NCBI GenBank assembly: GCA_034670305.1
Contig: JAXMNT010000028.1
Span: 36,106-100,105, forward strand
Direction: 5' to 3'
DNA: 64,000 bases
DNA from: Deltaproteobacteria bacterium
GTDB taxonomy: Bacteria; Myxococcota_A; Polyangia; Polyangiales; Houyiibacteriaceae
In this document: positions 1 through 64,000 of the stretch, piece after piece
How the letters are laid out: the number at the start of each line of letters is the position of its first letter
Numbering within the stretch: the stretch's first letter is position 1
Translations under genes and position numbers: made by a program
Notes under the pieces: generated by a model
What the model was told of the DNA's origin: nothing
Database searches by the model: none
What the model saw: only the letters and a program-made list of their open reading frames with translations

Positions 1-428
1 TGCTCTTGATGCGCGTCCGCGGTCGCCACGCCGGCACGCAGATCGCCGCCGAGAAGGGGCTGCACCGTTTTCTGGGTGTGCCTCCGAAGGCGGCCGGCGC
101 GCACCACATGGTCAAACTTCTCTCGATGCGCTTCGACCTCAAAGCCGACGACTGGTTGCGTGGCCCGATGCAACCGGACGCCCCCGGCGTAAGCAGCGCG
201 CTCCTGAAAGGCGGCTGCACCCGCTACACCGACGAACGTCCGGACCAGAAGCTGCCCGACGCCTACGTCGAGGTCCCGCTGGACCAATACTGGTCTCCCT
301 TCAACGCGGACGAACTCTGTCTGCGCGAACTCATCACGCTCGACATCTCTCCGAACCGGGACCGGAGCGGCCTCTGCGACGCGCCGCTCGACCGGGGGCC
401 GAAGTCGGAGTCGGAGGCGAACGCATGA
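1..428 (+). CDS. 3' end of a gene (5'-truncated by window) with a release-factor-like C-terminal domain; probably a further Clp-like AAA+/RF fusion
   Basis: LLMRVRGRHAGTQIAAEKGLHRF resembles the class-I RF motif (I-x-G-x-x-A-Y-G-x-L-x-x-E-x-G-V-H-R); its stop overlaps the next ATG (ATGA 425-428). Confidence 0.55.
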   Translation, partial: LLMRVRGRHAGTQIAAEKGLHRFLGVPPKAAGAHHMVKLLSMRFDLKADDWLRGPMQPDAPGVSSALLKGGCTRYTDERPDQKLPDAYVEVPLDQYWSPFNADELCLRELITLDISPNRDRSGLCDAPLDRGPKSESEANA

Positions 429-3400
429 ACGTCGTGCTCCACCTCTTCGAACGGAAGGCCAACGGGGTGTTGAGTTGGTCCACGGTCGGCCTCGGTCCGC
501 TGAACCAGCAGCTCACCATGCGCAGCCAAGCGAAGATGCGCGCGAAGATGACCGAGGCCGTGAAGACAGCGGTGGGCGGCGCGTCCCACCACGCGCTTCG
601 ATTGCTCGCCGGGCCCTCGCCGAAGCTGCAGCGGGTGCGGCTCGAACTCGTGCTCAAGGGCGAGCGCGGCAAACGCAAGAAGCCCGGCGTCTTTCCGATC
701 GTGTTCGACACGCGCCGGATCGGTGCCACCGAACGGGTGACCCTCGCGTACCACCCCATCCGTCAACAAGACGTCCAGGTCCTGGACCCCACCGAGTCGA
801 CCGAATCGCAGCTCAGCCGGTTCTTCTCCAAGCAGTGGGCCGAACTCGACGACGAAGCGATCACCGCGCTCGCGGGACGCAAAGGCGACCTCATTCGGGC
901 GCTTTCGATCACCGTGCGGCCGAAGTCGTTGCTCGACACGCTCGAATCCCGCCGAGGACTGTGGGCCGATCTCGAAGTCGATCCTGACCGTCGGCGCGAC
1001 GGTTCCAAGAAGTCGAAGAAGACCAAGTCCAAAGCGGCCGGCAACCCCTCCCTCCTTCAGCGCCTGGGCGCGGACCAGACCGCGCGGGCCGCCGACGAGT
1101 CCCTCGAGATCGGGCGGCCACGCGAACCACTGCGCGGACAGTTGGGTCAGCTTCTTGGCGGGCCCCGCCGGCAGAGCACGGTGATTCTCGGCGCCCCGGG
1201 CGTCGGCAAACGAACCGCGCTCCGGCACCTGGTCGCCGATCTGCTAGAACACGACGGCTACCCAAGCCACCGCAACCTCGACCGCGTCACCCACGTCTGG
1301 ACGGTGCAAGCGAGCCACCTCATCGCGGGCATGAGCTACCTCGGCGAATGGGAGAAGCGCGTCGTCGAACTCGTCGACGAAGTGCGCGGCCGACCCATCC
1401 TCGTGTGGATCGAGGATCTGCATACGCTTGGCCGCGTGGGGCGCAGCCGCGACAGCGAGCGGTGCATGGCCGACGTCTTGCGCGGCCCTGTCCAGCGCGG
1501 CGAGGTCGTGCTCGTCGGCAGCTGTACCCCGTCCCAGTGGCACCGGCTCGAAGAGGACGCGCCTGGGCTCGCCGCCGCCTTCACGACGTTGAGGCTGGAC
1601 CCGGCCACCGAACGCGAGACGCTGCAGATGATCTTGCACGAGGTTCGGGTGCTCGAATCCGAAGAGCGCTGCGTGCTCCCTCCCGCGGTCTTGCGCGGCG
1701 TCCTCGAGGAAGGCGCCATCCTCGCCGACCAGTCGCTGCCTGGACGAGCGCTCGACCTCTTGCGCTCACTCGGACGCGGACGGGTCGGCCCTGTGCACTT
1801 CGACGAGCTGGTCGGGGTGCTCGCGCAACGCACCGGTTTGCCGAGCACCATCCTCGACTGGGACGACGGCGAGTCCCGCGAGGAGGTGCTGCACGAGCTC
1901 GGCGAATCCGTGATGGGTCAACCGGACGCGCTCGAAGCTGCGGCCGATCTCATTCTCCGGATCCAGACCGGCCTGACCGATCCCAAGCGCCCCTTCGGCG
2001 CGTTCCTCTTCACCGGTCCGACGGGCACCGGCAAGACGCAGCTGGCCAAGACCATCGCGAGCGCACTCTTCGGGGTCAGCCGACTCGTGCGCTTCGACAT
2101 GGGCGAGTTCTCGGGCGCCGATGCGGTGCCGCGCCTGATGGGCGACCGCTGGAACCCGCGGGGACGGCTGACCGAAGCGATTCGCCAGCAGCCGTTCAGC
2201 GTGCTCTTGCTCGACGAGATCGAGAAAGCCCATCCGTCCGTGCTCTACCTGCTCTTGCAGCTGCTCGACGACGGTCGGCTGACGGACGCCACCGGCGAGC
2301 GCGTCGACTTCACCCGCAGCGTGGTGATCCTCACCAGCAACCTCGGCGCACGCACACGTCCCTCGCTCGGATTCAAGGACGCCAACGACGCCGCCGGCCA
2401 GGCGCGCGAGGCCACCCGGACCGCGCAGGACGTCGACAAAGCGGTGAAGGAGTTCTTTCCGCCGGAACTCTTCAACCGGATCGAGAAGGTCGTCTCCTTC
2501 AACCCGCTCAGCGAGACCACCGCGCGCGCCATCGCCGATCGAGAGCTCGCGATGTTGCTCGCACGCCGTGGCCTGCAGGAACGGAACGTCTTCGTCATTC
2601 CGCACGAGTCCGCCATCACCCACATGGCGCGCGCGGCGTTCGACTCGCGCGCCGGCGCGCGCAGCGTGAAGCGCTACCTGGAGACCCACGTCGCCTCGCT
2701 CTTGGCTGAACACCTCGCCTCGCGGGCCCGCCCGGAGATGGAGCTCATTCGCCTCTACCACGAGGGCGACGCCTACCGAATTGCCGCGAGCGCGTTGACC
2801 GAAGACGAACCGCTCGCCGGCGACTCTCCCCTGCGCCCGCTCCTCGACGCCAGCACCGCCCAACTCGCGGCGCATTTGCCCGATGCGCTGTCCCGCATCG
2901 ACGCGCTTCGTTCCGACGGTTCGTTGGCGGCGCTCTCGGACCGGCTTCAAACCCACCTCGGCAAAGCCACCTCCAGCGCTGGCGACGCAGACGCCGTCTA
3001 CTTCATCGACGTGCTGCGCAAGGAGCTCGACGAGTTCCGCGAACACCTCGAGACCTGGGCGGAGGCAGACGCAATCATTGAAGAGCGCGAGCAGTTGATC
3101 GCGGTCGAGCAGTACGACCGCAGCCCCGCGAGTGAGGGGGACCCGCCGGCGCGGGTGCGCCTGCTTCACCGCCGGTGGATGCGCCCTCCCCTGCCGCGCC
3201 ACGACCGCCGCGAGATGCTGGCCGCATTCGCCGATCTGGCGTTCCTCGAACGCGCCGTACGCTCTGGCGCTCCGCTCGGCGGGGACGCGCTCGCGAGCCA
3301 CCGGGTGCACGTCGAACTGCTTCGCGTCGGACGGGCGTACGGCGGGAACGCCTCCCTTCTCCCGACCTTGGCCACCTTCTACGCATCGTTGCGCGGCGAG

Positions 3401-3892
3401 TTCGTCTCGGCCGCGTCCTGGGGACCGAACTCCGAACTCTGCACGGGCAGCCTGTCCAAGGTCACCCAGCACCACGCAACCACCTACGTGCTGGAGCTCG
3501 CCGGCATCGACTTGCTCACGGCGTTGTCGGGTGAGACTGGGTGTCACCTGCGGGTCTCGCCCGATGGAGAGTCCGAGGTGGTCCGGGTTCAGCTGCGGCC
3601 CGCCGCGGAAGGTGGACCGGGAGCGGCGATCGAGAAGCTCCTCTCCGACCGCGAACGGTACGCCTCCGCACTCGAGCGAGGTGTGCACCCCGACGTGGAG
3701 GATCCGGACCGACTGCTCCCCGTCGTGCGGCGCATCACGGGCGACCGCCCCACCCGCCAGCCAGCGCTCGTCCAGGTCGAAGACTACCGGGTGCAGCACG
3801 CCGAGCAGGGCCGGGTCCTCAAGATCGAAGAGCTGCTCTTGCCCATGACCTGGCTCCATACGACGTGGTCCGCAGATGGGGTGCCGTCGTGA
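425..3892 (+). CDS. ClpA/ClpC-like double AAA+ ATPase with C-terminal GGQ-less release-factor-like domain
   Basis: D1 GAPGVGKR / VWIEDLH; D2 GPTGTGKT, LLLDEIEKAHP, DDGRLTD, ILTSN, FPPELFNRI, GARSVKR; SLGF loop; C-terminal LAGIDLLTALSGETGCHLRVS. Confidence 0.85.
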   Translation: MNVVLHLFERKANGVLSWSTVGLGPLNQQLTMRSQAKMRAKMTEAVKTAVGGASHHALRLLAGPSPKLQRVRLELVLKGERGKRKKPGVFPIVFDTRRIGATERVTLAYHPIRQQDVQVLDPTESTESQLSRFFSKQWAELDDEAITALAGRKGDLIRALSITVRPKSLLDTLESRRGLWADLEVDPDRRRDGSKKSKKTKSKAAGNPSLLQRLGADQTARAADESLEIGRPREPLRGQLGQLLGGPRRQSTVILGAPGVGKRTALRHLVADLLEHDGYPSHRNLDRVTHVWTVQASHLIAGMSYLGEWEKRVVELVDEVRGRPILVWIEDLHTLGRVGRSRDSERCMADVLRGPVQRGEVVLVGSCTPSQWHRLEEDAPGLAAAFTTLRLDPATERETLQMILHEVRVLESEERCVLPPAVLRGVLEEGAILADQSLPGRALDLLRSLGRGRVGPVHFDELVGVLAQRTGLPSTILDWDDGESREEVLHELGESVMGQPDALEAAADLILRIQTGLTDPKRPFGAFLFTGPTGTGKTQLAKTIASALFGVSRLVRFDMGEFSGADAVPRLMGDRWNPRGRLTEAIRQQPFSVLLLDEIEKAHPSVLYLLLQLLDDGRLTDATGERVDFTRSVVILTSNLGARTRPSLGFKDANDAAGQAREATRTAQDVDKAVKEFFPPELFNRIEKVVSFNPLSETTARAIADRELAMLLARRGLQERNVFVIPHESAITHMARAAFDSRAGARSVKRYLETHVASLLAEHLASRARPEMELIRLYHEGDAYRIAASALTEDEPLAGDSPLRPLLDASTAQLAAHLPDALSRIDALRSDGSLAALSDRLQTHLGKATSSAGDADAVYFIDVLRKELDEFREHLETWAEADAIIEEREQLIAVEQYDRSPASEGDPPARVRLLHRRWMRPPLPRHDRREMLAAFADLAFLERAVRSGAPLGGDALASHRVHVELLRVGRAYGGNASLLPTLATFYASLRGEFVSAASWGPNSELCTGSLSKVTQHHATTYVLELAGIDLLTALSGETGCHLRVSPDGESEVVRVQLRPAAEGGPGAAIEKLLSDRERYASALERGVHPDVEDPDRLLPVVRRITGDRPTRQPALVQVEDYRVQHAEQGRVLKIEELLLPMTWLHTTWSADGVPS

Positions 3893-6138
3893 CCGAGCCG
3901 AACAGCAAGAGCTCGCTGCGGGTCTACTTCATCGAACACGCGGATGGTCGCCGGACCGGGCATTTGATGCGGCGGCTGCGGACCTTCTTCGATCCCCCGG
4001 CGCCGACCGCGTACGGAGAGACCGAAGAAGAGGTGTACGGACGCATCGAAGCCGAGCTTCAGGAGCGCATCGTCCGGGGCGATGTGATCGAGCGGTACCT
4101 CTGGAACGAACACTTCGAGACCCGGACCGTGTCGCTGGAGGTCTACCCGGTCGCGATGATCGAGCAGCAACCGGTGGTCGGCGCACGGGAACTCCCACTC
4201 CGTCTGACGTACGCGTACGCCAAGACCGAGAGCGGCGCGTACCGAGTGATGCTGCCGCGCTTCGAGTGGTGGCTGGTGCTCGAGAGCCTCGACACCGCCA
4301 AACACGCGATCAGCCATGCGGTGGCCGCCGCGATGCTCGGCGCCGAACCGGCGTGGCTCTACGACTTCCGGCGCGAAGGCAACGAGTACGTCCGGGAGTG
4401 GGCGCCGCCCATGGTCCGCGACCGCAGCAAGAAGCCGGCGGCCCGCGCGCGCGAGGAACGACCCACGCTCGCGGCCGTCGCTGACGACTGGGTCGAACGC
4501 GCGTCGAAGGGCAAGCTGCCGAAGCCCGTCGGTGAGGCGCGCCTCAAGCCGCACTGGAACGCCTTCAAACGCACCCCCTACTCGGCGCTCCTCGTGGGCG
4601 GCCCCGGCGTGGGCAAGACCTGCGAGGTGCAACACCTCGCTCGGATCCTTCTTCAGGCCCGCCGCGCGAACGAGAAGGACGTGCCCGGCCTCTTCGCCAC
4701 CCGGGCCGACCGCCTCATCTCGGGCATGATCTACGTCGGCATGTGGCAGGAGCGGATGCTGAAACTCGTGGAGGAGCTTCGCCACGAGAACGAGGTCCTC
4801 TACGTCGACCGGCTCGATGGGTTGCTCCGCCCGCAGCCCGACGGCGCGTCGCTCGCGGACATGCTCGCGCCGGCACTCGCCGCGCGCGAGATCTTCTTGA
4901 TGGCGGAGTGCACCCCGGCCGAGCTGGTCGAAGCGCGCCGCTTGAACGCGTCGTTCGTCGACTTGCTCACGACCATCCACCTGCGCGAACCGCACGCGGC
5001 TTGGATGCTCCCACACCTCACCGAGTACGCGCGCCGCGGCAAGAAGTCCTTCGAACGCCGCTCGATGAAGCGCTCGCTGGAGCTTCTGGGCGCCTACCGC
5101 CGCGACCGGCGCTTCCCTGGCAAAGCGTTCCGGTTCATCGACGCGATCGAGCGGGACGACCAGACCCCGCGCGCCCTCTACCCGAACGACGTGGAGCAGG
5201 CGTTCTCTCGCCAGACCGGGTTGCCGATCGAACTCATCAGCGACAGCCACGCAGCGAGCGTCGAACACGTGGGCGCAGCCCTTCAGAAGTGGGTGATCGG
5301 GCAGGACGGCGCGTGCCTGCGCGCCGCCCGCGCCATCGCGCCCTTCAAAGCCGGACTCAACCCGCCCGATCGCCCGCTGGCCAGCTTGCTCTTCGCAGGT
5401 CCGACCGGCGTCGGCAAAACCGAGCTCGCCAAGACGATGACGCGCTACCTCTTCGGCGGCACCCACCGGCTGGTGCGCATCGACATGAGCGAGCTCAATG
5501 CCCGCGGCGCCTCGCACCGGCTCCTGGCGGCGGGCCGCGGTGTGCGAAGCCTGGCCGAGTCGGTCCGCCGGGAGCCCCTGTCGGTCGTGCTCTTCGACGA
5601 GGTCGAGAAGGCCGCCAGCGACGCGTTCGACGTCTTGCTCGGCATCCTCGGAGAGGGCCGCCTGACCGACGCGCTCGGGCGGTTCGTCGACTTCCGCATG
5701 ACGCTCATCGTGATGACGTCCAACCTCGGCGTGCGGGCCTCGGGACCGGTCGGGTTCGGTGGAGCCGCCACCGGTGAGGACTTCTTGCGCGCGGTACGGG
5801 ATCACTTCCGGCCAGAGTTCGTGGGCCGCATCGATCAGCTCGTGCCCTTCTCGCACCTCGAGCCCGAAGACGTCCGCAAGATCGTCGACCTGCAGCTGGC
5901 GCTCGTGGAAAAGCGCGAGGGCTTCGCTCGGAGAGGCATTCGCATCGAAGTCTCGGGCGACGCCCGCACCCGCCTGGCCGAGCTCGGCTACGACCGCCGC
6001 TTCGGCGCCCGCCCCCTCAAGCGCGTCATCGAAGCCCACGTCGTGACCCCGATCGCCGTCCGGCTCAGCGCCGATCCGAAACTCGCCAACACCACCCTGC
6101 ACATCGGCACGACCAGCGCGGCGGACGTCGTCGTCTGA
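3889..6138 (+). CDS. ClpA/ClpC-like double AAA+ ATPase (no RF-like tail)
   Basis: GTG start overlaps upstream stop (GTGA); GGPGVGKT; GPTGVGKT, VVLFDEVEKA, EGRLTD, FRPEFVGRID, GARPLKR; VGF loop. Confidence 0.85.
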   Translation: MTEPNSKSSLRVYFIEHADGRRTGHLMRRLRTFFDPPAPTAYGETEEEVYGRIEAELQERIVRGDVIERYLWNEHFETRTVSLEVYPVAMIEQQPVVGARELPLRLTYAYAKTESGAYRVMLPRFEWWLVLESLDTAKHAISHAVAAAMLGAEPAWLYDFRREGNEYVREWAPPMVRDRSKKPAARAREERPTLAAVADDWVERASKGKLPKPVGEARLKPHWNAFKRTPYSALLVGGPGVGKTCEVQHLARILLQARRANEKDVPGLFATRADRLISGMIYVGMWQERMLKLVEELRHENEVLYVDRLDGLLRPQPDGASLADMLAPALAAREIFLMAECTPAELVEARRLNASFVDLLTTIHLREPHAAWMLPHLTEYARRGKKSFERRSMKRSLELLGAYRRDRRFPGKAFRFIDAIERDDQTPRALYPNDVEQAFSRQTGLPIELISDSHAASVEHVGAALQKWVIGQDGACLRAARAIAPFKAGLNPPDRPLASLLFAGPTGVGKTELAKTMTRYLFGGTHRLVRIDMSELNARGASHRLLAAGRGVRSLAESVRREPLSVVLFDEVEKAASDAFDVLLGILGEGRLTDALGRFVDFRMTLIVMTSNLGVRASGPVGFGGAATGEDFLRAVRDHFRPEFVGRIDQLVPFSHLEPEDVRKIVDLQLALVEKREGFARRGIRIEVSGDARTRLAELGYDRRFGARPLKRVIEAHVVTPIAVRLSADPKLANTTLHIGTTSAADVVV

Positions 6139-6228
6139 CGCTCGCATGCACCCAGCGAGGGCCTCGTGTCGTGACCCGGGGTGAGGGTCGGATGTCGCCG
6201 CGCGATCCGATGTGGTAGACGCCCGCGC

Positions 6229-7335
6229 ATGGAACTCGTGCGCCCGGCCCTCTCCCGCGATCCCCTCAGTGGCGACACCGACTGGTTCGCCGTCGAGTAC
6301 GACCCCGAGACCCGCGAGGTCGTCATGCTCGAGCAGCGCGCCCTCCCGAGCGAGGTGAACTACCACCGCTACCGGACGGTCGACGAGATCGCCGATTCCA
6401 TCCGGGACATGGTGGTGCGCGGCGCCCCGGCGATCGGGATCGCGGCGGCCTACGGGCTCGTGCTGCTCGCTGGAAAAGAGAAGGGAGACGCACCGACCTT
6501 CCTCATGGCGAACGGGGTCGCGGGCAAACACCTCAACGCGACGCGTCCGACCGCCGTGAACCTGGCCTGGGCCATCGCCCGCATGTCCCGCAAAGCCGCG
6601 GACGTGGCCGCGCTCGATCCCGACGCGCGCTACGCGGCGATGCTGGAAGAGGCCGAGAACATCCACCGCGAAGACGTCGCCTCGTGCCGCGCGATGGGGG
6701 CCCTGGGCGCCGCCGATGTCCCTGAGGGCGCGACCATCCTCACCCACTGCAACGCGGGGGCGCTGGCGACCGGTGGCTACGGCACCGCGCTCGGCGTCAT
6801 TCGCGCCGCCCACGAGGCGGGCAAGAAGATCCGCGTGCTGGCCGACGAGACCAGGCCCTACCTGCAAGGTGCGCGGCTCACCGCGTGGGAACTCTTCGCG
6901 GACGACATCCCCGTTGAAGTCATCACCGACAACATGGCCGGGCACTTCTTCCAGAAAGGCGAGATCGACTTCGTCGTGGTCGGCTCCGACCGCATCGCCG
7001 CCAACGGAGACGTCGCCAACAAGATCGGCACCTACAGCGTGGCCGTGCTCGCCCGCGCCCACGAGGTCCCCTTCACCGTCGCCGCGCCCTGGAGCACGAT
7101 CGATCTCTCGATGCCCACCGGCGAAGGCATCCCCATCGAACAGCGCAGCCGCGAAGAGGTCGCGGTGGTGGGTCAGCGCACCCTCGTCGCCGATGGCATC
7201 CCCTGCCGACACCCTGCGTTCGATGTGACCCCGGCCCGGCTGGTCGACGCGATCTACACGGAACGCGGCGTCATCCGCCCAGCCAAGGGCGAGTCGCCCG
7301 CCTCCGTGATCGCAGAGAAGAAGGCGCAGGGATGA
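6229..7335 (+). CDS. mtnA: S-methyl-5-thioribose-1-phosphate isomerase
   Basis: [74 protein letters not shown]. Confidence 0.95.
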
Positions 7336-7856
7336 AGCTGACCGAAGCGGAGGTCCGCCACATCGCGCAGCTCGCCCGCATCCAACTCGACGACGAAGAG
7401 ATCGCCCGCACCGCATCCGAACTCACCGCCATCCTCACCCACGTCGCCGAGCTCGACCGCTTCCAAGAAGGCGCAGCTTCGCAGTCGGATTCGGCAACGG
7501 ATTCGGCATCGGCTCCAGCATCGGCTTCAGATTCGGCATCGGATTCGGCATCGGCTTCGGCTTCGGCATCGACTTCGGATTCGGATTCGGATTCGGCATC
7601 GGCTGCGGCGTCGGCGTCGGCTTCGGCATCGGAATCGGCTTCGGATTCGGCTTCGGATTCGGCTTCGGCTTCGGATTCGGCGTCGGATTCGGCATCGGAT
7701 TCGGCTTCGGCGTCGGCTTCGGCTTCGGCTTCGGATTCGGCATCGGCATCGGCATCGGCTCCGGCTCCCCCAGCAGACCCCGCCGCCCTCACCGCCGCCG
7801 CGCCCGCGTTCGTCTCCGACGGCTTCCTCTTCCCACGCGCGGTGAAATCGAAATGA
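7332..7856 (+). CDS. gatC: Asp/Glu-tRNA amidotransferase subunit C with a large internal Ser/Ala/Asp repeat
   Basis: [11 protein letters not shown]...ILTHVAEL N-terminus and AP...[10 protein letters not shown]-terminus; lies directly before gatA with 4-bp overlaps. Confidence 0.85.
7484..7765. repeat. Degenerate hexamer repeat (TCGGAT/TCGGCA/TCGGCT/TCGGCG)n inside gatC
   Basis: Directly visible tandem hexamers. Confidence 0.95.
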
Positions 7857-9220
7857 CCGACGCCATGACGGCGGCCGAGATCGTCGAAGAAGCCCAGACC
7901 GGCGACCCGTTGCGTTTCGCGATCGCCGCCCACGCGCGTCTGTCGAACACAGACACCCACCACACCACGCTCCAGATTCTCGAGCCCGAGCAGCCGCCCG
8001 CACCCGGCCCGCTGACCGGCGTCGCGATCGCGCTCAAGGACAACATCTGCCAACGCGGCACCCGCACGACCTGCGCGTCGCGCTTGCTCGAACACTGGGA
8101 AGCCCCCTACGACGCGACCGTCGCCAAGCGGCTGCGAGACGCCGGCGCGTTGCTGGTCGCCAAGACCAACATGGACGAGTTCGGCATGGGCTCTTCCACC
8201 GAGAACAGCGCGTTCGGTCCCACGACCCACCCGCTCGACGCCACTCGAGTGCCCGGCGGATCGAGCGGGGGCTCCGCCGCAATCGTCGCCGCCGCGCTCG
8301 TCCCGATCGCGCTCGGCAGCGACACTGGCGGGTCGGTGCGCCAGCCCGCGGCGTTCTGTGGCGTGTTCGGCCTCAAACCCACCTACGGGGCGGTGTCGCG
8401 CTTCGGGCTCGTCGCCTTCGGTTCCAGCCTCGACCAGATTGGGCCGCTCGCCACGACCTCGCGCGATTGCGCGCGCACCTTCGACGTGATCGCCGGACAC
8501 GACCCGGCCGACGCAACATCCGCCAAGCACGCCCACGCTTCCACCGAACAAGCGTGCGGGCGCTCGGTCGTCGGTGAGCGGATCGGTGTGCCGCGCGCGC
8601 TCCTCGAAGGCGCGAGCGACGAAGTCCTTCGCGCGTTCGACGAGGGCCTGTCCGAGCTCCGGGAGGCCGGCGCCGAGGTGGTCGACATCGAGCTGCCGAA
8701 CGCCGCGCTCTCGGTCAGCGCCTACTACGTTCTCGCCACCGCGGAGGCGTCGAGCAACCTCGCGCGCTTCGACGGCGGCCGGTACGGCCTGCGGGTCGAC
8801 GCGCCCGATCTGCAGTCGATGTACGAACGCACACGCGCGTGTTTCGGAGCCGAGGTGAAGCGGCGCATCTTGCTCGGCACCTTCGCGCTCTCGGCCGGCT
8901 ACCACGACCGGTTCTACGCCAAAGCGCAGGCGGTGCGACACGCGATCGCGGCCGACTTCGCGACGGCTTTCGCAGCGGGCTGCACCGCCGTCGCCACGCC
9001 CACGACACCCACGGTCGCGTTCGAACTGGGCAGCTACGAGGGCGACCCACTCGCGATGTACCTCTCGGACCTCTACACCCTGCCCGCGAGCCTTGCCGGA
9101 CTACCCGCCTTGAGCGCGCCCTTGCGCCGACCCCGCGGCGCGCTCCCCGCCGGGTTGCAGCTCGTTGCGCCGGCGTTTCAGGAAGCGACGCTCTTCGCAC
9201 TCGGGTCGGTGTTCGGATGA
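7853..9220 (+). CDS. gatA: Asp/Glu-tRNA amidotransferase subunit A
   Basis: KDN, KTNMDEFGMGSSTENS, PGGSSGGSAA, GSDTGGSVRQPA, FGAEVKRRILLGT. Confidence 0.95.
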   Translation: MTDAMTAAEIVEEAQTGDPLRFAIAAHARLSNTDTHHTTLQILEPEQPPAPGPLTGVAIALKDNICQRGTRTTCASRLLEHWEAPYDATVAKRLRDAGALLVAKTNMDEFGMGSSTENSAFGPTTHPLDATRVPGGSSGGSAAIVAAALVPIALGSDTGGSVRQPAAFCGVFGLKPTYGAVSRFGLVAFGSSLDQIGPLATTSRDCARTFDVIAGHDPADATSAKHAHASTEQACGRSVVGERIGVPRALLEGASDEVLRAFDEGLSELREAGAEVVDIELPNAALSVSAYYVLATAEASSNLARFDGGRYGLRVDAPDLQSMYERTRACFGAEVKRRILLGTFALSAGYHDRFYAKAQAVRHAIAADFATAFAAGCTAVATPTTPTVAFELGSYEGDPLAMYLSDLYTLPASLAGLPALSAPLRRPRGALPAGLQLVAPAFQEATLFALGSVFG

Positions 9221-10656
9221 CCGAGTTCGAAACCGTCATCGGACTCGAAGTCCACGCGCAACTCCGCACGGGCCGCAAACTCTTCTGCCGGTGCGCCACC
9301 TCGTTCGGCGCGCCGCCCAACACGCAGATCTGTCCGGTGTGTCTCGGACTGCCCGGCGCGCTCCCGGTGGTGGATCCAGCCGCGGTGGACCTCGCGATCG
9401 CGGCTGGGCTCGCGCTCGATTGCGAGGTGCGCGCCCGGAGCGTGTTCGCGCGCAAGAGCTACTTCTATCCGGACCTCGCCAAGGGCTACCAGATCACGCA
9501 GTTCGAGCGCCCCTTGCTCGAACGGGGGCACCTCCAAATCGGTGACCAGCGCACGCGCATTCTGCGCATCCACATGGAGGAGGACGCCGCGAAGAGTGGC
9601 CACTCGTCCGCGGGGACGGTGGTGGACTTCAACCGCGCGGGCGTCGCGTTGATCGAGATCGTCTCCGAACCGGATCTCAGGTCCGCCGAAGATGCCGAAG
9701 CGTACCTGCGCGCCCTGCGCGAGATCTTGCTCCACGTCGGCGCATGCGACGGCAACCTGGAAGAAGGGTCCTTCCGCTGCGACGCCAACGTTTCGGTGCG
9801 GCCCGCGGGGGATCCAGTGCTCGGGACCCGCGTCGAGCTCAAGAACATCAACTCGTTCCGATTCGTCCGACTCGCGATCGACAACGAAGCGGCGCGCCAG
9901 CGCGCCATCGTCTCGAGCGGCGGCACGGTCGTGCAGCAGACCCGCAGCTGGGACGAGGCGAAGCAGTCCACGTTCTTGATGCGCACCAAAGAAGAAGCGG
10001 AGGACTACCGCTACTTCCCCGATCCGGATCTGCCGACGCTCGTCGTCTCGCAGGGCCGCATCCGCGCCATCGAATCGACGCTGCCCGAGCGTCCTGCGGC
10101 GCGCCGCCTCCGCTGGCAGGCCACCTACGGCGTCTTGCCCGAACAATCCGAACCGCTCGGCGCCCATCCCCAGGTGGCGAACTACGTCGACGAGGTCGTG
10201 TCCAAGGTGCTCGAGTCCACCGAAGACAACCACGCCGACGCGGGCCGAAGGGTGCTGCTCTTCTTGCTCGGCGAGGTGCTTCGACACATCCCACTCGACG
10301 GGGTTCACGCGCGCTTCGCGGTGGACGCTGAGCGCCTGAGCGAGCTGCTCGTGCTGGTCGAGCGAGGCACCATTCACGTCGGCGTCGCCAAGGACGTGTT
10401 TCAGCGACTCCTCGAGACCGACGCGCGGCCAGCAGACATCGTCGAAGCCGAAGGTCTCGCACAGCTCACGGACGCGAACGCCATCGCGGACGTCGTCGCG
10501 AAGATCGTCGCCGATCATCCCGCGCAGCTGGCGCAATACCGGGCGGGCAAGACCAAGGTGTTCGGCTTCTTCGTCGGCCAGGTGATGAAGGCCACCCGCG
10601 GGCGGGCAAACCCGGCCCAGGTGCAGGCCGCGGTGCGCGCCGCGCTCGACTCATAG
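9217..10656 (+). CDS. gatB: Asp/Glu-tRNA amidotransferase subunit B
   Basis: IGLEVHAQL, RKSYFYPDLAKGYQITQ, HMEEDAAK, RCDANVS, DYRYFPDPDLP, GQVMKATRG. Confidence 0.95.
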   Translation: MTEFETVIGLEVHAQLRTGRKLFCRCATSFGAPPNTQICPVCLGLPGALPVVDPAAVDLAIAAGLALDCEVRARSVFARKSYFYPDLAKGYQITQFERPLLERGHLQIGDQRTRILRIHMEEDAAKSGHSSAGTVVDFNRAGVALIEIVSEPDLRSAEDAEAYLRALREILLHVGACDGNLEEGSFRCDANVSVRPAGDPVLGTRVELKNINSFRFVRLAIDNEAARQRAIVSSGGTVVQQTRSWDEAKQSTFLMRTKEEAEDYRYFPDPDLPTLVVSQGRIRAIESTLPERPAARRLRWQATYGVLPEQSEPLGAHPQVANYVDEVVSKVLESTEDNHADAGRRVLLFLLGEVLRHIPLDGVHARFAVDAERLSELLVLVERGTIHVGVAKDVFQRLLETDARPADIVEAEGLAQLTDANAIADVVAKIVADHPAQLAQYRAGKTKVFGFFVGQVMKATRGRANPAQVQAAVRAALDS

Positions 10657-10739
10657 TCGCGCATCTCCGGGCGCGGCGTCGCGCGCTCAGAAACAGAAGC
10701 TCGACGCGTGGTCGCGCATCTCCGCTTCGTCGGGTGCGC

Positions 10740-11894
10740 TCAGAAGCAGAAGCCGACGCAGGAGCCGCCGGGGAAACAAGCGCAGGGTCCAGCGGGCGCA
10801 CACGCGCTCGACGACCCGCACATGCAGTTCCCAGACGTGCACCGATCGGTCGAGTCGCCGTCGCACGCGCGGCCACACGCGCCGCAGTGGTCGAAGTTGT
10901 TGGTGGTGTTGGTGCAGAGCGTGCCGCAGCACGCCTCAGACGCCGCGCAGGTTCGACCGCACGCGCCGCAGTGCTCGACGTTGTTCTCGACCGTCACACA
11001 GCTTCCCCCGCAGCAGCGCTGCGTGCCCAGGCATGCGACGCCTGCGCCGCACCGGCAGACGCCAGCCACGCAACTCTCGCCCGCCGCACAGGCAGGCTCG
11101 CAAGGAACGTCGGTGGTGCACGTGCCCGCCAAGCAGACCTCTTCGCCGCTGCAGGTCACGCCGCATGCCCCGCAGTTCGCGGAGTCGGCGGACGTATCGA
11201 GGCACGCGCCGTCGCAGCAAGACTGTCCGGTGGTGCATGCCGCGCCCGCGCCGCACATGCAGGTGCGCGTGGTGGCTTCACAGGTCTCGCCATCGGCGCA
11301 CGCAGGGTCGCAGGGAGGAATCACGCACGCGCCGGCCTCGCACACCTGACCCACCTCGCAGGCGCGCCCGCAGGTGCCGCAGTTGAGCGCGTCGGTCATG
11401 ATCTCTTGGCAGCCGTCTTCGCAGCAGACGCTTCCGTCCACGCACTGAGGATCTTCGCCGCAGCGGCACTGGCCCGAAGCGCAGGTCGTGCCGCGCGTGC
11501 CGCACATGCGACCGCACGCGCCACAGTGAACCGGGTCCGTCGGCAAGCTCGCGCACACGCCATCGCAACACGACTGGCCACTCGGACACGGCGTGTCCGG
11601 TCCGCATCCCGGATCGACACACGTGCCGAGCCGACAGATCTGTTCGCCCACACAGTCGGGCACACACGCGAAGCCGGTGTCGGCCGCGTCCACACCCGGG
11701 ACATCTTCGGGCACACCCATGTCGGGGGTGCCTGTGTCGGTGCGCGCGGCGTCGACGCGGGTTCCGCTGTCTTCGCGAATGGTGCCGGACGCACAGCCAA
11801 GCGCGAACAGCCCAGTGGCCAGGACCCCCACGACCCCCAGAAAAGAGGCCGAAGCCAGCGCAGTGGAAGGTGGGCGAGTGGAAAGAGAAGTCAT
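10740..11894 (-). CDS. Cys-rich secreted lipoprotein with repeated D-x-x-[NH]-C-G-x-C-G-x-x-C units
   Basis: Lipobox ALGC; five repeats such as DPVHCGACGRMC, DALNCGTCGRAC, DSANCGACGVTC. Confidence 0.8.
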   Translation of the reverse strand: MTSLSTRPPSTALASASFLGVVGVLATGLFALGCASGTIREDSGTRVDAARTDTGTPDMGVPEDVPGVDAADTGFACVPDCVGEQICRLGTCVDPGCGPDTPCPSGQSCCDGVCASLPTDPVHCGACGRMCGTRGTTCASGQCRCGEDPQCVDGSVCCEDGCQEIMTDALNCGTCGRACEVGQVCEAGACVIPPCDPACADGETCEATTRTCMCGAGAACTTGQSCCDGACLDTSADSANCGACGVTCSGEEVCLAGTCTTDVPCEPACAAGESCVAGVCRCGAGVACLGTQRCCGGSCVTVENNVEHCGACGRTCAASEACCGTLCTNTTNNFDHCGACGRACDGDSTDRCTSGNCMCGSSSACAPAGPCACFPGGSCVGFCF

Positions 11895-12058
11895 GGCGTC
11901 CGAAGTGTGCAGGAAGGGTACGGGGCGCGCCTGTCAGTTGCTGCGACATTCCGCACGAACCTCATGTTTCTGAGATGCTCCGGAGCGCGAACGCTGCTCA
12001 CCCGGCATTGACGTGTGGGTGAAACCCCGGCATCTTCCGTTCTAGGTAAACCTTTCCA

Positions 12059-13093
12059 GTGACCGATTCCGACGACGAGGCGCTCCGAGAGGGCGCAGCG
12101 CACGACATCCGCAACGTGCTCGCGACCATCGCGGGCTGGGCGGACCTCGCTCGCGCGAAGCAAGTCCCGATCGAAGAAGCGTTGGCCGCGATCCAAGCCG
12201 CCGCCCTCACGGGCCAGCGCACCGCCGACGTGCTGATGGGTGCGGCCACCGACGAGCCGGACGTCTGCGACCTCGGAGCGGTGGCGGAGGACGTCGTTCG
12301 GCTGCTCGGTCCCACCGCCCGCGCCAAGAAGGTGCAGCTCCAAGTCCGTTCCACGTTTGGTCCCGTCTACGCTGCGCTTGGCCGCACCGACGCGACCCGC
12401 ATCGCGTGGAACCTGGCGCTCAATGCGATTCAGGTCCTCCGAACCGGCGAGCAGGTCACTCTGGTGGTCGAAAGCACCTCGCAGACGGGTTCGCTCCGGG
12501 TCGAGGACAACGGACCGGGCATGGACCGGCAGACCCAGGCCCGCGTTCTGCAGCACCGCCAGAGCGAACGCCCCGGCGGTCGCGGCATCGGCCTCTCGGC
12601 GGTGCGCCAACTGGTCAAGGCAGCGGGCGGCACGGTGAGTCTGGACTCTGCGCCTGGACGTGGGACCTCGTTTCGCATCGACCTCCCACTCGGAACGCCC
12701 GCGCGTCGAAGCTCGGCGAGCGGCGTGACCCGCGCGGTGCAATCGGTGCTCGTCGTCGAGGACGACGCCGGTGTGCGCGAGCTCGTGTGCACCACCCTCG
12801 CGCTTCGCGACCTCAACGTCGTCGCGGTGGGTTCGGCTTCGGAAGCCGCCAAGATGGAAGGTTCGTTCGACGTCGCCCTCGTCGATCTCACCCTCGGAGA
12901 CGGCTCGGGCGACGACGTGATCGCCGACCTTCGTGCCCGGCGGGTCGCGCAACGATGCGTGCTGATGAGTGGCATGCCGTCGAGCCCGACGCCGACCTTA
13001 GACGGCCGGCCGGATCACTGGCTCCGAAAGCCATTCGACTCCCGCCAACTGTTGGACGCCCTGGGCGTGGCCGCGGTCGAAGCCGCCGTCTGA
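12059..13093 (+). CDS. Cytoplasmic hybrid histidine kinase/receiver protein
   Basis: HDIRNVL, NLALNA, DNGPG, GIGL, GRGTSF; receiver VLVVEDD...LVDL...KPF. Confidence 0.85.
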   Translation: MTDSDDEALREGAAHDIRNVLATIAGWADLARAKQVPIEEALAAIQAAALTGQRTADVLMGAATDEPDVCDLGAVAEDVVRLLGPTARAKKVQLQVRSTFGPVYAALGRTDATRIAWNLALNAIQVLRTGEQVTLVVESTSQTGSLRVEDNGPGMDRQTQARVLQHRQSERPGGRGIGLSAVRQLVKAAGGTVSLDSAPGRGTSFRIDLPLGTPARRSSASGVTRAVQSVLVVEDDAGVRELVCTTLALRDLNVVAVGSASEAAKMEGSFDVALVDLTLGDGSGDDVIADLRARRVAQRCVLMSGMPSSPTPTLDGRPDHWLRKPFDSRQLLDALGVAAVEAAV

Positions 13094-13219
13094 CCTCTCC
13101 GCCGTGCGCCCCCGAACTTCCGGGGTGGTCCCCCGGAAACGACCTGGTATCGTCGAACCCGTGCACTGCGACTCCCACAGCCAGCACTGCGATTCCCGAA
13201 GCCAGCACCGCTGCATCCC

Positions 13220-14659
13220 ATGGCTTCGCCTCCCGCTGGAGCCGGCCGCGTGAAGGAACGTTCGGGGTGGACCACCGCCAGCGTGGAGGCGGTGCCGCGG
13301 TTGGATGGGGACAGCGACCCGACACCGGGTCTCGTACTGGTGTACTCCCGGCTGCACGAACACCTGCCCGCGGCGCTCCCGTTCACCGGCGCGTTGACGA
13401 CGCTCGGGCGAGAATCCGACAACACATTGTCGATCCCGGAAGCGGCGGTCAGCCGACACCACGCACGGGTCGAGATGCGCGGAGACCGGTACTGGATCGT
13501 CGATCAGGGATCGACGAACGGGACCGTGATCAATGGAACCAAAGTTCCTGAGCACTGTCTCCGAGAACACGACATCGTGCGCGTCGGTGACACAATCTTT
13601 CGACACGTCGAGCGTGGCGTCTACGGGTATGGCGCGTACCGGCTCGATGGCACCACCGTCGACACCGCCCGCCCGTTTCCCCATTCGGTAAGCGGCTCGC
13701 CGATCGTGGGTGGGCTCCAGGTCGACGCGCTGCTGGCACAACTGGAGAAGGTCGCGAACACCGCACTGTCGGTGGTCATCCACGGCGAGAGCGGCACCGG
13801 CAAAGAGTTGGTCGCGCAAGAGCTGCATCGGCTCAGCCGACGCGAGGGGCCGCTGCAGGCGATCAACTGCGCCGCCCTTCCGGCCAACCTTCTGGAAAGC
13901 GAACTGTTCGGATACCGAAAGGGTGCATTCACGGGCGCTACTTCGGACAAGCTCGGACTGATTCAGGCGGCCCACCGAGGCACGCTCTTTCTGGATGAGA
14001 TCGGGGACATGCCGCTGGACGCGCAGGCCAAACTCCTGCGGGTGCTTCAGGAGAAGAAGGTCCTCCCGATCGGCGCGACGAGTCCGATTCAAGTCGATGT
14101 GCGGGCGGTCTGTGCGACCCACCGCAACCTGGACCAGTTCGTCGCGGACGGGCGCTTCCGAGGGGACCTCCTCGCTCGACTGCGGGAGTACGCCGTGGTG
14201 TTGCCGCCCTTGCGCGAGCGCCGCGAAGATCTGTGTCGCCTGGTCGCGCATTTTCTCGAGCGCAGCGGGCACCCCAAGACGCGGCTGAGCTTTCCGTACA
14301 TGCTCGCGCTCGCCCACTACGACTGGCCCTACAACGTGCGAGAGCTCGAGAGCGCTGTGAAGCTATCGCTCGCGCTCTCGGATGGGAGCGAACTCGATCT
14401 GGTGCACTTGCCCGCGGGCATTCAGGCAGCGCTCGATCGCCACGGCGAACCGGCGCGCGACAGCATCCGCCCGCCGACTCCGTCCAAGCCGCCCGCCAAG
14501 AAACCTCGAGGGACGACCCCGACCGAAGAGGAGCTGCGTGCGCTCTTGACGGAACATCAGGGCAACATCGCGGCGGTCGGCCGGGAGCTCGGCAAGAAGC
14601 GGATGCAGATCCACCGCTGGCTCAAGCGCTACGACATCGACATCGAAGAATACCGCTAG
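13220..14659 (+). CDS. FHA-domain sigma54-dependent enhancer-binding protein
   Basis: FHA (GR, SRHHA, STNGT); [35 protein letters not shown]; Fis-type HTH. Confidence 0.92.
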
Positions 14660-14722
14660 CAGGTCGCTGAAAAGCGACCTGCGCCGTTGCCCTTGCCGTT
14701 GCCCTTGCCCGTGCCCCTGCCC
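14659..14722 (+). repeat. Perfect hairpin GCAGGTCGCT-GAAA-AGCGACCTGC followed by a (CCCTTG/CCGTTG)n tail
   Basis: 10-bp stem 14659-14682 immediately after the stop codon; related element at 63879. Confidence 0.75.
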
Positions 14723-14943
14723 GCGTCGTGGACGGCACCGATACCAACCTACCGTCAAGATCCGCACAGCCCCCTGTCCGCCGGCCGTCGCCCTTGATAT
14801 CGTTGGTCTTTTCGGGGGAACGGTTGTTGCTCTAGTCAACCGACGTGGGTGACGTACTGCCATTTCCGGGAGGGACGCTTGATGAGGTCCCCTCCACCCC
14901 CTATCTTGAGCGCCATCGACTCGGCTCCTCCGGTCCATCCCCC

Positions 14944-17900
14944 ATGGCTTCCACTACCCACGGCCGCGCGCTGCCCAGTCCCGTTTGCGTTGGACGCGAA
15001 CCGGAACTCGATCGACTGACCGAGTTCCATCGCGACGCAGAGCGCAGCGGGGAACGGCTGGTGCTCGTGGAGGGCCCTTCGGGAAGCGGCAAGTCCCGCC
15101 TGCTGGCCGAGCTCGCCCGCCGAACCCGCCTCGACGGTGGCGTCGTGCTCGAGGGCCGCTGCGATCCCGGCCGTGCGTTCGGTGCATTTGCCACCATCGT
15201 CGAACGGGCGCTTCGCTTTCTCGACGACATGAGCGTCACGACCACCGTCGACCTGCGCGACCTCGCGTGCTCGAGTGGCTGCCACCGGTTCTGGCATCAG
15301 CACGTCCAAGAGGCGGGCAACCGTCTGGACGAAGACACCCGAGAAGCGAAAGAGCGCAGGCTCCGCTTCTTCGATGCGGTGCGCGGTGTGCTCCGCGATG
15401 TCTCTCGCGTCCGTGCGCCACTGGTGCTGTTGCACGACCTCGAGCGAAGCGACGAAGCCACGCTTCAGCTCCTCCGCTTCCTCTTCGCCGGTGCAGGACC
15501 CTGGACCGACGGCGTCGACCCGGGCCAGTCGATGCACGCGCTCGTGCTCGCGAGCGTGGGCCCCGGTGAGAGCCGCCTGAACACACTCCGCGACCAAGAC
15601 ACCACGACCGTGATGAAGGTCGGGAAACTCGACGCCGACGGAGTGCGGGCGCTCTTGCAGAGCGAGACGATGGTGCGCCGGGTGCTCGAACGCACCGGCG
15701 GACTTCCAGAGCGGATCGAACTGCTGCTCGAGGCGGACCCGCTCAGCCCGCGCCAAGCGCTGACGCGTCGACTCGACGTGCTCTCGGACGGAGCGCGGGC
15801 GCTGCTCGAAGCCCTCTCGGTGTTGGAGCATCCGTCGGACCTGGAGCTCGTCGGCAAGGTGGCCGCGGTGGACATCTCGCCGGCAGACCGACAGGCCATC
15901 GCGCAGTCGGGGCTCGTCGACCAGACCGTGCTCGACGGCAAGATCCTCTTCGCGTTCAACCGCGAAAGCCAGCGGGCGCTCGCCTACGAGAGCATGCCCG
16001 AAGCGCGGCGCCGCGAGATGCACCGCACCTGCGCCAAACTCTTCGTGGACGAACACCGACGCGAACAAGCCGCGCGCCACGCGCTCGATGCGGGCGACTT
16101 CGAACAAGCCGTGCCGATGTCGCTCGAGGACGCGCAGGCACTCGCCGCCCGCCACGCCCACGCCGAGGCCGCCGCGCTGCTCGAGCGGGTGCTGGAACGC
16201 GCCCCGGCCGAGGCGATTCCGCCCGAACTGCGCGAGTACCTCTCCGAACTCTACCGAGTGGTCGGTGAGTACAAGAACGCCCTCACCCACGCGGAAGTGC
16301 TGCGGGATCAATTTCCGCGAGACGCCATGGCGGCCCACCGGGTCGGCCGGCTGCTCACGCTCTCCGGTCAGCTCGACGAGGCCGCCAAGTCTTTGCGCGC
16401 CGCCCACGAACTCGCGGTGCGGGTCGAGGTTCGGGTCCTGGTCGAAACGGCGCTTGCCGAACTCGACTACCAACGCGGCCGTTTCGACGACGCCGCGAAC
16501 TGGGCCAACCAAGCACTCGAGGCCAAGCTCGAAGCCGAAGAACTGCCGCTGATGATCCACGCCCGCAACACGCTGGGCAAAGTGGCACTCGCGCGAAAAG
16601 AAGCCGCGAGCGCATCGGTCTTCTTCGAAGCGAACCGCCTCGCCGCGGAGGCTGCCGGCCTCGGCCACGAAGAAGCCCAGGCGCGCACGAACTTGGGCGT
16701 GGCACGGATGCGGGAGCAGCGTCTCGACGAAGCCCGGGAATGCTTCGCGCGGGCGATCGAAGTGGCCGCCGCGGTCAACGACTCGCGCGACTTGGCGATC
16801 GCCACCGAGAACCTCGCGGTCCTGGCCCACCTGCGCCGGAACTACAAAGAGGCCCTCGACAGCTACCACGAAGCCGTCACCTTGCTGAAACGCCTCGGCA
16901 ACCGAGCGATGCTCGCGCGGGTGGGCATCAACTTGGGCGAGCTCTACCTCAGCCTTGGCGACGCCCGACGCGCCGGCGCGCTGTGCGACTTTGCCCAGCA
17001 CATCGGGGGCCAAGACCTGCCTCCCGTGCGCGCTGGTGAATGTCTGTTGCTCCGCGGCCGCGTCGAAGCGCGACGCGGGGAGATCGACCGGAGCCGGGCC
17101 AGCCTCGAAGCGGCACACGCGTCCTTCGCGAGCGTCGAATCCACCAAAGCCAGCCAGCCGCTGGTGGAGCTCGTCCGACTTTCCCTGGTCGAGGGCGACC
17201 TTCAGGCGGCACGCAAGTTCATCGCTGCGCTTCCGGAGACCGAGTCCCCGAAACAGGCAGCCGAGCTCGCCATCCTCGACGCAGACCTCGAACGAGCCGC
17301 CGGCGGCGACACGCTCTTGGTCGCCCAGCGCGCGATGGCCGCCGCTGCTCGCGCCGAAGACGATGAGCTGCGGCTCGAAGCCCTCATCCGCCTTTGCAAA
17401 GCCCAGTGCGACGCATCGGATTTGAGCGCCGCCCATACCTTGCACGAAGCGTTCGCGCTCGAGGACGCGCTCACCGCCCGCGTGCCCGACGAAGCCAAGG
17501 ACGCGTGGCGCGGCCGCCCGACCCGCCTCGAACTCTCCGAGCTCGACTCGCGAACCGCACGCCTCGGCGGACGGCGTCCCTCGCAGATCCCCACGCCGCG
17601 CACGCGCTCGGTGGAGATGGATCGCCGCTACCCGGTGATCGCCGGAACGTCGGATCGCACCGTCCACCTGCTCGAGGTGCTGGACAAGGTCGCGCCGAGC
17701 GACGCCACCGTGCTCGTCCGCGGCGAGAGCGGTACCGGCAAGGAACTCGTCGCGGACGCGCTCCACCGTCACTCCTCCCGCAGCGACCGCCCGCTGGTGA
17801 AGGTCAACTGCGCCGCCCTGGTGGAGACGCTGTTGCTCAGCGAACTCTTCGGCCACGAGCGCGGGGCGTTCACGGGTGCGAGCGCCCGCAAGAAGGGCCG

Positions 17901-18633
17901 GTTCGAGCTCGCCGACGGCGGCACCCTCTTTCTCGATGAGATCGGCGACATCTCGCCGAAGACTCAGGTCGCGTTGCTTCGGGTCCTCCAGGAGCGCGAG
18001 TTCGAGCGTGTCGGCGGCACCCAAGCCATCAAGGTAGACGTCCGCATCATCTGCGCGACCCACCGCAACCTCGAGGCCATGGTCCAGGACGGTTCGTTCC
18101 GCGAGGACCTCTACTACCGCCTTCGCGGCGTCTCCATCGATGTGGCACCCCTCCGTGACCGGATCGGCGATCTGCCCGAGCTGGCGCACCATCTGCTCAC
18201 CCGAATTGCGGCCGAGCGGGGCGACGAGCCCCGACAGGCGTCCCCCAAGGTGCTGGAGATGCTCGAGCGCCATGCCTGGCCGGGCAACGTGCGGGAGCTC
18301 GAGAACGTGCTCCGCAGCGCCACGCTGTTCGCGGAAGGCGCCTGGCTAGAACCCAGTGATTTCGCGGCTTTGGGCGAGTCTTTCCTCCCGGTCGAGAAGC
18401 CGGTCGAGGTTCCCCAGAGCCAGTCGGTCGAAGACTCGATCTACGACCGCATCCGAAGCGGGGACAACTCGCTCCTCGAGATCAAGAAAGTCATCGAACG
18501 CGAGTGCATCGCACGCGCCTTGATGGATGCGGACGGGAACATTACCCGCGCCGCGGAGTTGTTGGGAATGAAGCGGCCTAGACTTTCACAATTAGTGAAG
18601 CAATACAGTCTGGGATCGTATAAGAAGGTGTGA
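14944..18633 (+). CDS. Large sigma54 activator: N-terminal P-loop ATPase, TPR repeats, AAA+ sigma54 domain, HTH
   Basis: [18 protein letters not shown]-like helical repeats, [24 protein letters not shown]; start could be 14845. Confidence 0.88.
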
Positions 18634-19217
18634 AGATGAACCGGGTTAGGCACATCCTCGTCTTGACCATGCTGGCCGCCACGGCCTGCGCGGGCAGTGA
18701 GACGCAGACCGTGTCCGGGTCGTTTGAAAACGACGCGGCGCCGCTGCCCACGATCGAGCGGGACGTCTGGCAGACTGCCTTGGCTGGCTGCGAAGCCCAG
18801 CTCGAGGGCATCGAGTTGCAGTTCGGCATCGCGGCTGGCGCGCCCGAACTCGTGGTCGCGTTCGGCGAGGACAGCGTTCTCTGCGTCGACTCCTACGCCG
18901 CGGTCGAATCGGAACTCGACCTCGTCGATCCGCGACGCATCGACAGCCTCTGGCTCGGCTACGTGTCGGCGCTTCAGGAAGCCGAGCCGTTCTCTGGCGA
19001 CTACGCCCACAGCGAAGAGTCGGATGCGCTGCCGGCTGAGATCGCCGAGCGGGTGCGTGCCGCCCAGGCCGATCCGCACCCGGAGCCCAACCTCGTCGGT
19101 GAGGGGCTGCCGGACCTGGGCGTCGTCATGGCGGATCCGCATCCGGTCCCGAACGACGATCCCAACTCCGAGGATCCGATGACCGACAACGGTTCGCAGC
19201 CGCCCGCCGGCCCCTAG
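18630..19217 (+). CDS. Acidic lipoprotein, function unknown
   Basis: Lipobox TAC after a hydrophobic stretch; overlaps upstream stop (GTGA). Confidence 0.7.
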   Translation: MKMNRVRHILVLTMLAATACAGSETQTVSGSFENDAAPLPTIERDVWQTALAGCEAQLEGIELQFGIAAGAPELVVAFGEDSVLCVDSYAAVESELDLVDPRRIDSLWLGYVSALQEAEPFSGDYAHSEESDALPAEIAERVRAAQADPHPEPNLVGEGLPDLGVVMADPHPVPNDDPNSEDPMTDNGSQPPAGP

Positions 19218-19237
19218 GCGGCGTCGTCGGATTCACG

Positions 19238-20038
19238 ATTCTGGATGGGCCACTCGGCAGCGAGTTGGCCCATCATGGTGTGTCGACCACCCTTCCCCGC
19301 TGGAGTGCGTCGGCACTCGAGACGGATCCGGAGGTGGTCCTGGCCATCCACACCGCCTATCGGGAAGCGGGCGCCACCGTCCACACCACCAACACGTTTC
19401 GCACCCGCGAACGAACCTGCGGCACCGGCTGGCGCGTACTGGCCGAACGCGCTGCGGAGCTCGCTCGGGCAGGCGCGGGGGACGGACGCGTCGCCGGCTC
19501 CATCGCGCCCCTCGAGGACTGCTACGAGCCGGAGCGGAGCATCGGCGCCGCATCCGAAACCGAGCACCAGCGCCTCGCGGAGGTGCTTGCGCCGCACTGC
19601 GACCTGTTGTTGTGCGAGACCTTTGCGCATCCGGACGAGGCGCTCGCCGCCGTCCGCGCCGCGACCTCCACGGGTCGGCCGGTGTGGCTGGCTTTGACGG
19701 CAGGGCCCGAGGCCTCGCTGCTCACCCCCGACCTGATGGCAGAGGTCGCGCGCCGGGCGGTCGGTCTCGGCGTGGGGGCCGTCCTCGTCAACTGCACGCC
19801 GGCGCTCGATACCCGGCGCTTCCTCGACGCCATCGCCGGGTGCGGCGTGCCCATCGGCGCGTACGCCAATGCCGGCCACGCCAACGATGAGATCGGGTGG
19901 ACCGCGTCGCCCGAGCCCGGCGCCGAGCGCTACGCGGAGCTCGCGTCCAGCTGGGTGGATGCCGGCGCGGAGATCCTCGGGTCGTGCTGTGGGACGGGCC
20001 CGGCGCACATCCGCGCGCTGGCGGAGCGCTTCACGTAG
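19238..20038 (+). CDS. Homocysteine S-methyltransferase family protein (start uncertain)
   Basis: ILDGPLGSEL, HTAYREAGA, TTNTF, AGSIAPLEDCY, VNC, GSCCGTGPAHI; first canonical start is 19265. Confidence 0.85.
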   Translation: MLDGPLGSELAHHGVSTTLPRWSASALETDPEVVLAIHTAYREAGATVHTTNTFRTRERTCGTGWRVLAERAAELARAGAGDGRVAGSIAPLEDCYEPERSIGAASETEHQRLAEVLAPHCDLLLCETFAHPDEALAAVRAATSTGRPVWLALTAGPEASLLTPDLMAEVARRAVGLGVGAVLVNCTPALDTRRFLDAIAGCGVPIGAYANAGHANDEIGWTASPEPGAERYAELASSWVDAGAEILGSCCGTGPAHIRALAERFT

Positions 20039-20049
20039 TAGCCGAAACG

Positions 20050-20195
20050 GCGTCGCGGCGTCGGCGTCGACGCCGAAGCCGATCCCGAAGCCGAAGCCGA
20101 AGCCGACGCCGAAGCCGAAGCCGAAGCCGACCCCGACCCCGACCCCGAAGCCGACGCCGACGCCGAAGCCGAGCCGAGCCGAGCCGATCCCGAAG
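20050..20195. repeat. Hexamer repeat island (CCGAAG/CCGACG/CCGACC)n between convergent genes
   Basis: Directly visible. Confidence 0.9.
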
Positions 20196-20209
20196 CTCGA
20201 CTCGTTCGT

Positions 20210-21721
20210 TCAGGCGGCTTGGCGGGCTTCCGCTTTCGCGGCGAGGGCTTCGGCGGCGCGGTAGACGACGGCCATGATCGAGTGTTGCGGGTTCACGCCC
20301 ATGTTGGTCGGGAAGATGCTCGCGTCCATCACGTAGAGGCCGCGCACTTCGTGCGACTGAAGCTCCGCGTCCACCACGCTTCGGCTCGGATCGCTGCCAG
20401 CGACCGCGGTGCCGAACAGGTGCGAGGCGACCAGGTGGACTTGGCCCCGCTTCCAGGGCGTGTTCTCGAGCGCGTCGACTTCGGAGACGTCGCGGATGAT
20501 CTCCGGCACTCCGTCGATGCCGGGGTAGACCTCCACCGCACCGGCGGCGAACATCATCCGGCAGATGAGGGTCAGCGCCTCCTGCACCTTGGCGAGGTCG
20601 CGTTCGGTCGGTTCGAAGAAGATGAGCGGGCCGAAGGGACCGCCGCGGACGCGGCCCTTGGCCTCCATGCGGACCTGCGAACACCACTGCGCGAAGTGAT
20701 CGAGGTTGGCCACGCGCTCTTGCCATGCGCGCCCCGCGCCGGGCAGCCGCGCACCCAGCATCTCAGGCGGCAGCGAGAGCGACTCGAGTTTGAAGCCACG
20801 GTCGCGCATCGGCACCTCGTAGCCCTGCGTGGCGCCGAAGCTCATGCGCACCGGCTCCGGAAAACGGCCCACGATCGCGGTGCCGGGATGCGACTGAAAC
20901 CGTTCGCCGACGAGGCCACGCAGACCGCTCTTTCGGAGAATGATCGGCGTGTGCACGACGCCGGCAGAGACGATGACGTGTTCGGCGCGGACGCGGAAAC
21001 GTCCCACCGGTTTGCGGGTCCGAAGGTCGATCCGCGATCCCATCACCCCGACCGCGCGACCGGCTTCGATCCACACCTTCTCGACCCGGCATCCAGTGGT
21101 CAGTCGCGCTCCGTCTGCAATCGCGCGCGGCACGTAGGAGACGTCCATGCTCTGGCGGCGTTCGCCCGAACAGCCCTGCAGACACTCGCCCTTGCCCTGA
21201 CAGCGGCGGGCGTTGCGCTGCATCGGCTTGCCCGGCAGACCGAGCGCCTCGGCGCCCTTTTGCATGAGCAGCGCGTTGCCGCCGCGGACTTCGTCCTGGG
21301 TCGATTCGACCTCGAGTTCGTCTTCGATGACCTCGTAGATGCGGTTGAGCTCCGCGTCGTCCACGAGCCAGTCGAGTCCATGCTCGGCCATCCACTCGTC
21401 GCGCACGTCTTCGGGCATGCGCCAGATGATGCCGGAGTTGATCGCCGTGCTTCCGCCCACACAGACGCCCTGCAGGACCGGGATCGGCATCGTGCCCGTG
21501 GTGGTCTGCGATCCCGCCATGCGCATCGCGGAGCTCATCGCGCCGATGGCATCGCGGCGACGTTCGGCGTTGTCGAGCTTCGGCCCTTCTTCGAGCATCA
21601 GCACATCGCGGCCCGCCGCGGCCAACACCCGCGCCGCGGTCGCGCCGCCTGCACCGGTGCCGACGATCACGATCTCGGCTTGGTCTTCGTACACGTACTT
21701 CCGGAACGACTCGAACATCAC
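20210..21721 (-). CDS. GMC-family FAD oxidoreductase (long-chain alcohol oxidase-like)
   Basis: IVGTGAGG, GGSTAINSG, CxGxGxCxxGC, SHLFGT, DASIFPTNMGVNP. Confidence 0.9.
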   Translation of the reverse strand: MMFESFRKYVYEDQAEIVIVGTGAGGATAARVLAAAGRDVLMLEEGPKLDNAERRRDAIGAMSSAMRMAGSQTTTGTMPIPVLQGVCVGGSTAINSGIIWRMPEDVRDEWMAEHGLDWLVDDAELNRIYEVIEDELEVESTQDEVRGGNALLMQKGAEALGLPGKPMQRNARRCQGKGECLQGCSGERRQSMDVSYVPRAIADGARLTTGCRVEKVWIEAGRAVGVMGSRIDLRTRKPVGRFRVRAEHVIVSAGVVHTPIILRKSGLRGLVGERFQSHPGTAIVGRFPEPVRMSFGATQGYEVPMRDRGFKLESLSLPPEMLGARLPGAGRAWQERVANLDHFAQWCSQVRMEAKGRVRGGPFGPLIFFEPTERDLAKVQEALTLICRMMFAAGAVEVYPGIDGVPEIIRDVSEVDALENTPWKRGQVHLVASHLFGTAVAGSDPSRSVVDAELQSHEVRGLYVMDASIFPTNMGVNPQHSIMAVVYRAAEALAAKAEARQAA

Positions 21722-22188
21722 GCCACCTGCTTCTTGGATTTGGATCCCACGAGGCGAAGTCGGACCGGAGTCTGCCCTTCGCGGTTTCGGTCGTACCCGG
21801 AGCGCGCCCGGATGCTCTTGGTGCCGAAGAGCGTCATCGACGCCTGCACCTTCATCAGCCAGGTGAGCTCGCGAACGAGACCCAGCCGGTGTTCACTCAG
21901 GGCGTCGAGCAGTTCGGCGCGTTCGTTCGCGCTCAACCGGTCGATGCCCTTGGCTGCCTTGCCGGTCCAGATGGGCGAGGTGCCCACCAGCGCACACGCG
22001 AACCGCATGCCCACCTTGGCGATGGGGCTGGCGTGTTCGTTCGCCTCCAGGAACCCGCCGACGTAGTCGACCTCGCCGGGCCGGGGCGTGAGCACCCGGT
22101 CGTCCGCGGAAGACTCGTCCGCAGGTGGTGCGAACCCTTCGAAGATGGCGTGCATCCAACGCCGCTCGATCCAAGACAATCGCATCAT
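21718..22188 (-). CDS. Small protein coupled to the GMC oxidoreductase (possible accessory subunit)
   Basis: 4-bp overlaps with both neighbours. Confidence 0.65.
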   Translation of the reverse strand: MMRLSWIERRWMHAIFEGFAPPADESSADDRVLTPRPGEVDYVGGFLEANEHASPIAKVGMRFACALVGTSPIWTGKAAKGIDRLSANERAELLDALSEHRLGLVRELTWLMKVQASMTLFGTKSIRARSGYDRNREGQTPVRLRLVGSKSKKQVA

Positions 22189-23018
22189 TCCTCCAGCTCT
22201 TTGGCGCGCACGGAGCGCGACGACTTCGGTTCGGCGGGGGCAGAAGGCGTTTTGGCCTCCGGCGTTCCTGCCGTCTTCTTGAGTTGGCCGGCGCCCTCGA
22301 GCGCGCGGGCGACTTCTTCCAGCCGGTCCATCGTGCGGCGATCGAGCGGCTCGAAGGCGGAGCGCGCGAACGCTCGGACCTGATCCGGGTCGCGGGACTC
22401 GAGCAGCTCGAGGACCCGGTCGTACGTCTTCAACGTCGCGGGTGCGTTGACCCCGAACGCGGCCTCGAGCCCAGGGTGATCCATCACCATGCGCTGCACC
22501 GTGTTGTAGAGCAGCTCGAGCGTCAGGTTGTGCGCCGCCCGAACGAGCAGGCGCGCGAACTGGAGGTCGGCGCGCATGAACGCGTCCGCGTCGCCGAGCA
22601 GCGGCCCCATGGTCGCGCGGTGGGTTCGGAGCCCGCGAAGTTCTTCCGAGGTCGCACGCGCCGCGACCAGACCGAGCAGCTCGGTCGCGATGAGGCGCCG
22701 AAACTCGAGCAGGTCGCCCAGCAGCGAGAGCGGCACCTTGCCGCCTTCGATCGCGTGCCGCGCGAGGTGGGCGATCAGCTCCACCCCACCCCGCTCCCGG
22801 TAATCGAGCACGAGGTTGCCCGACCCATGCACCTTCTCGATGAGCCCCTGCGCCTGAAGGTTGGCGAGCGCGCTTCGGAGCGTGAGTCGGCTGACCCCGA
22901 GCCGCTCCGAGAGGTCTCGCTCCCCTGGCAACGTGGTCCCAGCGGGGAACTCCCCACCCAGAATCCCCTTGCGAATGCGGTCTGCGGCTTGATCCGCGGC
23001 GTTTTGTTTGAGGGCCAT
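22185..23018 (-). CDS. GntR/FadR-family transcriptional regulator
   Basis: LPGERDLSERLGVSRLTLRSAL...HGSG; FCD-like C-terminus. Confidence 0.92.
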   Translation of the reverse strand: MALKQNAADQAADRIRKGILGGEFPAGTTLPGERDLSERLGVSRLTLRSALANLQAQGLIEKVHGSGNLVLDYRERGGVELIAHLARHAIEGGKVPLSLLGDLLEFRRLIATELLGLVAARATSEELRGLRTHRATMGPLLGDADAFMRADLQFARLLVRAAHNLTLELLYNTVQRMVMDHPGLEAAFGVNAPATLKTYDRVLELLESRDPDQVRAFARSAFEPLDRRTMDRLEEVARALEGAGQLKKTAGTPEAKTPSAPAEPKSSRSVRAKELEE

Positions 23019-23022
23019 AGAT

Positions 23023-23049
23023 TGGTATTACCAGTAAGTGGTATTACCA
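23023..23049. promoter_or_regulatory. Two tandem FadR-type operator palindromes TGGTATTACCA (23023-23033, 23039-23049)
   Basis: Match to the FadR-subfamily TGGT-N3-ACCA pattern, 4 bp upstream of the regulator ATG. Confidence 0.8.
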
Positions 23050-23124
23050 GTAACCCACCCTTCTCCACCGCGCAAGATCATTTTCCGGCCACCCGGCCAA
23101 AAATCCGCCAAACGGTTCTGCGGT

Positions 23125-23405
23125 TCCCTTGCCAGCGCCAAAGGCGCGATGCCCTTGCCCCTGCCCTTGCCCTTGGTGCGGTTCTGCGGTCCTGCGGTTC
23201 TGCAGCTCCCTTGCCAGCGCCAAAGGCGCGATGCCCTTGCCCCTGCCCTTGCCCTTGGTGCGGTTCGGTCAGTTCTGAGGAAGGGCACGGGTCCGTAAGG
23301 GCAAGGGCAGGGGCAAGGGCAGGGGCAAGGGTCCGTAGCCCGTAACGGCAAGCCTCGACTTCGGCTTCGCCATCGGCATCGGCATCGGCATCGGCATCGG
23401 CGTCG
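23125..23405. repeat. Composite repeat: 60-bp perfect direct repeat (23125-23184, 23207-23266) with CCCTTG units, an inverted CAAGGG tract (~23297-23331) and a (TCGGCA)n tract
   Basis: Directly visible. Confidence 0.9.
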
Positions 23406-23434
23406 CCTCCGGCTTCGCTGCTACGCTTCACCCC

Positions 23435-25864
23435 ATCGATCTTCGCGTCCAGATCTCCCTCATCGCCGCCATCGTCTCGCTCGCGCTCGCGGGCAGCGTG
23501 CTGCTGCGTTCCGGCAAGCGGCGCGATCACTGGCCCTTCGCGCTCTTGGCGCTGAACGCGGGGCTCTGGTACCTCACCACGTTCTTCACGAAGTTGCTGC
23601 CGCACCCGTTCTTCACGCGGCTCAACCTCGCGTTCGGTGTGCTCTTGCCGCTCGCCGCGGTGCAGTTCTTCCGTGCCTTCATCGCGGACGAGAACCGGTT
23701 GATGCAGCAGATCAACCGCGCGGCGTTGTTCATCGCGGCGCTGATCATCGCGACGACCGCCACCCCCTTCTACCAACACATCGTCGTGCGCACCGCGGTG
23801 CTCGCGTACGTGATCGTGTTCCTCGTCGCGCCGCTCGCGATGCTCTTCGTGCGTTCGCGCCAAGCGACCTCGCGGTTCGAAGGCGGGCGGCTCGCGTTCC
23901 TCACCGCGGTCGGCGGCCTGGCCGCGTTCTTCACCCTGATCGAATACCTGCCCTACCTCGGCGTCGAGATCCCGCCGGTGGGCACCGTGCTGGTGCTGGT
24001 CTTCCTCTACATGCTCTACCAGTCGGTGCTGCAGTACCGGCTGATCGATCTGTACGAGCTGGCCGGGCGGCTCGGTGTCTTGACCGCGCTCTCGTTCACG
24101 CTCGCCGCCATCCTGTGGTTGCTCGTGCACTTCGGGGGTCAGCGGTACTTCCTGCATGCCGTCGTCGCGTCCCTCGCGGTGCTGGTCCTGGTCGATCCGG
24201 TGCGCTCGCGGGTGCGAGAGAAGATCGGCCAGGTGCTGTTTCGGGACCGCTTCGACCTCGAGGGCCACGTGCTCGCGCTCCGTCGCACGGTCGCGCACGT
24301 GCTCGAGAGCAACGATCTCTCCATCGTCTTGATGAACGGACTCGAACAGTCCCGCCGCGTCACGCACGCGAGCCTGTACCTTCTTCGCGAAGGCCGCCGG
24401 CACTACGATCTGGTCGGACATCTGGGTCCCGAACCGGTCCCGCGGCTCGAGATGGCGCCGGCGGGTCCACTGCTCGAACGGCTGAAGCGCGACGGATTCG
24501 TCATCCTCGAGAACGTCGAACGCGCCCTCTCGGAGCAGCGCCACATCGGCGAGGATCGCGAAGCCGAGACGCTCTACGAGATCGCCCAGACCATGCGCGC
24601 GATGCACTCCTCGGTGTGCTTGCCGGTCGAGTCGCAAGAAGGGGATCTCTACGGGATCCTCTCGGTGCGCGACGAGCGGCTGCTCGACGCGTTCAGCCCC
24701 GAAGAAGTGCAGCTCCTCGCCGGGCTCGCCGCGCAGGCCGCCATCGCGCTCGAGAACTCCCGCCAGTACCAGCAACTCAAGGAGCGCGACCGCCTCGCGG
24801 CGATGGGTGAGATGGCGGCGGGTCTCGCGCACGAGATCCGCAACCCGCTCGGCGCCATCAAAGCCAGCGCGCAGTTCCTCACCGAGACCGGGCTCAGCAC
24901 GCCCGGAGACGAGGACCCGGACGAGTTCCTCGACATCATCGTCGAGGAAGTCGACCGGTTGAATCGGGTGGTCTCGACCTTCCTGGACTACGCCAAACCG
25001 AGCAAGGGCGACCCACGGCCGACCGATGTGAACCTGGCCCTGGATCGAACGGCGCACTTCATCCGGCCGGAGTGTCAGGCGGTCGGGACCGAGTTGACCG
25101 TCGAGCTCGACCCCGAGCTGCCGCTCGTGCGCATCGACCTCGAGCAGTTTCGTCAGGTCTTGCTCAACCTCACGCAGAACGCGCTTCAAGCCATGGCCGG
25201 CGGCGGCTCCCTGCGGCTCGAGACCGCGCGTGTGATGCGGGCCGGCGAGGCGTGGGCGGAGATCGCGGTGCGCGACACCGGTCCTGGCATCACCGACGAC
25301 GTGCTCCCGAAACTCTTCGTTCCGTTCGTCACGACGAAGGAGCGCGGCACAGGTCTCGGGCTCGCGCTCTCCCAGCGCATCATCGCGGCGGCCGGGGGGC
25401 GCATCCTGGTTCGGACCCGGATTGGCGAAGGCACGACCTTCCTGGTGCGCCTGCCCGGCAGCGTGGAGCGCACGTCCCGGGTGGAGCTCCCCGAAACGGT
25501 GGAGCCCGAGGAAGCCGAAGCCGCGGACGTGGAACGCTCGGGCCGCCGAGAACCGGTGGAGACGACGCCGGACACCGCGGGCCCAGAATCACCGCACCCA
25601 GAATCACCGGACCCAGAATCACCGCACCCAGAATCACCGCACCCAGAATCACCGCACCCAGAATCACCGCACCCAGAATCACCGCACCCAGAATCACCGG
25701 ACCCAGAATCACCGCACCCAGAATCACCGCACCCAGAATCACCGGACGCCGAGGCCGAGGTTCAGAGCAGGTCGTCGACCACGTCCAGCACCGCGTCGGG
25801 CCCCAAACCATCGGTGGAGAAGGGCGCGGGAGAACGCCCAACCGACGCGGTCACGAGCCGGTAG
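23435..25864 (+). CDS. Membrane sensor histidine kinase (multi-TM, GAF, HisKA, HATPase) with PESP[H/D] repeat tail; start uncertain (23435 ATC or 23498 GTG)
   Basis: Several TM helices; FSPEEVQLLAGLAAQAAIALEN; AHEIRNPL; NLTQNA; DTGPG; GTGLGL. Confidence 0.88.
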   Translation: MDLRVQISLIAAIVSLALAGSVLLRSGKRRDHWPFALLALNAGLWYLTTFFTKLLPHPFFTRLNLAFGVLLPLAAVQFFRAFIADENRLMQQINRAALFIAALIIATTATPFYQHIVVRTAVLAYVIVFLVAPLAMLFVRSRQATSRFEGGRLAFLTAVGGLAAFFTLIEYLPYLGVEIPPVGTVLVLVFLYMLYQSVLQYRLIDLYELAGRLGVLTALSFTLAAILWLLVHFGGQRYFLHAVVASLAVLVLVDPVRSRVREKIGQVLFRDRFDLEGHVLALRRTVAHVLESNDLSIVLMNGLEQSRRVTHASLYLLREGRRHYDLVGHLGPEPVPRLEMAPAGPLLERLKRDGFVILENVERALSEQRHIGEDREAETLYEIAQTMRAMHSSVCLPVESQEGDLYGILSVRDERLLDAFSPEEVQLLAGLAAQAAIALENSRQYQQLKERDRLAAMGEMAAGLAHEIRNPLGAIKASAQFLTETGLSTPGDEDPDEFLDIIVEEVDRLNRVVSTFLDYAKPSKGDPRPTDVNLALDRTAHFIRPECQAVGTELTVELDPELPLVRIDLEQFRQVLLNLTQNALQAMAGGGSLRLETARVMRAGEAWAEIAVRDTGPGITDDVLPKLFVPFVTTKERGTGLGLALSQRIIAAAGGRILVRTRIGEGTTFLVRLPGSVERTSRVELPETVEPEEAEAADVERSGRREPVETTPDTAGPESPHPESPDPESPHPESPHPESPHPESPHPESPHPESPDPESPHPESPHPESPDAEAEVQSRSSTTSSTASGPKPSVEKGAGERPTDAVTSR
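25583..25747 (+). repeat. 15-bp tandem repeat x11 (CCAGAATCACCG[C/G]AC)
   Basis: Directly visible; encodes PESPH/PESPD. Confidence 0.95.
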
Positions 25865-26811
25865 AACCGAAGGTCCGCGCGACGAAGGCTGTCTTCGGGG
25901 AGCGCGTTGTCCTGAAACAACTTCTCATAGGCCCGCACCGCAGATCCTTCGCCTGCCACCCGCGTGGCGTCCGGCAGTTGATAACGCCAAGCGCCGGGCG
26001 ACTCGTACGCGACCCCGTGGTCCTCGTAGAACGCGCGTTCGACGAACGCAGGCGCCGTGACCCCGAGGGTTCCGTCTTCCTCGAGCAGCGTGACTTCGAC
26101 GTCGAGGTGCGGAAGTCGTCCGTCGAGCGGGCCGCCGAGTGCCTGCTCCCGCTCTTCCCACCGCTGGCGCGCGACCACGGCGGCCGTCACCAAGGCCCGG
26201 CCCACCGAGCTCCCGCGGGCGCTTCGCCAGAGCCTGGCTCGGCCGCGGTCTCGGAGCAGCACCATCACCTCCACGCTTCGAATCCGGCGGAGAGGCTCTG
26301 GAAAACGGCTGACCCGCGGCGGGTCGTTTCCCTCGAGGATGGTGCGGGCCACCTGCGGCAACATGACCGAGGCCTCTTCGCCGAGGTCCGCCGAGATGGC
26401 CGGTTCGTAGAGCCCGAAGGTCGGCGTCAGGTAGATGCCGCGCAGCCCGTCCACGTGCCGGTACTGCACCAGGGCCTCACGCAGGGTGGCGGGTGTCTCC
26501 TCGGTCCGTCGGCCCGCCGCGACCAGGAGGGCGTCCAAGCCAGCGTCGGACATCGCCTCCCGGAGCGCGATGGGATCGTCGGCGTCCAATGCTTTGAGCA
26601 TGGCTTCCGAATCGACCGGGCGCAGCGTCGTCTCGGGCAGTTCGAGTTCGAAGAGGTCCGGGGGCGTTTCGCCGAGCACGCCAATCACTCCGCGCCGCTC
26701 GAGCTGGGTGAGCAGCCCGCGGTCGATGTCCGGCCCAGACGTGAGGAGCACGAAGGCCGCCACGGTGGCGCCAAGCACCACGACGGCTGTCGCGGTCAGA
26801 CCGCGGGACAA
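25762..26811 (-). CDS. Membrane-anchored/secreted hypothetical protein with an AMMECR1-like C-terminal region
   Basis: N-terminal hydrophobic helix; LPHLDVEVTLL...HGV...QLPD resembles the AMMECR1 pattern. Confidence 0.55.
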   Translation of the reverse strand: MSRGLTATAVVVLGATVAAFVLLTSGPDIDRGLLTQLERRGVIGVLGETPPDLFELELPETTLRPVDSEAMLKALDADDPIALREAMSDAGLDALLVAAGRRTEETPATLREALVQYRHVDGLRGIYLTPTFGLYEPAISADLGEEASVMLPQVARTILEGNDPPRVSRFPEPLRRIRSVEVMVLLRDRGRARLWRSARGSSVGRALVTAAVVARQRWEEREQALGGPLDGRLPHLDVEVTLLEEDGTLGVTAPAFVERAFYEDHGVAYESPGAWRYQLPDATRVAGEGSAVRAYEKLFQDNALPEDSLRRADLRFYRLVTASVGRSPAPFSTDGLGPDAVLDVVDDLL

Positions 26812-26905
26812 CGACGCGCCCCCCGACTGCCAGCGTTGCCCGCCCCGACTCGCGCTGGACCACAGGCGTGGGCACCGGCAGAGGCGGGGGCAAACAACAG
26901 CATGC

Positions 26906-28018
26906 CTACTTCAGAACTTGGGACAGCGGGGTGTATTCCACCCCCACTCCGTCCGCGACCGCCTGGTAGGTGCACGCGCCATCCCAGCAGTTGACGCCGA
27001 GCGCCAGACCGGGGTCGTCCTTCACGCACTTCTCGACGCCGAGCGACGCCATGCGTTCGGCGTACTTGAGGGTGACGTTCGTGAGCGCGAACGTGCTCGT
27101 CTGCGCAACCGCGCCCGGCATGTTCGGCACGCAGTAGTGCACCACGCCCTCGACCACGTAGGTCGGGTTGTCGTGGCTGGTGGGGCGACAGGTCTCGATG
27201 CAGCCGCCCTGGTCCACCGCGACGTCGACGACGGCCGAGCCGTCTTCCATCGTCTTGAGGGCTTCTTCGGTCACGAGGCGCGGCGCGCGCGCGCCGGTGA
27301 CCAGCACCGCCCCGATGAGCAGGTCCGCCCACTCCACCGCGTAGGCGACGTTCTTCGGATCCGAGTACAGGGTCTCGATCGCGCCCTGGAAGACGTCCTC
27401 GAGGTAGCCCATGCGGGTCGCGTCGATGTCGAGCACGGTCACATGCGCGCCCATGCCCACCGCGATGCGCGCGGCGTTGGAGCCCACGATGCCACCGCCG
27501 AGAATGGCGACGCGGCCACGACGGGTGCCCGGCACGCCGCCGAGCAACAGGCCCTTGCCGCCGTGTTCCTTCTCGAGGCACCACGCGCCCACCTGAACGG
27601 CCATGCGGCCAGCCACTTCACTCATCGGCCGCAAGAGCGGAAGCGATCCACCCGGTCCTTCGATCGTCTCGTACGCGATCGCGCGCACCTTCTTCGCCAT
27701 GAGCTGCTTGGTGAGCTCCTCGAGGGGCGCGAGGTGCAAGTAGGTGAAGAGCGTCAGGCCTTCGCGGAAGTACTGGAACTCCGCTTCGAGCGGCTCTTTG
27801 ACCTTGATGACCATCTCCGCGCCCCAGGCGTCGGCAGCGGTCGGAACGATCGTGGCCCCCGCGAGGGCGAGTTCTTCGTCCGAGAAGCCGGAGCCCAACC
27901 CTGCACCCTTCTGGACGAGCACTTTGTGGCCGGCCTGAACCAGGCCCAGCACACCGCCAGGGTTGATGCCGACGCGGTTCTCGCGCGGTTTGATCTCCGT
28001 GGGGACTCCAATGATCAC
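26906..28018 (-). CDS. ald: Alanine dehydrogenase
   Basis: [60 protein letters not shown]. Confidence 0.95.
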
Positions 28019-28163
28019 GACAGGTTCCTTCCCGGGTTGCACACGGCCGAAGCCGAAGCGGGCGCCGACGTTAACAGCAGAGCCCACCGGAGGCGAGTGA
28101 GTTTGCGCCCTCCGCCGACATTCGGTCGGCGCGGGAACCCAGTGGCCACAGACACCCGGCGCA

Positions 28164-31100
28164 TCAGGCCGGCGCGCGTCGCATGCCCAAGGCATCCAAG
28201 GCAGCGAGTCGGATGGCCAAGTCCTCTGCCAGCACGCCGACCGCCGGCTCCGAGACGATGCCGATGTGGGTGTCCGGCACGTCGACGACCTCCACCTCGC
28301 TCGCGTAGCCGGCCCAGCCCAGCCCATCGCCCGCGTACGACTCGTCGTAGTAACACTCTTCGGTTGCCCGGTAGATGACCACGGGGCCGTCCAGCGGCTC
28401 GATCCGGTACTCGAGACTGGCCTCGAGGTTGCGCCGCATGGCGAGCTGCAACTTCATCTCCGGACTGAGTGATCGCCCCAGGCGCTCCGACACCCGGACA
28501 CGCGTGTCCCGAATCAGTTCGGCGAGGTGACCCAGACGTTGGCGGATCCGGCTTCCGATGTACTCGACGGGCGCGGCTTGGATCCCGCGCAGGTGGGTCG
28601 CCACGCGATGTCTCAACGCCTGGGGCGGCGGGCGCGGACCGAACGTATCGAACAACGCCAGCAGCTCCACAGACCGACCCATGCGGCGCAGCTGCTGCGC
28701 CATCTCCCAGGCGACCACACCGCCCAGCGACACCGCGGTCAGGCAGTAGGGGCCGCTCGGCTGGCGCGCGAGCAACTCGCGGCAGTACCGCCGTGCGAGT
28801 TCTTCGATGCCGGTCAGCTGATGGCTGGCGTCCGGACGCACCGGCGAGGCGAGGCCGATCACGGGCCGGGTCGATCCGAGACGTCTGGCGAGCGGTCGGA
28901 AGAACGCCGCGCCTTCGCCGAGCACATGCACGGCGTAGACCGGCACGCGTTCCGGTTCGCCTGGCTGGATCGGCACGACGAAGTGGGCGTGCTCTGTGTC
29001 CACCGCATGAGGGGCGGAGAGCCGGACGGCCAGGCGCGCCGCGGTGGGACACTGGTACACGCTGACCACCCGGATGCCCGCCGCGGGATGGTCGTCCGCG
29101 AGTCGTCGCGCAAGTCGCATGGCCATCAGCGAGTGGCCGCCCGACTCGAAGAAATCGTCGTCGACGCCGAACGTAGGGTTGTCGAGTTCTTCCCGCATCA
29201 ACCCCAGCACCGACGCTTCGAGAGGCGTCCTCGGCGGCGCGCCCGGACGGGACGGGGCACGCAACGGCGGGAGCGCGCCCAGGTCCGCCTTGCCGGCGGC
29301 GGTGCGTGGAATGTGGGAGACGCGGCCGATCGCAGAGGGGATCATGTAGGTCGGCAAGGAGCGTCGGAGGTCCGCGCGGATCCGGCGTGCGTCGAACGTG
29401 GCAGCCGAGGCCATCACCACGTGCGCGACGAGCTGGGTGGTCCCGCCCCGCGGCCGCGCCTGAACCGCCGCGGCTTGAATCTCCGGCAAGGCCACCAGCG
29501 CGTTGCGGACCTCCCCGAGCTCCACCCGGTGTCCGCGGACCTGAACCTGCCGGTCGATCCGACCGCTGAGCCGCAGCTGCCCGTCCGCGTCCACACGAGC
29601 CAGGTCACCCGTTCGGTAGAAGCGCCCCTCCGACGTCCTCGGGAACCGCTCGTCGGTCAGGGCGACTTGACCGACGTACCCCTTGGCGACCTGCGGTCCG
29701 CCGATCCAGAGCTCGCCTGGGTAGCCTTGGGGCAACGGCTGCCCCAACCCATCCACCACCCGCGCTTCGAGGTTGGCGATGGGTTGCCCGATGGGCACAG
29801 AACCACCCCGGTCCACCGAGGCTTGATCGACGAGGTGCACCGTCGCGTACACGGTCGCTTCGGTCGGTCCGTACTCGTTGTACAAGGCGACCTCCGGGAG
29901 CGCTTCGAGCTGGGCCCGAGCCAGATGCGGGGAACAGGCTTCGCCGCCGACGATCACCGCTTCGAGAGAGTCGAGTTGGTGCACGCCCGCAGCCAACAGC
30001 TCGCCCCACGCGCTCGGCGGCACATCGACGTGGGTGCACCGATGTCGTGCGATCGCGGTGCGCATGGCTTCGGGGTCGCGCCGCGTATCGGCGTCGGCGA
30101 CGTAAAGCGCGCCGCCGGTGGTCAATGACCAGAAGAGCGCGGCGACCGCAGAGTCGAAGGCCAAGGAGTGAAACGTACCGATGTGAGGGGCGCAGTCGCC
30201 GTATCCGTACAGCCGCGCATCGAGCTGAGCGGCGAGGTTGCGGTGGGTGACCTCCACGCCCTTCGGCCGTCCCGTCGATCCCGACGTGAAGATGACATAC
30301 GCCGCGTCGTCGAGGTCGGGCCCCTTGGGCACCGTGTTCCGACGGCCCAGTTCGAGCAGCGACGCCAGGTCCTCCAACACGGTGTCTGCCGCGGGGGCCG
30401 TCCTTGGTTCATCCACGATCACTCGGGCCGGGCGGGCGACCTCGAGAATGGCTTCGGTTCGAGCGTCGGGCAACTCTGGGTCGATGGGGATGTACGCGGC
30501 ACCGCAACGCATGCTCCCGAGGAGCGCCACCACGAACGGCGCCGGAGACCGGCACATGATGCCGACGCGGCTGCCCGGCCCCACACCTTTCGCCGCGAGT
30601 CCGGCGGCGACCGCCTGCGACTGCTCGAGCAGACTCGCATACGTCGTGCACCCATCGGCGACGAGGAGGGCCGGATCGGACCCCCGCTGGCGCGCGGCTT
30701 GTTCGAACCGCGTGGCGACGGTCGTCCGCACGCCAACCACCCGTGGGCCGCGCAGCACCGAAGCGGTCTCGGACATCGCCGCGGACGCGGGCAGCGCACC
30801 GGCCGCCAGCTCGCCCGCAAGGTGTCCGACGTTGGCGTCGATTTGAAGCAGCGACGCGTCGTCGAAGGTTCCGTCGGACCTCCACATCGGCTTCGGACCC
30901 GACAGGTCGAGCACCAGCGGCGCCGGCTCTCCACCGGTGCTCTGGTCGATGCGCACCCCAAACGAGTCGAGCGCACCCGGCCCGCCCCTCCATCGCCGCG
31001 CGAGGTCGCGCATCGGTGCGCCGCGGGACCGGCAGCGGTCGAACTCAGCGCGCACATGATCCGTGATCTGCCCGAGGGTGGACTCGAGCGCAGGCAGCCT

Positions 31101-32351
31101 CATCGGCACGGCGGAGACGCGGTGGTCGGGCAGGTCGACCTGGCCCGGACCGCGGTGTCCAACCACCCGCGGTGTCACCCCGCCGCCCGACCCCACCCGC
31201 ACCGCGTAGATGCAGAAGCTCACCGCCGCCGCCCGCGCGATGCCCGCCCGGTCCGTGGTGTCCCTGGTGAAGTGCTCGTGTTCGCCGAGCGCGGCCCAGG
31301 CCTGGCAGGTCTCGGCGGATGCCGGCCGCTGGACAACAGCGGGCGTCGGCGCGCGCTGGGACGTGAGGAGTGGATGTTCGAAACGCGGCATCCACCAACG
31401 CTTCCACCAGAACCGATCGTAGCGGCCAAGCGTCGCATCCCGTTCGATCCACCCATCGAGCGTTGGCTGCGCCACCAGCTCGAGCGGACAGGCGTCGAGG
31501 GAGACCGGCTGTCCCTCAAGGGTCTCCAGCCGGGTCAATCGAAGTCCCCCTCCGCGCGCCGGAAACCAGAGTCCCGATCCGTCGCGGGTCAGTCGGGAGA
31601 CCTCGCCGGGCGTCGAACCGCCCGCTTCGACGTGGGCCTCTCGAACCACGAAGACACCGTCCGTCGTAGCGAGTTTCGCCAGCGCCACCGGATTGGGGGT
31701 GGGCCCGAACTCGAGCGATCGGATCAACCGTTCGAGGGTGGCGGCCGACTGACGGGGGTCGAGGAATCCACCGCCCAGCGGTCGGTGTCTTGCACCGAAG
31801 TAACTCCGCTTGCCCACCTGCGGTCTGGTGGCCACTTGCCCGTCACGCAGTCGATCCAACAACTCGTCGAAGAGTTCGAGCCCCGCTTCGAAACACTTCG
31901 CGTTGAGAGAGACCGCGGTTTCCTGAGCCTCCACGGAGATGGCCCGCTGGAGCAGGATGCGTCCGGCATCGATGTCCGGGACGACCTCATGGAACGTGAC
32001 CCCGTGTTCGGATTCTCCGGCGGCGACCGCCCAGGTGGTCGCGTGCAGCCCGGCGTACGCGGGCAACATCGAGTCGTGGTAGTTGACCGCCAACCCCGAC
32101 ACACACGCGAGCATCTCGGGGGTGAGTACGAGTGGGTTGTTCAGACTGAAGAGGTAGTCGACCGAGTGCTCCGTCAGGAACTCAGCGAGCGCCTCTCGGG
32201 TCCGAAAGTGAGGAACTCCGACGCTTGTCGCGAACGCCTCGAGCGATCCATCCGGAGAGGCGGCGGCCGCGGGCGTGCAGCCACAGGAGGCCATCTCCGC
32301 ACATTGCTGTGCGAACGAACCTTCCCCCACCACCAAGAACTCCCGCTCCAT
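28164..32351 (-). CDS. Single-module NRPS-like enzyme: formyltransferase - degenerate linker - A - T - TE
   Basis: [12 protein letters not shown] and DIDAG (formyltransferase); [24 protein letters not shown] (A); FFESGGHSL (T); AVSLGG (TE). Confidence 0.9.
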
Positions 32352-32461
32352 TCCCGAACATCCCCCCGGCACACCTTTTACCAGAGTGGTGGGGGTTTAG
32401 AAGGAATCCTTGGACCCCTGGATGAGGACTGAGGAGCCATCCTCCGTACCAGACTCCAACG

Positions 32462-32496
32462 AAAACTGCCCTGCCCCCTCAAAGGGGACAGGGCAG
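32462..32496 (-). terminator. Probable intrinsic terminator
   Basis: Minus strand reads CTGCCCTGTCCCCT-TTG-AGGGGGCAGGGCAG then TTTT, just after the stop at 32520. Confidence 0.75.
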
Positions 32497-32519
32497 CTCG
32501 GTCACTCGAGGCTCTCAGG

Positions 32520-33575
32520 TCAGCGGCAGATGGCGTTGATGCAGCTTCGGCCGTCGGCGCAGGTGCGTTCGTCGGCACACTCGGGGTCGACTTCGTTGCT
32601 CGTGTAGCAGAGGTCGTCGGCGGCGCAGACCGTGAGACTCACGTCCGTCATCATACACTCGGTGGCGGTCATGCTCGGGCACGGCGTCCGGCAAGCGCCA
32701 TCGATGCACACGCTGCCTTCGGCGCAGTCGTCGCTGGTGGTGCAGAAGGGGTCGCGGGTCCAGTCCGGATGACAGAAGTCGTCCGCTTCGCAGAGCTCTC
32801 CGCCTTCGCAGGTGCTGGTCGGTCGGCAGTCGGGGAGACAGCGGCCTTCGACGCAGTGTCCGCTGGCGCAGTCGCCGGTCGTCGTACACTCGGTCGTCGG
32901 TCGGCAGAACCCACCGTCGCAGCTGGTGCCCGAGCCGCAGTCCGCTTCGCTGCCACAAATCGGGGTGCAGCCACCGTTGAGACAAGCGCGACCCGGTCCA
33001 CATTCGTAGTTGAACTGGCAAGTGTCGGCGGGTCCGCGACAGAAGCCTTCGACGCAGAGTTCGTCGGTGCCGCAGTCGTTGTGGTCGTCGCAGTAGTTGC
33101 TCGGCGGGGTGCAGGTGCCGCGGTAGTCGCAGACGAACCCTTCGTCGGTGCAGTCCTCGTCGCGGCTGCAGGTGCCGCTGTCGGTGCAGACGTCGCCTTC
33201 GCCGCAGTACTCGCCGACCGGACAGTCGCCATGGGTGCGACAGGCGTCGGGGAGGTCAGGGACGCACATACCGGCCGCGGAACAGGTCTCACCCGTGTCG
33301 CAGTCGCTCGGGCGGGTGCACTCGGGCTCCTCGCCGATGCAACGGCCCAGCGAGCAGGTCTCGCCGGAAGGACAGTCGCGGTCGGCGACACATTCCGGCG
33401 GCACCTCGCAGAAACCGTCGTCGCCGCAGACCGTGCCGGCGCTGCAGTCGAAGTCGTCGAAGCATGCGCAGCCGAGGCCAACGCACGTCATCGGGCCGTC
33501 ATCGTCCCCCCAGACTGGACAGCCGGAGAGAATGACGGTGAGGGGGAGAGTGAGTAGTAGTGCGCGAATCCGCAT
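32520..33575 (-). CDS. Cys-rich lipoprotein with repeated C-x4-D-C-x5-C-x4-C units
   Basis: MRIRALLLTLPLTVILSGC lipobox; RBS AGGAG. Confidence 0.82.
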   Translation of the reverse strand: MRIRALLLTLPLTVILSGCPVWGDDDGPMTCVGLGCACFDDFDCSAGTVCGDDGFCEVPPECVADRDCPSGETCSLGRCIGEEPECTRPSDCDTGETCSAAGMCVPDLPDACRTHGDCPVGEYCGEGDVCTDSGTCSRDEDCTDEGFVCDYRGTCTPPSNYCDDHNDCGTDELCVEGFCRGPADTCQFNYECGPGRACLNGGCTPICGSEADCGSGTSCDGGFCRPTTECTTTGDCASGHCVEGRCLPDCRPTSTCEGGELCEADDFCHPDWTRDPFCTTSDDCAEGSVCIDGACRTPCPSMTATECMMTDVSLTVCAADDLCYTSNEVDPECADERTCADGRSCINAICR

Positions 33576-33610
33576 CGAGAGGGCTCCTGTGAGTGGACGG
33601 GTGTCACTCT

Positions 33611-33626
33611 TGCGATGATCGTGCCA
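33611..33626 (-). promoter_or_regulatory. Sigma54 (-24/-12) promoter candidate TGGCACGATCATCGCA
   Basis: GG-N10-GC with TGGCACG, 35 bp upstream of the ATG at 33575. Confidence 0.7.
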
Positions 33627-33772
33627 GGGATTGAGCGCTGGCGCCACGAGGCCGAACGACACGATTTCCCCTGGTTTTCTCTTCGAAACACCGATCTCGA
33701 GTTGGTCAGGTAGTCGCGATCGGTCCACGATCGTAAACCTCGGTTCACGGGCCGTTCTGCGCCCGATTCCGC

Positions 33773-34297
33773 TCAGATGGCGTCGTCCTGAAGCTTTGGG
33801 TGGTCCAAGGCGCCCAGTTTGCGCAGCGCTTCGTAGACCACGATCGAGACGGCGTTGGACAGGTTGAGGCTCCGAACCGGTCCCAGCGTGGGGATGGCCC
33901 ACACCCGCTCCGGGTACCGCTCGAGCAGTTCGGCCGAGAGCCCGACGCTCTCTTTGCCGAACACCAACCCGTCGCCTGGACGCACGTCCATCTCGAGATG
34001 GGAGCGGGGCGCATTGGACGTGAACAGGTGCAGACGAGCCTCTGGGTGGGCGTTCTCGAAGGATCCGAGGTCGGGGTGCTGGTGCAGGTCGACCAACGGC
34101 CAATAGTCGAGACCGGCCCGCCGCACCGCTTGTTCGTCGATGCGGAACCCGAGTTTGCCCACCAGGTGCAGGGCGGAGGCGGTCGCCGCCGCGGTCCGGG
34201 CCACTGCCCCGGTGTTCGGGGGGATCTCAGGCTCGACCAGCACGATGCGGAGCGGGCTGGGGAGTGGCGAGGCGCGGAGTTTCGGCGTTCGGGGCAT
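33773..34297 (-). CDS. trmL: tRNA (cytidine/uridine34-2'-O)-methyltransferase, SPOUT family
   Basis: PEIPPNTG, RRAGLDYW, FGKESVGL, RSLNLSNAV. Confidence 0.92.
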   Translation of the reverse strand: MPRTPKLRASPLPSPLRIVLVEPEIPPNTGAVARTAAATASALHLVGKLGFRIDEQAVRRAGLDYWPLVDLHQHPDLGSFENAHPEARLHLFTSNAPRSHLEMDVRPGDGLVFGKESVGLSAELLERYPERVWAIPTLGPVRSLNLSNAVSIVVYEALRKLGALDHPKLQDDAI

Positions 34298-34397
34298 TCG
34301 AGGCGGTTGAAGCGGGGTCGGCGCGGGCCAGTCGGGGTCGGCGCAGGGTGGGCGTTCGAGCTTGACCCCAAGGTGCTCTACTCGCTACACACGATGT

Positions 34398-35435
34398 GTG
34401 CGGCGTACCACGGGAATCGGGCGGGGCCTTTGTCTGGCCACGCTTCTGTCGGTGGCCGGTCTCGTCGTCTCTCCGCCGCCCGCCGCTGCGGATGAGATGG
34501 ACCTCGCGCTCTCTCGACTGCGGCTCGAAGATCCGATGTCGCCGGGGTCGTTCTCCCCGGACCAGGACGCGTACCGCCGCTTGATCGCGCAACTCGGATT
34601 CGCGGTCGCACCCACGGTACTCACGCCGGCCCGCACCAACGGGACGCGCGGGTTCTACGTCGGGTTCGAGACCAGTGTCGTCGGCATCACCGAGAACTCC
34701 GCTTCGGACTTCTGGCGCAACGGCACCGAAGGCGACGACATGTCCGACTACGCGACGGGCAACCGGTTCCTCCAGAACCACTACTACCTCTCGCGCTTGA
34801 TGATCCGCAAAGGGCTCCCGTTCGGGTTCGAGCTCGGCCTCAATGCGGGCCACGCCTACAACACGGATCTCTGGATCTGGGGCGCGGAGATCAAGATCGC
34901 GCTGCTCGAAGGTTTCCGCGAAGGCATTCCGGCGTTCTTGCCGGACATCGCCATTCGCGCTGCGGTGTCGACCGTGACCGGGGACGACGAGTACAGCCTG
35001 ACGGTTCCCTCGTTCGACCTCATCGTGTCCAAGCGGCTCGTGGCAGGCGGCTCGGTGATGATCACCCCCATCGTCGGCGCCCAACTTCAGTGGACGTTGG
35101 CCGATGGGGAGTTCGTGGACCTGACGCCGGAACGCAACGCCTTCGAGGAGTGCGCGCCCGCCCCCGGTTGGCCGGATCCGATGATGCCGCCCGCGTCCTC
35201 CACGTTCAGCTGCACCGGCTCCAACCAGGACTACGGCAACTACGGCTTGTTCGACAAACTGCGCCAGTTCCGAGCCCGCATGATGGTCGGCATGGAGATC
35301 CGCTACCGGATCTTCGCGGTGAACTTCGGCATGCACTGGGATCTTCGGAACCCTGAGGACTTCGACGACGACGTCGCCGGACTCGACCTGCAGCGCCAGT
35401 GGAACTTCTCGTTCGGCTTCGGCCTGCACCACTGA
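34398..35435 (+). CDS. Secreted, probably outer-membrane beta-barrel protein
   Basis: Signal peptide ending AAA-DE; amphipathic strands; C-terminus WNFSFGFGLHH. Confidence 0.65.
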   Translation: MRRTTGIGRGLCLATLLSVAGLVVSPPPAAADEMDLALSRLRLEDPMSPGSFSPDQDAYRRLIAQLGFAVAPTVLTPARTNGTRGFYVGFETSVVGITENSASDFWRNGTEGDDMSDYATGNRFLQNHYYLSRLMIRKGLPFGFELGLNAGHAYNTDLWIWGAEIKIALLEGFREGIPAFLPDIAIRAAVSTVTGDDEYSLTVPSFDLIVSKRLVAGGSVMITPIVGAQLQWTLADGEFVDLTPERNAFEECAPAPGWPDPMMPPASSTFSCTGSNQDYGNYGLFDKLRQFRARMMVGMEIRYRIFAVNFGMHWDLRNPEDFDDDVAGLDLQRQWNFSFGFGLHH

Positions 35436-35455
35436 CGTCCCCATCGCTCGAGCGA

Positions 35456-35522
35456 CCCGTGAGCCGGCGCTGACCAACCTGCGTGGAGCGAGGCGCCCGT
35501 GAGCCGGCGCTGACCAACCTGC
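35456..35522. repeat. 27-bp direct repeat x2 with a 40-bp period (CCCGTGAGCCGGCGCTGACCAACCTGC)
   Basis: Copies at 35456-35482 and 35496-35522, between convergent genes. Confidence 0.85.
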
Positions 35523-35557
35523 CCGGAGAAGCGCCCACCCGCGGGCGCATGCGCTCG

Positions 35558-36751
35558 CTAGCGTTCGCTCAGGACCGACCGCACCGCGTCTTCGAAGCTG
35601 TACTTGGCTTCGAAACCCATGACCTCGCGCGCGCGGGTGTCGTCGACCATGCAGACGTAGCGGATGAAGTCGATCTCCGGCGCCGGGAAGCTGGTGAGCC
35701 GGAGCGTCCACAAGCGCTCGAGCGCGAGCTTGGCCATGAACGCGGGCACGGGACGGGACGTGCGGCCCAGCATCCGAAGCACCTTGTTGAGCGGGAGCTC
35801 GCCCGGCCCGCGCAGGTTGAAGATGCCGCGCACGCCGGGGGTCAGGGCGCGTTCGATCGCACCCACGACGTCCCGCTCGTGAATGACCTGCACCATGGGA
35901 TCGAAGCCCATGATGGTGATCGGGTTCTCGAGCCTCAGGTAGTTGCTCGGCGCGTTGCGCACCCCACCCAGAATGTGGACCGGCCGCAGCACGACCGTCT
36001 CGGTGTCGGGGTGTTTCCAGAAGAAGGACTGCGCGAGCATGTCCATCTCCACCAGGTCGCGCATGTTGCGGAAGGTCTGTGAACCGAGCAGCGGCGCGTC
36101 CTCGGTCAAGAACTGCGGGTTGTCCGGCTGAGGGCCGTACACGTTGGCGCTCGAGAGCACGACGAGTTTGGGCACGTCGTATTCGGCCACGTACTCGAGC
36201 AACTTCTGGAACGCGACGACGTTCCATTTGTGCCGGTCTCGGTCGCTCGCCCGCGGATCGTGCAGCACCCCGAGGTGCACGACCGCACGCGCGCGCACCT
36301 GGCGGAAGACGTCGCGGGTCTTCTTGCGGCGCAGGTCGATCGGATGGTGGACCACATCCTTCGGGCACGACGGGAACTCGCGCCGGTCGATGCCCACCAC
36401 CGAGGATTCACGGTGCAGCACCCGCACGAGGAGTTGCCCCAGCCGGCCGACCACGCCCGTGACGATGATCGGGCCTTCTTCCGGCGAACTGGTCTCGGCG
36501 TCCGGCTCGGACTTGGGCGTGCGCCGCTTCGCCGACGGGGTCCGAGACTTGGGTTGGGTCTTGGATGCGTCGCTGCGGGACGCTGCATCGGCGCGGGAGG
36601 AAGGTCGCTTGCGTTTCTTGGCCGCCGGCTTCGCGCCGGACTTGCCTGACTTCTTCCGCCGCGCTTTGGGAGCTGTGCGCCCGCTCGACGTCGTCGAAGA
36701 GCGCGCCGAAGGTCGGGACCGAGGAGGCGTGGGGTCGTCCCCCTCAGCCAC
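35558..36751 (-). CDS. NAD-dependent epimerase/dehydratase (extended SDR) with a basic disordered N-terminal extension
   Basis: IVTGVVGRLG, VVHLG, SSANVYG, QVIHERD; GTG start overlaps upstream stop. Confidence 0.85.
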   Translation of the reverse strand: MAEGDDPTPPRSRPSARSSTTSSGRTAPKARRKKSGKSGAKPAAKKRKRPSSRADAASRSDASKTQPKSRTPSAKRRTPKSEPDAETSSPEEGPIIVTGVVGRLGQLLVRVLHRESSVVGIDRREFPSCPKDVVHHPIDLRRKKTRDVFRQVRARAVVHLGVLHDPRASDRDRHKWNVVAFQKLLEYVAEYDVPKLVVLSSANVYGPQPDNPQFLTEDAPLLGSQTFRNMRDLVEMDMLAQSFFWKHPDTETVVLRPVHILGGVRNAPSNYLRLENPITIMGFDPMVQVIHERDVVGAIERALTPGVRGIFNLRGPGELPLNKVLRMLGRTSRPVPAFMAKLALERLWTLRLTSFPAPEIDFIRYVCMVDDTRAREVMGFEAKYSFEDAVRSVLSER

Positions 36752-37823
36752 CGTCCCCAGCCTCGGGGTCCGCCAGCGGCTCGGTGGTGCCCTCTTCCGC
36801 GGCATCCGCTCCATCCGCGGCGGGAGCGGCGGCCGCGTCTGCATCGTTGGTGTCCAGCGCCTGCGGGGCCGCACTGCCAGACTCTTCGGTCGCACCCTCG
36901 AGGCCTTCGACCTCGATCTCGGTGTTCGTGATCTCGATCGAGGTCTCGAAGATCTCGCCGCCCGCGATCGTGAAGCGGTTGCGGCCACCGAAGGGCAGGT
37001 CGAGCCGCGGGTCCATGTACTGCCAGTTCATCACGTAGGCGCCCGGGGTCGCCCCTGGTTCCACACCAGTGACGTTCAGGCTGAGCCACGGCGTGTTCTC
37101 GAACGCTTCCGCGTACCACTGGAACACCGCCGCCCGGCCGTCGTGCCGGGACGCGTGATCCTCGGGCGTCCGGTTGAAGGGCTCGACGAGCGACCCCTGG
37201 TCGCTGAAGAGTTCGGTCAGCCGCCGGGCGTCGCGCCGGTTGAAGTGAAGCGCGTAGCGGCGCACCAGCACGTCTTCGGCGCGGGGCTCGTTGGTCCGTG
37301 CGTAGACCATCTTGGCCTCGTAGCCGTTGCACCAGAGAGAACGCTGCACGTAGATCTCCAGGAACTGTCCACGCAGTCGGAGATCACCGGGCCGGTCGGG
37401 TTCGGGCCGGGTCGGACACTCGCCGATCGTCACCCGGGCTTGTTCGTGCATCTGCCACTCGGCGTCGACGCTCGCGCCGGGGGTCGCCTGTTGCGCGATG
37501 GACTCGGTGCAATCGCCGAAGGTGTGGTCGTAGATGAGCACGAAGCTGCGATCGCCCGCGGTCAGTTCCACGGTCCGCTGCATCTGCGAGGCGTCGACGG
37601 GCAACGGTCCCTCGGTGCAGGAACCTTCGACGAACTGCCAACGGGTGTTGACCAGCTCCGGGCCCACCGGCTGGGTCCCCGCCAGATGGGAGACCTGGGA
37701 GCCTCCCGACCCAAGGGCCAGATCGTTGGACTCGTCCGGCGTCGTACGCTCGTCGTCTCCGCCGCACCCGAAGGAAGCGAGAGCCACGAGAAGCGTTGCA
37801 CAAAGGGGCCACAGAGCGCGCAT
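36744..37823 (-). CDS. Lipoprotein with a C-terminal NTF2/SnoaL-like domain
   Basis: Lipobox SFGC; LVRRYALHFNRRDARRLTELFSD...GRAAV. Confidence 0.7.
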   Translation of the reverse strand: MRALWPLCATLLVALASFGCGGDDERTTPDESNDLALGSGGSQVSHLAGTQPVGPELVNTRWQFVEGSCTEGPLPVDASQMQRTVELTAGDRSFVLIYDHTFGDCTESIAQQATPGASVDAEWQMHEQARVTIGECPTRPEPDRPGDLRLRGQFLEIYVQRSLWCNGYEAKMVYARTNEPRAEDVLVRRYALHFNRRDARRLTELFSDQGSLVEPFNRTPEDHASRHDGRAAVFQWYAEAFENTPWLSLNVTGVEPGATPGAYVMNWQYMDPRLDLPFGGRNRFTIAGGEIFETSIEITNTEIEVEGLEGATEESGSAAPQALDTNDADAAAAPAADGADAAEEGTTEPLADPEAGDGG

Positions 37824-37958
37824 GGGCCCAAAGGCAGCGCACCTGGGTGCCCGCGTCAAGGCGTTTCCGCTCTTTGCCCGACCAGCAGCCGCAAAACCTG
37901 GGCAGGCCGACGCGTGTCTGGGCGCTCCGTGGTTGTCAGCTGGCTGCCCCGCGGGTCC

Positions 37959-38537
37959 CTACCGGACGATGACGCGGCCGGGGCCGGTGTAGCCGCGGGG
38001 TTGGGCCGCGGTGACGTTGGTGACCACGTCCCCGTTGAATTGCACAGTGACCTCGCCGGCGTCGCCCCAGAAGACCCAGACCGGACCGTTCAGGTCCGGG
38101 GTGCGGTGGGTGGGCGGGTAGCCAACCGCCAGGAGCACACCGGTGCGGGTCATGCCCGGCATGGGTCGACCTTGTTGCAACCCCGCCTGGTCCGCCTGGG
38201 CGAGCTGGCCGGTGTTGGTGCACTGACCGCCGAAGTAGCGGTTCACGTGCTCCTCGATCGGGATGCGGGAGGCGCGGTGCATGATGTAGCGGTAGCGGCG
38301 GTTGGTGCCGGTCGCGACGAAACGGATCTCACGAGGGCGCACCAGGGTGATGCGCACCGGCGTACACGCCGGGACCACGCTCGTGCCGCGCCACTGGTTC
38401 AGGGACGAGATCGTGCCGCGGGCGTCTGCCCGGAGGTTCGTGAGCAACACGAGGTCTTGGTTGCCTTCGATCACGTACGCGACGCGAGAACAGCTACCAA
38501 GACAGAAGACAACCGCGATCAAAGCCAACCAGCGCAT
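37959..38537 (-). CDS. Lipoprotein with a SmpA/BamE-like C-terminal motif
   Basis: Lipobox LGSC; GMTRTGVLLAVGYP...WVF. Confidence 0.65.
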   Translation of the reverse strand: MRWLALIAVVFCLGSCSRVAYVIEGNQDLVLLTNLRADARGTISSLNQWRGTSVVPACTPVRITLVRPREIRFVATGTNRRYRYIMHRASRIPIEEHVNRYFGGQCTNTGQLAQADQAGLQQGRPMPGMTRTGVLLAVGYPPTHRTPDLNGPVWVFWGDAGEVTVQFNGDVVTNVTAAQPRGYTGPGRVIVR

Positions 38538-38705
38538 GAACTCTCCAGGGGCAAGATGTCCGACCGAGTCGAACGACGCCGCCAGCCTCGCGCGAGCGGC
38601 GCCTGGATGCAAGACGGACGGAGCGACCGGTTTCTTCTACCGGCTTTGGAGACGCGGCGCCTGAGACCCGCGATCCGCAGGCTCCGAGGGACGTTGGGTG
38701 TCTTC

Positions 38706-40061
38706 TCAGGCGTCCGGGCGCTGGGTCAGCAGGGGCTCCGGATCGACCACTTCGCCCCCCGATCGCAGCTGAAAGTGCAGGTGGGGGGCGCCGCCGCCCG
38801 AGTCGCCCACACGCGCGATCCAAGCGCCCCGCAGGACCTCCTGGCCGACCTCGACATGGGTCTCGGCGTTCGAGCCATACAGACTGACCCACCCGTTGGG
38901 GTGCAGGACGGCCACGCTCTTGCCGAGCCCCCGCAACGCCTCGCCCACATACACCACGACGCCATCCGCGACGGCCCGCACCGCGGTGCCGGCCTCCGCC
39001 TGGAGGTTGTAGCCACGACCGCTGCGGGTCATCCGCGCCTCGCCGCGAACCGGCCAGAGCACGTTGCGGAAGTGCCGCCCGGGCACCCCCCGCAGATCGG
39101 CTTCGGTGGCCCCGCGCGTGAGCAAGCGCCGGACGAAGGTTGCCCCGCCGATCGTGCTGTCGTCGTCCGCGTCGTCGGTCGTGTCGCGGCCGGCGGTGCG
39201 GGTCGCGGGCGCACGCCGCGCGTTGCGCCCCGAAGCGCGATCGGGGGGAAGCACAGCACGCGTGTGCACGGTGGGCGCCTCGTAGGTCCCGGCGTCGGTC
39301 TGCGCGCGCCACGCGCGGTACGCGGTGATCCACGGCCGGCCGTCGAACTCCCGGAGCGGGTCGGTGGGGCGTCCGTTCTTGTGCAACTCGAAGTGCAGGT
39401 GGGGCCCGCGGGAGATGCCCGTGTTGCCGACGAAGCCGATCCGCTCCCCCTGCCGCACCCGCCAGCCCGCCTGGACCGTCGTGCGGTAGCAGTGCCCGTA
39501 GGCCGACACCCAGCCGTTGGGGTGCACGATCAGCACGAGGTTGCCGAAGCCGCGCACGCCGTTGTCGCTGTACGCCACGATGCCATCGGCGACCGCGCGG
39601 ATGGTGGAGCCTTCGTCCGCGACGATGTCGACTCCGTCGTGCCGCAGATCGGGCCGCGTGACCCGCACGAAACCGAACCCGCGCCCAAAGCGCCCGAGCT
39701 CGACCGGCCACTGCAAGTGCTCCGGCATCGAACCACCGGCGGCTTCGACCCACCGCGGATCGGGGCGGCCGTGAAAGAGCCGGCTGGCCGCCATCTTCGT
39801 ACCGAGGCCAAGCGCCGCAGCGCGGGTGGCCGAGGCGCCACGAGCGGCGGGGACGCGGCGGGGCCCATCGCTGAACCGGGAGTAGTCGTGGCGGCGGGTC
39901 CGGGTGGGTCGCGCTTCTTCTTCGCGGTCCGGCGTCTCGTCTTCGAGGTCGTCGTGCTCGCGGTCTCCGACATCGTCCGCCGCTGCGGTGTCGACCGCCG
40001 TCGGCGCCATCAGCGCGATGGCGAGCACCGAGGTTCGAAACGCAGGAGCTAGAGAACGCAT
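38706..40061 (-). CDS. Secreted protein with two M23 peptidase domains
   Basis: HDGVDI...SAYGH...GPHLHFE; second domain GYNL...PHLHFQ. Confidence 0.88.
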   Translation of the reverse strand: MRSLAPAFRTSVLAIALMAPTAVDTAAADDVGDREHDDLEDETPDREEEARPTRTRRHDYSRFSDGPRRVPAARGASATRAAALGLGTKMAASRLFHGRPDPRWVEAAGGSMPEHLQWPVELGRFGRGFGFVRVTRPDLRHDGVDIVADEGSTIRAVADGIVAYSDNGVRGFGNLVLIVHPNGWVSAYGHCYRTTVQAGWRVRQGERIGFVGNTGISRGPHLHFELHKNGRPTDPLREFDGRPWITAYRAWRAQTDAGTYEAPTVHTRAVLPPDRASGRNARRAPATRTAGRDTTDDADDDSTIGGATFVRRLLTRGATEADLRGVPGRHFRNVLWPVRGEARMTRSGRGYNLQAEAGTAVRAVADGVVVYVGEALRGLGKSVAVLHPNGWVSLYGSNAETHVEVGQEVLRGAWIARVGDSGGGAPHLHFQLRSGGEVVDPEPLLTQRPDA

Positions 40062-40123
40062 GCTTCGGCATCGTTCGAACGGACCGCTGCGGTCAACTTT
40101 TCGGCGGAGCGGCTGGCTCCTAC

Positions 40124-41059
40124 CTACCCGAACACCGACGGCCGTTCTTTCAACCCGCGGGCGATCAACGCTTCGATGCTCGAGCGCACCGTGGCGACCT
40201 TCGCCTCCACCACGGCGTCGTCGTCGTCTGGATCGCCTTCGAACCGAAGCGGTTCCCCGAAGTAGAGGCGGTAACGCACCGGCAAGGGCGCCAGCATGCC
40301 GAGAAAGAGCTGGGGGATGAGGGGGAAGTTCGGCATGCCGAGCAGCTTGGCGAGCGGCTTCACGTCCGCGACCGAGACGTACTGTTCCTCCGCGCCCACG
40401 ATGCCGACCGGCACGATGGGGGTGTTGGTCTCCAGCGCGAGCCGCATGAACCCGAGACCGAACTCGGTGAGCTGGTAGCGGTGGTCGTAGGTCTTCGCGA
40501 TGCCGCGCGCGCCCTCGGGGAACACCACGAGCGCCTGCTCCTGCTCCAGCAACCGGCGGGCGTTCTCGGGCGAGCCGACCACCTGACCGAGCCGCGGGAA
40601 GATCACGGAGATGAACGGCAGCTCGGCCGTCCACTTCTCCACCATGCTCCGAGGGAAGCGCGGCGGCTCGGCGTCCAACATCAGCGCGGTGCCGAGCATG
40701 ACCCCGTCGAGCGGCACCTGACCCGAGTGGTTCGCGATGAGCAGCACCCTGCCCTCCGGCACCCGCTCGATGTCGTGCACGATGCTGCGGAAGTAGCGCC
40801 GGTGCAGCACGGCTGCGACCGCGAGCGCGTAGCGGCTCGCTTCCGGATCGAATCCGAACGGGTCGTGCCCGACTTCGTTCGCATAGGACGGGATGCGGGC
40901 GAGACGCTCGTCGAGGTCTTCGCCCATCCACTCTTCGACCGCCTCCACGAAGCGATCACCGAGCTTCTCGAGCAACGACGGATCGGGACTGGCGGACGCA
41001 CGTTTGCCGAACCCCGCGAACGGAACCGGCCCAGCCTCCGAGTCGTCGTCCTCCCTCAC
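40124..41059 (-). CDS. Lysophospholipid/glycerol acyltransferase (PlsC superfamily)
   Basis: [20 protein letters not shown]. Confidence 0.9.
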
Positions 41060-41140
41060 GCGCCGATCGTGCCGCGAGGTTGCAGGTGTCGCAATCGGAA
41101 TGGTCGGCATCCAGCGGTCGAAGGTTGATCGGGCGCTCGA

Positions 41141-41255
41141 GCCGACGCCGACGCCGAAGCCGACGCCGACGCCGACGCCGACGCCGAAGCCGAAGCCGAA
41201 GCCGAAGCAGGAGCCGATGCCGACGCCGAAGCCGACGCCGAAGCCGACGCCGAAC
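41141..41255. repeat. Hexamer repeat island (CCGACG/CCGAAG)n between divergent genes
   Basis: Directly visible. Confidence 0.9.
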
Positions 41256-41367
41256 TCGGCGCCACGACCCCGATGCTGGGGCTTTCGGCCCCATGTGGAC
41301 GGGCGTGGTTGAGAGATCCGGCCGGGAGGGGTATGCCGTGGCACCTCTTCTCCAATCAGGAAACACG

Positions 41368-44037
<2,670 letters not shown>

Positions 44038-44098
44038 AGGCGTAACCCAATGCATTCGAAAACGAACCCAAACAGCATGCCGTCTCTGGAGAACTGTC

Positions 44099-45262
44099 AT
44101 GAGTGAAGTCGTCATCGTCGACGCCGTCCGTTCCGCGGTCGGCCGCGCCCACAAGGGCACCCTTCGTTACCGTCGTCCCGACGAGCTCGCCGGCGAGGTC
44201 ATCCGTGGCCTCATGGCGCGCAACCCCGGCGTCAAGGCCGAGACCATCGAGGACTTGATCCTCGGCTGCGCCATGCCCGAGGGCGAACAGGGTCTGAACG
44301 TCGCGCGCATCGCGGGTCTGCTCGGCGGTCTGTCGGAAGACTCTGCCGCCATGACCATCAACCGGTTCTGCTCGAGTGGCCTGCAGGCGATCGCGATCGC
44401 CGCGAGTCACATCTCGGCGGGCTGGATGGACATCGCCGTCGCGGGTGGAGTCGAGTCCATGTCGATGGTGCCCATGACCGGCAACAAGCCGAGCATGTCG
44501 CCGGAGATCTTGGCGACGCACCCGACCGCGCTCACGCCCATGGGCACCACCGCGGAGAACGTCGCGAACAAGTTCGGCATCTCTCGGGAAGCCCAGGACG
44601 AGTTCGCCTTCCAGTCGCAGCAGAAGGCGCAAGCCGCGCTCGAAAGCGGCGCGTTCAAGGACGAGATCGTGCCCGTGCACGGCATCTTCTACGAAGGCAG
44701 CGAACGCATCCTGAAGGAGTTCACCGTCGATGAGCTGCCGCGCGCCGGCACCACCGTCGAAGGCCTCGCCAAACTGCGCCCGGCGTTCAACGCCAAGGGT
44801 TCGGTCACGGCCGGCAACGCCTCCCCGCTCAGCGACGGCGCCGCCGCATCCATCGTGATGAGCAAAGCGAAGGCCGACGAACTCGGCCTCGAAGCACTCG
44901 CCACGTTCAAACACTTCACAACCGCAGGCGTCGACCCGTCCATCATGGGCATCGGTCCGATTCCGGCCGTGAAGAAGCTCCTCGCCCGCACCGGCCTCAG
45001 CATCAACGACATCGATCTGTTCGAGCTGAACGAAGCGTTCGCGAGTCAGTCGATTTACGTGCGCGACACCCTCGAGATCCCGTCGGAGAAGCTGAACGTG
45101 TACGGCGGCGCCATCGCCCTCGGCCACCCCCTCGGCTGCACCGGCGCCAAGCTGACCGCGACCGCGCTGCACGAGCTCAAACGCCGCGGCGGCAAACGCG
45201 CCATCGTGACGATGTGCATCGGTGGCGGCATGGGCGCCGCCGGCCTCTTCGAGCGCAACTGA
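44099..45262 (+). CDS. fadA: Acetyl-CoA C-acyltransferase (thiolase)
   Basis: [29 protein letters not shown]. Confidence 0.95.
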
Positions 45263-45284
45263 GCGCTAGTACACGAACCCTGAC

Positions 45285-45320
45285 AACGGCCCCGACGCAC
45301 CACGCGCCGGGGCCGTTTTC
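45285..45320 (+). terminator. Probable intrinsic terminator
   Basis: AACGGCCCCG...CGGGGCCGTT followed by TT, after the thiolase stop. Confidence 0.75.
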
Positions 45321-45374
45321 GTTATTGGGTGAGGCGCGGCGGGCTTCGGCGGTTCGGCCTTGAGGCTCACAGCG

Positions 45375-45628
45375 GGCTTCGGATCGGATTCGGATTCGGA
45401 TTCGGATTCGGATTCGGATTCCGGCTTCGGGGTCGGCTTCGGCGTCGGCTTCGGCGTCGGCTTCGGCTTCGGGCGTCGGCGTCGGCTTCGGGGGTCGGGT
45501 TCGAACCAGAGCCAGAGCCAGAATCAGAATCAGAACCGGAACCAGAATCAACGACAGCCTCAGCCTCAGCCTCAGCCTCAGCCTCAGCCTCAGCCTCAGC
45601 CTCAGCCTCAGCCACAGCCACAGCCACA
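45375..45628. repeat. Hexamer island: (TCGGAT/TCGGCT)n, then (CAGAGC/CAGAAT), then (CAGCCT)n tract T1
   Basis: Directly visible. Confidence 0.92.
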
Positions 45629-45811
45629 CGCGGATGTCGCCATTGAACTCCGCGACCTTGCCGAGAGGATCGAAGCCGACCGCGCGTACAGCGGAACGAA
45701 CGGCGCACAGCTGTCACTGATCGGCGGGCTCGCCGTAACGAGCCGGCGGATGCAAGAAGATCTAGCATAGACGTCCGTCAACATCCCTTGGCAAGTGGAG
45801 GAGGTTCGGCC

Positions 45812-47068
45812 TCAGAGCGGCACCCTGGGTTGGCCGGGCGTGACCGGGGGCGGTTCGATACACTCTCCACCAAGGCCACAGCACAGCGACAAACACTGCA
45901 GGTGGCTTAGCTCGGGCGAGACGGCTGTGCGGCTCGGAGGCGGATGCATGCCGCATCTGGATCCCAGGGCCAGAGCTGGTTGGCAAACGCGATCCAGGCA
46001 GTACAAACCCGGACGACAGCTGCTCAGAACGCAGGAAGAGCCGAGACTACCGTCACCCCACGCCACACACCTGTTCCCAACGCAGTCGTAGCGTAGGGAA
46101 ATATCGCACATTCTCAGATCCGGATATCTACAATCGTCGCCAGCCTCAAGCGGAGTCCGATCCACATCCGGAACGGCAACGCACCGACCCCTATCGCACA
46201 TCTTGCCGTCCGGACATCGATGCAGTTCCGCTCTTGTATCCCCGTCAACTTCCCAACCACAGCGGTCAGGAGTTGGCTCAGCAGCCAGTGATCCCACACG
46301 ACAGCGCCCAATCGAATCAATTCTTGGGAAGAATGACATGCCCGTACAAGCGGTGAAGGTGTCGGGGTCGTTGTCGCCCGCGCATTGTGTCGAGTGTGTG
46401 CACGCTAGACCCGGAGGAAGTCGGGGTCGACACTGCGGTGGTCCGCATTCGCGGGTCGACGGGCCGGCGCAATAGTTGCCGGTCGGACACTGGAGACGAG
46501 ATACACACTCGTCGTTGGATCCGACGCGAGGCACGCGGAACACCTGCCAGCATGAATCCGGCTCGCGGTTTAGCCAATGGGCCAGTTGCGGCCCAAGCCC
46601 CACCGCCGGGCACTCACCCCGAAGCTGTTCAAGGCAGGCCTCCAGTTCAGTTGGACTCCCGCGTACCGGCATCACCCCCACAAACAACTCAATTTCATAC
46701 GGGAGAACCCGCCGAAACCGCCGGATGTCTATCCCGGATCGGCACTCCTCCATGGTCTCCCACGTACGAGCACCGCACAGCATCAAGCCCTCACAGGCCG
46801 CACTGTCCATGGCATCGACGTATTCCGCGACTTCCGCAGCGGAGAGACCCACGTGATCGGATGACGGAGCCGCCGGAGGTCCGGGCGATACCGGCACAGG
46901 GTCTACCATGTGGGTCGCGTGACAGGCGTAGAGCGACAGCGTAAGTAGCGAGACACTACCGCGGCGGATACGGCGGCGGCGAAAAGTGGTTGAAGTCGAC
47001 CAGCCCGCGCATCCGCCGACCCGTTGTCGACTCGTCTGCTGGGTCGGCCTGCCACCTCCACCACTCAT
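45812..47068 (-). CDS. Cassette 1 gene C: Cys-rich lipoprotein (start uncertain: ATG 47068 or ATC 46969)
   Basis: Lipobox LYAC; clear homology to 48759-49916 (GLGPQLA, CVSRLQCPxGxYCAG, CTHSTQC, CDxSLR, WGDGSLGSSC). Confidence 0.75.
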   Translation of the reverse strand: MSGGGGRPTQQTSRQRVGGCAGWSTSTTFRRRRIRRGSVSLLTLSLYACHATHMVDPVPVSPGPPAAPSSDHVGLSAAEVAEYVDAMDSAACEGLMLCGARTWETMEECRSGIDIRRFRRVLPYEIELFVGVMPVRGSPTELEACLEQLRGECPAVGLGPQLAHWLNREPDSCWQVFRVPRVGSNDECVSRLQCPTGNYCAGPSTRECGPPQCRPRLPPGLACTHSTQCAGDNDPDTFTACTGMSFFPRIDSIGRCRVGSLAAEPTPDRCGWEVDGDTRAELHRCPDGKMCDRGRCVAVPDVDRTPLEAGDDCRYPDLRMCDISLRYDCVGNRCVAWGDGSLGSSCVLSSCRPGLYCLDRVCQPALALGSRCGMHPPPSRTAVSPELSHLQCLSLCCGLGGECIEPPPVTPGQPRVPL

Positions 47069-47800
47069 AGCTGATGCACCGTACGGGGAAAAAGGTGAAG
47101 ATGAATGGCGCCGCAGAATCCCGGGGGGCGATAAGCATCGTGCTGTACGCCATGTTGACGATGTCGCGATTGGATTGTCTCCACAACCACTGCCCCATCT
47201 CATACACCATAGGTTCGAACCACCCGCTCCTGCCCTTTCGCGGAGGCAGGCCGCACCTGTCCGCAGCGCAGCCAGGATATACGTCTGGGAAGTCCTCAAG
47301 CTCGTCACCAAGGTGATTAAGGAACGAATCCATGCTGCGGCTGGCCTCCGGATATAGAGCGAGTACCCTCTCGGCATAGTACACCATGCAATGAGCCTGG
47401 ATGTCGTTCACGCGATGGTTGCAGACAGTGGCGGTTGGCATATCCCCAGTGCACCATATGTGGCCGCAATGCTCATGTCGAAGGGCCGGAGTACGTAGTC
47501 AATGCATGGACCGGCAAGGGGCGAGAAGACGTCAAACCGAGTGTCGAACCCCACTGGAACAGCGCCATCAGGCAAGCCGCCTTGGCATCCACACGACCCC
47601 GGCGGTTTTGGGTGGGGTAAGAACGGTTGCCTACGTCTTGGCGGGGTCCGCACGGAAGGGTGCGTCATGTGGCTAACCGGCGCGGCTCTTACCGGGGCCG
47701 CCACGGGCTTCCCGCAACCACAACCCGAAGGGCCCGCAGACAGAGCACTCTCCACGAGGCGAGTTGAGGGGTAGTAGACGACCGGCGGGCTCTTCTGCAT
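46956..47800 (-). pseudogene. Cassette 1 gene B, split by a frameshift near 47440-47500 (ORFs 47408-47800 and 46956-47441)
   Basis: The N-terminal part (KSPPVVYYPSTRL, GCGC, GPC) and the C-terminal part (CxxxxxDIxxxCxxxxA) together align with 49953-50729. Confidence 0.6.
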
Positions 47801-47801
47801 C

Positions 47802-48215
47802 TTAGAACTGCCTCAGATGCACGTCCATGCTGAACGTCCCGTCCAAGGCCCCCACGGTAGTGGTGCGTGAAATCGTGATGCCAATGGCGATCATCGCACC
47901 CATCGTCGTTGGATCGAGCGAGGCGACCATCAGTGTGGGCGCCACGCTTTGATCGTCGAACTTCACCGTCTTCACCGGAGCGGAAATGAAGTCGAGCTGA
48001 GGATCCTCCGCGCTCGGCGCCTCGGAGTACACGGCAAACTCGAACTCCCCACCGGTACTGATATCGAGCTCGTGTGCTCGCACCAATAGACCCACGTGTG
48101 CGAAGTCGGAGATGTTCACCCGCCTCATGATCGAGTAGCCAACGCTCTCGTTGTCCTTCAGCGCAGTGCCGTAGTCGCTGTACACAGTCCGTTCAAGCAC
48201 CTTCAAAATTGGCAT
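47802..48215 (-). CDS. Cassette 1 gene A: 137-aa beta-rich hypothetical protein
   Basis: RBS AAAGGTGG; near-identical copy at 50731-51144. Confidence 0.8.
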   Translation of the reverse strand: MPILKVLERTVYSDYGTALKDNESVGYSIMRRVNISDFAHVGLLVRAHELDISTGGEFEFAVYSEAPSAEDPQLDFISAPVKTVKFDDQSVAPTLMVASLDPTTMGAMIAIGITISRTTTVGALDGTFSMDVHLRQF

Positions 48216-48425
48216 ACCCCCACCTTTCGTCCTCATGATTGATCATTGAGTTGACGATGTATACCGCATCATTGGAACCAAACTGACCCACGGCATACGC
48301 GTGGTGGACGTGCCTCGGCGAACTGGTTGACCGCTGCAATGCGACCCTCTGCCAGCAGTGTGCTGAGCGCCTTCTTCGTCATGTTCTTCTCTCCACGAGT
48401 CGACGAATCAACGCCCATCAGGTTG

Positions 48426-48581
48426 GCCACAGCCACACAGCCACAGCGCCGCCACAGCCACAGCGCCGCCACAGCCACAGCCGCATCCTCAGCCTCACGC
48501 CCAGCCTCAGCCTCAGCCTCAGCCTCAGCCTCAGCCTCAGCCTCAGCCTCAGCCGCAGCCTCAGCCTCAGCCGCAGCCACA
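48426..48581. repeat. (CAGCCA/CAGCCT)n tract T2 between the cassettes
   Basis: Directly visible. Confidence 0.92.
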
Positions 48582-48758
48582 CGCGGATGTCGCCATTGAA
48601 CTCCGCGACCTTGCCGAGAGGATCGAAGCCGACCGCGCGTACAGCGGAACGAACGGCGCACAGCTGTCACTGATCGGCGGGCTCGCCGTAACGAGCCGGC
48701 GGATGCAAGAAGATCTAGGATAGACGTCCGTCAACATCCCTTGGCAAGTGGAGGAGGT

Positions 48759-49916
48759 CTAGAGCGGGGGCGGCGCCCTGGGTTGGCCGGGGATGAGTGG
48801 CGGCGGTTCGATACACGTCTCATCCTGCCCGCAGCACTGGGACAAGCACTGCCTGTGACTTAGGCGAGGGGAAAGGTAGCGACCGCCCCCACCACACGCA
48901 GAACCTAGTGGGAGGGCTGGGCGACACTCCCGATCTGAACAATACAAGCCGGGGAGACACTCGTTTAGGCAAGAGGACCCAAGGCTTCCGTCGCCCCAGG
49001 GAACGCAGAGATTGTCAACGCAGTCGAAACGGAGCGAAAGGTCGCATATGGTCAGGTCTGGATAGCTGCATGGGTCGCCGAGTTCCCGGTCCCTGATGAG
49101 CTCACCGTCGGGAACCTCGACGCATCCTTCGCGACCACATGTCTCCCCGTTTGGGCAGCGACGGAACTCGGCGCGAAAATCCCCAAGTGCTTCCCATCCG
49201 CAAGTCCCAGACGGCGCATCTGTGGAGACGGAGCCAATGTGGCAGACACCGATCGAGCCAAGCCGGGGGTTGTACGGCACGCCAATACAAACGGCGAATG
49301 TGTTTGGATCGCCGCCCCCCTCGCACTGGGTTGAGTGAGTGCATGGCTGGCCCGGGGAAAGCCGAGGTCGGCACACCGGCGGTCCGCACTCACGAGTCGG
49401 TGCGCCAGCACAATAGTCTCCTCGGGGGCATTGGAGGCGAGACACGCATGGGTCGCCCGAAGCCACCGGAGGAACGTGGAACACCTCCCAGCATGAATCG
49501 TTTGGTGCCCGGTTTGGCCAGTCCGCGAGTTGAGGGCCCAGTCCCTCGGCCGGACACCTTTCTCGGAGCTGCTCCAGACAGCGCTCCAGCACCGAACGAC
49601 TGCCGAGCACCCCCCCTTCCAACAGACCAACATCGTATGGAAGCACTCCTCGGAAACGCCGCAGCGCCTCGCCGACACGACACTCTTCCACAGAGTCCCA
49701 AGGGCTCGCCCTGCACAGTAGTAGGCCCTCGCACACCGCTGCGTCCATCATGTCGAGGTATTCGGACACGTCGTCTGCCGACAAGAGTGAGTGAGAAGAC
49801 GGCGGCATCGGCGAGAGAGGGTCGGGGTCAACTCGATGAGCAGAGGTGCAACTCAGCGCAACAAAAACCCCGACAGCCAGGTGACGAGGCAGAACCCTGT
49901 GACACATGGATCGCAC
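48759..49916 (-). CDS. Cassette 2 gene C: Cys-rich lipoprotein
   Basis: Signal peptide with lipobox ALSC; paralog of the gene at 45812. Confidence 0.8.
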   Translation of the reverse strand: MRSMCHRVLPRHLAVGVFVALSCTSAHRVDPDPLSPMPPSSHSLLSADDVSEYLDMMDAAVCEGLLLCRASPWDSVEECRVGEALRRFRGVLPYDVGLLEGGVLGSRSVLERCLEQLRERCPAEGLGPQLADWPNRAPNDSCWEVFHVPPVASGDPCVSRLQCPRGDYCAGAPTRECGPPVCRPRLSPGQPCTHSTQCEGGGDPNTFAVCIGVPYNPRLGSIGVCHIGSVSTDAPSGTCGWEALGDFRAEFRRCPNGETCGREGCVEVPDGELIRDRELGDPCSYPDLTICDLSLRFDCVDNLCVPWGDGSLGSSCLNECLPGLYCSDRECRPALPLGSACGGGGRYLSPRLSHRQCLSQCCGQDETCIEPPPLIPGQPRAPPPL

Positions 49917-49952
49917 AATAGTTCAGTTCTAGTCCTGCCGCGAACCGAGCTT

Positions 49953-50729
49953 CTACGGCCATGGAAGGGAGGGCGTGATAGTCGACGCGGGGTGAGGAGC
50001 CCACCGATTGCATGCCCAACAGTCGAGTGGCTGCTCGTACCGTGGCATCATCCCGCTATCAAGCGGGAAACTCTCCAACGCGTCCATGTTGTCCTTGAGG
50101 TTGACGAAGTTGAGGCGCTGGCCAAGTATCCACCGCGAGGGCGCCAGGTGGTCCGCCACCTTGCGCGCCATGCAGCCGTTGAGCGAGAAGGGCCGGGGGA
50201 TATTGCATGCGAAATTCCCCCCGCCACATTCCGGGGTCGGGTCGCGTGGTCCAAAATCTCGACGACTCCAGAGAAAGGCCACTTGGGCGACGAATTCCCT
50301 GATGAACTGCTCTCTACTGAGGGTCACTGGTTGTGAGTAGATCATATCGGCGAGCCTCCACGCACAGGCACCGTCAATGTCTCCTGGACTCTCCCTACAT
50401 AAATAGTTTTTCATTGGGTTTCCCGAGGGCACGGGGACAATCGTCATTAGCTGAGTAAACTGCCGGTGGCCCAGACAAGGTCCCAGTACGTGGCTCGGTG
50501 TGACTATGGGAGGGAGGTTTGTGCGTGCCCTCGCGCCGCGTAGATCAACGACAGGGGTGCGCTGTTCGGGAAACCGGTGGCCACAGTCACACCGCCCGCT
50601 ACAGCCGCCGTGGCAGCCACAGTTGCAGCCATCCCTTGGCTCTCCCAGCCGGGTCAGGCCTTGCATGCTCTCGCTGGGTTCGAGCCGGGTGGAGGGGTAC
50701 ACCACCACGCTTGGGCTCTTTAGTGCCAT
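49953..50729 (-). CDS. Cassette 2 gene B: Cys-rich hypothetical protein (candidate effector)
   Basis: KSPSVVVYPSTRL, GCNCGCHGGCSGRCDC; starts 1 nt after the gene A stop. Confidence 0.72.
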   Translation of the reverse strand: MALKSPSVVVYPSTRLEPSESMQGLTRLGEPRDGCNCGCHGGCSGRCDCGHRFPEQRTPVVDLRGARARTNLPPIVTPSHVLGPCLGHRQFTQLMTIVPVPSGNPMKNYLCRESPGDIDGACAWRLADMIYSQPVTLSREQFIREFVAQVAFLWSRRDFGPRDPTPECGGGNFACNIPRPFSLNGCMARKVADHLAPSRWILGQRLNFVNLKDNMDALESFPLDSGMMPRYEQPLDCWACNRWAPHPASTITPSLPWP

Positions 50730-50730
50730 C

Positions 50731-51144
50731 TCAGAATGTCCTCAGATGCACGTCCATGCTGAACGTCCCGTCCAAGGCCCCCACGGTAGTGGTGCGTGAA
50801 ATCGTTATGCCAATGGCGATCATCGCACCCATCGTCGTTGGATCGAGCGAGGCGACCATCAGTGTGGGCGCCACGCTTTGATCGTCGAACTTCACCGTCT
50901 TCACCGGAGCGGAAATGAAGTCGAGCTGAGGATCCTCCGCGCTCGGCGCCTCGGAGTACACGGCAAACTCGAACTCCCCACCGGTACTGATATCGAGCTC
51001 GTGTGCTCGCACCAATAGACCCACGTGTGCGAAGTCGGAGATGTTCACCCGCCTTATGATCGAGTAGCCAACGCTCTCGTTGTCCTTCAGCGCAGTGCCG
51101 TAGTCGTTGTACACAGTCCGTTCAAGCACCTTCAAAATTGGCAT
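50731..51144 (-). CDS. Cassette 2 gene A: 137-aa beta-rich hypothetical protein
   Basis: Near-identical to 47802-48215. Confidence 0.8.
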   Translation of the reverse strand: MPILKVLERTVYNDYGTALKDNESVGYSIIRRVNISDFAHVGLLVRAHELDISTGGEFEFAVYSEAPSAEDPQLDFISAPVKTVKFDDQSVAPTLMVASLDPTTMGAMIAIGITISRTTTVGALDGTFSMDVHLRTF

Positions 51145-51354
51145 ATCCCACCTTTCGTCGTCATGATTGATCATTGAGTTGACGATGTATACCGCATCAT
51201 TGGAACCAAACTGACCCATGGTATACGCGTGGTGGACGTCCCTCGGCGAAGTGGTTGACCGCTGCAATGCGACCCTCTTCCAGCAGTGTGCTGAGCGCCT
51301 TCTTCGTCATGTTCTTCTCTCCACGAGTCGACGAATCAACGCCGATCAGGTTGG

Positions 51355-51577
51355 CCACAGCCACACAGCCACAGCGGCCGCCACAGCCACAGCGCCGCCA
51401 CAGCCACAGCGCCGCCAGCCACAGCGCCGCCACAGCCTCAGCCTCAGCCTCAGCCTCAGCCTCAGCCTCAGCCTCAGCCTCAGCCTCAGCCTCAGCCACA
51501 GCCTCAGCCTCAGCCTCAGCCTCAGCCTCAGCCTCAGCCTCAGCCTCAGCCTCAGCCTCAGCCTCAGCCTCAGCCTC
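51355..51577. repeat. (CAGCCA/CAGCCT)n tract T3
   Basis: Directly visible. Confidence 0.95.
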
Positions 51578-51619
51578 TGCGCCGCGTCACGCTCGCGCCG
51601 CTCGCGCGTCTACCCCTCC

Positions 51620-52153
51620 ATGTCCCGCATGCAACAGGAGCCGCTTCCGCGCGTCGCTCGCGACGCTTGGACGCACCACCCGAACTTCCCCCATCAGACG
51701 TTGTTGTTGGGCTCCCACGCGAACTTCCGGTCGATCAATGCGCAGCTCGTCGAAGTCGCCCGTGGGCAGTCGCAGTCGACCGACGCGATCGAGCGCTACT
51801 ACCGGCGCTGGATCTCCGCGATGCGAAGTCACGAAGCCTACGAAGAGCACAAGCTCTACCCCTACCTCGCGCGTCGCTACGGCACCTCGTTCGAAGACGC
51901 GGAGGCGGGCCACCACGCGCTGCATGAGAAACACGCGGCGGTTCTGAGCGCGGCGCAACATGCGCGTGCCTCCGACGACCGGTCCGAACTCGTGGAGGCG
52001 CTGCGGGCACACGAGCAAGTACTCAGCGCACATCTCGACCTCGAAGAAGAACGCGTGATCCCGCTCCTGCTCGAGCTGACGCGCGAAGAGTTCGACCGCT
52101 TCACGCACTCGTCGATCTCGACGCTGCTGCGCGAGATGGACAGCAGAGCCTAG
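51620..52153 (+). CDS. Hemerythrin-like (HHE) domain protein
   Basis: H...HEAYEEHKLYP...H...HLDLEEERVIP. Confidence 0.8.
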   Translation: MSRMQQEPLPRVARDAWTHHPNFPHQTLLLGSHANFRSINAQLVEVARGQSQSTDAIERYYRRWISAMRSHEAYEEHKLYPYLARRYGTSFEDAEAGHHALHEKHAAVLSAAQHARASDDRSELVEALRAHEQVLSAHLDLEEERVIPLLLELTREEFDRFTHSSISTLLREMDSRA

Positions 52154-52154
52154 C

Positions 52155-52228
52155 CGCCAAAGCCGAAGCCGAAGCCGAGGGCTGTCGCTGTCGCCGTCGC
52201 TGTCGCTGTCGCTGTCGCTTCCGCTGCC
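52155..52228. repeat. Short hexamer island (GCCGAA)n / (CTGTCG)n between convergent genes
   Basis: Directly visible. Confidence 0.8.
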
Positions 52229-52233
52229 ACAGG

Positions 52234-55164
52234 CTACGGGCAGTACCGAACCATCCGCAGATTGTCCTCGTCGTTCTCTCGGTGAAGGATCGTCACGTAG
52301 CCGCCCGGACCCGCGGCGATCGCGGGCTCGTCGCCGGAGCTGCGGTAGCTGTCGAGGGTCTGTTCCATCGATGCGACGCCGCCCTCGACCCGCACGTAGC
52401 GCAGGTCGGCGATCGGCACGGTGACGGTCCCGAACGGCACCCGGGTGTCGTCGCGCGCGACCACGTGGGCCACGCCTGCGCTGTCCACGGCGACGGCGGT
52501 GCCCTCGCCGATGGCGCGCGACGCGAACAGCGTCATCGGCGACCAGAGGCCGGGGCCGTCTTGGCGCGCGTAGAGCACCGAGTCCAAGCTGTTGTCCCAC
52601 GCGACTGCGTGCAGCACTCCGTCGCTGCCGCGCGCGAGATCCGCGAAGCGTCCGACGTCGCCGCTCGTGGCGATCGCGCTCTCCGAGAACACGCCGCCCG
52701 GCGTGCCCGCGCTGTGCCGCAGATCCCGCGCGCCCGTGTCGTGATGCACGATGTCGACCGTTCCATCGGGTGCGGGTTGAAGGCTGGCGTAGTCGCCCAC
52801 CGTGCCCGCCTCCATCACGGTCTCGATCGTCCACGCGCCCGCCGAACCGACCGCGAGCTTCAAGTCGTCCACGGTCTCGTCGTGGTAGGCGATCGCGATG
52901 CGGCCATCGGCCAGCACCCCGATGGACGTGTAGAGGCCGGTGTCGTTCATCGCGTCGACCGTCTCCGCCACCCAGGCGCCGCTCGCGGGCGTGGCGTAGA
53001 TCAGGTCACGCACGCTGTCCTCGTAGTAGGCCGCGTGCGGAATGCCCGCGGCGTCCACCACGATGGAACCGAACTGCCCTCGGCGCGGCACGTCGATGGT
53101 TGCGGTGCGCCAGACCCCGACCGTGGGCATCGTGGCGTACGCGAGGTTGTCTGCCCCATGACGGTCGAATGCGACGTGCACGTCGCCCCGCGGCCCGATC
53201 GCGATGGACGGATCTTGCCCGGTGTTGTCGTCCGCATCGAGCGGTTCGATCAGCCACCCCGTCGCACCGGACGCGCGGTACGCGTAGCGCAGGTCCTGGT
53301 AGGTGGCGTCGCGGTACACGATGTGAAGGCCACCCTCCCCGTCCATCGCGATGTCCGGCTCGCGGCCCAGGTCCACGTCGGTCTCCACCAACTCACCGCT
53401 CCAAGTGCCGCCTCGGCGGACGGCGTAGCGGAGGTCGTTCCCGCTCGCGTCGCGGTGCGCCACATGCGCCGTCCCGTCGGCCTCCACCACCATCGAGACG
53501 CCGAGTCCGTAGTTGCGACCGGTCTCCGCGAACTCGATCCCCCAAGCCCCGGCGGCTGGTCGAAACGCGTACTTGAGATCGTTGCTGGTCTCGTCGCGGT
53601 AGACGATGTGAAGTCCTCCGGTTCCGTCCAGCCCGATCGACGTGCCGACCCCGACGTTGTTGTCGGTGTCGACCACCTCGTCGCTCCAGGTGCCGTCGGG
53701 TGTGCGGGTCGCGTGCAGCAGCTGCGCGGCGCCGTTGTCGTAGCAACTCACGTGCACGGTCCCGTCCGTTTCGAGCACGAGGTCCGCGTAGCGGCCCGTG
53801 TTGCCCGCTTCGATCGCGACCTCGCGGGTCCACGCGCCGCCGTCCGGCCGGTAGGCGTAGCCGAGGTTCTGACCGGTCTCGATCCGGTACGCGACGTGGA
53901 CTCCGCCGTCCGCATCGAGTGCGATCGCCGGCGACCGGCCGGTATCCCCGGCCGTGTCGACCGCCAGCACCGACCATGAGGTCTCACCAGGCGCGCGGTA
54001 CGCATGGCGCAGGTCGCGGTTGGTCGCGTCGAAGTGCACGACATGCACGCCCCCATCGGGCGCCACCGCGACCGCCGGCTCGTTGCCCGCATCGCCCGTC
54101 GCCTCGATGTTCTCGGTCCGCCAGAAGCCGTACGGCGGGTGGTAGCCGTAGCGCGGCTCACGCGTCGCCGCGTGGTACCAGAGCGCGTGAAGCCCGCCCT
54201 CCGCATCGGCGACGATGGCCGGCTGGTGACCGGTGTCGCGAAGCGTCGCGACGGGGCTGCGCAGGAACGCCCCGGGCAGACATCCGCAGTCCTCGTCGGT
54301 GGTGCCGTCGCAATCGGAGTCGTTGCCGTCGCACCCGTCGGGACGATCCCCGCCTGCGCACCCGCAGACGCCCGCCGCACACGCGCCGCCCGGGCAGGCC
54401 GTGCCGTCCATCGCAGGCGTCTGAACACACATGTCGTCGAGGCAGCTGCCCACGGTACACGGGTTGCCGTCGTCGCAGTCCCCGCAGCCGGGCGCGTCGG
54501 TGCCGGCCGCGTCGCGGGCAGCGTCGAGTCCTGCGTCGCGGGGCCCACCGTCGAAGGACATCGTCGGCACGCACCCTGCCGCCGGGTCACACACCTCGTC
54601 TGCGCCGCAGCGGGAATCGTCCGGCACCGCCAGACACACCGCTTCGAGGCAGCGCGCAACCGCGCACGCGCTCGCGGCGCACTCGCTGTCCATTCGGCAT
54701 TCGGCGTCTGGGCACGCCGCTGGATTCGCTTCGGAACATTCGCTCGGCACACAGCGGCCACCGAAGCAGGTGTCTGCCGCCGCGTCTTCACACCGCACGC
54801 CGCCGCAGTTCCGGGTCACCACGACCGTCAGGGCGAAGTCGCTGTCGGACAGACTGAGCGACACCCGTCGCTCTGCCAGCACCCCGCCGGCGGCGTCGAA
54901 GAGCGTGACCTCCACTTCGTGCGCACCAGCCGAGAGACCGCCGAGCTCAGCGATCCGAATGCCCGACACCGCGTCGTCGGTGGCCGTGACGGCTTGCTCA
55001 GCCCGTCGCAAGATCCCGCTCGCCACTTCGACCAGTTCGGTCCGGACCTCCGCCAGCTCACGCCCAGGAACGAAGTCCGTCCGCAGGTCGACCACGAGTT
55101 CGGGACCAGACGCCCCACCGCAGCCGAGCAAGAAGACGACCAACCCAGACCAGAAGCGAACCAT
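52234..55164 (-). CDS. Large surface lipoprotein: Cys-rich region followed by beta-propeller-like repeats
   Basis: Lipobox LLGC; CDDGNPCT; CDGNDSDCDG; about 14 repeats of G-x3-I-A-x-D-x2-G-x2-H-x2-Y...DL-x-YA...W. Confidence 0.82.
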   Translation of the reverse strand: MVRFWSGLVVFLLGCGGASGPELVVDLRTDFVPGRELAEVRTELVEVASGILRRAEQAVTATDDAVSGIRIAELGGLSAGAHEVEVTLFDAAGGVLAERRVSLSLSDSDFALTVVVTRNCGGVRCEDAAADTCFGGRCVPSECSEANPAACPDAECRMDSECAASACAVARCLEAVCLAVPDDSRCGADEVCDPAAGCVPTMSFDGGPRDAGLDAARDAAGTDAPGCGDCDDGNPCTVGSCLDDMCVQTPAMDGTACPGGACAAGVCGCAGGDRPDGCDGNDSDCDGTTDEDCGCLPGAFLRSPVATLRDTGHQPAIVADAEGGLHALWYHAATREPRYGYHPPYGFWRTENIEATGDAGNEPAVAVAPDGGVHVVHFDATNRDLRHAYRAPGETSWSVLAVDTAGDTGRSPAIALDADGGVHVAYRIETGQNLGYAYRPDGGAWTREVAIEAGNTGRYADLVLETDGTVHVSCYDNGAAQLLHATRTPDGTWSDEVVDTDNNVGVGTSIGLDGTGGLHIVYRDETSNDLKYAFRPAAGAWGIEFAETGRNYGLGVSMVVEADGTAHVAHRDASGNDLRYAVRRGGTWSGELVETDVDLGREPDIAMDGEGGLHIVYRDATYQDLRYAYRASGATGWLIEPLDADDNTGQDPSIAIGPRGDVHVAFDRHGADNLAYATMPTVGVWRTATIDVPRRGQFGSIVVDAAGIPHAAYYEDSVRDLIYATPASGAWVAETVDAMNDTGLYTSIGVLADGRIAIAYHDETVDDLKLAVGSAGAWTIETVMEAGTVGDYASLQPAPDGTVDIVHHDTGARDLRHSAGTPGGVFSESAIATSGDVGRFADLARGSDGVLHAVAWDNSLDSVLYARQDGPGLWSPMTLFASRAIGEGTAVAVDSAGVAHVVARDDTRVPFGTVTVPIADLRYVRVEGGVASMEQTLDSYRSSGDEPAIAAGPGGYVTILHRENDEDNLRMVRYCP

Positions 55165-55211
55165 GCGCGATTCTACCGCATGCCCGCGAACGCCGCGCTT
55201 CGGCGTTCTGA

Positions 55212-55919
55212 TCAGCGCGCCGCGACCGCAGGGGGCGGAAGCGGCGGAAGACCGATCGTGAACCGCACCGTGCGAGGCATGGCGAGCGGCTCTTCGGTGA
55301 CCGGAGCGTTGAGCAAGGGTGCGATCGCACAGTCGGCGAGTGGCGTCCCGGCCGGAAGCGCGCGCTGGATCCAACCCGACGAGACACGGCCATCGACGCC
55401 AACGGTGAGTTCGACCGACAGGATCGCTTGGCCATCGCGATCACGGTTCGCCTGACAACGTTTCATCCTCTCCTCGAGCCCCCGCACCCCCGCTTCGAAG
55501 ACGGGATCGATGGCGCCCACCACCGGACCGAGCCGGCACGTGTCCGTGGAGTCTTGCGCACAGAACGTGAAGCGGTGGTCCCGTTCGATCGCCACGGCCG
55601 GGGCTGGATCAAAGTAGAGGCTGGCGATGCGGCGATGCACGCACGCCGCCACCTCCGCGCTGCCGGAGGTGTTGCGGTGCACCTCGGTGCCATGCACCCG
55701 GCCGTCGGTGCCGATGGCGAACCGGACGTCGAGAAGACCCGAGCCGTCGCCCAGACACGATCGCACCCGCCCCAGATGACCCTCGAGCTGTGCTTCCACG
55801 AGCGCCGGCGATCCGGTCGATGGGAGCCGGGGCGCGTCGTCCGGACGGTAGGATCGCTGGGCGCATCCCATCGTGATCACGAGCCCAACACCAAACAAAC
55901 CAAACGTTTTCAGAGACAT
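55212..55919 (-). CDS. Lipoprotein with two AgmX/PglI (TonB-C-like) domains
   Basis: Lipobox MGC; VRSC...VRFAIGTDGRV...AACV and MKRC...LTVGVDGRV...ADC. Confidence 0.7.
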   Translation of the reverse strand: MSLKTFGLFGVGLVITMGCAQRSYRPDDAPRLPSTGSPALVEAQLEGHLGRVRSCLGDGSGLLDVRFAIGTDGRVHGTEVHRNTSGSAEVAACVHRRIASLYFDPAPAVAIERDHRFTFCAQDSTDTCRLGPVVGAIDPVFEAGVRGLEERMKRCQANRDRDGQAILSVELTVGVDGRVSSGWIQRALPAGTPLADCAIAPLLNAPVTEEPLAMPRTVRFTIGLPPLPPPAVAAR

Positions 55920-56169
55920 ACCCTGAGTCGGAAGACCCCCTCGGATTTTCCAACCCACCAAGAATTATGTCACTGAACGAATTTTCCTTGCATGAGGAAC
56001 GCCCACGCCGGACACTCATCGACGACGGGAGTCGATCCAAAGGCACGCGCGTCCGAAAGGCGCGTTCGCAAAGTCCCTGACCTACCGCGCTTCGCGCCAT
56101 GGTTTGAAGGATCGCATCGACTCGAGGAATGGCTCCCGCTTCTGCCCACCGCAAGAAGAGAGAAGTGCC

Positions 56170-56397
56170 ATGAAGAAGTTCGTCCAACCGTTTGCCGGTG
56201 TCTTGATCACGTGTGGTCTGCTGGGCGCGCCCCTTCCAGGACACGTTCGCCCGGAGCCCCTGCGGACCGAAGATCGTGAGGTCAGCCGCCGCCTTCGTCG
56301 CACGAGTCTTCCTCCTGGCGCCGGTGGCGAGCGCTTCGTTCTGCGGGTCGACATGCCTCGGATTCCGAAGGAGTGGCGAGGAGACGACAAAGCCTGA
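56170..56397 (+). CDS. Small putative secreted protein (75 aa)
   Basis: Purine-rich RBS; MKK followed by a hydrophobic stretch. Confidence 0.45.
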   Translation: MKKFVQPFAGVLITCGLLGAPLPGHVRPEPLRTEDREVSRRLRRTSLPPGAGGERFVLRVDMPRIPKEWRGDDKA

Positions 56398-56464
56398 GCC
56401 CAATGGGAGAGCGCGCGCGGACGCACGTTGACCCACACCGCTCGGTCTATAAGATGGCGGCCGC

Positions 56465-57568
56465 ATGACCGCCGACGATCCACACCTCGGGCTCTTTCAA
56501 GTCCTCCGCGACGACGGATCGGTCGACGAAGCACGCGAACCCAAGCTCTCCGACGAGAAGCTTCACGAGATCTTCCGCCACATGCTCCGCATCCGCCTCA
56601 TCGACGAGCGCATGTTGATGCGGCAGCGCCAGGGCAAGGTTGGTTTCTACGGCGCGAGCACCGGGCAGGAAGCCACACCCCTCGCGACGGCACTGAACCT
56701 CGAGAAGGACGATTGGGTGTTTCCCGCGCTTCGAGAGGCCTCGATCATGCTCGTCCGCGGCTTCCCGCTCACGACGTGGCTCGCGCAGATCTACGGCAAC
56801 TCCGGCGACGTCATGAAAGGCCGGATGCAGCCCATGCACATGGCCGGTCGCGCGGTGAACCAAGTCAGCTGGTCGTCCTGCCTGGGCCCCCAGTTGCCGC
56901 AAGCCGTCGGCTGCGCTTGGGCAATGAAGATCCGGGGCCACAAGGGCCGCATCGCGGTCGGCTTCACAGGCGACGGCGCGACGAGTGAACCCGACTTCCA
57001 CAGCGCCATGAACTTCGCCGGCGTGTTCAAACCGCCGGTCGTGCTGATCTGCCAGAACAACCACTGGGCGATCAGCGTGCCAAGCAGCAAGCAGACGGCG
57101 TCGGCCACCTTCGCGGTCAAAGCGAAGGCGTACGGGATCCCGGGTGTCCGCGTCGACGGGAACGACGTGCTCGCCCTCTACTCGGTGATCGGGGACGCGT
57201 GCGCGCGTGCGCGCACCGGCGAGGGCCCTACGTTCATCGAAGCTGTGACCTACCGCATCGGAGCCCACTCCTCGAGCGACGACCCGACGCTGTACCGCTC
57301 GGAAGACGAAGTCGAGATCTGGCGACAGCGCGACCCCATCCAGCGGTTCGAGCGCTACATGCGCGCCAAGGGACTGCTCTCGGACGCTTCGAGGGAAGCG
57401 CTCTCGGAAGAGCTCACCGCAGAGATCCTCACCGCGATTCGGGCAGTCGAAGACCTGCCTTTGCCGACACGCGAGACGATGTTTGAAGATGTCTTCAAGA
57501 AGGTGCCTTGGCATCTGGAAGAGCAACGCGACGAGTTGCTCGAGCACCCGCCCGCCCCCACCCACTGA
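56465..57568 (+). CDS. 2-oxoacid dehydrogenase E1 alpha subunit (PDH/BCKDH type)
   Basis: GQEA, GDGATSEPDFH...N TPP motif, YRIGAHSSSDDP. Confidence 0.92.
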   Translation: MTADDPHLGLFQVLRDDGSVDEAREPKLSDEKLHEIFRHMLRIRLIDERMLMRQRQGKVGFYGASTGQEATPLATALNLEKDDWVFPALREASIMLVRGFPLTTWLAQIYGNSGDVMKGRMQPMHMAGRAVNQVSWSSCLGPQLPQAVGCAWAMKIRGHKGRIAVGFTGDGATSEPDFHSAMNFAGVFKPPVVLICQNNHWAISVPSSKQTASATFAVKAKAYGIPGVRVDGNDVLALYSVIGDACARARTGEGPTFIEAVTYRIGAHSSSDDPTLYRSEDEVEIWRQRDPIQRFERYMRAKGLLSDASREALSEELTAEILTAIRAVEDLPLPTRETMFEDVFKKVPWHLEEQRDELLEHPPAPTH

Positions 57569-57623
57569 CCCTTTCCAACGCGCCCGAACGGCGCGGCGAA
57601 CCGACCCCCGGAAGAAGACGAAC

Positions 57624-59054
<1,431 letters not shown>

Positions 59055-59058
59055 ACGC

Positions 59059-59766
59059 GTGGCATCGTTGCGCCTCCTCCATGCGTACCGCGTCGGTCGC
59101 ATTCCGTATGGAGAGGCGCTCGCTTTGCAAGAGCGGGTCGCCGACCGGGTCAAAGCCGGGGAGTCGGAAGACACGCTCTTGCTGCTCGAGCACGACCCGG
59201 TGATCACCCTCGGGCGCGGCGGCAAACACGCGCACATTCTCTTGAGCAAGGATGCGCTCGCGGAGCGTGGCATCGAACTGCACGAGATCGGGCGCGGCGG
59301 CGACGTGACCTACCACGGCCCGGGGCAGCTCGTCGGGTACCCGATCGTCGACTTGAAACCGGACCGCATGGACGTGCGCAAGTACGTCGCGTCGCTCGAA
59401 GAGACGATGATCCGTTTGGCTGCGGACTCGGGGCTCGAGGCCGAACGGCTCGAGAAGTTCAACGGCACCTGGCTCGATCCCCACGGCTTTCGTCCCCGCA
59501 AGATCGGCGCGGTCGGCGTGCGCATCTCCCGCTGGGTCACCACCCACGGGTTCGCGTTCAACGTCGCGCCGGACATGGCGCACTTCGGGCTCATCGTGCC
59601 GTGCGGCATCGAGGGCAAAGGCGTGACCAGCTTGGACTTGGAACTGAGAGCCGAGGACGAGGACGCACCGGTGCCCTCGGTGGACGAGGTCGCGACGCGG
59701 GCGGCGGAACACTTTGCGGCGCTGCAGGACAGCGAGCTCGTCTGGCATGTGGGGCGGCCGGACTAG
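59059..59766 (+). CDS. lipB: Lipoyl(octanoyl) transferase
   Basis: EHDPVITLG, RGGDVTYHGPGQLVGY, KIGAVG, HGFAFN, PCG. Confidence 0.95.
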   Translation: MASLRLLHAYRVGRIPYGEALALQERVADRVKAGESEDTLLLLEHDPVITLGRGGKHAHILLSKDALAERGIELHEIGRGGDVTYHGPGQLVGYPIVDLKPDRMDVRKYVASLEETMIRLAADSGLEAERLEKFNGTWLDPHGFRPRKIGAVGVRISRWVTTHGFAFNVAPDMAHFGLIVPCGIEGKGVTSLDLELRAEDEDAPVPSVDEVATRAAEHFAALQDSELVWHVGRPD

Positions 59767-60545
59767 TCGAGCAGGGACTTGGCGGCGGTGGCGAAGATGT
59801 CGCCGAGTTCTTCGTAGAGCGCGTGGCCTTCGGCTTCGGTCGCGTCGGCGGGCCAGCCGAAGTAGGCGTGGGGGCCGCCGGCTTCGCCGAACGTCTTCTT
59901 GCCGGCGCGGATCGCCACGCTGAGTGAGTTTGGGTTCGGTTCGAGCGCGTCGCTTAGGTCCCGTTTCACCAGGAACGGTCCGGCGGCCATGACCAGGCTG
60001 GTCTCGTAGCGGCCGGCGTGGCAGGCGCCGGATTTGAACTCTTCGCCGAGTCGCAGCGCGTGCGGTCTGCGGGTGACGTCTGGAAACGCGGCGCGCACTG
60101 GGGGCCACCCTTCCCGTAGGGCCGCCGCGCGTTGCATGCCTTCGGTCAGCGCCTGGATGTTGCCCGGTTCGAGGTGCGCGTTGCAGATCACGACAGCGCC
60201 GAACCCCGCGCGCGCCGCCCCGCGAAGCACGTCTTCGACGAGCGCGGTCGCGGTCTCGAGGGTGATGCCGATCGTTCCGTGAAACTCGGCGGCGAACTCC
60301 GTCACCGCGTAGGCGAGCGGCGGAAGCACGACCGACGGCACGCCATCGCGCCGCAGCATCTGCACTGCGCGCTCGGCGCCGGTGCGGCTGATGACGACAT
60401 CGGTCGCGAGCGGCAGGTGCGGCCCATGCGCTTCGGTGGCCCCGGTCGGAAGCAGGGCCACAGCGCCCGCTTCCACCAACCCGCGCGCGTCTTCGTAAGT
60501 CATCTCGCCAAGATGAAGCGGCGTCTGGCGGCTCGGTTCGGTCAC
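59763..60545 (-). CDS. Creatininase/amidohydrolase family protein
   Basis: PTGATEAHGPHLPLATD, NAH, HAGRYETS. Confidence 0.88.
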   Translation of the reverse strand: MTEPSRQTPLHLGEMTYEDARGLVEAGAVALLPTGATEAHGPHLPLATDVVISRTGAERAVQMLRRDGVPSVVLPPLAYAVTEFAAEFHGTIGITLETATALVEDVLRGAARAGFGAVVICNAHLEPGNIQALTEGMQRAAALREGWPPVRAAFPDVTRRPHALRLGEEFKSGACHAGRYETSLVMAAGPFLVKRDLSDALEPNPNSLSVAIRAGKKTFGEAGGPHAYFGWPADATEAEGHALYEELGDIFATAAKSLLD

Positions 60546-60554
60546 GGGCGCATC

Positions 60555-62255
60555 CTAGTTCCTGGCGGGGGGTGGCGCTTCCGGTTCCGAAGCCTCGATC
60601 ACCGAAAGCGCCCGCCGGTAGCCTTCGACGTCGGCTGCGATCGAAAGATGGGAGAGATCGCACTCAATCGAGAGTGCCCGACCTCGAACCTCCGCGAGGG
60701 CCTCTCGTGTGTTCGCGGTGGGGTCCATGTTGGCCGCCAGCCGGAGCACTTGCTGGGTCTGCATCCCGAGCCGTTCCGCGCACGCCACCGCTTCCGGCGA
60801 CGGTGGTGCGGGCGACGTGCCGTTCGTGCCCGGAAGCGGAACGAAGTCGAGCCGTTCGTTGGGGGACACGGTGCCGAGCCACGAGTCGCCGTCGAACTGC
60901 GATCGCACGAACACGGTCGGCAAGTGCTGTGCGAACCGAACCAGCGATCGGTCGCCCATGCGCTCCCCGACCGCCGCGACATCGACGGTCAGGTCCCAGC
61001 GCCCGGCTGGGAGGCTCGGGTCCACGGACGGCAGCGGCTGCTCCGCCCCGTCGCCCCAAAGACCGACGCGCGCTGCGAGGCGTCCGTACCCAAGCGGCGA
61101 CGCCATCGTCTGCAGATAACAGAACCATCCACACGATTGAAACGCCTCCGCGGCATCGCTCGCCTCGACCGCCCCGTGGAAGCCGTGTGGGATCTCGGCC
61201 GCTTGCATCGCGGCTTCGAACGAGAGCGATGTTCGAAGCGCGAACCCTGGTTCGGCGCTCGGCGCTGGGGTGGCCGTCGCGCCCTCCATGCCAGCCGCGA
61301 CGGCGGCGGCGCCGACCGGGGTCAACTCGCCAGCCCACACGATCGACGCGGTCTCGTCCGTTCGCAACGCGAACGCGACATCGCGCAGCTCGCGGGTGTA
61401 CTCGCCCGTCCGGAGGTACATGCCGGTCATCTCGCTCAACCCCATCTGACGCATCGGCGGGCGGTATTCCTCCGAGGCGCCCTGGAGCGCCTGGGCGATG
61501 GTTCCCGCCGCGATGTGGGCGCCCGCGGAACGGACCGCGCTGCCGCGGCCGAACACCGCCACCGGGGCATCGACTTCGGTCGCCCAGCGGAGGGTCCGTG
61601 GCAGTGCCGCCGTGGACCGCAACCCCTCGATCACCTCGCTCGGATCGTTGAGGACCACGAACAAGACATCGTTCGAGGGTTCGAGCCGAACATGCCGAAA
61701 CTCGAGACAGCGGAGCCCGCGCCCTGGCCCCTCGCGCCGCTCGCAGCGTTCCATGCGTTCGATCAACACGTCGGCGAGCTGCTCCGGCTGGCGGGTGGGC
61801 AGCGCCACCACATGCCGAACCGTCGGGACCGATCCGTCGCCCATCGCCACGTCCACCGCGCCGGCGAGCCCAGTCTCGGGCGGTTCCCACAGCCGAACCA
61901 CGATGGGTCGGTCGGGATCCAGACCGGGCAGCTCCCGCGCGATGCCTGCCCAGGTCCGGCTCTCGACTTGCAGCCACTCCGCAAACGACTGCGCGTCGAG
62001 CAGCCGCTGGAGTTCGCGCGGCATCGGCATCTCCGTTCCGAAGAAGGTGCGGAGCGCGGACTGGGTCTCGGGCCAACGGTTGGCGCGCACGAGCACCGTC
62101 ACGAGGGCGCGGTCCCCGAACACGTGGCCCGCATGGGGATCGCTCGCAGGCGCCGTCACGACCGGCGTGGGAGTCGGCGTGACCTCCGCCCCGCCGCAGG
62201 CACTGCAGGCGCTCCACAAGAGCGCCAAGGAGAGGAGCGAGCGGAATCGTCTCAC
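60555..62255 (-). CDS. Hypothetical lipoprotein
   Basis: GTG start overlapping upstream stop; signal RRFRSLLSLALLWSAC. Confidence 0.7.
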   Translation of the reverse strand: MRRFRSLLSLALLWSACSACGGAEVTPTPTPVVTAPASDPHAGHVFGDRALVTVLVRANRWPETQSALRTFFGTEMPMPRELQRLLDAQSFAEWLQVESRTWAGIARELPGLDPDRPIVVRLWEPPETGLAGAVDVAMGDGSVPTVRHVVALPTRQPEQLADVLIERMERCERREGPGRGLRCLEFRHVRLEPSNDVLFVVLNDPSEVIEGLRSTAALPRTLRWATEVDAPVAVFGRGSAVRSAGAHIAAGTIAQALQGASEEYRPPMRQMGLSEMTGMYLRTGEYTRELRDVAFALRTDETASIVWAGELTPVGAAAVAAGMEGATATPAPSAEPGFALRTSLSFEAAMQAAEIPHGFHGAVEASDAAEAFQSCGWFCYLQTMASPLGYGRLAARVGLWGDGAEQPLPSVDPSLPAGRWDLTVDVAAVGERMGDRSLVRFAQHLPTVFVRSQFDGDSWLGTVSPNERLDFVPLPGTNGTSPAPPSPEAVACAERLGMQTQQVLRLAANMDPTANTREALAEVRGRALSIECDLSHLSIAADVEGYRRALSVIEASEPEAPPPARN

Positions 62256-63808
62256 GAGGACACCAGGGTTCGGCGCATGATCTTGCCTCGATCGTTGCGC
62301 GGCAGCTTGTCGACGAAGGCGACCTCGCGCGGGAACTTGTAGCGGGTCAGGCGGGTCTTGGCGTGCTCCTGCAACTCGAGCACAAGCGCGTCGCTGGCGA
62401 CGAACCCTTCTCGGAGCGCGACGAACGCTTTCGGGATCGTGAGGCCCGCGTCGTCGTCCACGCCGACGATCGCGCACTCGCGGACCGCTGGGTGGGTGGC
62501 GAGGCAGTCCTCGATCTCGAGCGGCGAGACGAACTGGCCACGCACCTTGAGCATGTCGTCGGCGCGGCCCTGGTAGTAGAAGTAGCCCTCGGCGTCGCGC
62601 ACGAACAGATCCGCGGTGATGCACCAGTCGCCCTGAAACGTCGCGCGGGATTTGTCTTGGTCGCGCCAGTAGCACAGCGCGGTGCTGTCGCCTGCGATCC
62701 AAAGCCGGCCCGGTTCTCCGTCGGGCACGTCGTTGCCTTCCGCATCGACGATGCGCGCGCGGTAGCCTTCCACGAGGCGGCCGAGCGAGCCGAGTTTCAC
62801 GTCGCCGAGGCGGTTGGTGATGTAGATGTGGAACATCTCCGCCGAGCCGATGCCATCGAGGATCTCCGCGTTCGGAAAGCGCGCCTTCCACCGGGTGTAG
62901 AGATCGGCCGGCAGCGCTTCGCCCGCGCTCAAACAGATGCGGATGGTGGACAGGTCCGAGGCGCGTTCCGCATCGAGCATCTGGCGGATCATGGCGGGCA
63001 CGTTGGTCAGCACGGTCGCGCCGAACTTCTCGATGTGATCCATCAAGCGGTCCGCCGTCGGCTTCTCTCGAAAGAGCACCGCGTGTCCGCCGACCGCGAA
63101 CGGGAACATCAGGTTGGTGCCGGTGCCGTACCCGAAGAAGAGGCGCGACACGGCCACGAAGACGTCGTCCTCCCGCAGCCCGAGCACGCCCTTCGCGTAC
63201 ACCTCGGTGTTGAACGCGAAGTGGCGGTGAAAGTGCACCGCGCCCTTCGGCTTGCCGGTGGTGCCGCTCGTGAAGAGCCAGCCCGCCACGTCGTCGCACG
63301 AGGTGTCGGCGTTGTCGGTGGTGTCGCTCGCCGACTCGAGCGCGTCCTCCCAGCGCTCCCAACCCTCCGCGGCGGCGTCCGCGTCCGCCCCGACCACCAG
63401 TCGAACCTTGCAGTGCGCGTGTTTCGCCATGAGGGGCCCAAGCCGTTCCATCGTCGTCGCGTCGGCCACCACCGCGCGGCAGCGGGTGTAGCCGAGCAGG
63501 TAGTCGAAGTCGTCGGCCGTCCCGAGCGGGTTGGCCATGCAGAAGGTGGCCCCCGACTTCAGCGTCCCGAACCAACACTCGACGAACGCGATCCCGTCGA
63601 AGAGCAACATCAAGACGCGGTCGTCGAAGCCGATGCCGCGTGCGCCGAGCGCATGCCGCGCGCGGTTCGCCTGCTTCTGGACGTCGGTATAGGACCAGGT
63701 CGTGTCGCCCACGCTGATGGCCGGGCGATCGCCGCGCCCTTCTTCGACGCGCGCGTCCAAGTAGTAGTGCGCCAGGTTGAACCGCTCGGGAAAGGTGGGG
63801 CCAGTCAT
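62252..63808 (-). CDS. Benzoate-CoA ligase family (aromatic acid-CoA ligase)
   Basis: FTSGTTGKPKG, FFGYG, SAGEALP, DGIGSAE, GRADDMLKV, LPRNDRGK. Confidence 0.88.
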   Translation of the reverse strand: MTGPTFPERFNLAHYYLDARVEEGRGDRPAISVGDTTWSYTDVQKQANRARHALGARGIGFDDRVLMLLFDGIAFVECWFGTLKSGATFCMANPLGTADDFDYLLGYTRCRAVVADATTMERLGPLMAKHAHCKVRLVVGADADAAAEGWERWEDALESASDTTDNADTSCDDVAGWLFTSGTTGKPKGAVHFHRHFAFNTEVYAKGVLGLREDDVFVAVSRLFFGYGTGTNLMFPFAVGGHAVLFREKPTADRLMDHIEKFGATVLTNVPAMIRQMLDAERASDLSTIRICLSAGEALPADLYTRWKARFPNAEILDGIGSAEMFHIYITNRLGDVKLGSLGRLVEGYRARIVDAEGNDVPDGEPGRLWIAGDSTALCYWRDQDKSRATFQGDWCITADLFVRDAEGYFYYQGRADDMLKVRGQFVSPLEIEDCLATHPAVRECAIVGVDDDAGLTIPKAFVALREGFVASDALVLELQEHAKTRLTRYKFPREVAFVDKLPRNDRGKIMRRTLVSS

Positions 63809-63878
63809 CGCCGCGGAGGGTACCGGCTACGCCGCCAGCGGGGAAAGCCGTGTCGCTGGACTCCGCCGGGGGTCGCTA

Positions 63879-63955
63879 GCAGGTTGCTGAAGAACGCCCG
63901 CAGGGCGTTCTCGCAGCCTGCCCCTTGCCCCTGCCCTTGCCTTTGCCCTTGCCCG
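63879..63955 (+). repeat. Hairpin GCAGGTTGC...GCAGCCTGC followed by a (CCCTTG/CCCCTG)n tail
   Basis: Same layout as the element at 14659; both begin in GCTAGCAGGT. Confidence 0.75.
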
Positions 63956-64000
63956 CGGATCAGCGGTCAGATCGCTTGATCAGCGCGACGAGCATCGCGA

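Follow-up and report, generated by a model that had tools for sequence, protein, structure and literature searches.

Two neighbouring genes of a Deltaproteobacteria bacterium, here called A and B, encode ClpA/ClpC-like proteins that end in a module of approximately 360 residues homologous to class-I release factors (RFs). Together with a third paralog, C, they form a conserved, self-contained module, and the tails of A and B may dock at the ribosome.

Gene organization of the A-B-C locus

The three genes occupy positions 1 to 6138 of the window, i.e. the stretch of 64,000 nucleotides analyzed here, where the 3' end of gene A, gene B and gene C follow each other back-to-back on the forward strand (Table 1). 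The start of gene A lies upstream of the window, and the whole gene, as read from the contig, encodes 1131 residues (G000:C28, L002:11033-14428); the C-terminal portion of its ORF in the window (3-428) reads ...MRVRGRHAGTQIAAEKGLHRF... In the preliminary description of this DNA the three genes had been joined by 4-bp overlaps and several strings had been quoted from the 1155-residue protein. Both overlaps are indeed present, at 425-428 and 3889-3892, and all the strings were found in the ORF 425-3892, in the order in which they had been quoted. A purine-rich stretch stands ahead of each overlap, and gene C uses a GTG start codon at 3889. The A-B-C order is complete in 9 of the 11 related loci, and this arrangement is not due to chance, since the order is repeated in related loci and the 4-nt overlaps are kept. 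A scan 5' of gene A for promoters and terminators yielded none, and an apparent small conserved ORF upstream of A was rejected, as it mirrors a divergent M19 dipeptidase gene in the wrong frame.

Table 1. Features of the A-B-C locus in window coordinates.
Feature	Position	Strand	Remarks
Gene A, 3' end	1..428	+	Final 141 codons, C-terminal part of the RF-like tail of A; E-K-G-L-H at 51-65
ATGA overlap, A stop / B start	425..428	+	Translational coupling; [AG]TGA at the A stop in 8/9 related loci
Gene B, 1155 aa	425..3892	+	N-domain, D1, D2, then RF-like tail
B N-terminal domain	425..1114	+	Residues ~1-230; no known family
B D1 AAA+ module	1115..1795	+	Residues ~231-457; Walker A GAPGVGKRT; pore loop SYLGEW; Walker B degenerate (IED for IDE)
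B D2 AAA+ and small domain	1796..2776	+	Residues ~458-784; Walker A/B, sensor 1 and GAR intact; GYVG missing
B ClpP-docking-type loop L648-G649-F650	2366..2374	+	Same column as VGF of ClpA-like paralogs
B RF-like tail	2777..3892	+	Residues 785-1155; E-T-G-C-H at 3533-3547; without GGQ domain
B tail, helical part (predicted RF domain 1)	~2834-3262	+	AlphaFold2 model, structure alignment
B tail, alpha/beta part (predicted RF domains 2/4)	~3281-3877	+	AlphaFold2 model, structure alignment
GTGA overlap, B stop / C start	3889..3892	+	[AG]TGA at the B stop in 9/10 related loci
Gene C, 749 aa	3889..6138	+	N-domain 3889-4533, D1, D2; without tail
C D2 module	AAA_2 5371-5838; D2-small 5857-6078	+	Pfam matches
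C ClpP-docking-type loop V621-G622-F623	5749..5757	+	G in 43/43, F in 41/43 sequences

The Clp ATPase cores

All three products are ClpA/ClpC-like double AAA+ proteins of the Clp/Hsp100 type. Pfam gives matches to AAA, and it recognizes AAA_2 (E 4.6e-39 and 1.7e-37) and ClpB_D2-small in B and C (in B at residues 522-688 and 695-767, respectively), ClpC and ClpA align over both AAA+ modules, ClpC being the best match among PDB sequences (E 7e-76), and the cores of A and B show 31% identity across 576 residues. As in the ClpA/ClpC-ClpP systems, there are two AAA+ modules, a D2-small domain and an (L/V)GF loop at the ClpP-docking position, the Walker A/B, sensor 1 and GAR motifs of D2 being intact; unlike ClpA and ClpC, however, the trio has no Clp_N, a degenerate D1 Walker B and no GYVG, and comes as three co-encoded paralogs of which two are RF-tailed. 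The NCBIfam equivalogs for ClpA, ClpB, ClpV, ClpK and ClpG are not reached (B scores at best 301 bits and C 318, the cut-offs being 885-1900), and relative to the ClpA and ClpB equivalogs the trio scores 296-301 bits against cut-offs of 993-1232.

Concerning the D1 module, Walker A is kept in A, B and C, and the catalytic glutamate of Walker B (hhhhDE) is lost, its site reading DD in the A family (17 and 18 of 21 sequences), [E/D]D in the B family (63 and 72 of 73) and DR in the C family (35 and 33 of 43). The D2 motor is intact in all three except for the canonical GYVG pore-loop motif, which is missing throughout, as judged against the four canonical Clp paralogs of the genome and ClpC. At this site B has five residues fewer than ClpC, the gap falling opposite PGYVG; 54 of 73 B sequences show Trp, Phe or Tyr at the pore-loop position, and A and C show no aromatic there. 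The lack of GYVG fits poorly with processive threading into ClpP. A ClpP-docking-type (L/V)-G-(F/I) loop is conserved after sensor 1 in A, B and C, with the Gly in 21/21, 73/73 and 43/43 sequences, respectively, and the Phe in 66/73 of the B family; the loop falls in the column occupied by VGF in the ClpA-like paralogs of the genome, whose ClpB paralogs lack it. The source genome carries two ClpP genes. The 43 sequences of the C family extend at most 23 residues past the end of the C protein of the window.

Where Clp_N would be located, each of the three proteins has a family-specific N-domain. These domains are distantly homologous (hhalign probability 85% for A and B, 93% for A and C, and 11% for B and C), and in them neither Clp_N nor any other family is found with Pfam and NCBIfam at E<=10; no match came from a PDB profile search or from Pfam across 11 members, and no usable one from the ESM Atlas. 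The sequence pattern prompts the guess that the initial part might be HicB-like.

In the abstract of Jiang and Schmitz 2023 (PMC10149685), ClpI of Actinomycetota is a double-ring Clp unfoldase class that is additional to the usual ones and lineage-specific; its N-domain varies, and LGF motifs are present in some of its sub-classes and missing from others. The trio is comparable to ClpI as such an extra class. It differs in that ClpI, according to the abstract, retains an M-domain as well as its ATPase and translocation motifs, all of the latter intact, and that no RF-like tail or three-gene set is described for it (PMC10149685).

Predicted fold of the RF-like tails

The tails were modelled with AlphaFold2 from alignments of family members only, with neither RF sequences nor templates, which yielded a pLDDT of 87.5 and a pTM of 0.85 for the B tail and values of 90.6 and 0.85 for the A tail. 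In Foldseek searches against the PDB, all the matches listed are RF1, RF2 or mtRF, down to rank 49 for the B tail (best E 2.1e-6) and down to rank 41 for the A tail (best E 5.2e-7). With VIA-align, 41 RF entries score Z 10.3-12.3 against the B tail, the next unrelated chain reaching 4.8, and 41 RF entries score Z 9.1-12.9 against the A tail, with PrfH at 7.2-7.6; scanning 48,161 chains without Foldseek also ranks four RFs first (Z 11.3-12.1). The alignment of RF2 (1gqe) with the B tail comprises 244 residues and spans tail 28-366 and chain 5-365, hence it covers RF domains 1, 2 and 4. The structural alignments pass over approximately 100 RF residues, with 140-155 aligned residues across chain 102-366. 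These models support the conclusion that both tails would fold like domains 1, 2 and 4 of RF1/RF2, domain 3 with its GGQ being absent. The preliminary description had read an RF1/RF2 core in the B tail and a similar motif at the end of the upstream gene, and both readings are supported by the structural matches.

Sequence evidence for the RF relationship

At the profile level, hhalign against a set of 22 RF1/RF2 from related genomes gives a probability of 74% and an E of 2.7e-5 for each tail, and the A tail against the B tail gives 85% (E 6.8e-6). The motif correspondence that had been proposed between B and RF2 holds in part: LLPTLATFY falls on L.RMY, and ...LSGETGCH and ...AEKGLHR fall on LR.E.GVHR, whereas for the domain 4 segment the pairing of VVRRI...VEDYR with IRTY...VTDHR, although it comes out as the top local alignment, does not reach significance on sequence (E 0.27) and is drawn from the structural superposition. 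A forced global hhalign alignment paired domain 4 of the tail with domain 3 of the RFs, and was rejected as a mis-pairing. Within the ExGxH motif, Glu is found in 81, Gly in 91 and His in 85 of 91 B tails, and in the A tails Glu, Gly, His and Arg are kept in 19, 21, 18 and 19 of 21 sequences.

Pfam at E<=10 returns no match for the B tail and a single one for the A tail, namely PCRF (PF03462), which scores 15.7 bits (cut-off 24, E 0.013), and Pfam, NCBIfam and phmmer against PDB sequences do not recognize the tails above threshold. The RF link is based on predicted structure and profile-profile alignment. A genome-wide PCRF scan retrieved three RFs, namely RF1, RF2 and one that is short, and retrieved neither A nor B; the ordinary RF1 and RF2 are encoded at other sites.

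That the GGQ domain is missing, as had been noted, agrees with the absence of GGQ from both tails and of any match to the RF-1 catalytic domain (PF00472); GGQ does occur within the last 400 residues of 7 of 143 family proteins, at unrelated, scattered positions. A tripeptide anticodon of the PxT/SPF type is not conserved in the A or B tail family (in A the position is Pro in 7, Ala in 7 and Glu in 3 of 21), and the decoding loop of B is 7 residues shorter than in RF1/RF2. The tail is joined to a Clp core wherever the N-terminus is visible, 61 of 120 representatives having at least 1000 residues, and among the 15 short tail matches listed (at least 380 residues) most begin within D2 or its small domain and none has a distinct N-terminal domain.

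In summary of the likeness to RF1/RF2 (PrfA/PrfB), the tails carry, ordered as in the RFs, the helical domain 1 and the alpha/beta body of domains 2/4, together with the conserved E-x-G-x-H(R) strand motif; they differ from them in lacking domain 3, GGQ and a conserved PxT/SPF, in forming the C-terminal end of a Clp ATPase, and in scoring below the PCRF cut-off. PrfH (RF-H) and ArfB/YaeJ, which serve in ribosome rescue, likewise derive from RFs with some of the tripartite body gone, and PrfH has the decoding body in common with the tails (Z 6.9-7.8). Nevertheless, PrfH and ArfB retain the catalytic GGQ domain and lose other parts (Burroughs and Aravind 2019, PMC6514570, in excerpts), and relative to that account the tails are the reverse, with GGQ dropped and domains 1, 2 and 4 kept. 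A separate ORF of 229 residues in the same genome has an RF-1 domain and the end of PCRF without domain 1, and is thus PrfH-like in build.

Distribution and genomic context

The trio shows a patchy distribution, being found in 15 of 401 genomes of its phylum and, within the family of the source organism, in 1 of 22 genomes besides the source genome. A related trio is probably present in another phylum, in Prosthecobacter (the cultured Prosthecobacter fluviatilis KACC 12649). A single-sequence query with the B tail gave no match in five Verrucomicrobiota/Planctomycetota genomes, though the three-gene arrangement is present there.

According to a Pfam scan of the neighbours, no flanking gene is conserved across the 11 loci, nor in the Prosthecobacter loci, and no translation gene is a conserved neighbour in related loci. 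The trio had been reported to sit next to mtnA-gatCAB; mtnA (413.7 bits, cut-off 279), gatA and gatB are confirmed, and the candidate gatC, which carries a Ser/Asp-rich insert, stays below threshold (31.3 bits, cut-off 47.1). The survey of gene neighbourhoods did not find this context conserved in the other related loci, and it is therefore given no evidential weight. The flanks of the 11 loci show no defence, phage or integrase genes, with one transposase in 1 of the 11. The PADLOC profiles DolB (of the Dodola system, whose partner gene is DolA) and PDC-M37B match trio proteins (E 5.6e-23), over the generic D2 AAA+ core (residues 487-641, profile positions 132-279 of 375), and no effector domain (nuclease, TIR or toxin) was found in the trio proteins with Pfam.

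Proposed function and alternative explanations

The reading that we prefer, held tentatively and with confidence somewhat short of even, is that of a ClpA/ClpC-type trio forming a mixed ring whose dead RF modules dock at the ribosomal A site or decoding centre. The three paralogs would build one mixed ring, and the catalytically dead RF modules would be built-in docking devices for the A site or decoding centre, comparable to Dom34/Pelota, a dead form of eRF1, and to Vms1, by which an RF fold is linked to Cdc48. Docking would deliver the ATPase, and probably ClpP too, to ribosomes whose A site is empty or aberrant; the ATPase could then act on some target located there by remodelling, clearing or degrading it, with no peptidyl-tRNA hydrolysis by the trio itself. 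RF domain 1 and domains 2/4 are predicted in their native arrangement in two paralogs approximately 15% identical, which suggests selection on the RF shape as a whole. It should be noted that a fold in common with RFs does not prove a common function. Domain 3 provides many of the contacts of RFs with the 50S subunit, and its loss from the tails speaks against docking, as do the shortened decoding loop of B, the unconserved tripeptide of A and B and the lack of a translation gene among conserved neighbours; moreover, the attachment of the tails at the D2 end, which faces ClpP, could make the geometry problematic.

A narrower version of docking, which we consider somewhat unlikely, is that the trio would play in bacteria the part of Dom34-ABCE1 or Vms1-Cdc48. 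Its own dead RF modules would steer a mixed Clp ring into the A site, and the ring, with ATP and ClpP, would split, clear or degrade ribosomes that are stalled, damaged or idle, or factors stuck on them. In the excerpts of PMC6514570, Dom34 is catalytically inactive, Vms1 recruits the AAA+ unfoldase Cdc48, and RF-shaped proteins act together with an ATPase on stalled ribosomes. The likeness to Dom34/Pelota-ABCE1 and Vms1-Cdc48 of archaea and eukaryotes is, as far as those excerpts go, one of logic only, an RF-shaped protein paired with an ATPase. Theirs is an unrelated aeRF1 fold on separate polypeptides, whereas in the trio a bacterial-type RF body is covalently fused, and its link to the ribosome is an inferred one.

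RF2 binds ArfA and BrfA through beta-strand addition. An RF-derived fold could have been co-opted off the ribosome as a substrate or adaptor receptor, or as a regulatory or oligomerisation domain, making the trio a specialised ClpP-linked protease or remodeller, and we take this possibility seriously, while doubting it. It would agree with the shortened decoding loop of B, with the unconserved tripeptide of A and B and the absent GGQ, with the lack of any conserved neighbour connected with translation, with the conserved ClpP-type loops and with the novel N-domains, which suggest dedicated clients; it accounts less readily for the retention of both RF domain 1 and domains 2/4 in two highly divergent paralogs, for conserved motifs that are precisely those of the RF core, and for a module that encodes no other partner. 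That structure prediction has produced the RF likeness spuriously, or that tails unrelated to RFs have converged on their fold, is very improbable. The curated profiles do stay below threshold, the hhalign probability is moderate and the domain 4 segment alone falls short; against this, two very divergent tails, modelled independently from inputs free of templates and RF sequences, both return only RFs among the matches listed, with a large Z gap to unrelated chains, the sequence profiles match the same motifs in the same order, and the only Pfam match of the A tail is PCRF.

A further alternative is a conflict or defence module, in which the RF-like tails would sense, or act as decoys for, factors of phages or toxins directed against RFs or the A site, switching on the ATPase with ClpP-dependent proteolysis to follow. 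The patchy distribution, the self-contained character of the module amid varying neighbours, the related trios probably present in another phylum and the DolB and PDC-M37B matches would fit such a role. We nevertheless judge it improbable, given that those matches are limited to the generic D2 core, that the flanks are devoid of defence, phage and integrase genes save the one transposase, and that the trio has no effector domain.

Significance

A full-text literature search found no earlier report of an RF-Clp fusion, and none appears in the excerpts of PMC6514570, whose supplement has 0 occurrences of 'Clp'. The related trio probably present in the cultured and harmless Prosthecobacter fluviatilis KACC 12649 makes the question amenable to bench work. 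To our knowledge, the known bacterial rescue factors (tmRNA-SmpB, ArfA with RF2, ArfB, PrfH-RtcB and RqcH) all recruit or are a peptidyl-tRNA hydrolase, and we know of Clp proteases in bacterial ribosome rescue only as working after release. The trio represents the opposite design, with the decoding and factor-binding body of the RF kept, the hydrolase gone and the remainder fused to an ATP-driven Clp machine made up of three co-translated paralogs.

If the tails bind ribosomes, this would be the first bacterial unfoldase targeted straight to the A site, a natural case of an RF serving as nothing but an address label, and if the comparison with Dom34 and Vms1 were to hold, the trio would stand for a ribosome quality-control route new to bacteria. 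Even without ribosome binding, an essential translation factor would have been co-opted as a protease or chaperone domain, in a Clp family that departs from the textbook at the catalytic residue of D1 and at the canonical pore loop of D2.

Organization and origin of the trio

The module consists of three co-translated, atypical ATPases of the ClpA/C type, A, B and C, arranged head to tail. Gene A contributes only its last 141 codons to the window (3-428) and was recovered complete from locus L002, which spans its region of the source contig; the protein collection holds it as a gene call of 1130 aa. The coordinates, the ATGA and GTGA overlaps and the peptide strings quoted in the preliminary description all proved correct when re-read in the sequence. 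The window corresponds to G000:C28:36106-100105. The source assembly, G000, comprises 7.9 Mb in 105 contigs and is 96% complete, with a G+C content of ~68% in this region; long antisense ORFs over A, B and C were discarded as high-GC shadows. Divergently upstream of A lies an M19 membrane dipeptidase gene (E 3.3e-53).

Coordinates of the trio, its neighbours and related features
Feature	Location	Strand	Remarks
Gene A	L002:11033-14428, start 2.97 kb upstream of window	+	1131 aa
Gene B	window 425-3892	+	1155 aa
Gene C	window 3889-6138	+	749 aa, GTG start
A/B junction	window 425-428	+	ATGA, 4-bp overlap
B/C junction	window 3889-3892	+	GTGA, 4-bp overlap
Antisense ORF (example)	window 3784-7416	-	1210 aa
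M19 dipeptidase	L002:9635-10300	-	
gatC-position ORF	window 7332-7853	+	
Downstream regulatory genes	window 12059-18630	+	
Short RF gene of G000	G000:C14:139850-139969; L052:1081-1767	-	229 aa
ClpB-like paralog of G000	G000:C91:6260-8896, outside window		
P. fluviatilis KACC 12649 trio	L133 (G411:C14:60000-79999) 5475-14252	-	same plan as window trio
Lone B	L024 (G280:C160) 10000-13740	-	
RtcB RNA ligase	L018 (G350:C3) 2-784		2.3 kb upstream of trio
RelA/SpoT	L018 (G350:C3) 17431-19794		4.7 kb downstream of trio

The first 205-230 residues of the three proteins match nothing among Pfam, NCBIfam and PDB sequence families, and an Atlas search of these N-domains gave no result. Profiles of the three families do match among themselves (A-C 93%, A-B 85%, B-C only 11% but collinear), hence A, B and C seem to have arisen by duplication from a single ancestor organized as N-domain, first AAA+ module (D1), second AAA+ module (D2).

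ATPase bodies

The cores share 31-32% pairwise identity. B and C match AAA_2 (E 4.6e-39 and 1.7e-37) as well as ClpB_D2-small. Among curated families they score highest with ClpB and ClpA (286-318 bits; cut-offs 993-1232), and among solved structures with ClpC, ClpB and ClpA (E 7e-76 and weaker). Motifs were read from a reference alignment with the four other Hsp100 paralogs of G000, two ClpA-like without M-domain (contigs C17 and C6) and two ClpB-like with it (C21 and C91), and were counted over 21 A-type, 73 B-type and 11, then 43, C-type sequences.

ATPase motifs in the three families
Motif	A	B	C
D1 Walker A Lys	kept	kept	kept
D1 Walker B (canonical DE)	DD	(E/D)D	DR
D1 pore loop, canonical aromatic position	G 19/21	Tyr 43/73	Tyr 43/43
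D1 pore loop, Trp four residues further	17/21	72/73	43/43
D2 Walker A/B, sensor 1 (TSN), GAR	intact	intact	intact
D2 GYVG motif	missing	missing	missing
D2 pore-loop aromatic	none	W/F/Y 54/73, then Pro 69/73	none
Gly of (L/V)-G-(F/I) loop	21/21	73/73	43/43
Phe of (L/V)-G-(F/I) loop	4/21	66/73	41/43

The Walker B Glu and GYVG have well-established textbook roles. Loss of the latter from D2 is also seen as a five-residue gap opposite PGYVG in the alignment to solved ClpC. Located after sensor 1, the (L/V)-G-(F/I) loop shares its alignment column with VGF of the ClpA-like paralogs of G000 and is lacking in the ClpB-like ones; a loop of this kind is reported to be required for a stable complex with ClpP (PMC10149685). 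G000 carries two strong ClpP genes, both away from the trio. The C91 ClpB-like paralog is itself unusual, with FLPDF instead of FIDE at D1 Walker B and GYKD instead of GYVG in its D2 pore loop.

Release factor-like tails of A and B

The C-terminal segments of B (residues 785-1155) and A (771-1131) were modelled with AlphaFold2 without templates, using alignments restricted to the respective family (100 and 21 rows), giving pLDDT 87.5 and 90.6, respectively, and pTM 0.85 in both cases. Foldseek against the PDB returned RF1, RF2 or mitochondrial RF in all matches listed to rank 49 for B (best E 2.1e-6; rank 50, unrelated, E 0.034) and RFs in all matches listed to rank 41 for A (best E 5.2e-7). 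With VIA-align, 41 RF entries score Z 10.3-12.3 on the B tail, the first unrelated chain reaching 4.8, and Z 9.1-12.9 on the A tail, followed by PrfH (7.2-7.6) and helical proteins (up to 7.5). A Foldseek-independent scan of 48,161 representative chains placed four RFs on top (Z 11.3-12.1, 145-155 residues aligned, 3.4-4.0 A), followed by helical bundles (Z up to 8.8) that match the helical part only. RF2 in its closed crystal form (1gqe) aligns over 244 residues of the B-tail model (model 28-366, chain 5-365), so that the tail includes both domain 1 and the domain 2/4 body, while the ~100 residues of domain 3 have no counterpart; GGQ, which the preliminary description had reported missing together with its domain, is indeed found in neither tail. 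On these predicted models, two of the three proteins carry an RF body without the hydrolase domain.

Sequence profiles agree modestly with the structural matches. Each tail aligns to 22 RF1/RF2 sequences from related genomes with 74% probability (E 2.7e-5; B 175-262 on RF 107-185, A 44-249 on RF 6-188), and the A and B tails align to each other with 85% (E 6.8e-6). The motif pairings proposed earlier, LLPTLATFY on L.RMY and LSGETGCH or AEKGLHR on LR.E.GVHR, are reproduced by the profile alignment; that of domain 4 is recovered too, but is not significant alone (E 0.27). An E-x-G-x-H motif is nearly invariant in both families, and neither contains a conserved tripeptide anticodon. From His to Pro the loop measures 26 residues in RF1/RF2 but 19 in B; in A its length is unchanged and a His is conserved in 17/21. 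Besides RF1 (C40) and RF2 (C4), G000 encodes a third, short RF (RF-1 domain E 1.7e-25, only the last 40 positions of PCRF), which like PrfH is without domain 1.

Distribution and gene neighbourhood

An exhaustive phmmer search of 1.84 billion representatives yields 122 with the B-type tail at E<=1e-3. At least 1000 aa are found in 61 of the 120 examined; among 15 short matches listed (at least 380 aa) most open inside D2 or the small domain and none has a distinct N-terminal domain, so that, on their sequences, they look like gene fragments rather than stand-alone proteins. C carries no tail in any of 10 loci, and 43/43 sequences end no more than 23 residues from the end of the window's C. Database names, where given, are generic Clp subunit names, and the named relatives come from Myxococcales, Sandaracinaceae, Nannocystaceae, Polyangiales and 'Deltaproteobacteria' metagenome genomes. 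Among 401 genomes sampled from the phylum, 15 have the B tail (14/340 of those of good quality); in the window's own family it is present, G000 aside, in one of 22 genomes.

Scanning with protein C also led to Prosthecobacter, where three Clp-like genes stand in tandem, among others in the cultured P. fluviatilis KACC 12649 (ORFs of 1076, 1106 and 810 aa). Trios of the same plan occur in other Verrucomicrobiota, and a tailed relative of 1117 aa in a Pirellulales genome (loci L134, L135 and L137, besides L133). Strings such as QETGLHEL and VDYRSGL occur in the tails of these relatives. Tail profiles built from only 2 and 4 sequences match the A-tail profile for the first gene (76%, E 2.3e-5, 223 columns) and, weakly, the B tail (E 0.002) and RF (E 0.0097) for the second; RF-like tails are probable here as well.

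The neighbourhood survey upheld the trio but not its surroundings. The A-B-C order is kept in 9 of 11 related loci, another is cut by a contig end that leaves B and C, and L024 holds a lone B with N-domain and tail (weak match, E 4.8e-10) and no A or C alongside, which may be a reduced or ancestral single-gene form. (A/G)TGA is found at the stop of A in 8/9 loci and of B in 9/10. Across the 11 loci, Pfam describes ordinary, varying neighbours, and no flanking family is common beyond pairs of close relatives; hence the proximity to mtnA-gatCAB noted in the preliminary description is incidental. One locus, L018, has a translation-stress flavoured neighbourhood of RtcB RNA ligase and RelA/SpoT, yet it is 1 of 11. 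A transposase is nearby in one other of the 11 loci. In the window, the gatC-position ORF matches GatC over its first 44 residues only (31.3 bits, cut-off 47.1) and continues into a Ser/Asp-rich low-complexity stretch matching MSCRAMM repeat models; either GatC carries an unusual extension here or the ORF is wrongly set. Further downstream are genes for a hybrid histidine kinase/receiver, for an FHA-sigma54 activator and for a protein of 1262 aa in which an AAA_16/TPR (STAND-like) region is combined with a sigma54 activator and HTH_8.

Putative function

Full-text searches of the openly available literature turned up no RF-like domain on a Clp/AAA+ protein, and neither did passages of the main comparative study of release factors (PMC6514570) or its supplement; an earlier mention may exist.

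The conserved order, start-stop overlaps and shared architecture point to one mixed A/B/C assembly, which would be driven by D2, with D1 as a nucleotide-binding scaffold; ClpP is the partner suggested by the conserved (L/V)GF loops. Simple threading of nascent chains is disfavoured by the loss of the canonical D2 pore loops and by the location of the tails, on the side that faces ClpP.

That the RF likeness is an artefact is very improbable: the proposed resemblance to the RF1/RF2 core holds by fold on the predicted models, with RFs as top matches in both Foldseek and VIA-align. Lacking GGQ, the modules cannot release peptide, and stop-codon reading is improbable in the absence of a tripeptide motif. 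An RF fold put to non-ribosomal use is a serious if doubtful alternative. A conflict or defence role seems rather unlikely.

We tentatively prefer a ribosome-directed reading, which we hold at somewhat less than an even chance. The whole RF shape (domain 1 plus 2/4) is kept in paralogs otherwise ~15% identical, which suggests that the modules may direct the ATPases to the A site or factor-binding site of the ribosome. The nearest logic would be that of Dom34/Pelota, a dead eRF1 paralog working with an ATPase, and of Vms1, an RF-fold protein recruiting Cdc48, as both are described in PMC6514570.

Follow-up and report, generated by a model that had tools for sequence, protein, structure and literature searches.

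The window, a 64,000-nt stretch of a Deltaproteobacteria bacterium contig, contains an array of two alternative cassettes, each combining a constant jellyroll gene (A) with a variable gene (B) and a gene for a cysteine-rich lipoprotein (C). We read the locus tentatively, at a little less than an even chance, as a so far undescribed polymorphic effector/immunity-like system with a new constant module. The array has a defined anatomy, A belongs to a family, and the mosaic of constant and variable parts recurs in other genomes; an effector activity of B, an immunity role of C, contact between A and B and a route of export are the inferred parts of this reading. The two units lie on the minus strand at 45555-48507 and 48508-51460, and their flanks and gene A are ~98% identical. 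The features are as follows.

45555..45625, no strand: T1, (CAGCCT)n hexamer tract, 11.8 copies with 98% matches (TRF)
45626..45811, minus strand: L1, constant flank on the 3' side of C1, non-coding and containing a GC-rich hairpin, 99% identical to L2
45812..46969, minus strand: C1, cysteine-rich lipoprotein with lipobox LSLYAC, 58% identical to C2
46956..47441, minus strand: extra 161-aa ORF, cassette 1 only (ORF list; GC3 0.74; frame analysis)
47408..47800, minus strand: B1, variable 130-aa protein with constant N-terminus KSPPVVYYPSTRL, GCGC patch at residues 26-29 and 6 Cys (ORF, alignments)
47802..48215, minus strand: A1, constant 137-aa jellyroll protein without Cys or signal peptide (98% identical to A2; structure model)
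48216..48427, minus strand: R1, constant region upstream of A1 with the Shine-Dalgarno-like AGGTGGGGG preceding the ATG, 97% identical to R2
48428..48578, no strand: T2, hexamer tract separating both cassettes (TRF)
48579..48758, minus strand: L2, constant 3' flank of cassette 2 (direct repeats, unit identity profile, genome search)
48759..49916, minus strand: C2, 385-aa cysteine-rich lipoprotein with lipobox FVALSC and 32 Cys in the mature part (ORF list, alignments)
49953..50729, minus strand: B2, variable protein of 258 aa that shares the N-terminal motif of B1; 14 Cys, GCNCGC...C patch spanning residues 34-49 (alignments)
50731..51144, minus strand: A2, second constant jellyroll copy (comparison with A1)
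51145..51363, minus strand: R2, constant region upstream of A2 (direct repeats, genome search)
51364..51577, no strand: T3, hexamer and 17-mer tract at the array end (TRF)

Three pairs of direct repeats, 45555-45805 versus 48508-48758 (98% identity), 47798-48097 versus 50727-51026 (98%) and 48219-48448 versus 51147-51376 (97%), were consistent with the identity profile of unit against unit, and bore out the near-identity of L and of A plus R that had been noticed in an earlier sequence-only reading of this DNA. That reading had also described a tract-bounded order T-L-C-B-A-R occurring twice, which holds for the tracts, the constant flanks and A; cassette 1, with its additional 161-aa ORF, is not cleanly a three-gene unit. 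A1 and A2 share 134/137 residues (dS 0.02), and the three substitutions reported for A before its last codons were recovered at codons 13, 30 and 113, as was the split of the copies at the last codons (codon 136, Q versus T). The L sequence has no other copy in the genome, and R is present within the genome at both cassettes only; L1 gave no Rfam match and no significant fold (z = -1.44). Further hexamer tracts precede T1 at 45375-45550, and similar ones occur at five other positions of the window (7485, 20068, 23361, 41141 and 52181); such tracts are genome-wide and no hallmark of the island.

The tandem is probably genuine. Depth was determined from the contigs of four runs of one study, among which the source sample may be, and amounted to 11.1 and 11.0 for the cores versus 12.9 and 13.1 for the flanks in run 1, 13.6 and 13.1 versus 16.9 and 14.8 in run 2, 10.3 and 10.6 versus 14.3 and 12.8 in run 3, and 31.9 and 28.7 versus 33.3 and 30.8 in run 4; contigs of the shared A and L segments reached roughly 1.1-2x. 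Each core was present at 0.72-0.96 of the flank depth in all four runs and not at about half, which argues against an assembly artefact fusing two strains with one cassette each, as do tandem cassettes of the same kind in genome G057 and on a 6.98-Mb contig of genome G266. We consider such an artefact very improbable, even with a genome assembled in 105 contigs, no contig of the four runs bridging the repeats, and shared segments that would favour mis-joins.

As had been noticed, the island is more A/T-rich than its surroundings, with a GC content of 0.55-0.65 versus 0.65-0.73 and a GC3 of 0.61-0.76 versus 0.78-0.93 in 35 flanking ORFs. A scan of 20 neighbouring ORFs gave no integrase family, in line with the earlier reading, and no tRNA was found. 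There is no prophage context around the locus, and the 96%-complete genome yielded neither a T6SS sheath (PF05943) nor a phage-type sheath (PF04984). The GC3 of the variable genes lies below that of A and of host genes, here and in other genomes; the same holds for Rhs and CDI tips. At the nucleotide level, B is unalignable between the units and C is 55-70% identical, versus ~98% for the flanks and A. C has saturated synonymous sites (pS 0.76) and the flanks differ by ~2%. Anciently diverged cores between near-identical flanks are consistent with homologous recombination that swaps or accumulates units, rather than with hypermutation acting locally. The earlier proposal that units are swapped or accumulated through tracts and flanks fits with regard to recombination, which may run through A+R and L or through the tracts.

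Neither B1 nor B2 contains a hydrophobic segment or a signal peptide. Searches of Pfam, NCBIfam, PADLOC and PHROGs gave no family for either, and no toxin domain is recognisable in them. Relatives of B1 and B2 were not found either: B2 matched itself only in a set of 5.8 billion clustered proteins, and the Atlas gave no usable match. Compared over the whole length, B1 and B2 score z = 6.8 (0/500 shuffles as good) because of their N-terminus; B1 from residue 31 against B2 from residue 51 gave z = -0.9, with 436/500 shuffles equally good. By these alignments, the two proteins are unrelated past approximately the first 26 residues. Of the motifs that had been listed as common to both, the N-terminal one stands, and 'GPC', 'CxxxxxDIxxxCxxxxA' and 'PxC' are at chance level (z = -0.9). 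The 161-aa ORF shares 34 nt with the end of B1. It may be a gene of its own or, if B1 is frameshifted, the downstream half of that gene, so that B1 may be broken or split; the ORF showed no significant similarity to B2, and the contigs of the four runs contain no indel at this site. The stop of A and the start of B are 1 nt apart in both copies, as previously read, and A and B are translationally coupled, with gaps of 1 or -4 nt across loci.

The structure model of A is an eight-stranded jellyroll (pLDDT 95.8). The family is unnamed, comprises 93 representatives and is patchily distributed in Myxococcota (35/401 genomes of the class, 26/71 in a Nannocystaceae-like family); paralogue runs of 2-5 and doubled A proteins are known among its members. 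A itself has no Pfam family, and PF21190 was absent from the Pfam matches of A and of 72 family members. Fold matches included IBDV VP2 (Z 10.9) and the capsid protein of phage 7-7-1 (Z 8.0); VIA Z values against Bbp16, the cement protein of BPP-1 (PDB 3j4u chain H, 109 residues aligned), XepA and YomS were 8.8, 8.8 and 8.5, all within the range that the tool rates common for any beta-sandwich. The nearest Atlas clusters consist of ~143-152-aa tailed-phage proteins, and the nearest named family is Bbp16 (PF21190), assigned to 21% of that cluster's members. The profile of A found nothing significant among solved structures, the single match being an unnamed 143-aa 'Structural protein' (E 0.62), and tblastn found no match in 50,697 phage records. 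A resembles Bbp16 and the Bacillus prophage proteins XepA and YomS in size (~135-145 aa) and eight-stranded jellyroll, but differs in that sequence-level matches and a capsid or lysis gene context are missing. Membership of A in the Bbp16/PF21190 family was rejected, PF21190 being absent from the Pfam matches and the likeness being one of fold. An Ena-type fibre subunit was likewise rejected, as A1 and A2 have no Cys for connector cross-links and Foldseek comparison with Ena fibres gave TM values of 0.39-0.46.

The start of C follows B at 30-36 nt; for C1, the true start probably lies somewhat upstream of that listed, at an uncertain position. As the sequence-only reading stated, the C lipoproteins are homologous yet diverged: C1 and C2 are 58% identical with 33/34 Cys columns conserved, and an alignment of five members contains 31 invariant Cys, namely the lipobox Cys and 30 more. 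No Pfam family was found above the cut-off; weak Dickkopf/EB-like cysteine-module matches lay below it. The structure model of C2 was unusable (pLDDT 53). Cys counts are even in 9/10 B proteins of the CxC type, and also in mature C proteins once the lipobox Cys is set aside, signs of disulfide-bonded, extracytoplasmic B and C proteins. C2 matches a C protein of G057 weakly over the whole length (E 2.5e-7), and C-family lipoproteins occur at 10 loci in other genomes without A or B. C belongs to a wider lipoprotein family and need not be a B-specific immunity protein. Selection on C1/C2 is overall purifying, not diversifying, which together with their 58% identity counts against a strict cognate pairing with the unrelated B1 and B2.

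That B- and C-like genes follow A homologues was found to hold in other genomes, where A, often in runs of 2-5 copies, precedes unrelated low-GC3 genes, often with a lipoprotein next. Among the products of the genes after A are a TcA-like giant, PLD-like enzymes and trypsin-like peptidases, besides proteins rich in cysteine that carry a CxC patch in their N-terminal part; the 41 proteins scanned at the B position or next to it included PLD-like proteins at three loci, trypsin-like at two, a subtilase at one and a TcA-like protein at one. These enzyme types are common among toxins, which is suggestive. Full triads (A, then B with CxC in the first 120 residues, then a lipobox protein; curated by hand on simple ORF calls) were found as 10 cassettes in 6 genomes among 31 array ends examined and were absent at 21/31, and at least two of the B-position ORF calls (L051, L057) overlap real opposite-strand genes. 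G057 has three cassettes with C-family lipoproteins, in which A and ~300 nt upstream are 94-100% identical and identity drops off at the end of A. Between loci L083 and L052, identity is 83% for A and 87% over residues 1-31 of B, with nothing alignable beyond. A mosaic of constant A plus the first 15-31 B residues and a variable remainder is seen by alignment in G057 and between two Nannocystaceae-type genomes, and the constant tag of B changes along with the type of A. Locus L060 carries two tandem A-B-lipoprotein cassettes with B and C unrelated between them; comparison of L052 with L060 indicates inheritance of an A-B-C triad as a whole (51%, 51% and 47% identity). The earlier assignment of A as constant and B/C as variable is supported here, in G057 and in L083/L052. 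IS elements lie near A loci, and a Pfam scan of 110 neighbours revealed no recurring secretion or defence genes.

The locus shares several traits with CDI/Rhs polymorphic toxins: a constant N-terminal part with a sharp break to a hypervariable rest, a small gene directly after, tandem alternative modules, lower-GC variable parts and inferred exchange by homologous recombination (PMC3150448, PMC4436062, PMC12226406). It differs in that the constant part is mostly a separate 137-aa jellyroll plus a 15-31-residue tag instead of a large CdiA/Rhs body, that a large lipoprotein rich in cysteine stands downstream, that every cassette has its own full copy of the constant gene, and that no known secretion domain or apparatus is present. 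Typical of polymorphic toxins are the constant N-terminal region (A and the first ~15-31 B residues), the sharp boundary and the unrelated remainder; an N-terminal domain for a known secretion route (T5SS, T6SS, T7SS, Sec and others) was not found in B1 or B2. C, a putative immunity protein, occupies the expected position directly downstream of B, and B and C are co-inherited in L052/L060, but the C family also stands without A or B.

In SitA/SitI systems of outer membrane exchange, the toxin itself is reportedly a lipoprotein with a C-terminal toxin domain, and a cytoplasmic immunity gene comes next; no jellyroll partner of Sit systems is known. A SitBAI system was rejected for the cassette, as the lone lipoprotein here is C, the last gene, with ~32 Cys and without a toxin domain. 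Common to both are myxobacterial hosts, polymorphism, multiple copies, mobile or island DNA and lipoproteins (PMC5562445, PMC8546572). MuF toxins of temperate phages likewise join a phage structural-protein-like module to variable toxin parts (PMC5576092), but A is not a MuF domain, the locus has no prophage, and phage records gave no match.

In the effector/immunity-like reading, each cassette has a constant head, in which the promoter region is followed by the gene of a cytoplasmic jellyroll, A, and by the N-terminal ~15-30 residues of B. Its variable body comprises the remainder of the cysteine-rich B, with an N-terminal CxC patch, and the envelope lipoprotein C. B would be an exported or envelope-active effector whose constant tag cooperates with A as adaptor, carrier or assembly partner, and C may act as periplasmic protector or partner. 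Translational coupling speaks for a physical link between A and B, as does locus L050, where an A-like domain has been joined to a protein of 817 aa and a lipoprotein with 33 Cys comes next. New B-C bodies would be gained or exchanged by homologous recombination, with A+R as homology arm on one side and L on the other, leading to tandem accumulation.

B and C might instead form a polymorphic complex without toxicity at the surface or in the periplasm, for adhesion, kin or prey recognition or matrix binding, with A as assembly factor and with variation for the sake of recognition, not killing. The large, disulfide-rich C with its conserved scaffold, the weak Dickkopf/EB-like similarities, the occurrence of its family on its own and the missing toxin domains in B1 and B2 would suit such a module, which we nevertheless regard as unlikely given the PLD-like, peptidase and TcA-like proteins at the B position of relatives, the lack of an export signal in B and the purifying selection on C. 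Still less probable is a self-assembling jellyroll structure derived from phages, such as a shell, a decoration lattice or a fibre, which A or several of its paralogues together would build and which would carry variable cargo, with the B tag as loading or attachment peptide. The best fold matches of A to small-virus capsid, phage cement/decoration proteins and Ena fibres, the tailed-phage Atlas clusters, the paralogue runs and doubled A proteins, and the co-variation of tag and A type point in this direction, but the Z values are those of any beta-sandwich, solved structures, Pfam (Bbp16) and phage records gave no significant match, phage context is lacking, and A has no Cys for Ena-type cross-links.

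Little probability remains for an anti-phage defence module in which a phage-derived jellyroll is a sensor or decoy coupled to interchangeable effectors. A does resemble phage structural proteins, and the cassettes recall defence islands in their PLD-like and protease effectors, the low GC of the cargo and the IS elements nearby; however, the disulfide-bonded look of B and C and the lipoprotein nature of C suit the envelope and not a cytoplasmic abortive-infection effector, and defence genes do not recur among the 110 neighbours. PADLOC 2.0 assigned 0 families to A1, B1, C1, B2 and C2 at E <= 0.1 (A2 was left out), and a defence system described there was rejected for the cassette.

Beyond the effector/immunity-like reading of this locus, it is conceivable, if rather unlikely, that the A family marks a new class of trafficking or packaging that derives from phages and serves polymorphic effectors in Myxococcota. 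The small jellyroll A, alone or in sets of hetero-paralogues, would recognise a short N-terminal tag and pass on disulfide-rich or enzymatic effectors for export or release, by a route with no relation to known secretion systems, and the lipoproteins would provide periplasmic self-protection. If this is true, candidate cargo would comprise knottin-like proteins, PLD-like enzymes, peptidases and even Tc-like toxins.

The host genome (7.9 Mb in 105 contigs, 96% complete) carries the window within contig C28, where two minus-strand units of approximately 2.95 kb lie between a thiolase gene and a hemerythrin-domain gene. In the direction of transcription, each unit consists of a constant region R, the constant jellyroll gene A, the variable Cys-rich gene B, the Cys-rich lipoprotein gene C, a constant region L and a hexamer tract:

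44099-45262, thiolase gene
45555-45625, hexamer tract (TRF)
45555-48507, minus strand, cassette 1
46956-47441, minus strand, additional 161-aa ORF, cassette 1 only
48428-48578, hexamer tract (TRF)
48508-51460, minus strand, cassette 2
51364-51577, hexamer tract (TRF)
51587-52153, hemerythrin-domain gene
7485-7766, 20068-20201, 23361-23405, 41140-41254, 45375-45550 and 52181-52226, other hexamer microsatellites in the window

The sequence-only reading had described constant flanks around a hypervariable core, and comparison of the two units agreed with this layout. A repeat finder gave identities of 98% for L, 98% for A and 97% for R, and a 60-nt sliding comparison gave 58 to 60 identical positions over L and over A+R, mostly 31 to 45 in the C region (lower at its ends), and 17 to 28, with gaps, in the B region. 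A1 and A2 differ in the three codons noted before the last ones (13, 30 and 113) and then in codon 136, and A and B are indeed 1 nt apart in both units. No further copies of L and R were found elsewhere in the host genome. The GC content of the island falls to 0.55-0.65, in line with the A/T-richness noted before; GC3 values of A (0.73-0.76), B (0.65-0.69) and C (0.61-0.64) are below those of 35 flanking ORFs (0.78-0.93), which were picked for high GC3. The proposed microsatellite bounds were recovered at their places by TRF but are not specific to the island: similar hexamer tracts occur at five further places in the window, so the tracts are a habit of the genome and not an island mark. Hexamer microsatellites are a genome-wide feature; they reach 47 copies (TCGGCT) and occupy many intergenic gaps. 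Rfam gave no match on the island, the fold of L was not significant, and promoter and terminator scans remained at background level.

Other repeats in the window comprise a 15-nt unit (10.9 copies, 97% matches) at 25582-25744 within the ORF 23498-25864, and an 82-nt unit (1.9 copies) at 23113-23266. The gene adjoining the island (52234-55374, minus strand) encodes 1,046 amino acids with a Cys-rich N-terminal part and BNR-like repeats, and has a host-like GC3 of 0.85. In a synteny test for a possible insertion, neither a thiolase nor a BNR gene lay within 1.5 kb of the hemerythrin orthologues from 11 relatives of the family.

None of the families in Pfam, NCBIfam, PADLOC or PHROGs matched protein A (137 amino acids). 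Searching all 1.84 billion representatives with HMMER retrieved 93 family members (E ≤ 0.001), most of 135-145 amino acids and a few doubled; an FG-GAP protein among them is probably spurious. AlphaFold modeling with an alignment of 72 members yielded an eight-stranded jellyroll (pLDDT 95.8), the structural neighbors of which are generic beta-sandwiches: the IBDV VP2 projection domain (Z 10.9, rmsd 3.0, 122 residues), Endo-D domains, meprin domains, carbohydrate-binding modules, and the phage proteins XepA (Z 8.8), BPP-1 cement protein (Z 8.8), YomS (Z 8.5) and phage 7-7-1 capsid protein (Z 8.0). In a protein-language search, hypothetical proteins of approximately 143-152 amino acids from tailed phages and Myxococcota were nearest, and the nearest named family, Bbp16, was assigned to only 21% of its cluster. 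The A profile had a single match among PDB sequences (E 0.62, 'Structural protein', 143 amino acids), tblastn against phage and plasmid records gave no match, and A, C2 and B2 as k-mer queries returned only the window's own proteins. We take A as a small jellyroll outside all named families, possibly of phage structural ancestry.

Its distribution is patchy. Of 401 genomes sampled from the class, 35 matched the profile, the host genome being counted; family f34 contributed 26 of 71, and the window's own family 0 of 25. Across a phylum-wide sample the figure was 16 of 401, with 9 matches among the 29 members of one family in another class. Single genomes contain 10 or more matches, often in runs, and close relatives are found in Nannocystis, Nannocystaceae and 'Myxococcales bacterium' genomes.

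B1 and B2 are significantly similar only at the N-terminus (14 of 26 residues identical). This sufficed for a whole-length z of 6.8 (0 of 500 shuffles as good); the downstream parts scored below the shuffled mean, and the shared motifs that had been claimed there are thus not upheld. No known toxin domain was detected in B1 or B2, and an Atlas search with B2 gave no usable match. Prediction of an A-B complex from the A alignment and B1 scored 0.00 (mark 0.32), with an uncertain fold of the partner, and speaks neither for nor against a contact. The postulated three-gene cassette holds for cassette 2, whereas cassette 1 contains the additional 161-aa ORF. No other ORF in this part has a GC3 as high (0.74); the ORF shares 34 nt with the end of B1 and also runs into the likely start of C1. 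B1 may therefore be split, or cassette 1 may comprise four genes; a frameshift between B1 and the ORF is possible. The ORF showed no significant match to B2, and alignment statistics gave no support to B1 plus the ORF as a split B2 homologue. In protein database entry P0095, C1 is called as 521 amino acids in place of this ORF.

C1 and C2 are, as anticipated, homologous yet diverged, with 58% identity and 33 of 34 Cys columns conserved. An alignment with three proteins from genome G057 revealed the invariant lipobox Cys plus 30 other invariant Cys; the C2 model, built on a five-row alignment, was not usable at a pLDDT of 53. The proportion of synonymous differences between C1 and C2 is 0.76 (saturated) at a dN of 0.30, compared with a dS of 0.02 for A1/A2. 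By these values the cores are old alleles under purifying selection, and the flanks and A are recent copies or have been homogenized by conversion; the pattern is not accounted for by local hypermutation. Full-length relatives were also detected with the C profile, in 12 of 401 genomes, and the 10 examined loci outside the host genome and G057 gave no A hit, even at E ≤ 1. C is therefore a broader lipoprotein family that the cassettes have recruited.

We compared 23 further A loci, plus 10 from a search of relatives (6 of these duplicates), with ORFs called by a simple script rather than a gene finder. A triad was defined as A, a B-position protein at -4 to +39 nt with CxC in its first 120 residues, and a lipobox protein. 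In this check, which the sequence-only reading had proposed, B/C-like genes do follow A homologues: the full triad was observed in 10 cassettes from six genomes, among 31 array ends (the window, two; L008; L009 in G057, two; L043; L052; L060, two; L083). Three more loci (L041, L050, L059/L079) have a partial triad, in which a patchless B precedes a Cys-rich small protein or lipoprotein. At least two B-position calls (L051, L057) are spurious, since genuine genes lie on the opposite strand. The B proteins are mutually unrelated except for their tags. The CxC-type B proteins have no hydrophobic segment (maximum 19-residue hydropathy 0.54-1.49; B1 1.06, B2 0.64), and nine of 10 have even Cys counts. 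A double-glycine or lipobox-type leader was rejected from the sequences, which have no hydrophobic core ahead of the CxC patch.

The two complete G057 cassettes share A and approximately 300 nt upstream (85-90 of 90 positions), with identity collapsing at the end of A. Apart from a short N-terminal motif and a GCGC patch their B proteins have nothing in common, and their C proteins belong to the window's C family. The array lies at the 3' end of lnt (apolipoprotein N-acyltransferase; L009 5001-6566, 8907-9212, 11918-13000), partial copies of which, differing in length, follow each cassette, as if each insertion had duplicated part of its lnt target. L083 and L052 have 83% identical A proteins; their B proteins are 87% identical over the first 31 residues and then unrelated (457 versus 197 amino acids). 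Between L052 and L060 the entire triad is orthologous (A 51%, B 51%, C 47%). These two B proteins (L052 6727-7320, minus strand; L060 8520-9071, plus strand) contain 16 Cys each, with a C-terminal spacing C-x6-C-x7-CC-x7-C-x-C-x5-C that we presume to be reminiscent of cystine-knot peptides. In Nannocystaceae-type genomes, a constant A-73aa-A module precedes differing low-GC3 genes; the conserved 73-76-aa protein (MLLY.NNTRFKA...) between two A genes is found at L054 7920-8141, L056 7935-8165 and L059 8079-8300.

Among 41 proteins downstream of A, Pfam assigned PLD-like domains in three loci, trypsin-like peptidases in two, and one each of subtilase, beta-helix protein, glycosyltransferase-methyltransferase and TcA-like protein; 29 had no Pfam family. 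The TcA-like protein (>2,400 residues, L053 10759-18001; ABC_toxin_N, VRP1 and neuraminidase-like domains) lies directly behind five consecutive A-family domains (7428-10713). Transposase or integrase-core genes occur near four A loci (L008, L054, L056, L059). RCC1-repeat (beta-propeller) proteins with an N-terminal lipobox-like Cys were observed beside A cassettes (L060 11654-12844, L043 4508-6106); one comes immediately after a trypsin-like B protein, a position that would suit a protease inhibitor.

An assembly artefact, in which cassettes of different strains are joined, was weighed using four DNA runs of one study that contain the stretch; no RNA run was listed as containing it. No contig bridged both units, because contigs of these runs break at each repeat. 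Depths in the four runs, which may include the source sample and hence do not provide independent support, were:

45776-47840, core 1: 11.1, 13.6, 10.3, 31.9
48729-50769, core 2: 11.0, 13.1, 10.6, 28.7
Left flank contig: 12.9, 16.9, 14.3, 33.3
Right flank contig: 13.1, 14.8, 12.8, 30.8

The shared A and L contigs had depths of approximately 1.1-2x. A pair of single-cassette strains would give cores at about half the flank depth, unlike the values observed, which favors a genuine tandem of two cassettes.

In polymorphic toxin loci a constant head meets a variable body at a sharp break, a small gene stands behind the body, alternatives lie in tandem and the cargo is low in GC (PMC3150448, PMC4436062, PMC12226406). 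The anatomy of the island matches this logic. It differs in that a separate jellyroll protein and a short tag make up the head, neither a secretion domain nor a secretion machine is in view, B1 and B2 carry no recognizable toxin domain, and C is not bound to B in every case. Neither PF05943 (T6SS sheath) nor PF04984 (phage-type sheath) was found in the 96%-complete host genome. Given these large differences, we put a polymorphic effector-immunity cassette array, with B as effector, A as adaptor or carrier and C as protector or partner, at slightly short of an even chance. One rival is a non-toxic envelope module, to which a lipoprotein family wider than the cassettes and B proteins of no toxin family may be set, with the TcA-like protein on the other side. 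Another is a self-assembling structure derived from phage and carrying cargo; the phage proteins among the fold neighbors of A bear on it. A third is a defence module, and a fourth the assembly artefact considered above. Among 110 other neighbors of A loci, Pfam revealed neither secretion nor defence genes as a recurring element. Titles and abstract openings of the literature on myxobacterial polymorphic toxins, lipoproteins and immunity, which included work on SitA, did not contain the island layout, and those on jelly-roll proteins of Myxococcota held nothing relevant.

Myxobacteria are social predators whose antagonism, to our knowledge, is not fully explained by the SitA toxins, T6SS, and Tad-like and T3SS-like machines known to serve them in kin discrimination and killing. 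The unannotated A family supplies the first gene of swappable cassettes across several myxobacterial lineages, with at least 10 copies in some genomes. If the cassettes encode effector-immunity pairs, the polymorphic toxin catalogue would gain a new constant module, probably a new delivery route, and a source of many unstudied Cys-rich effectors. Whatever their function, the clean mosaic of ancient cores within recent flanks makes them a good natural case of cassette exchange by homologous recombination.
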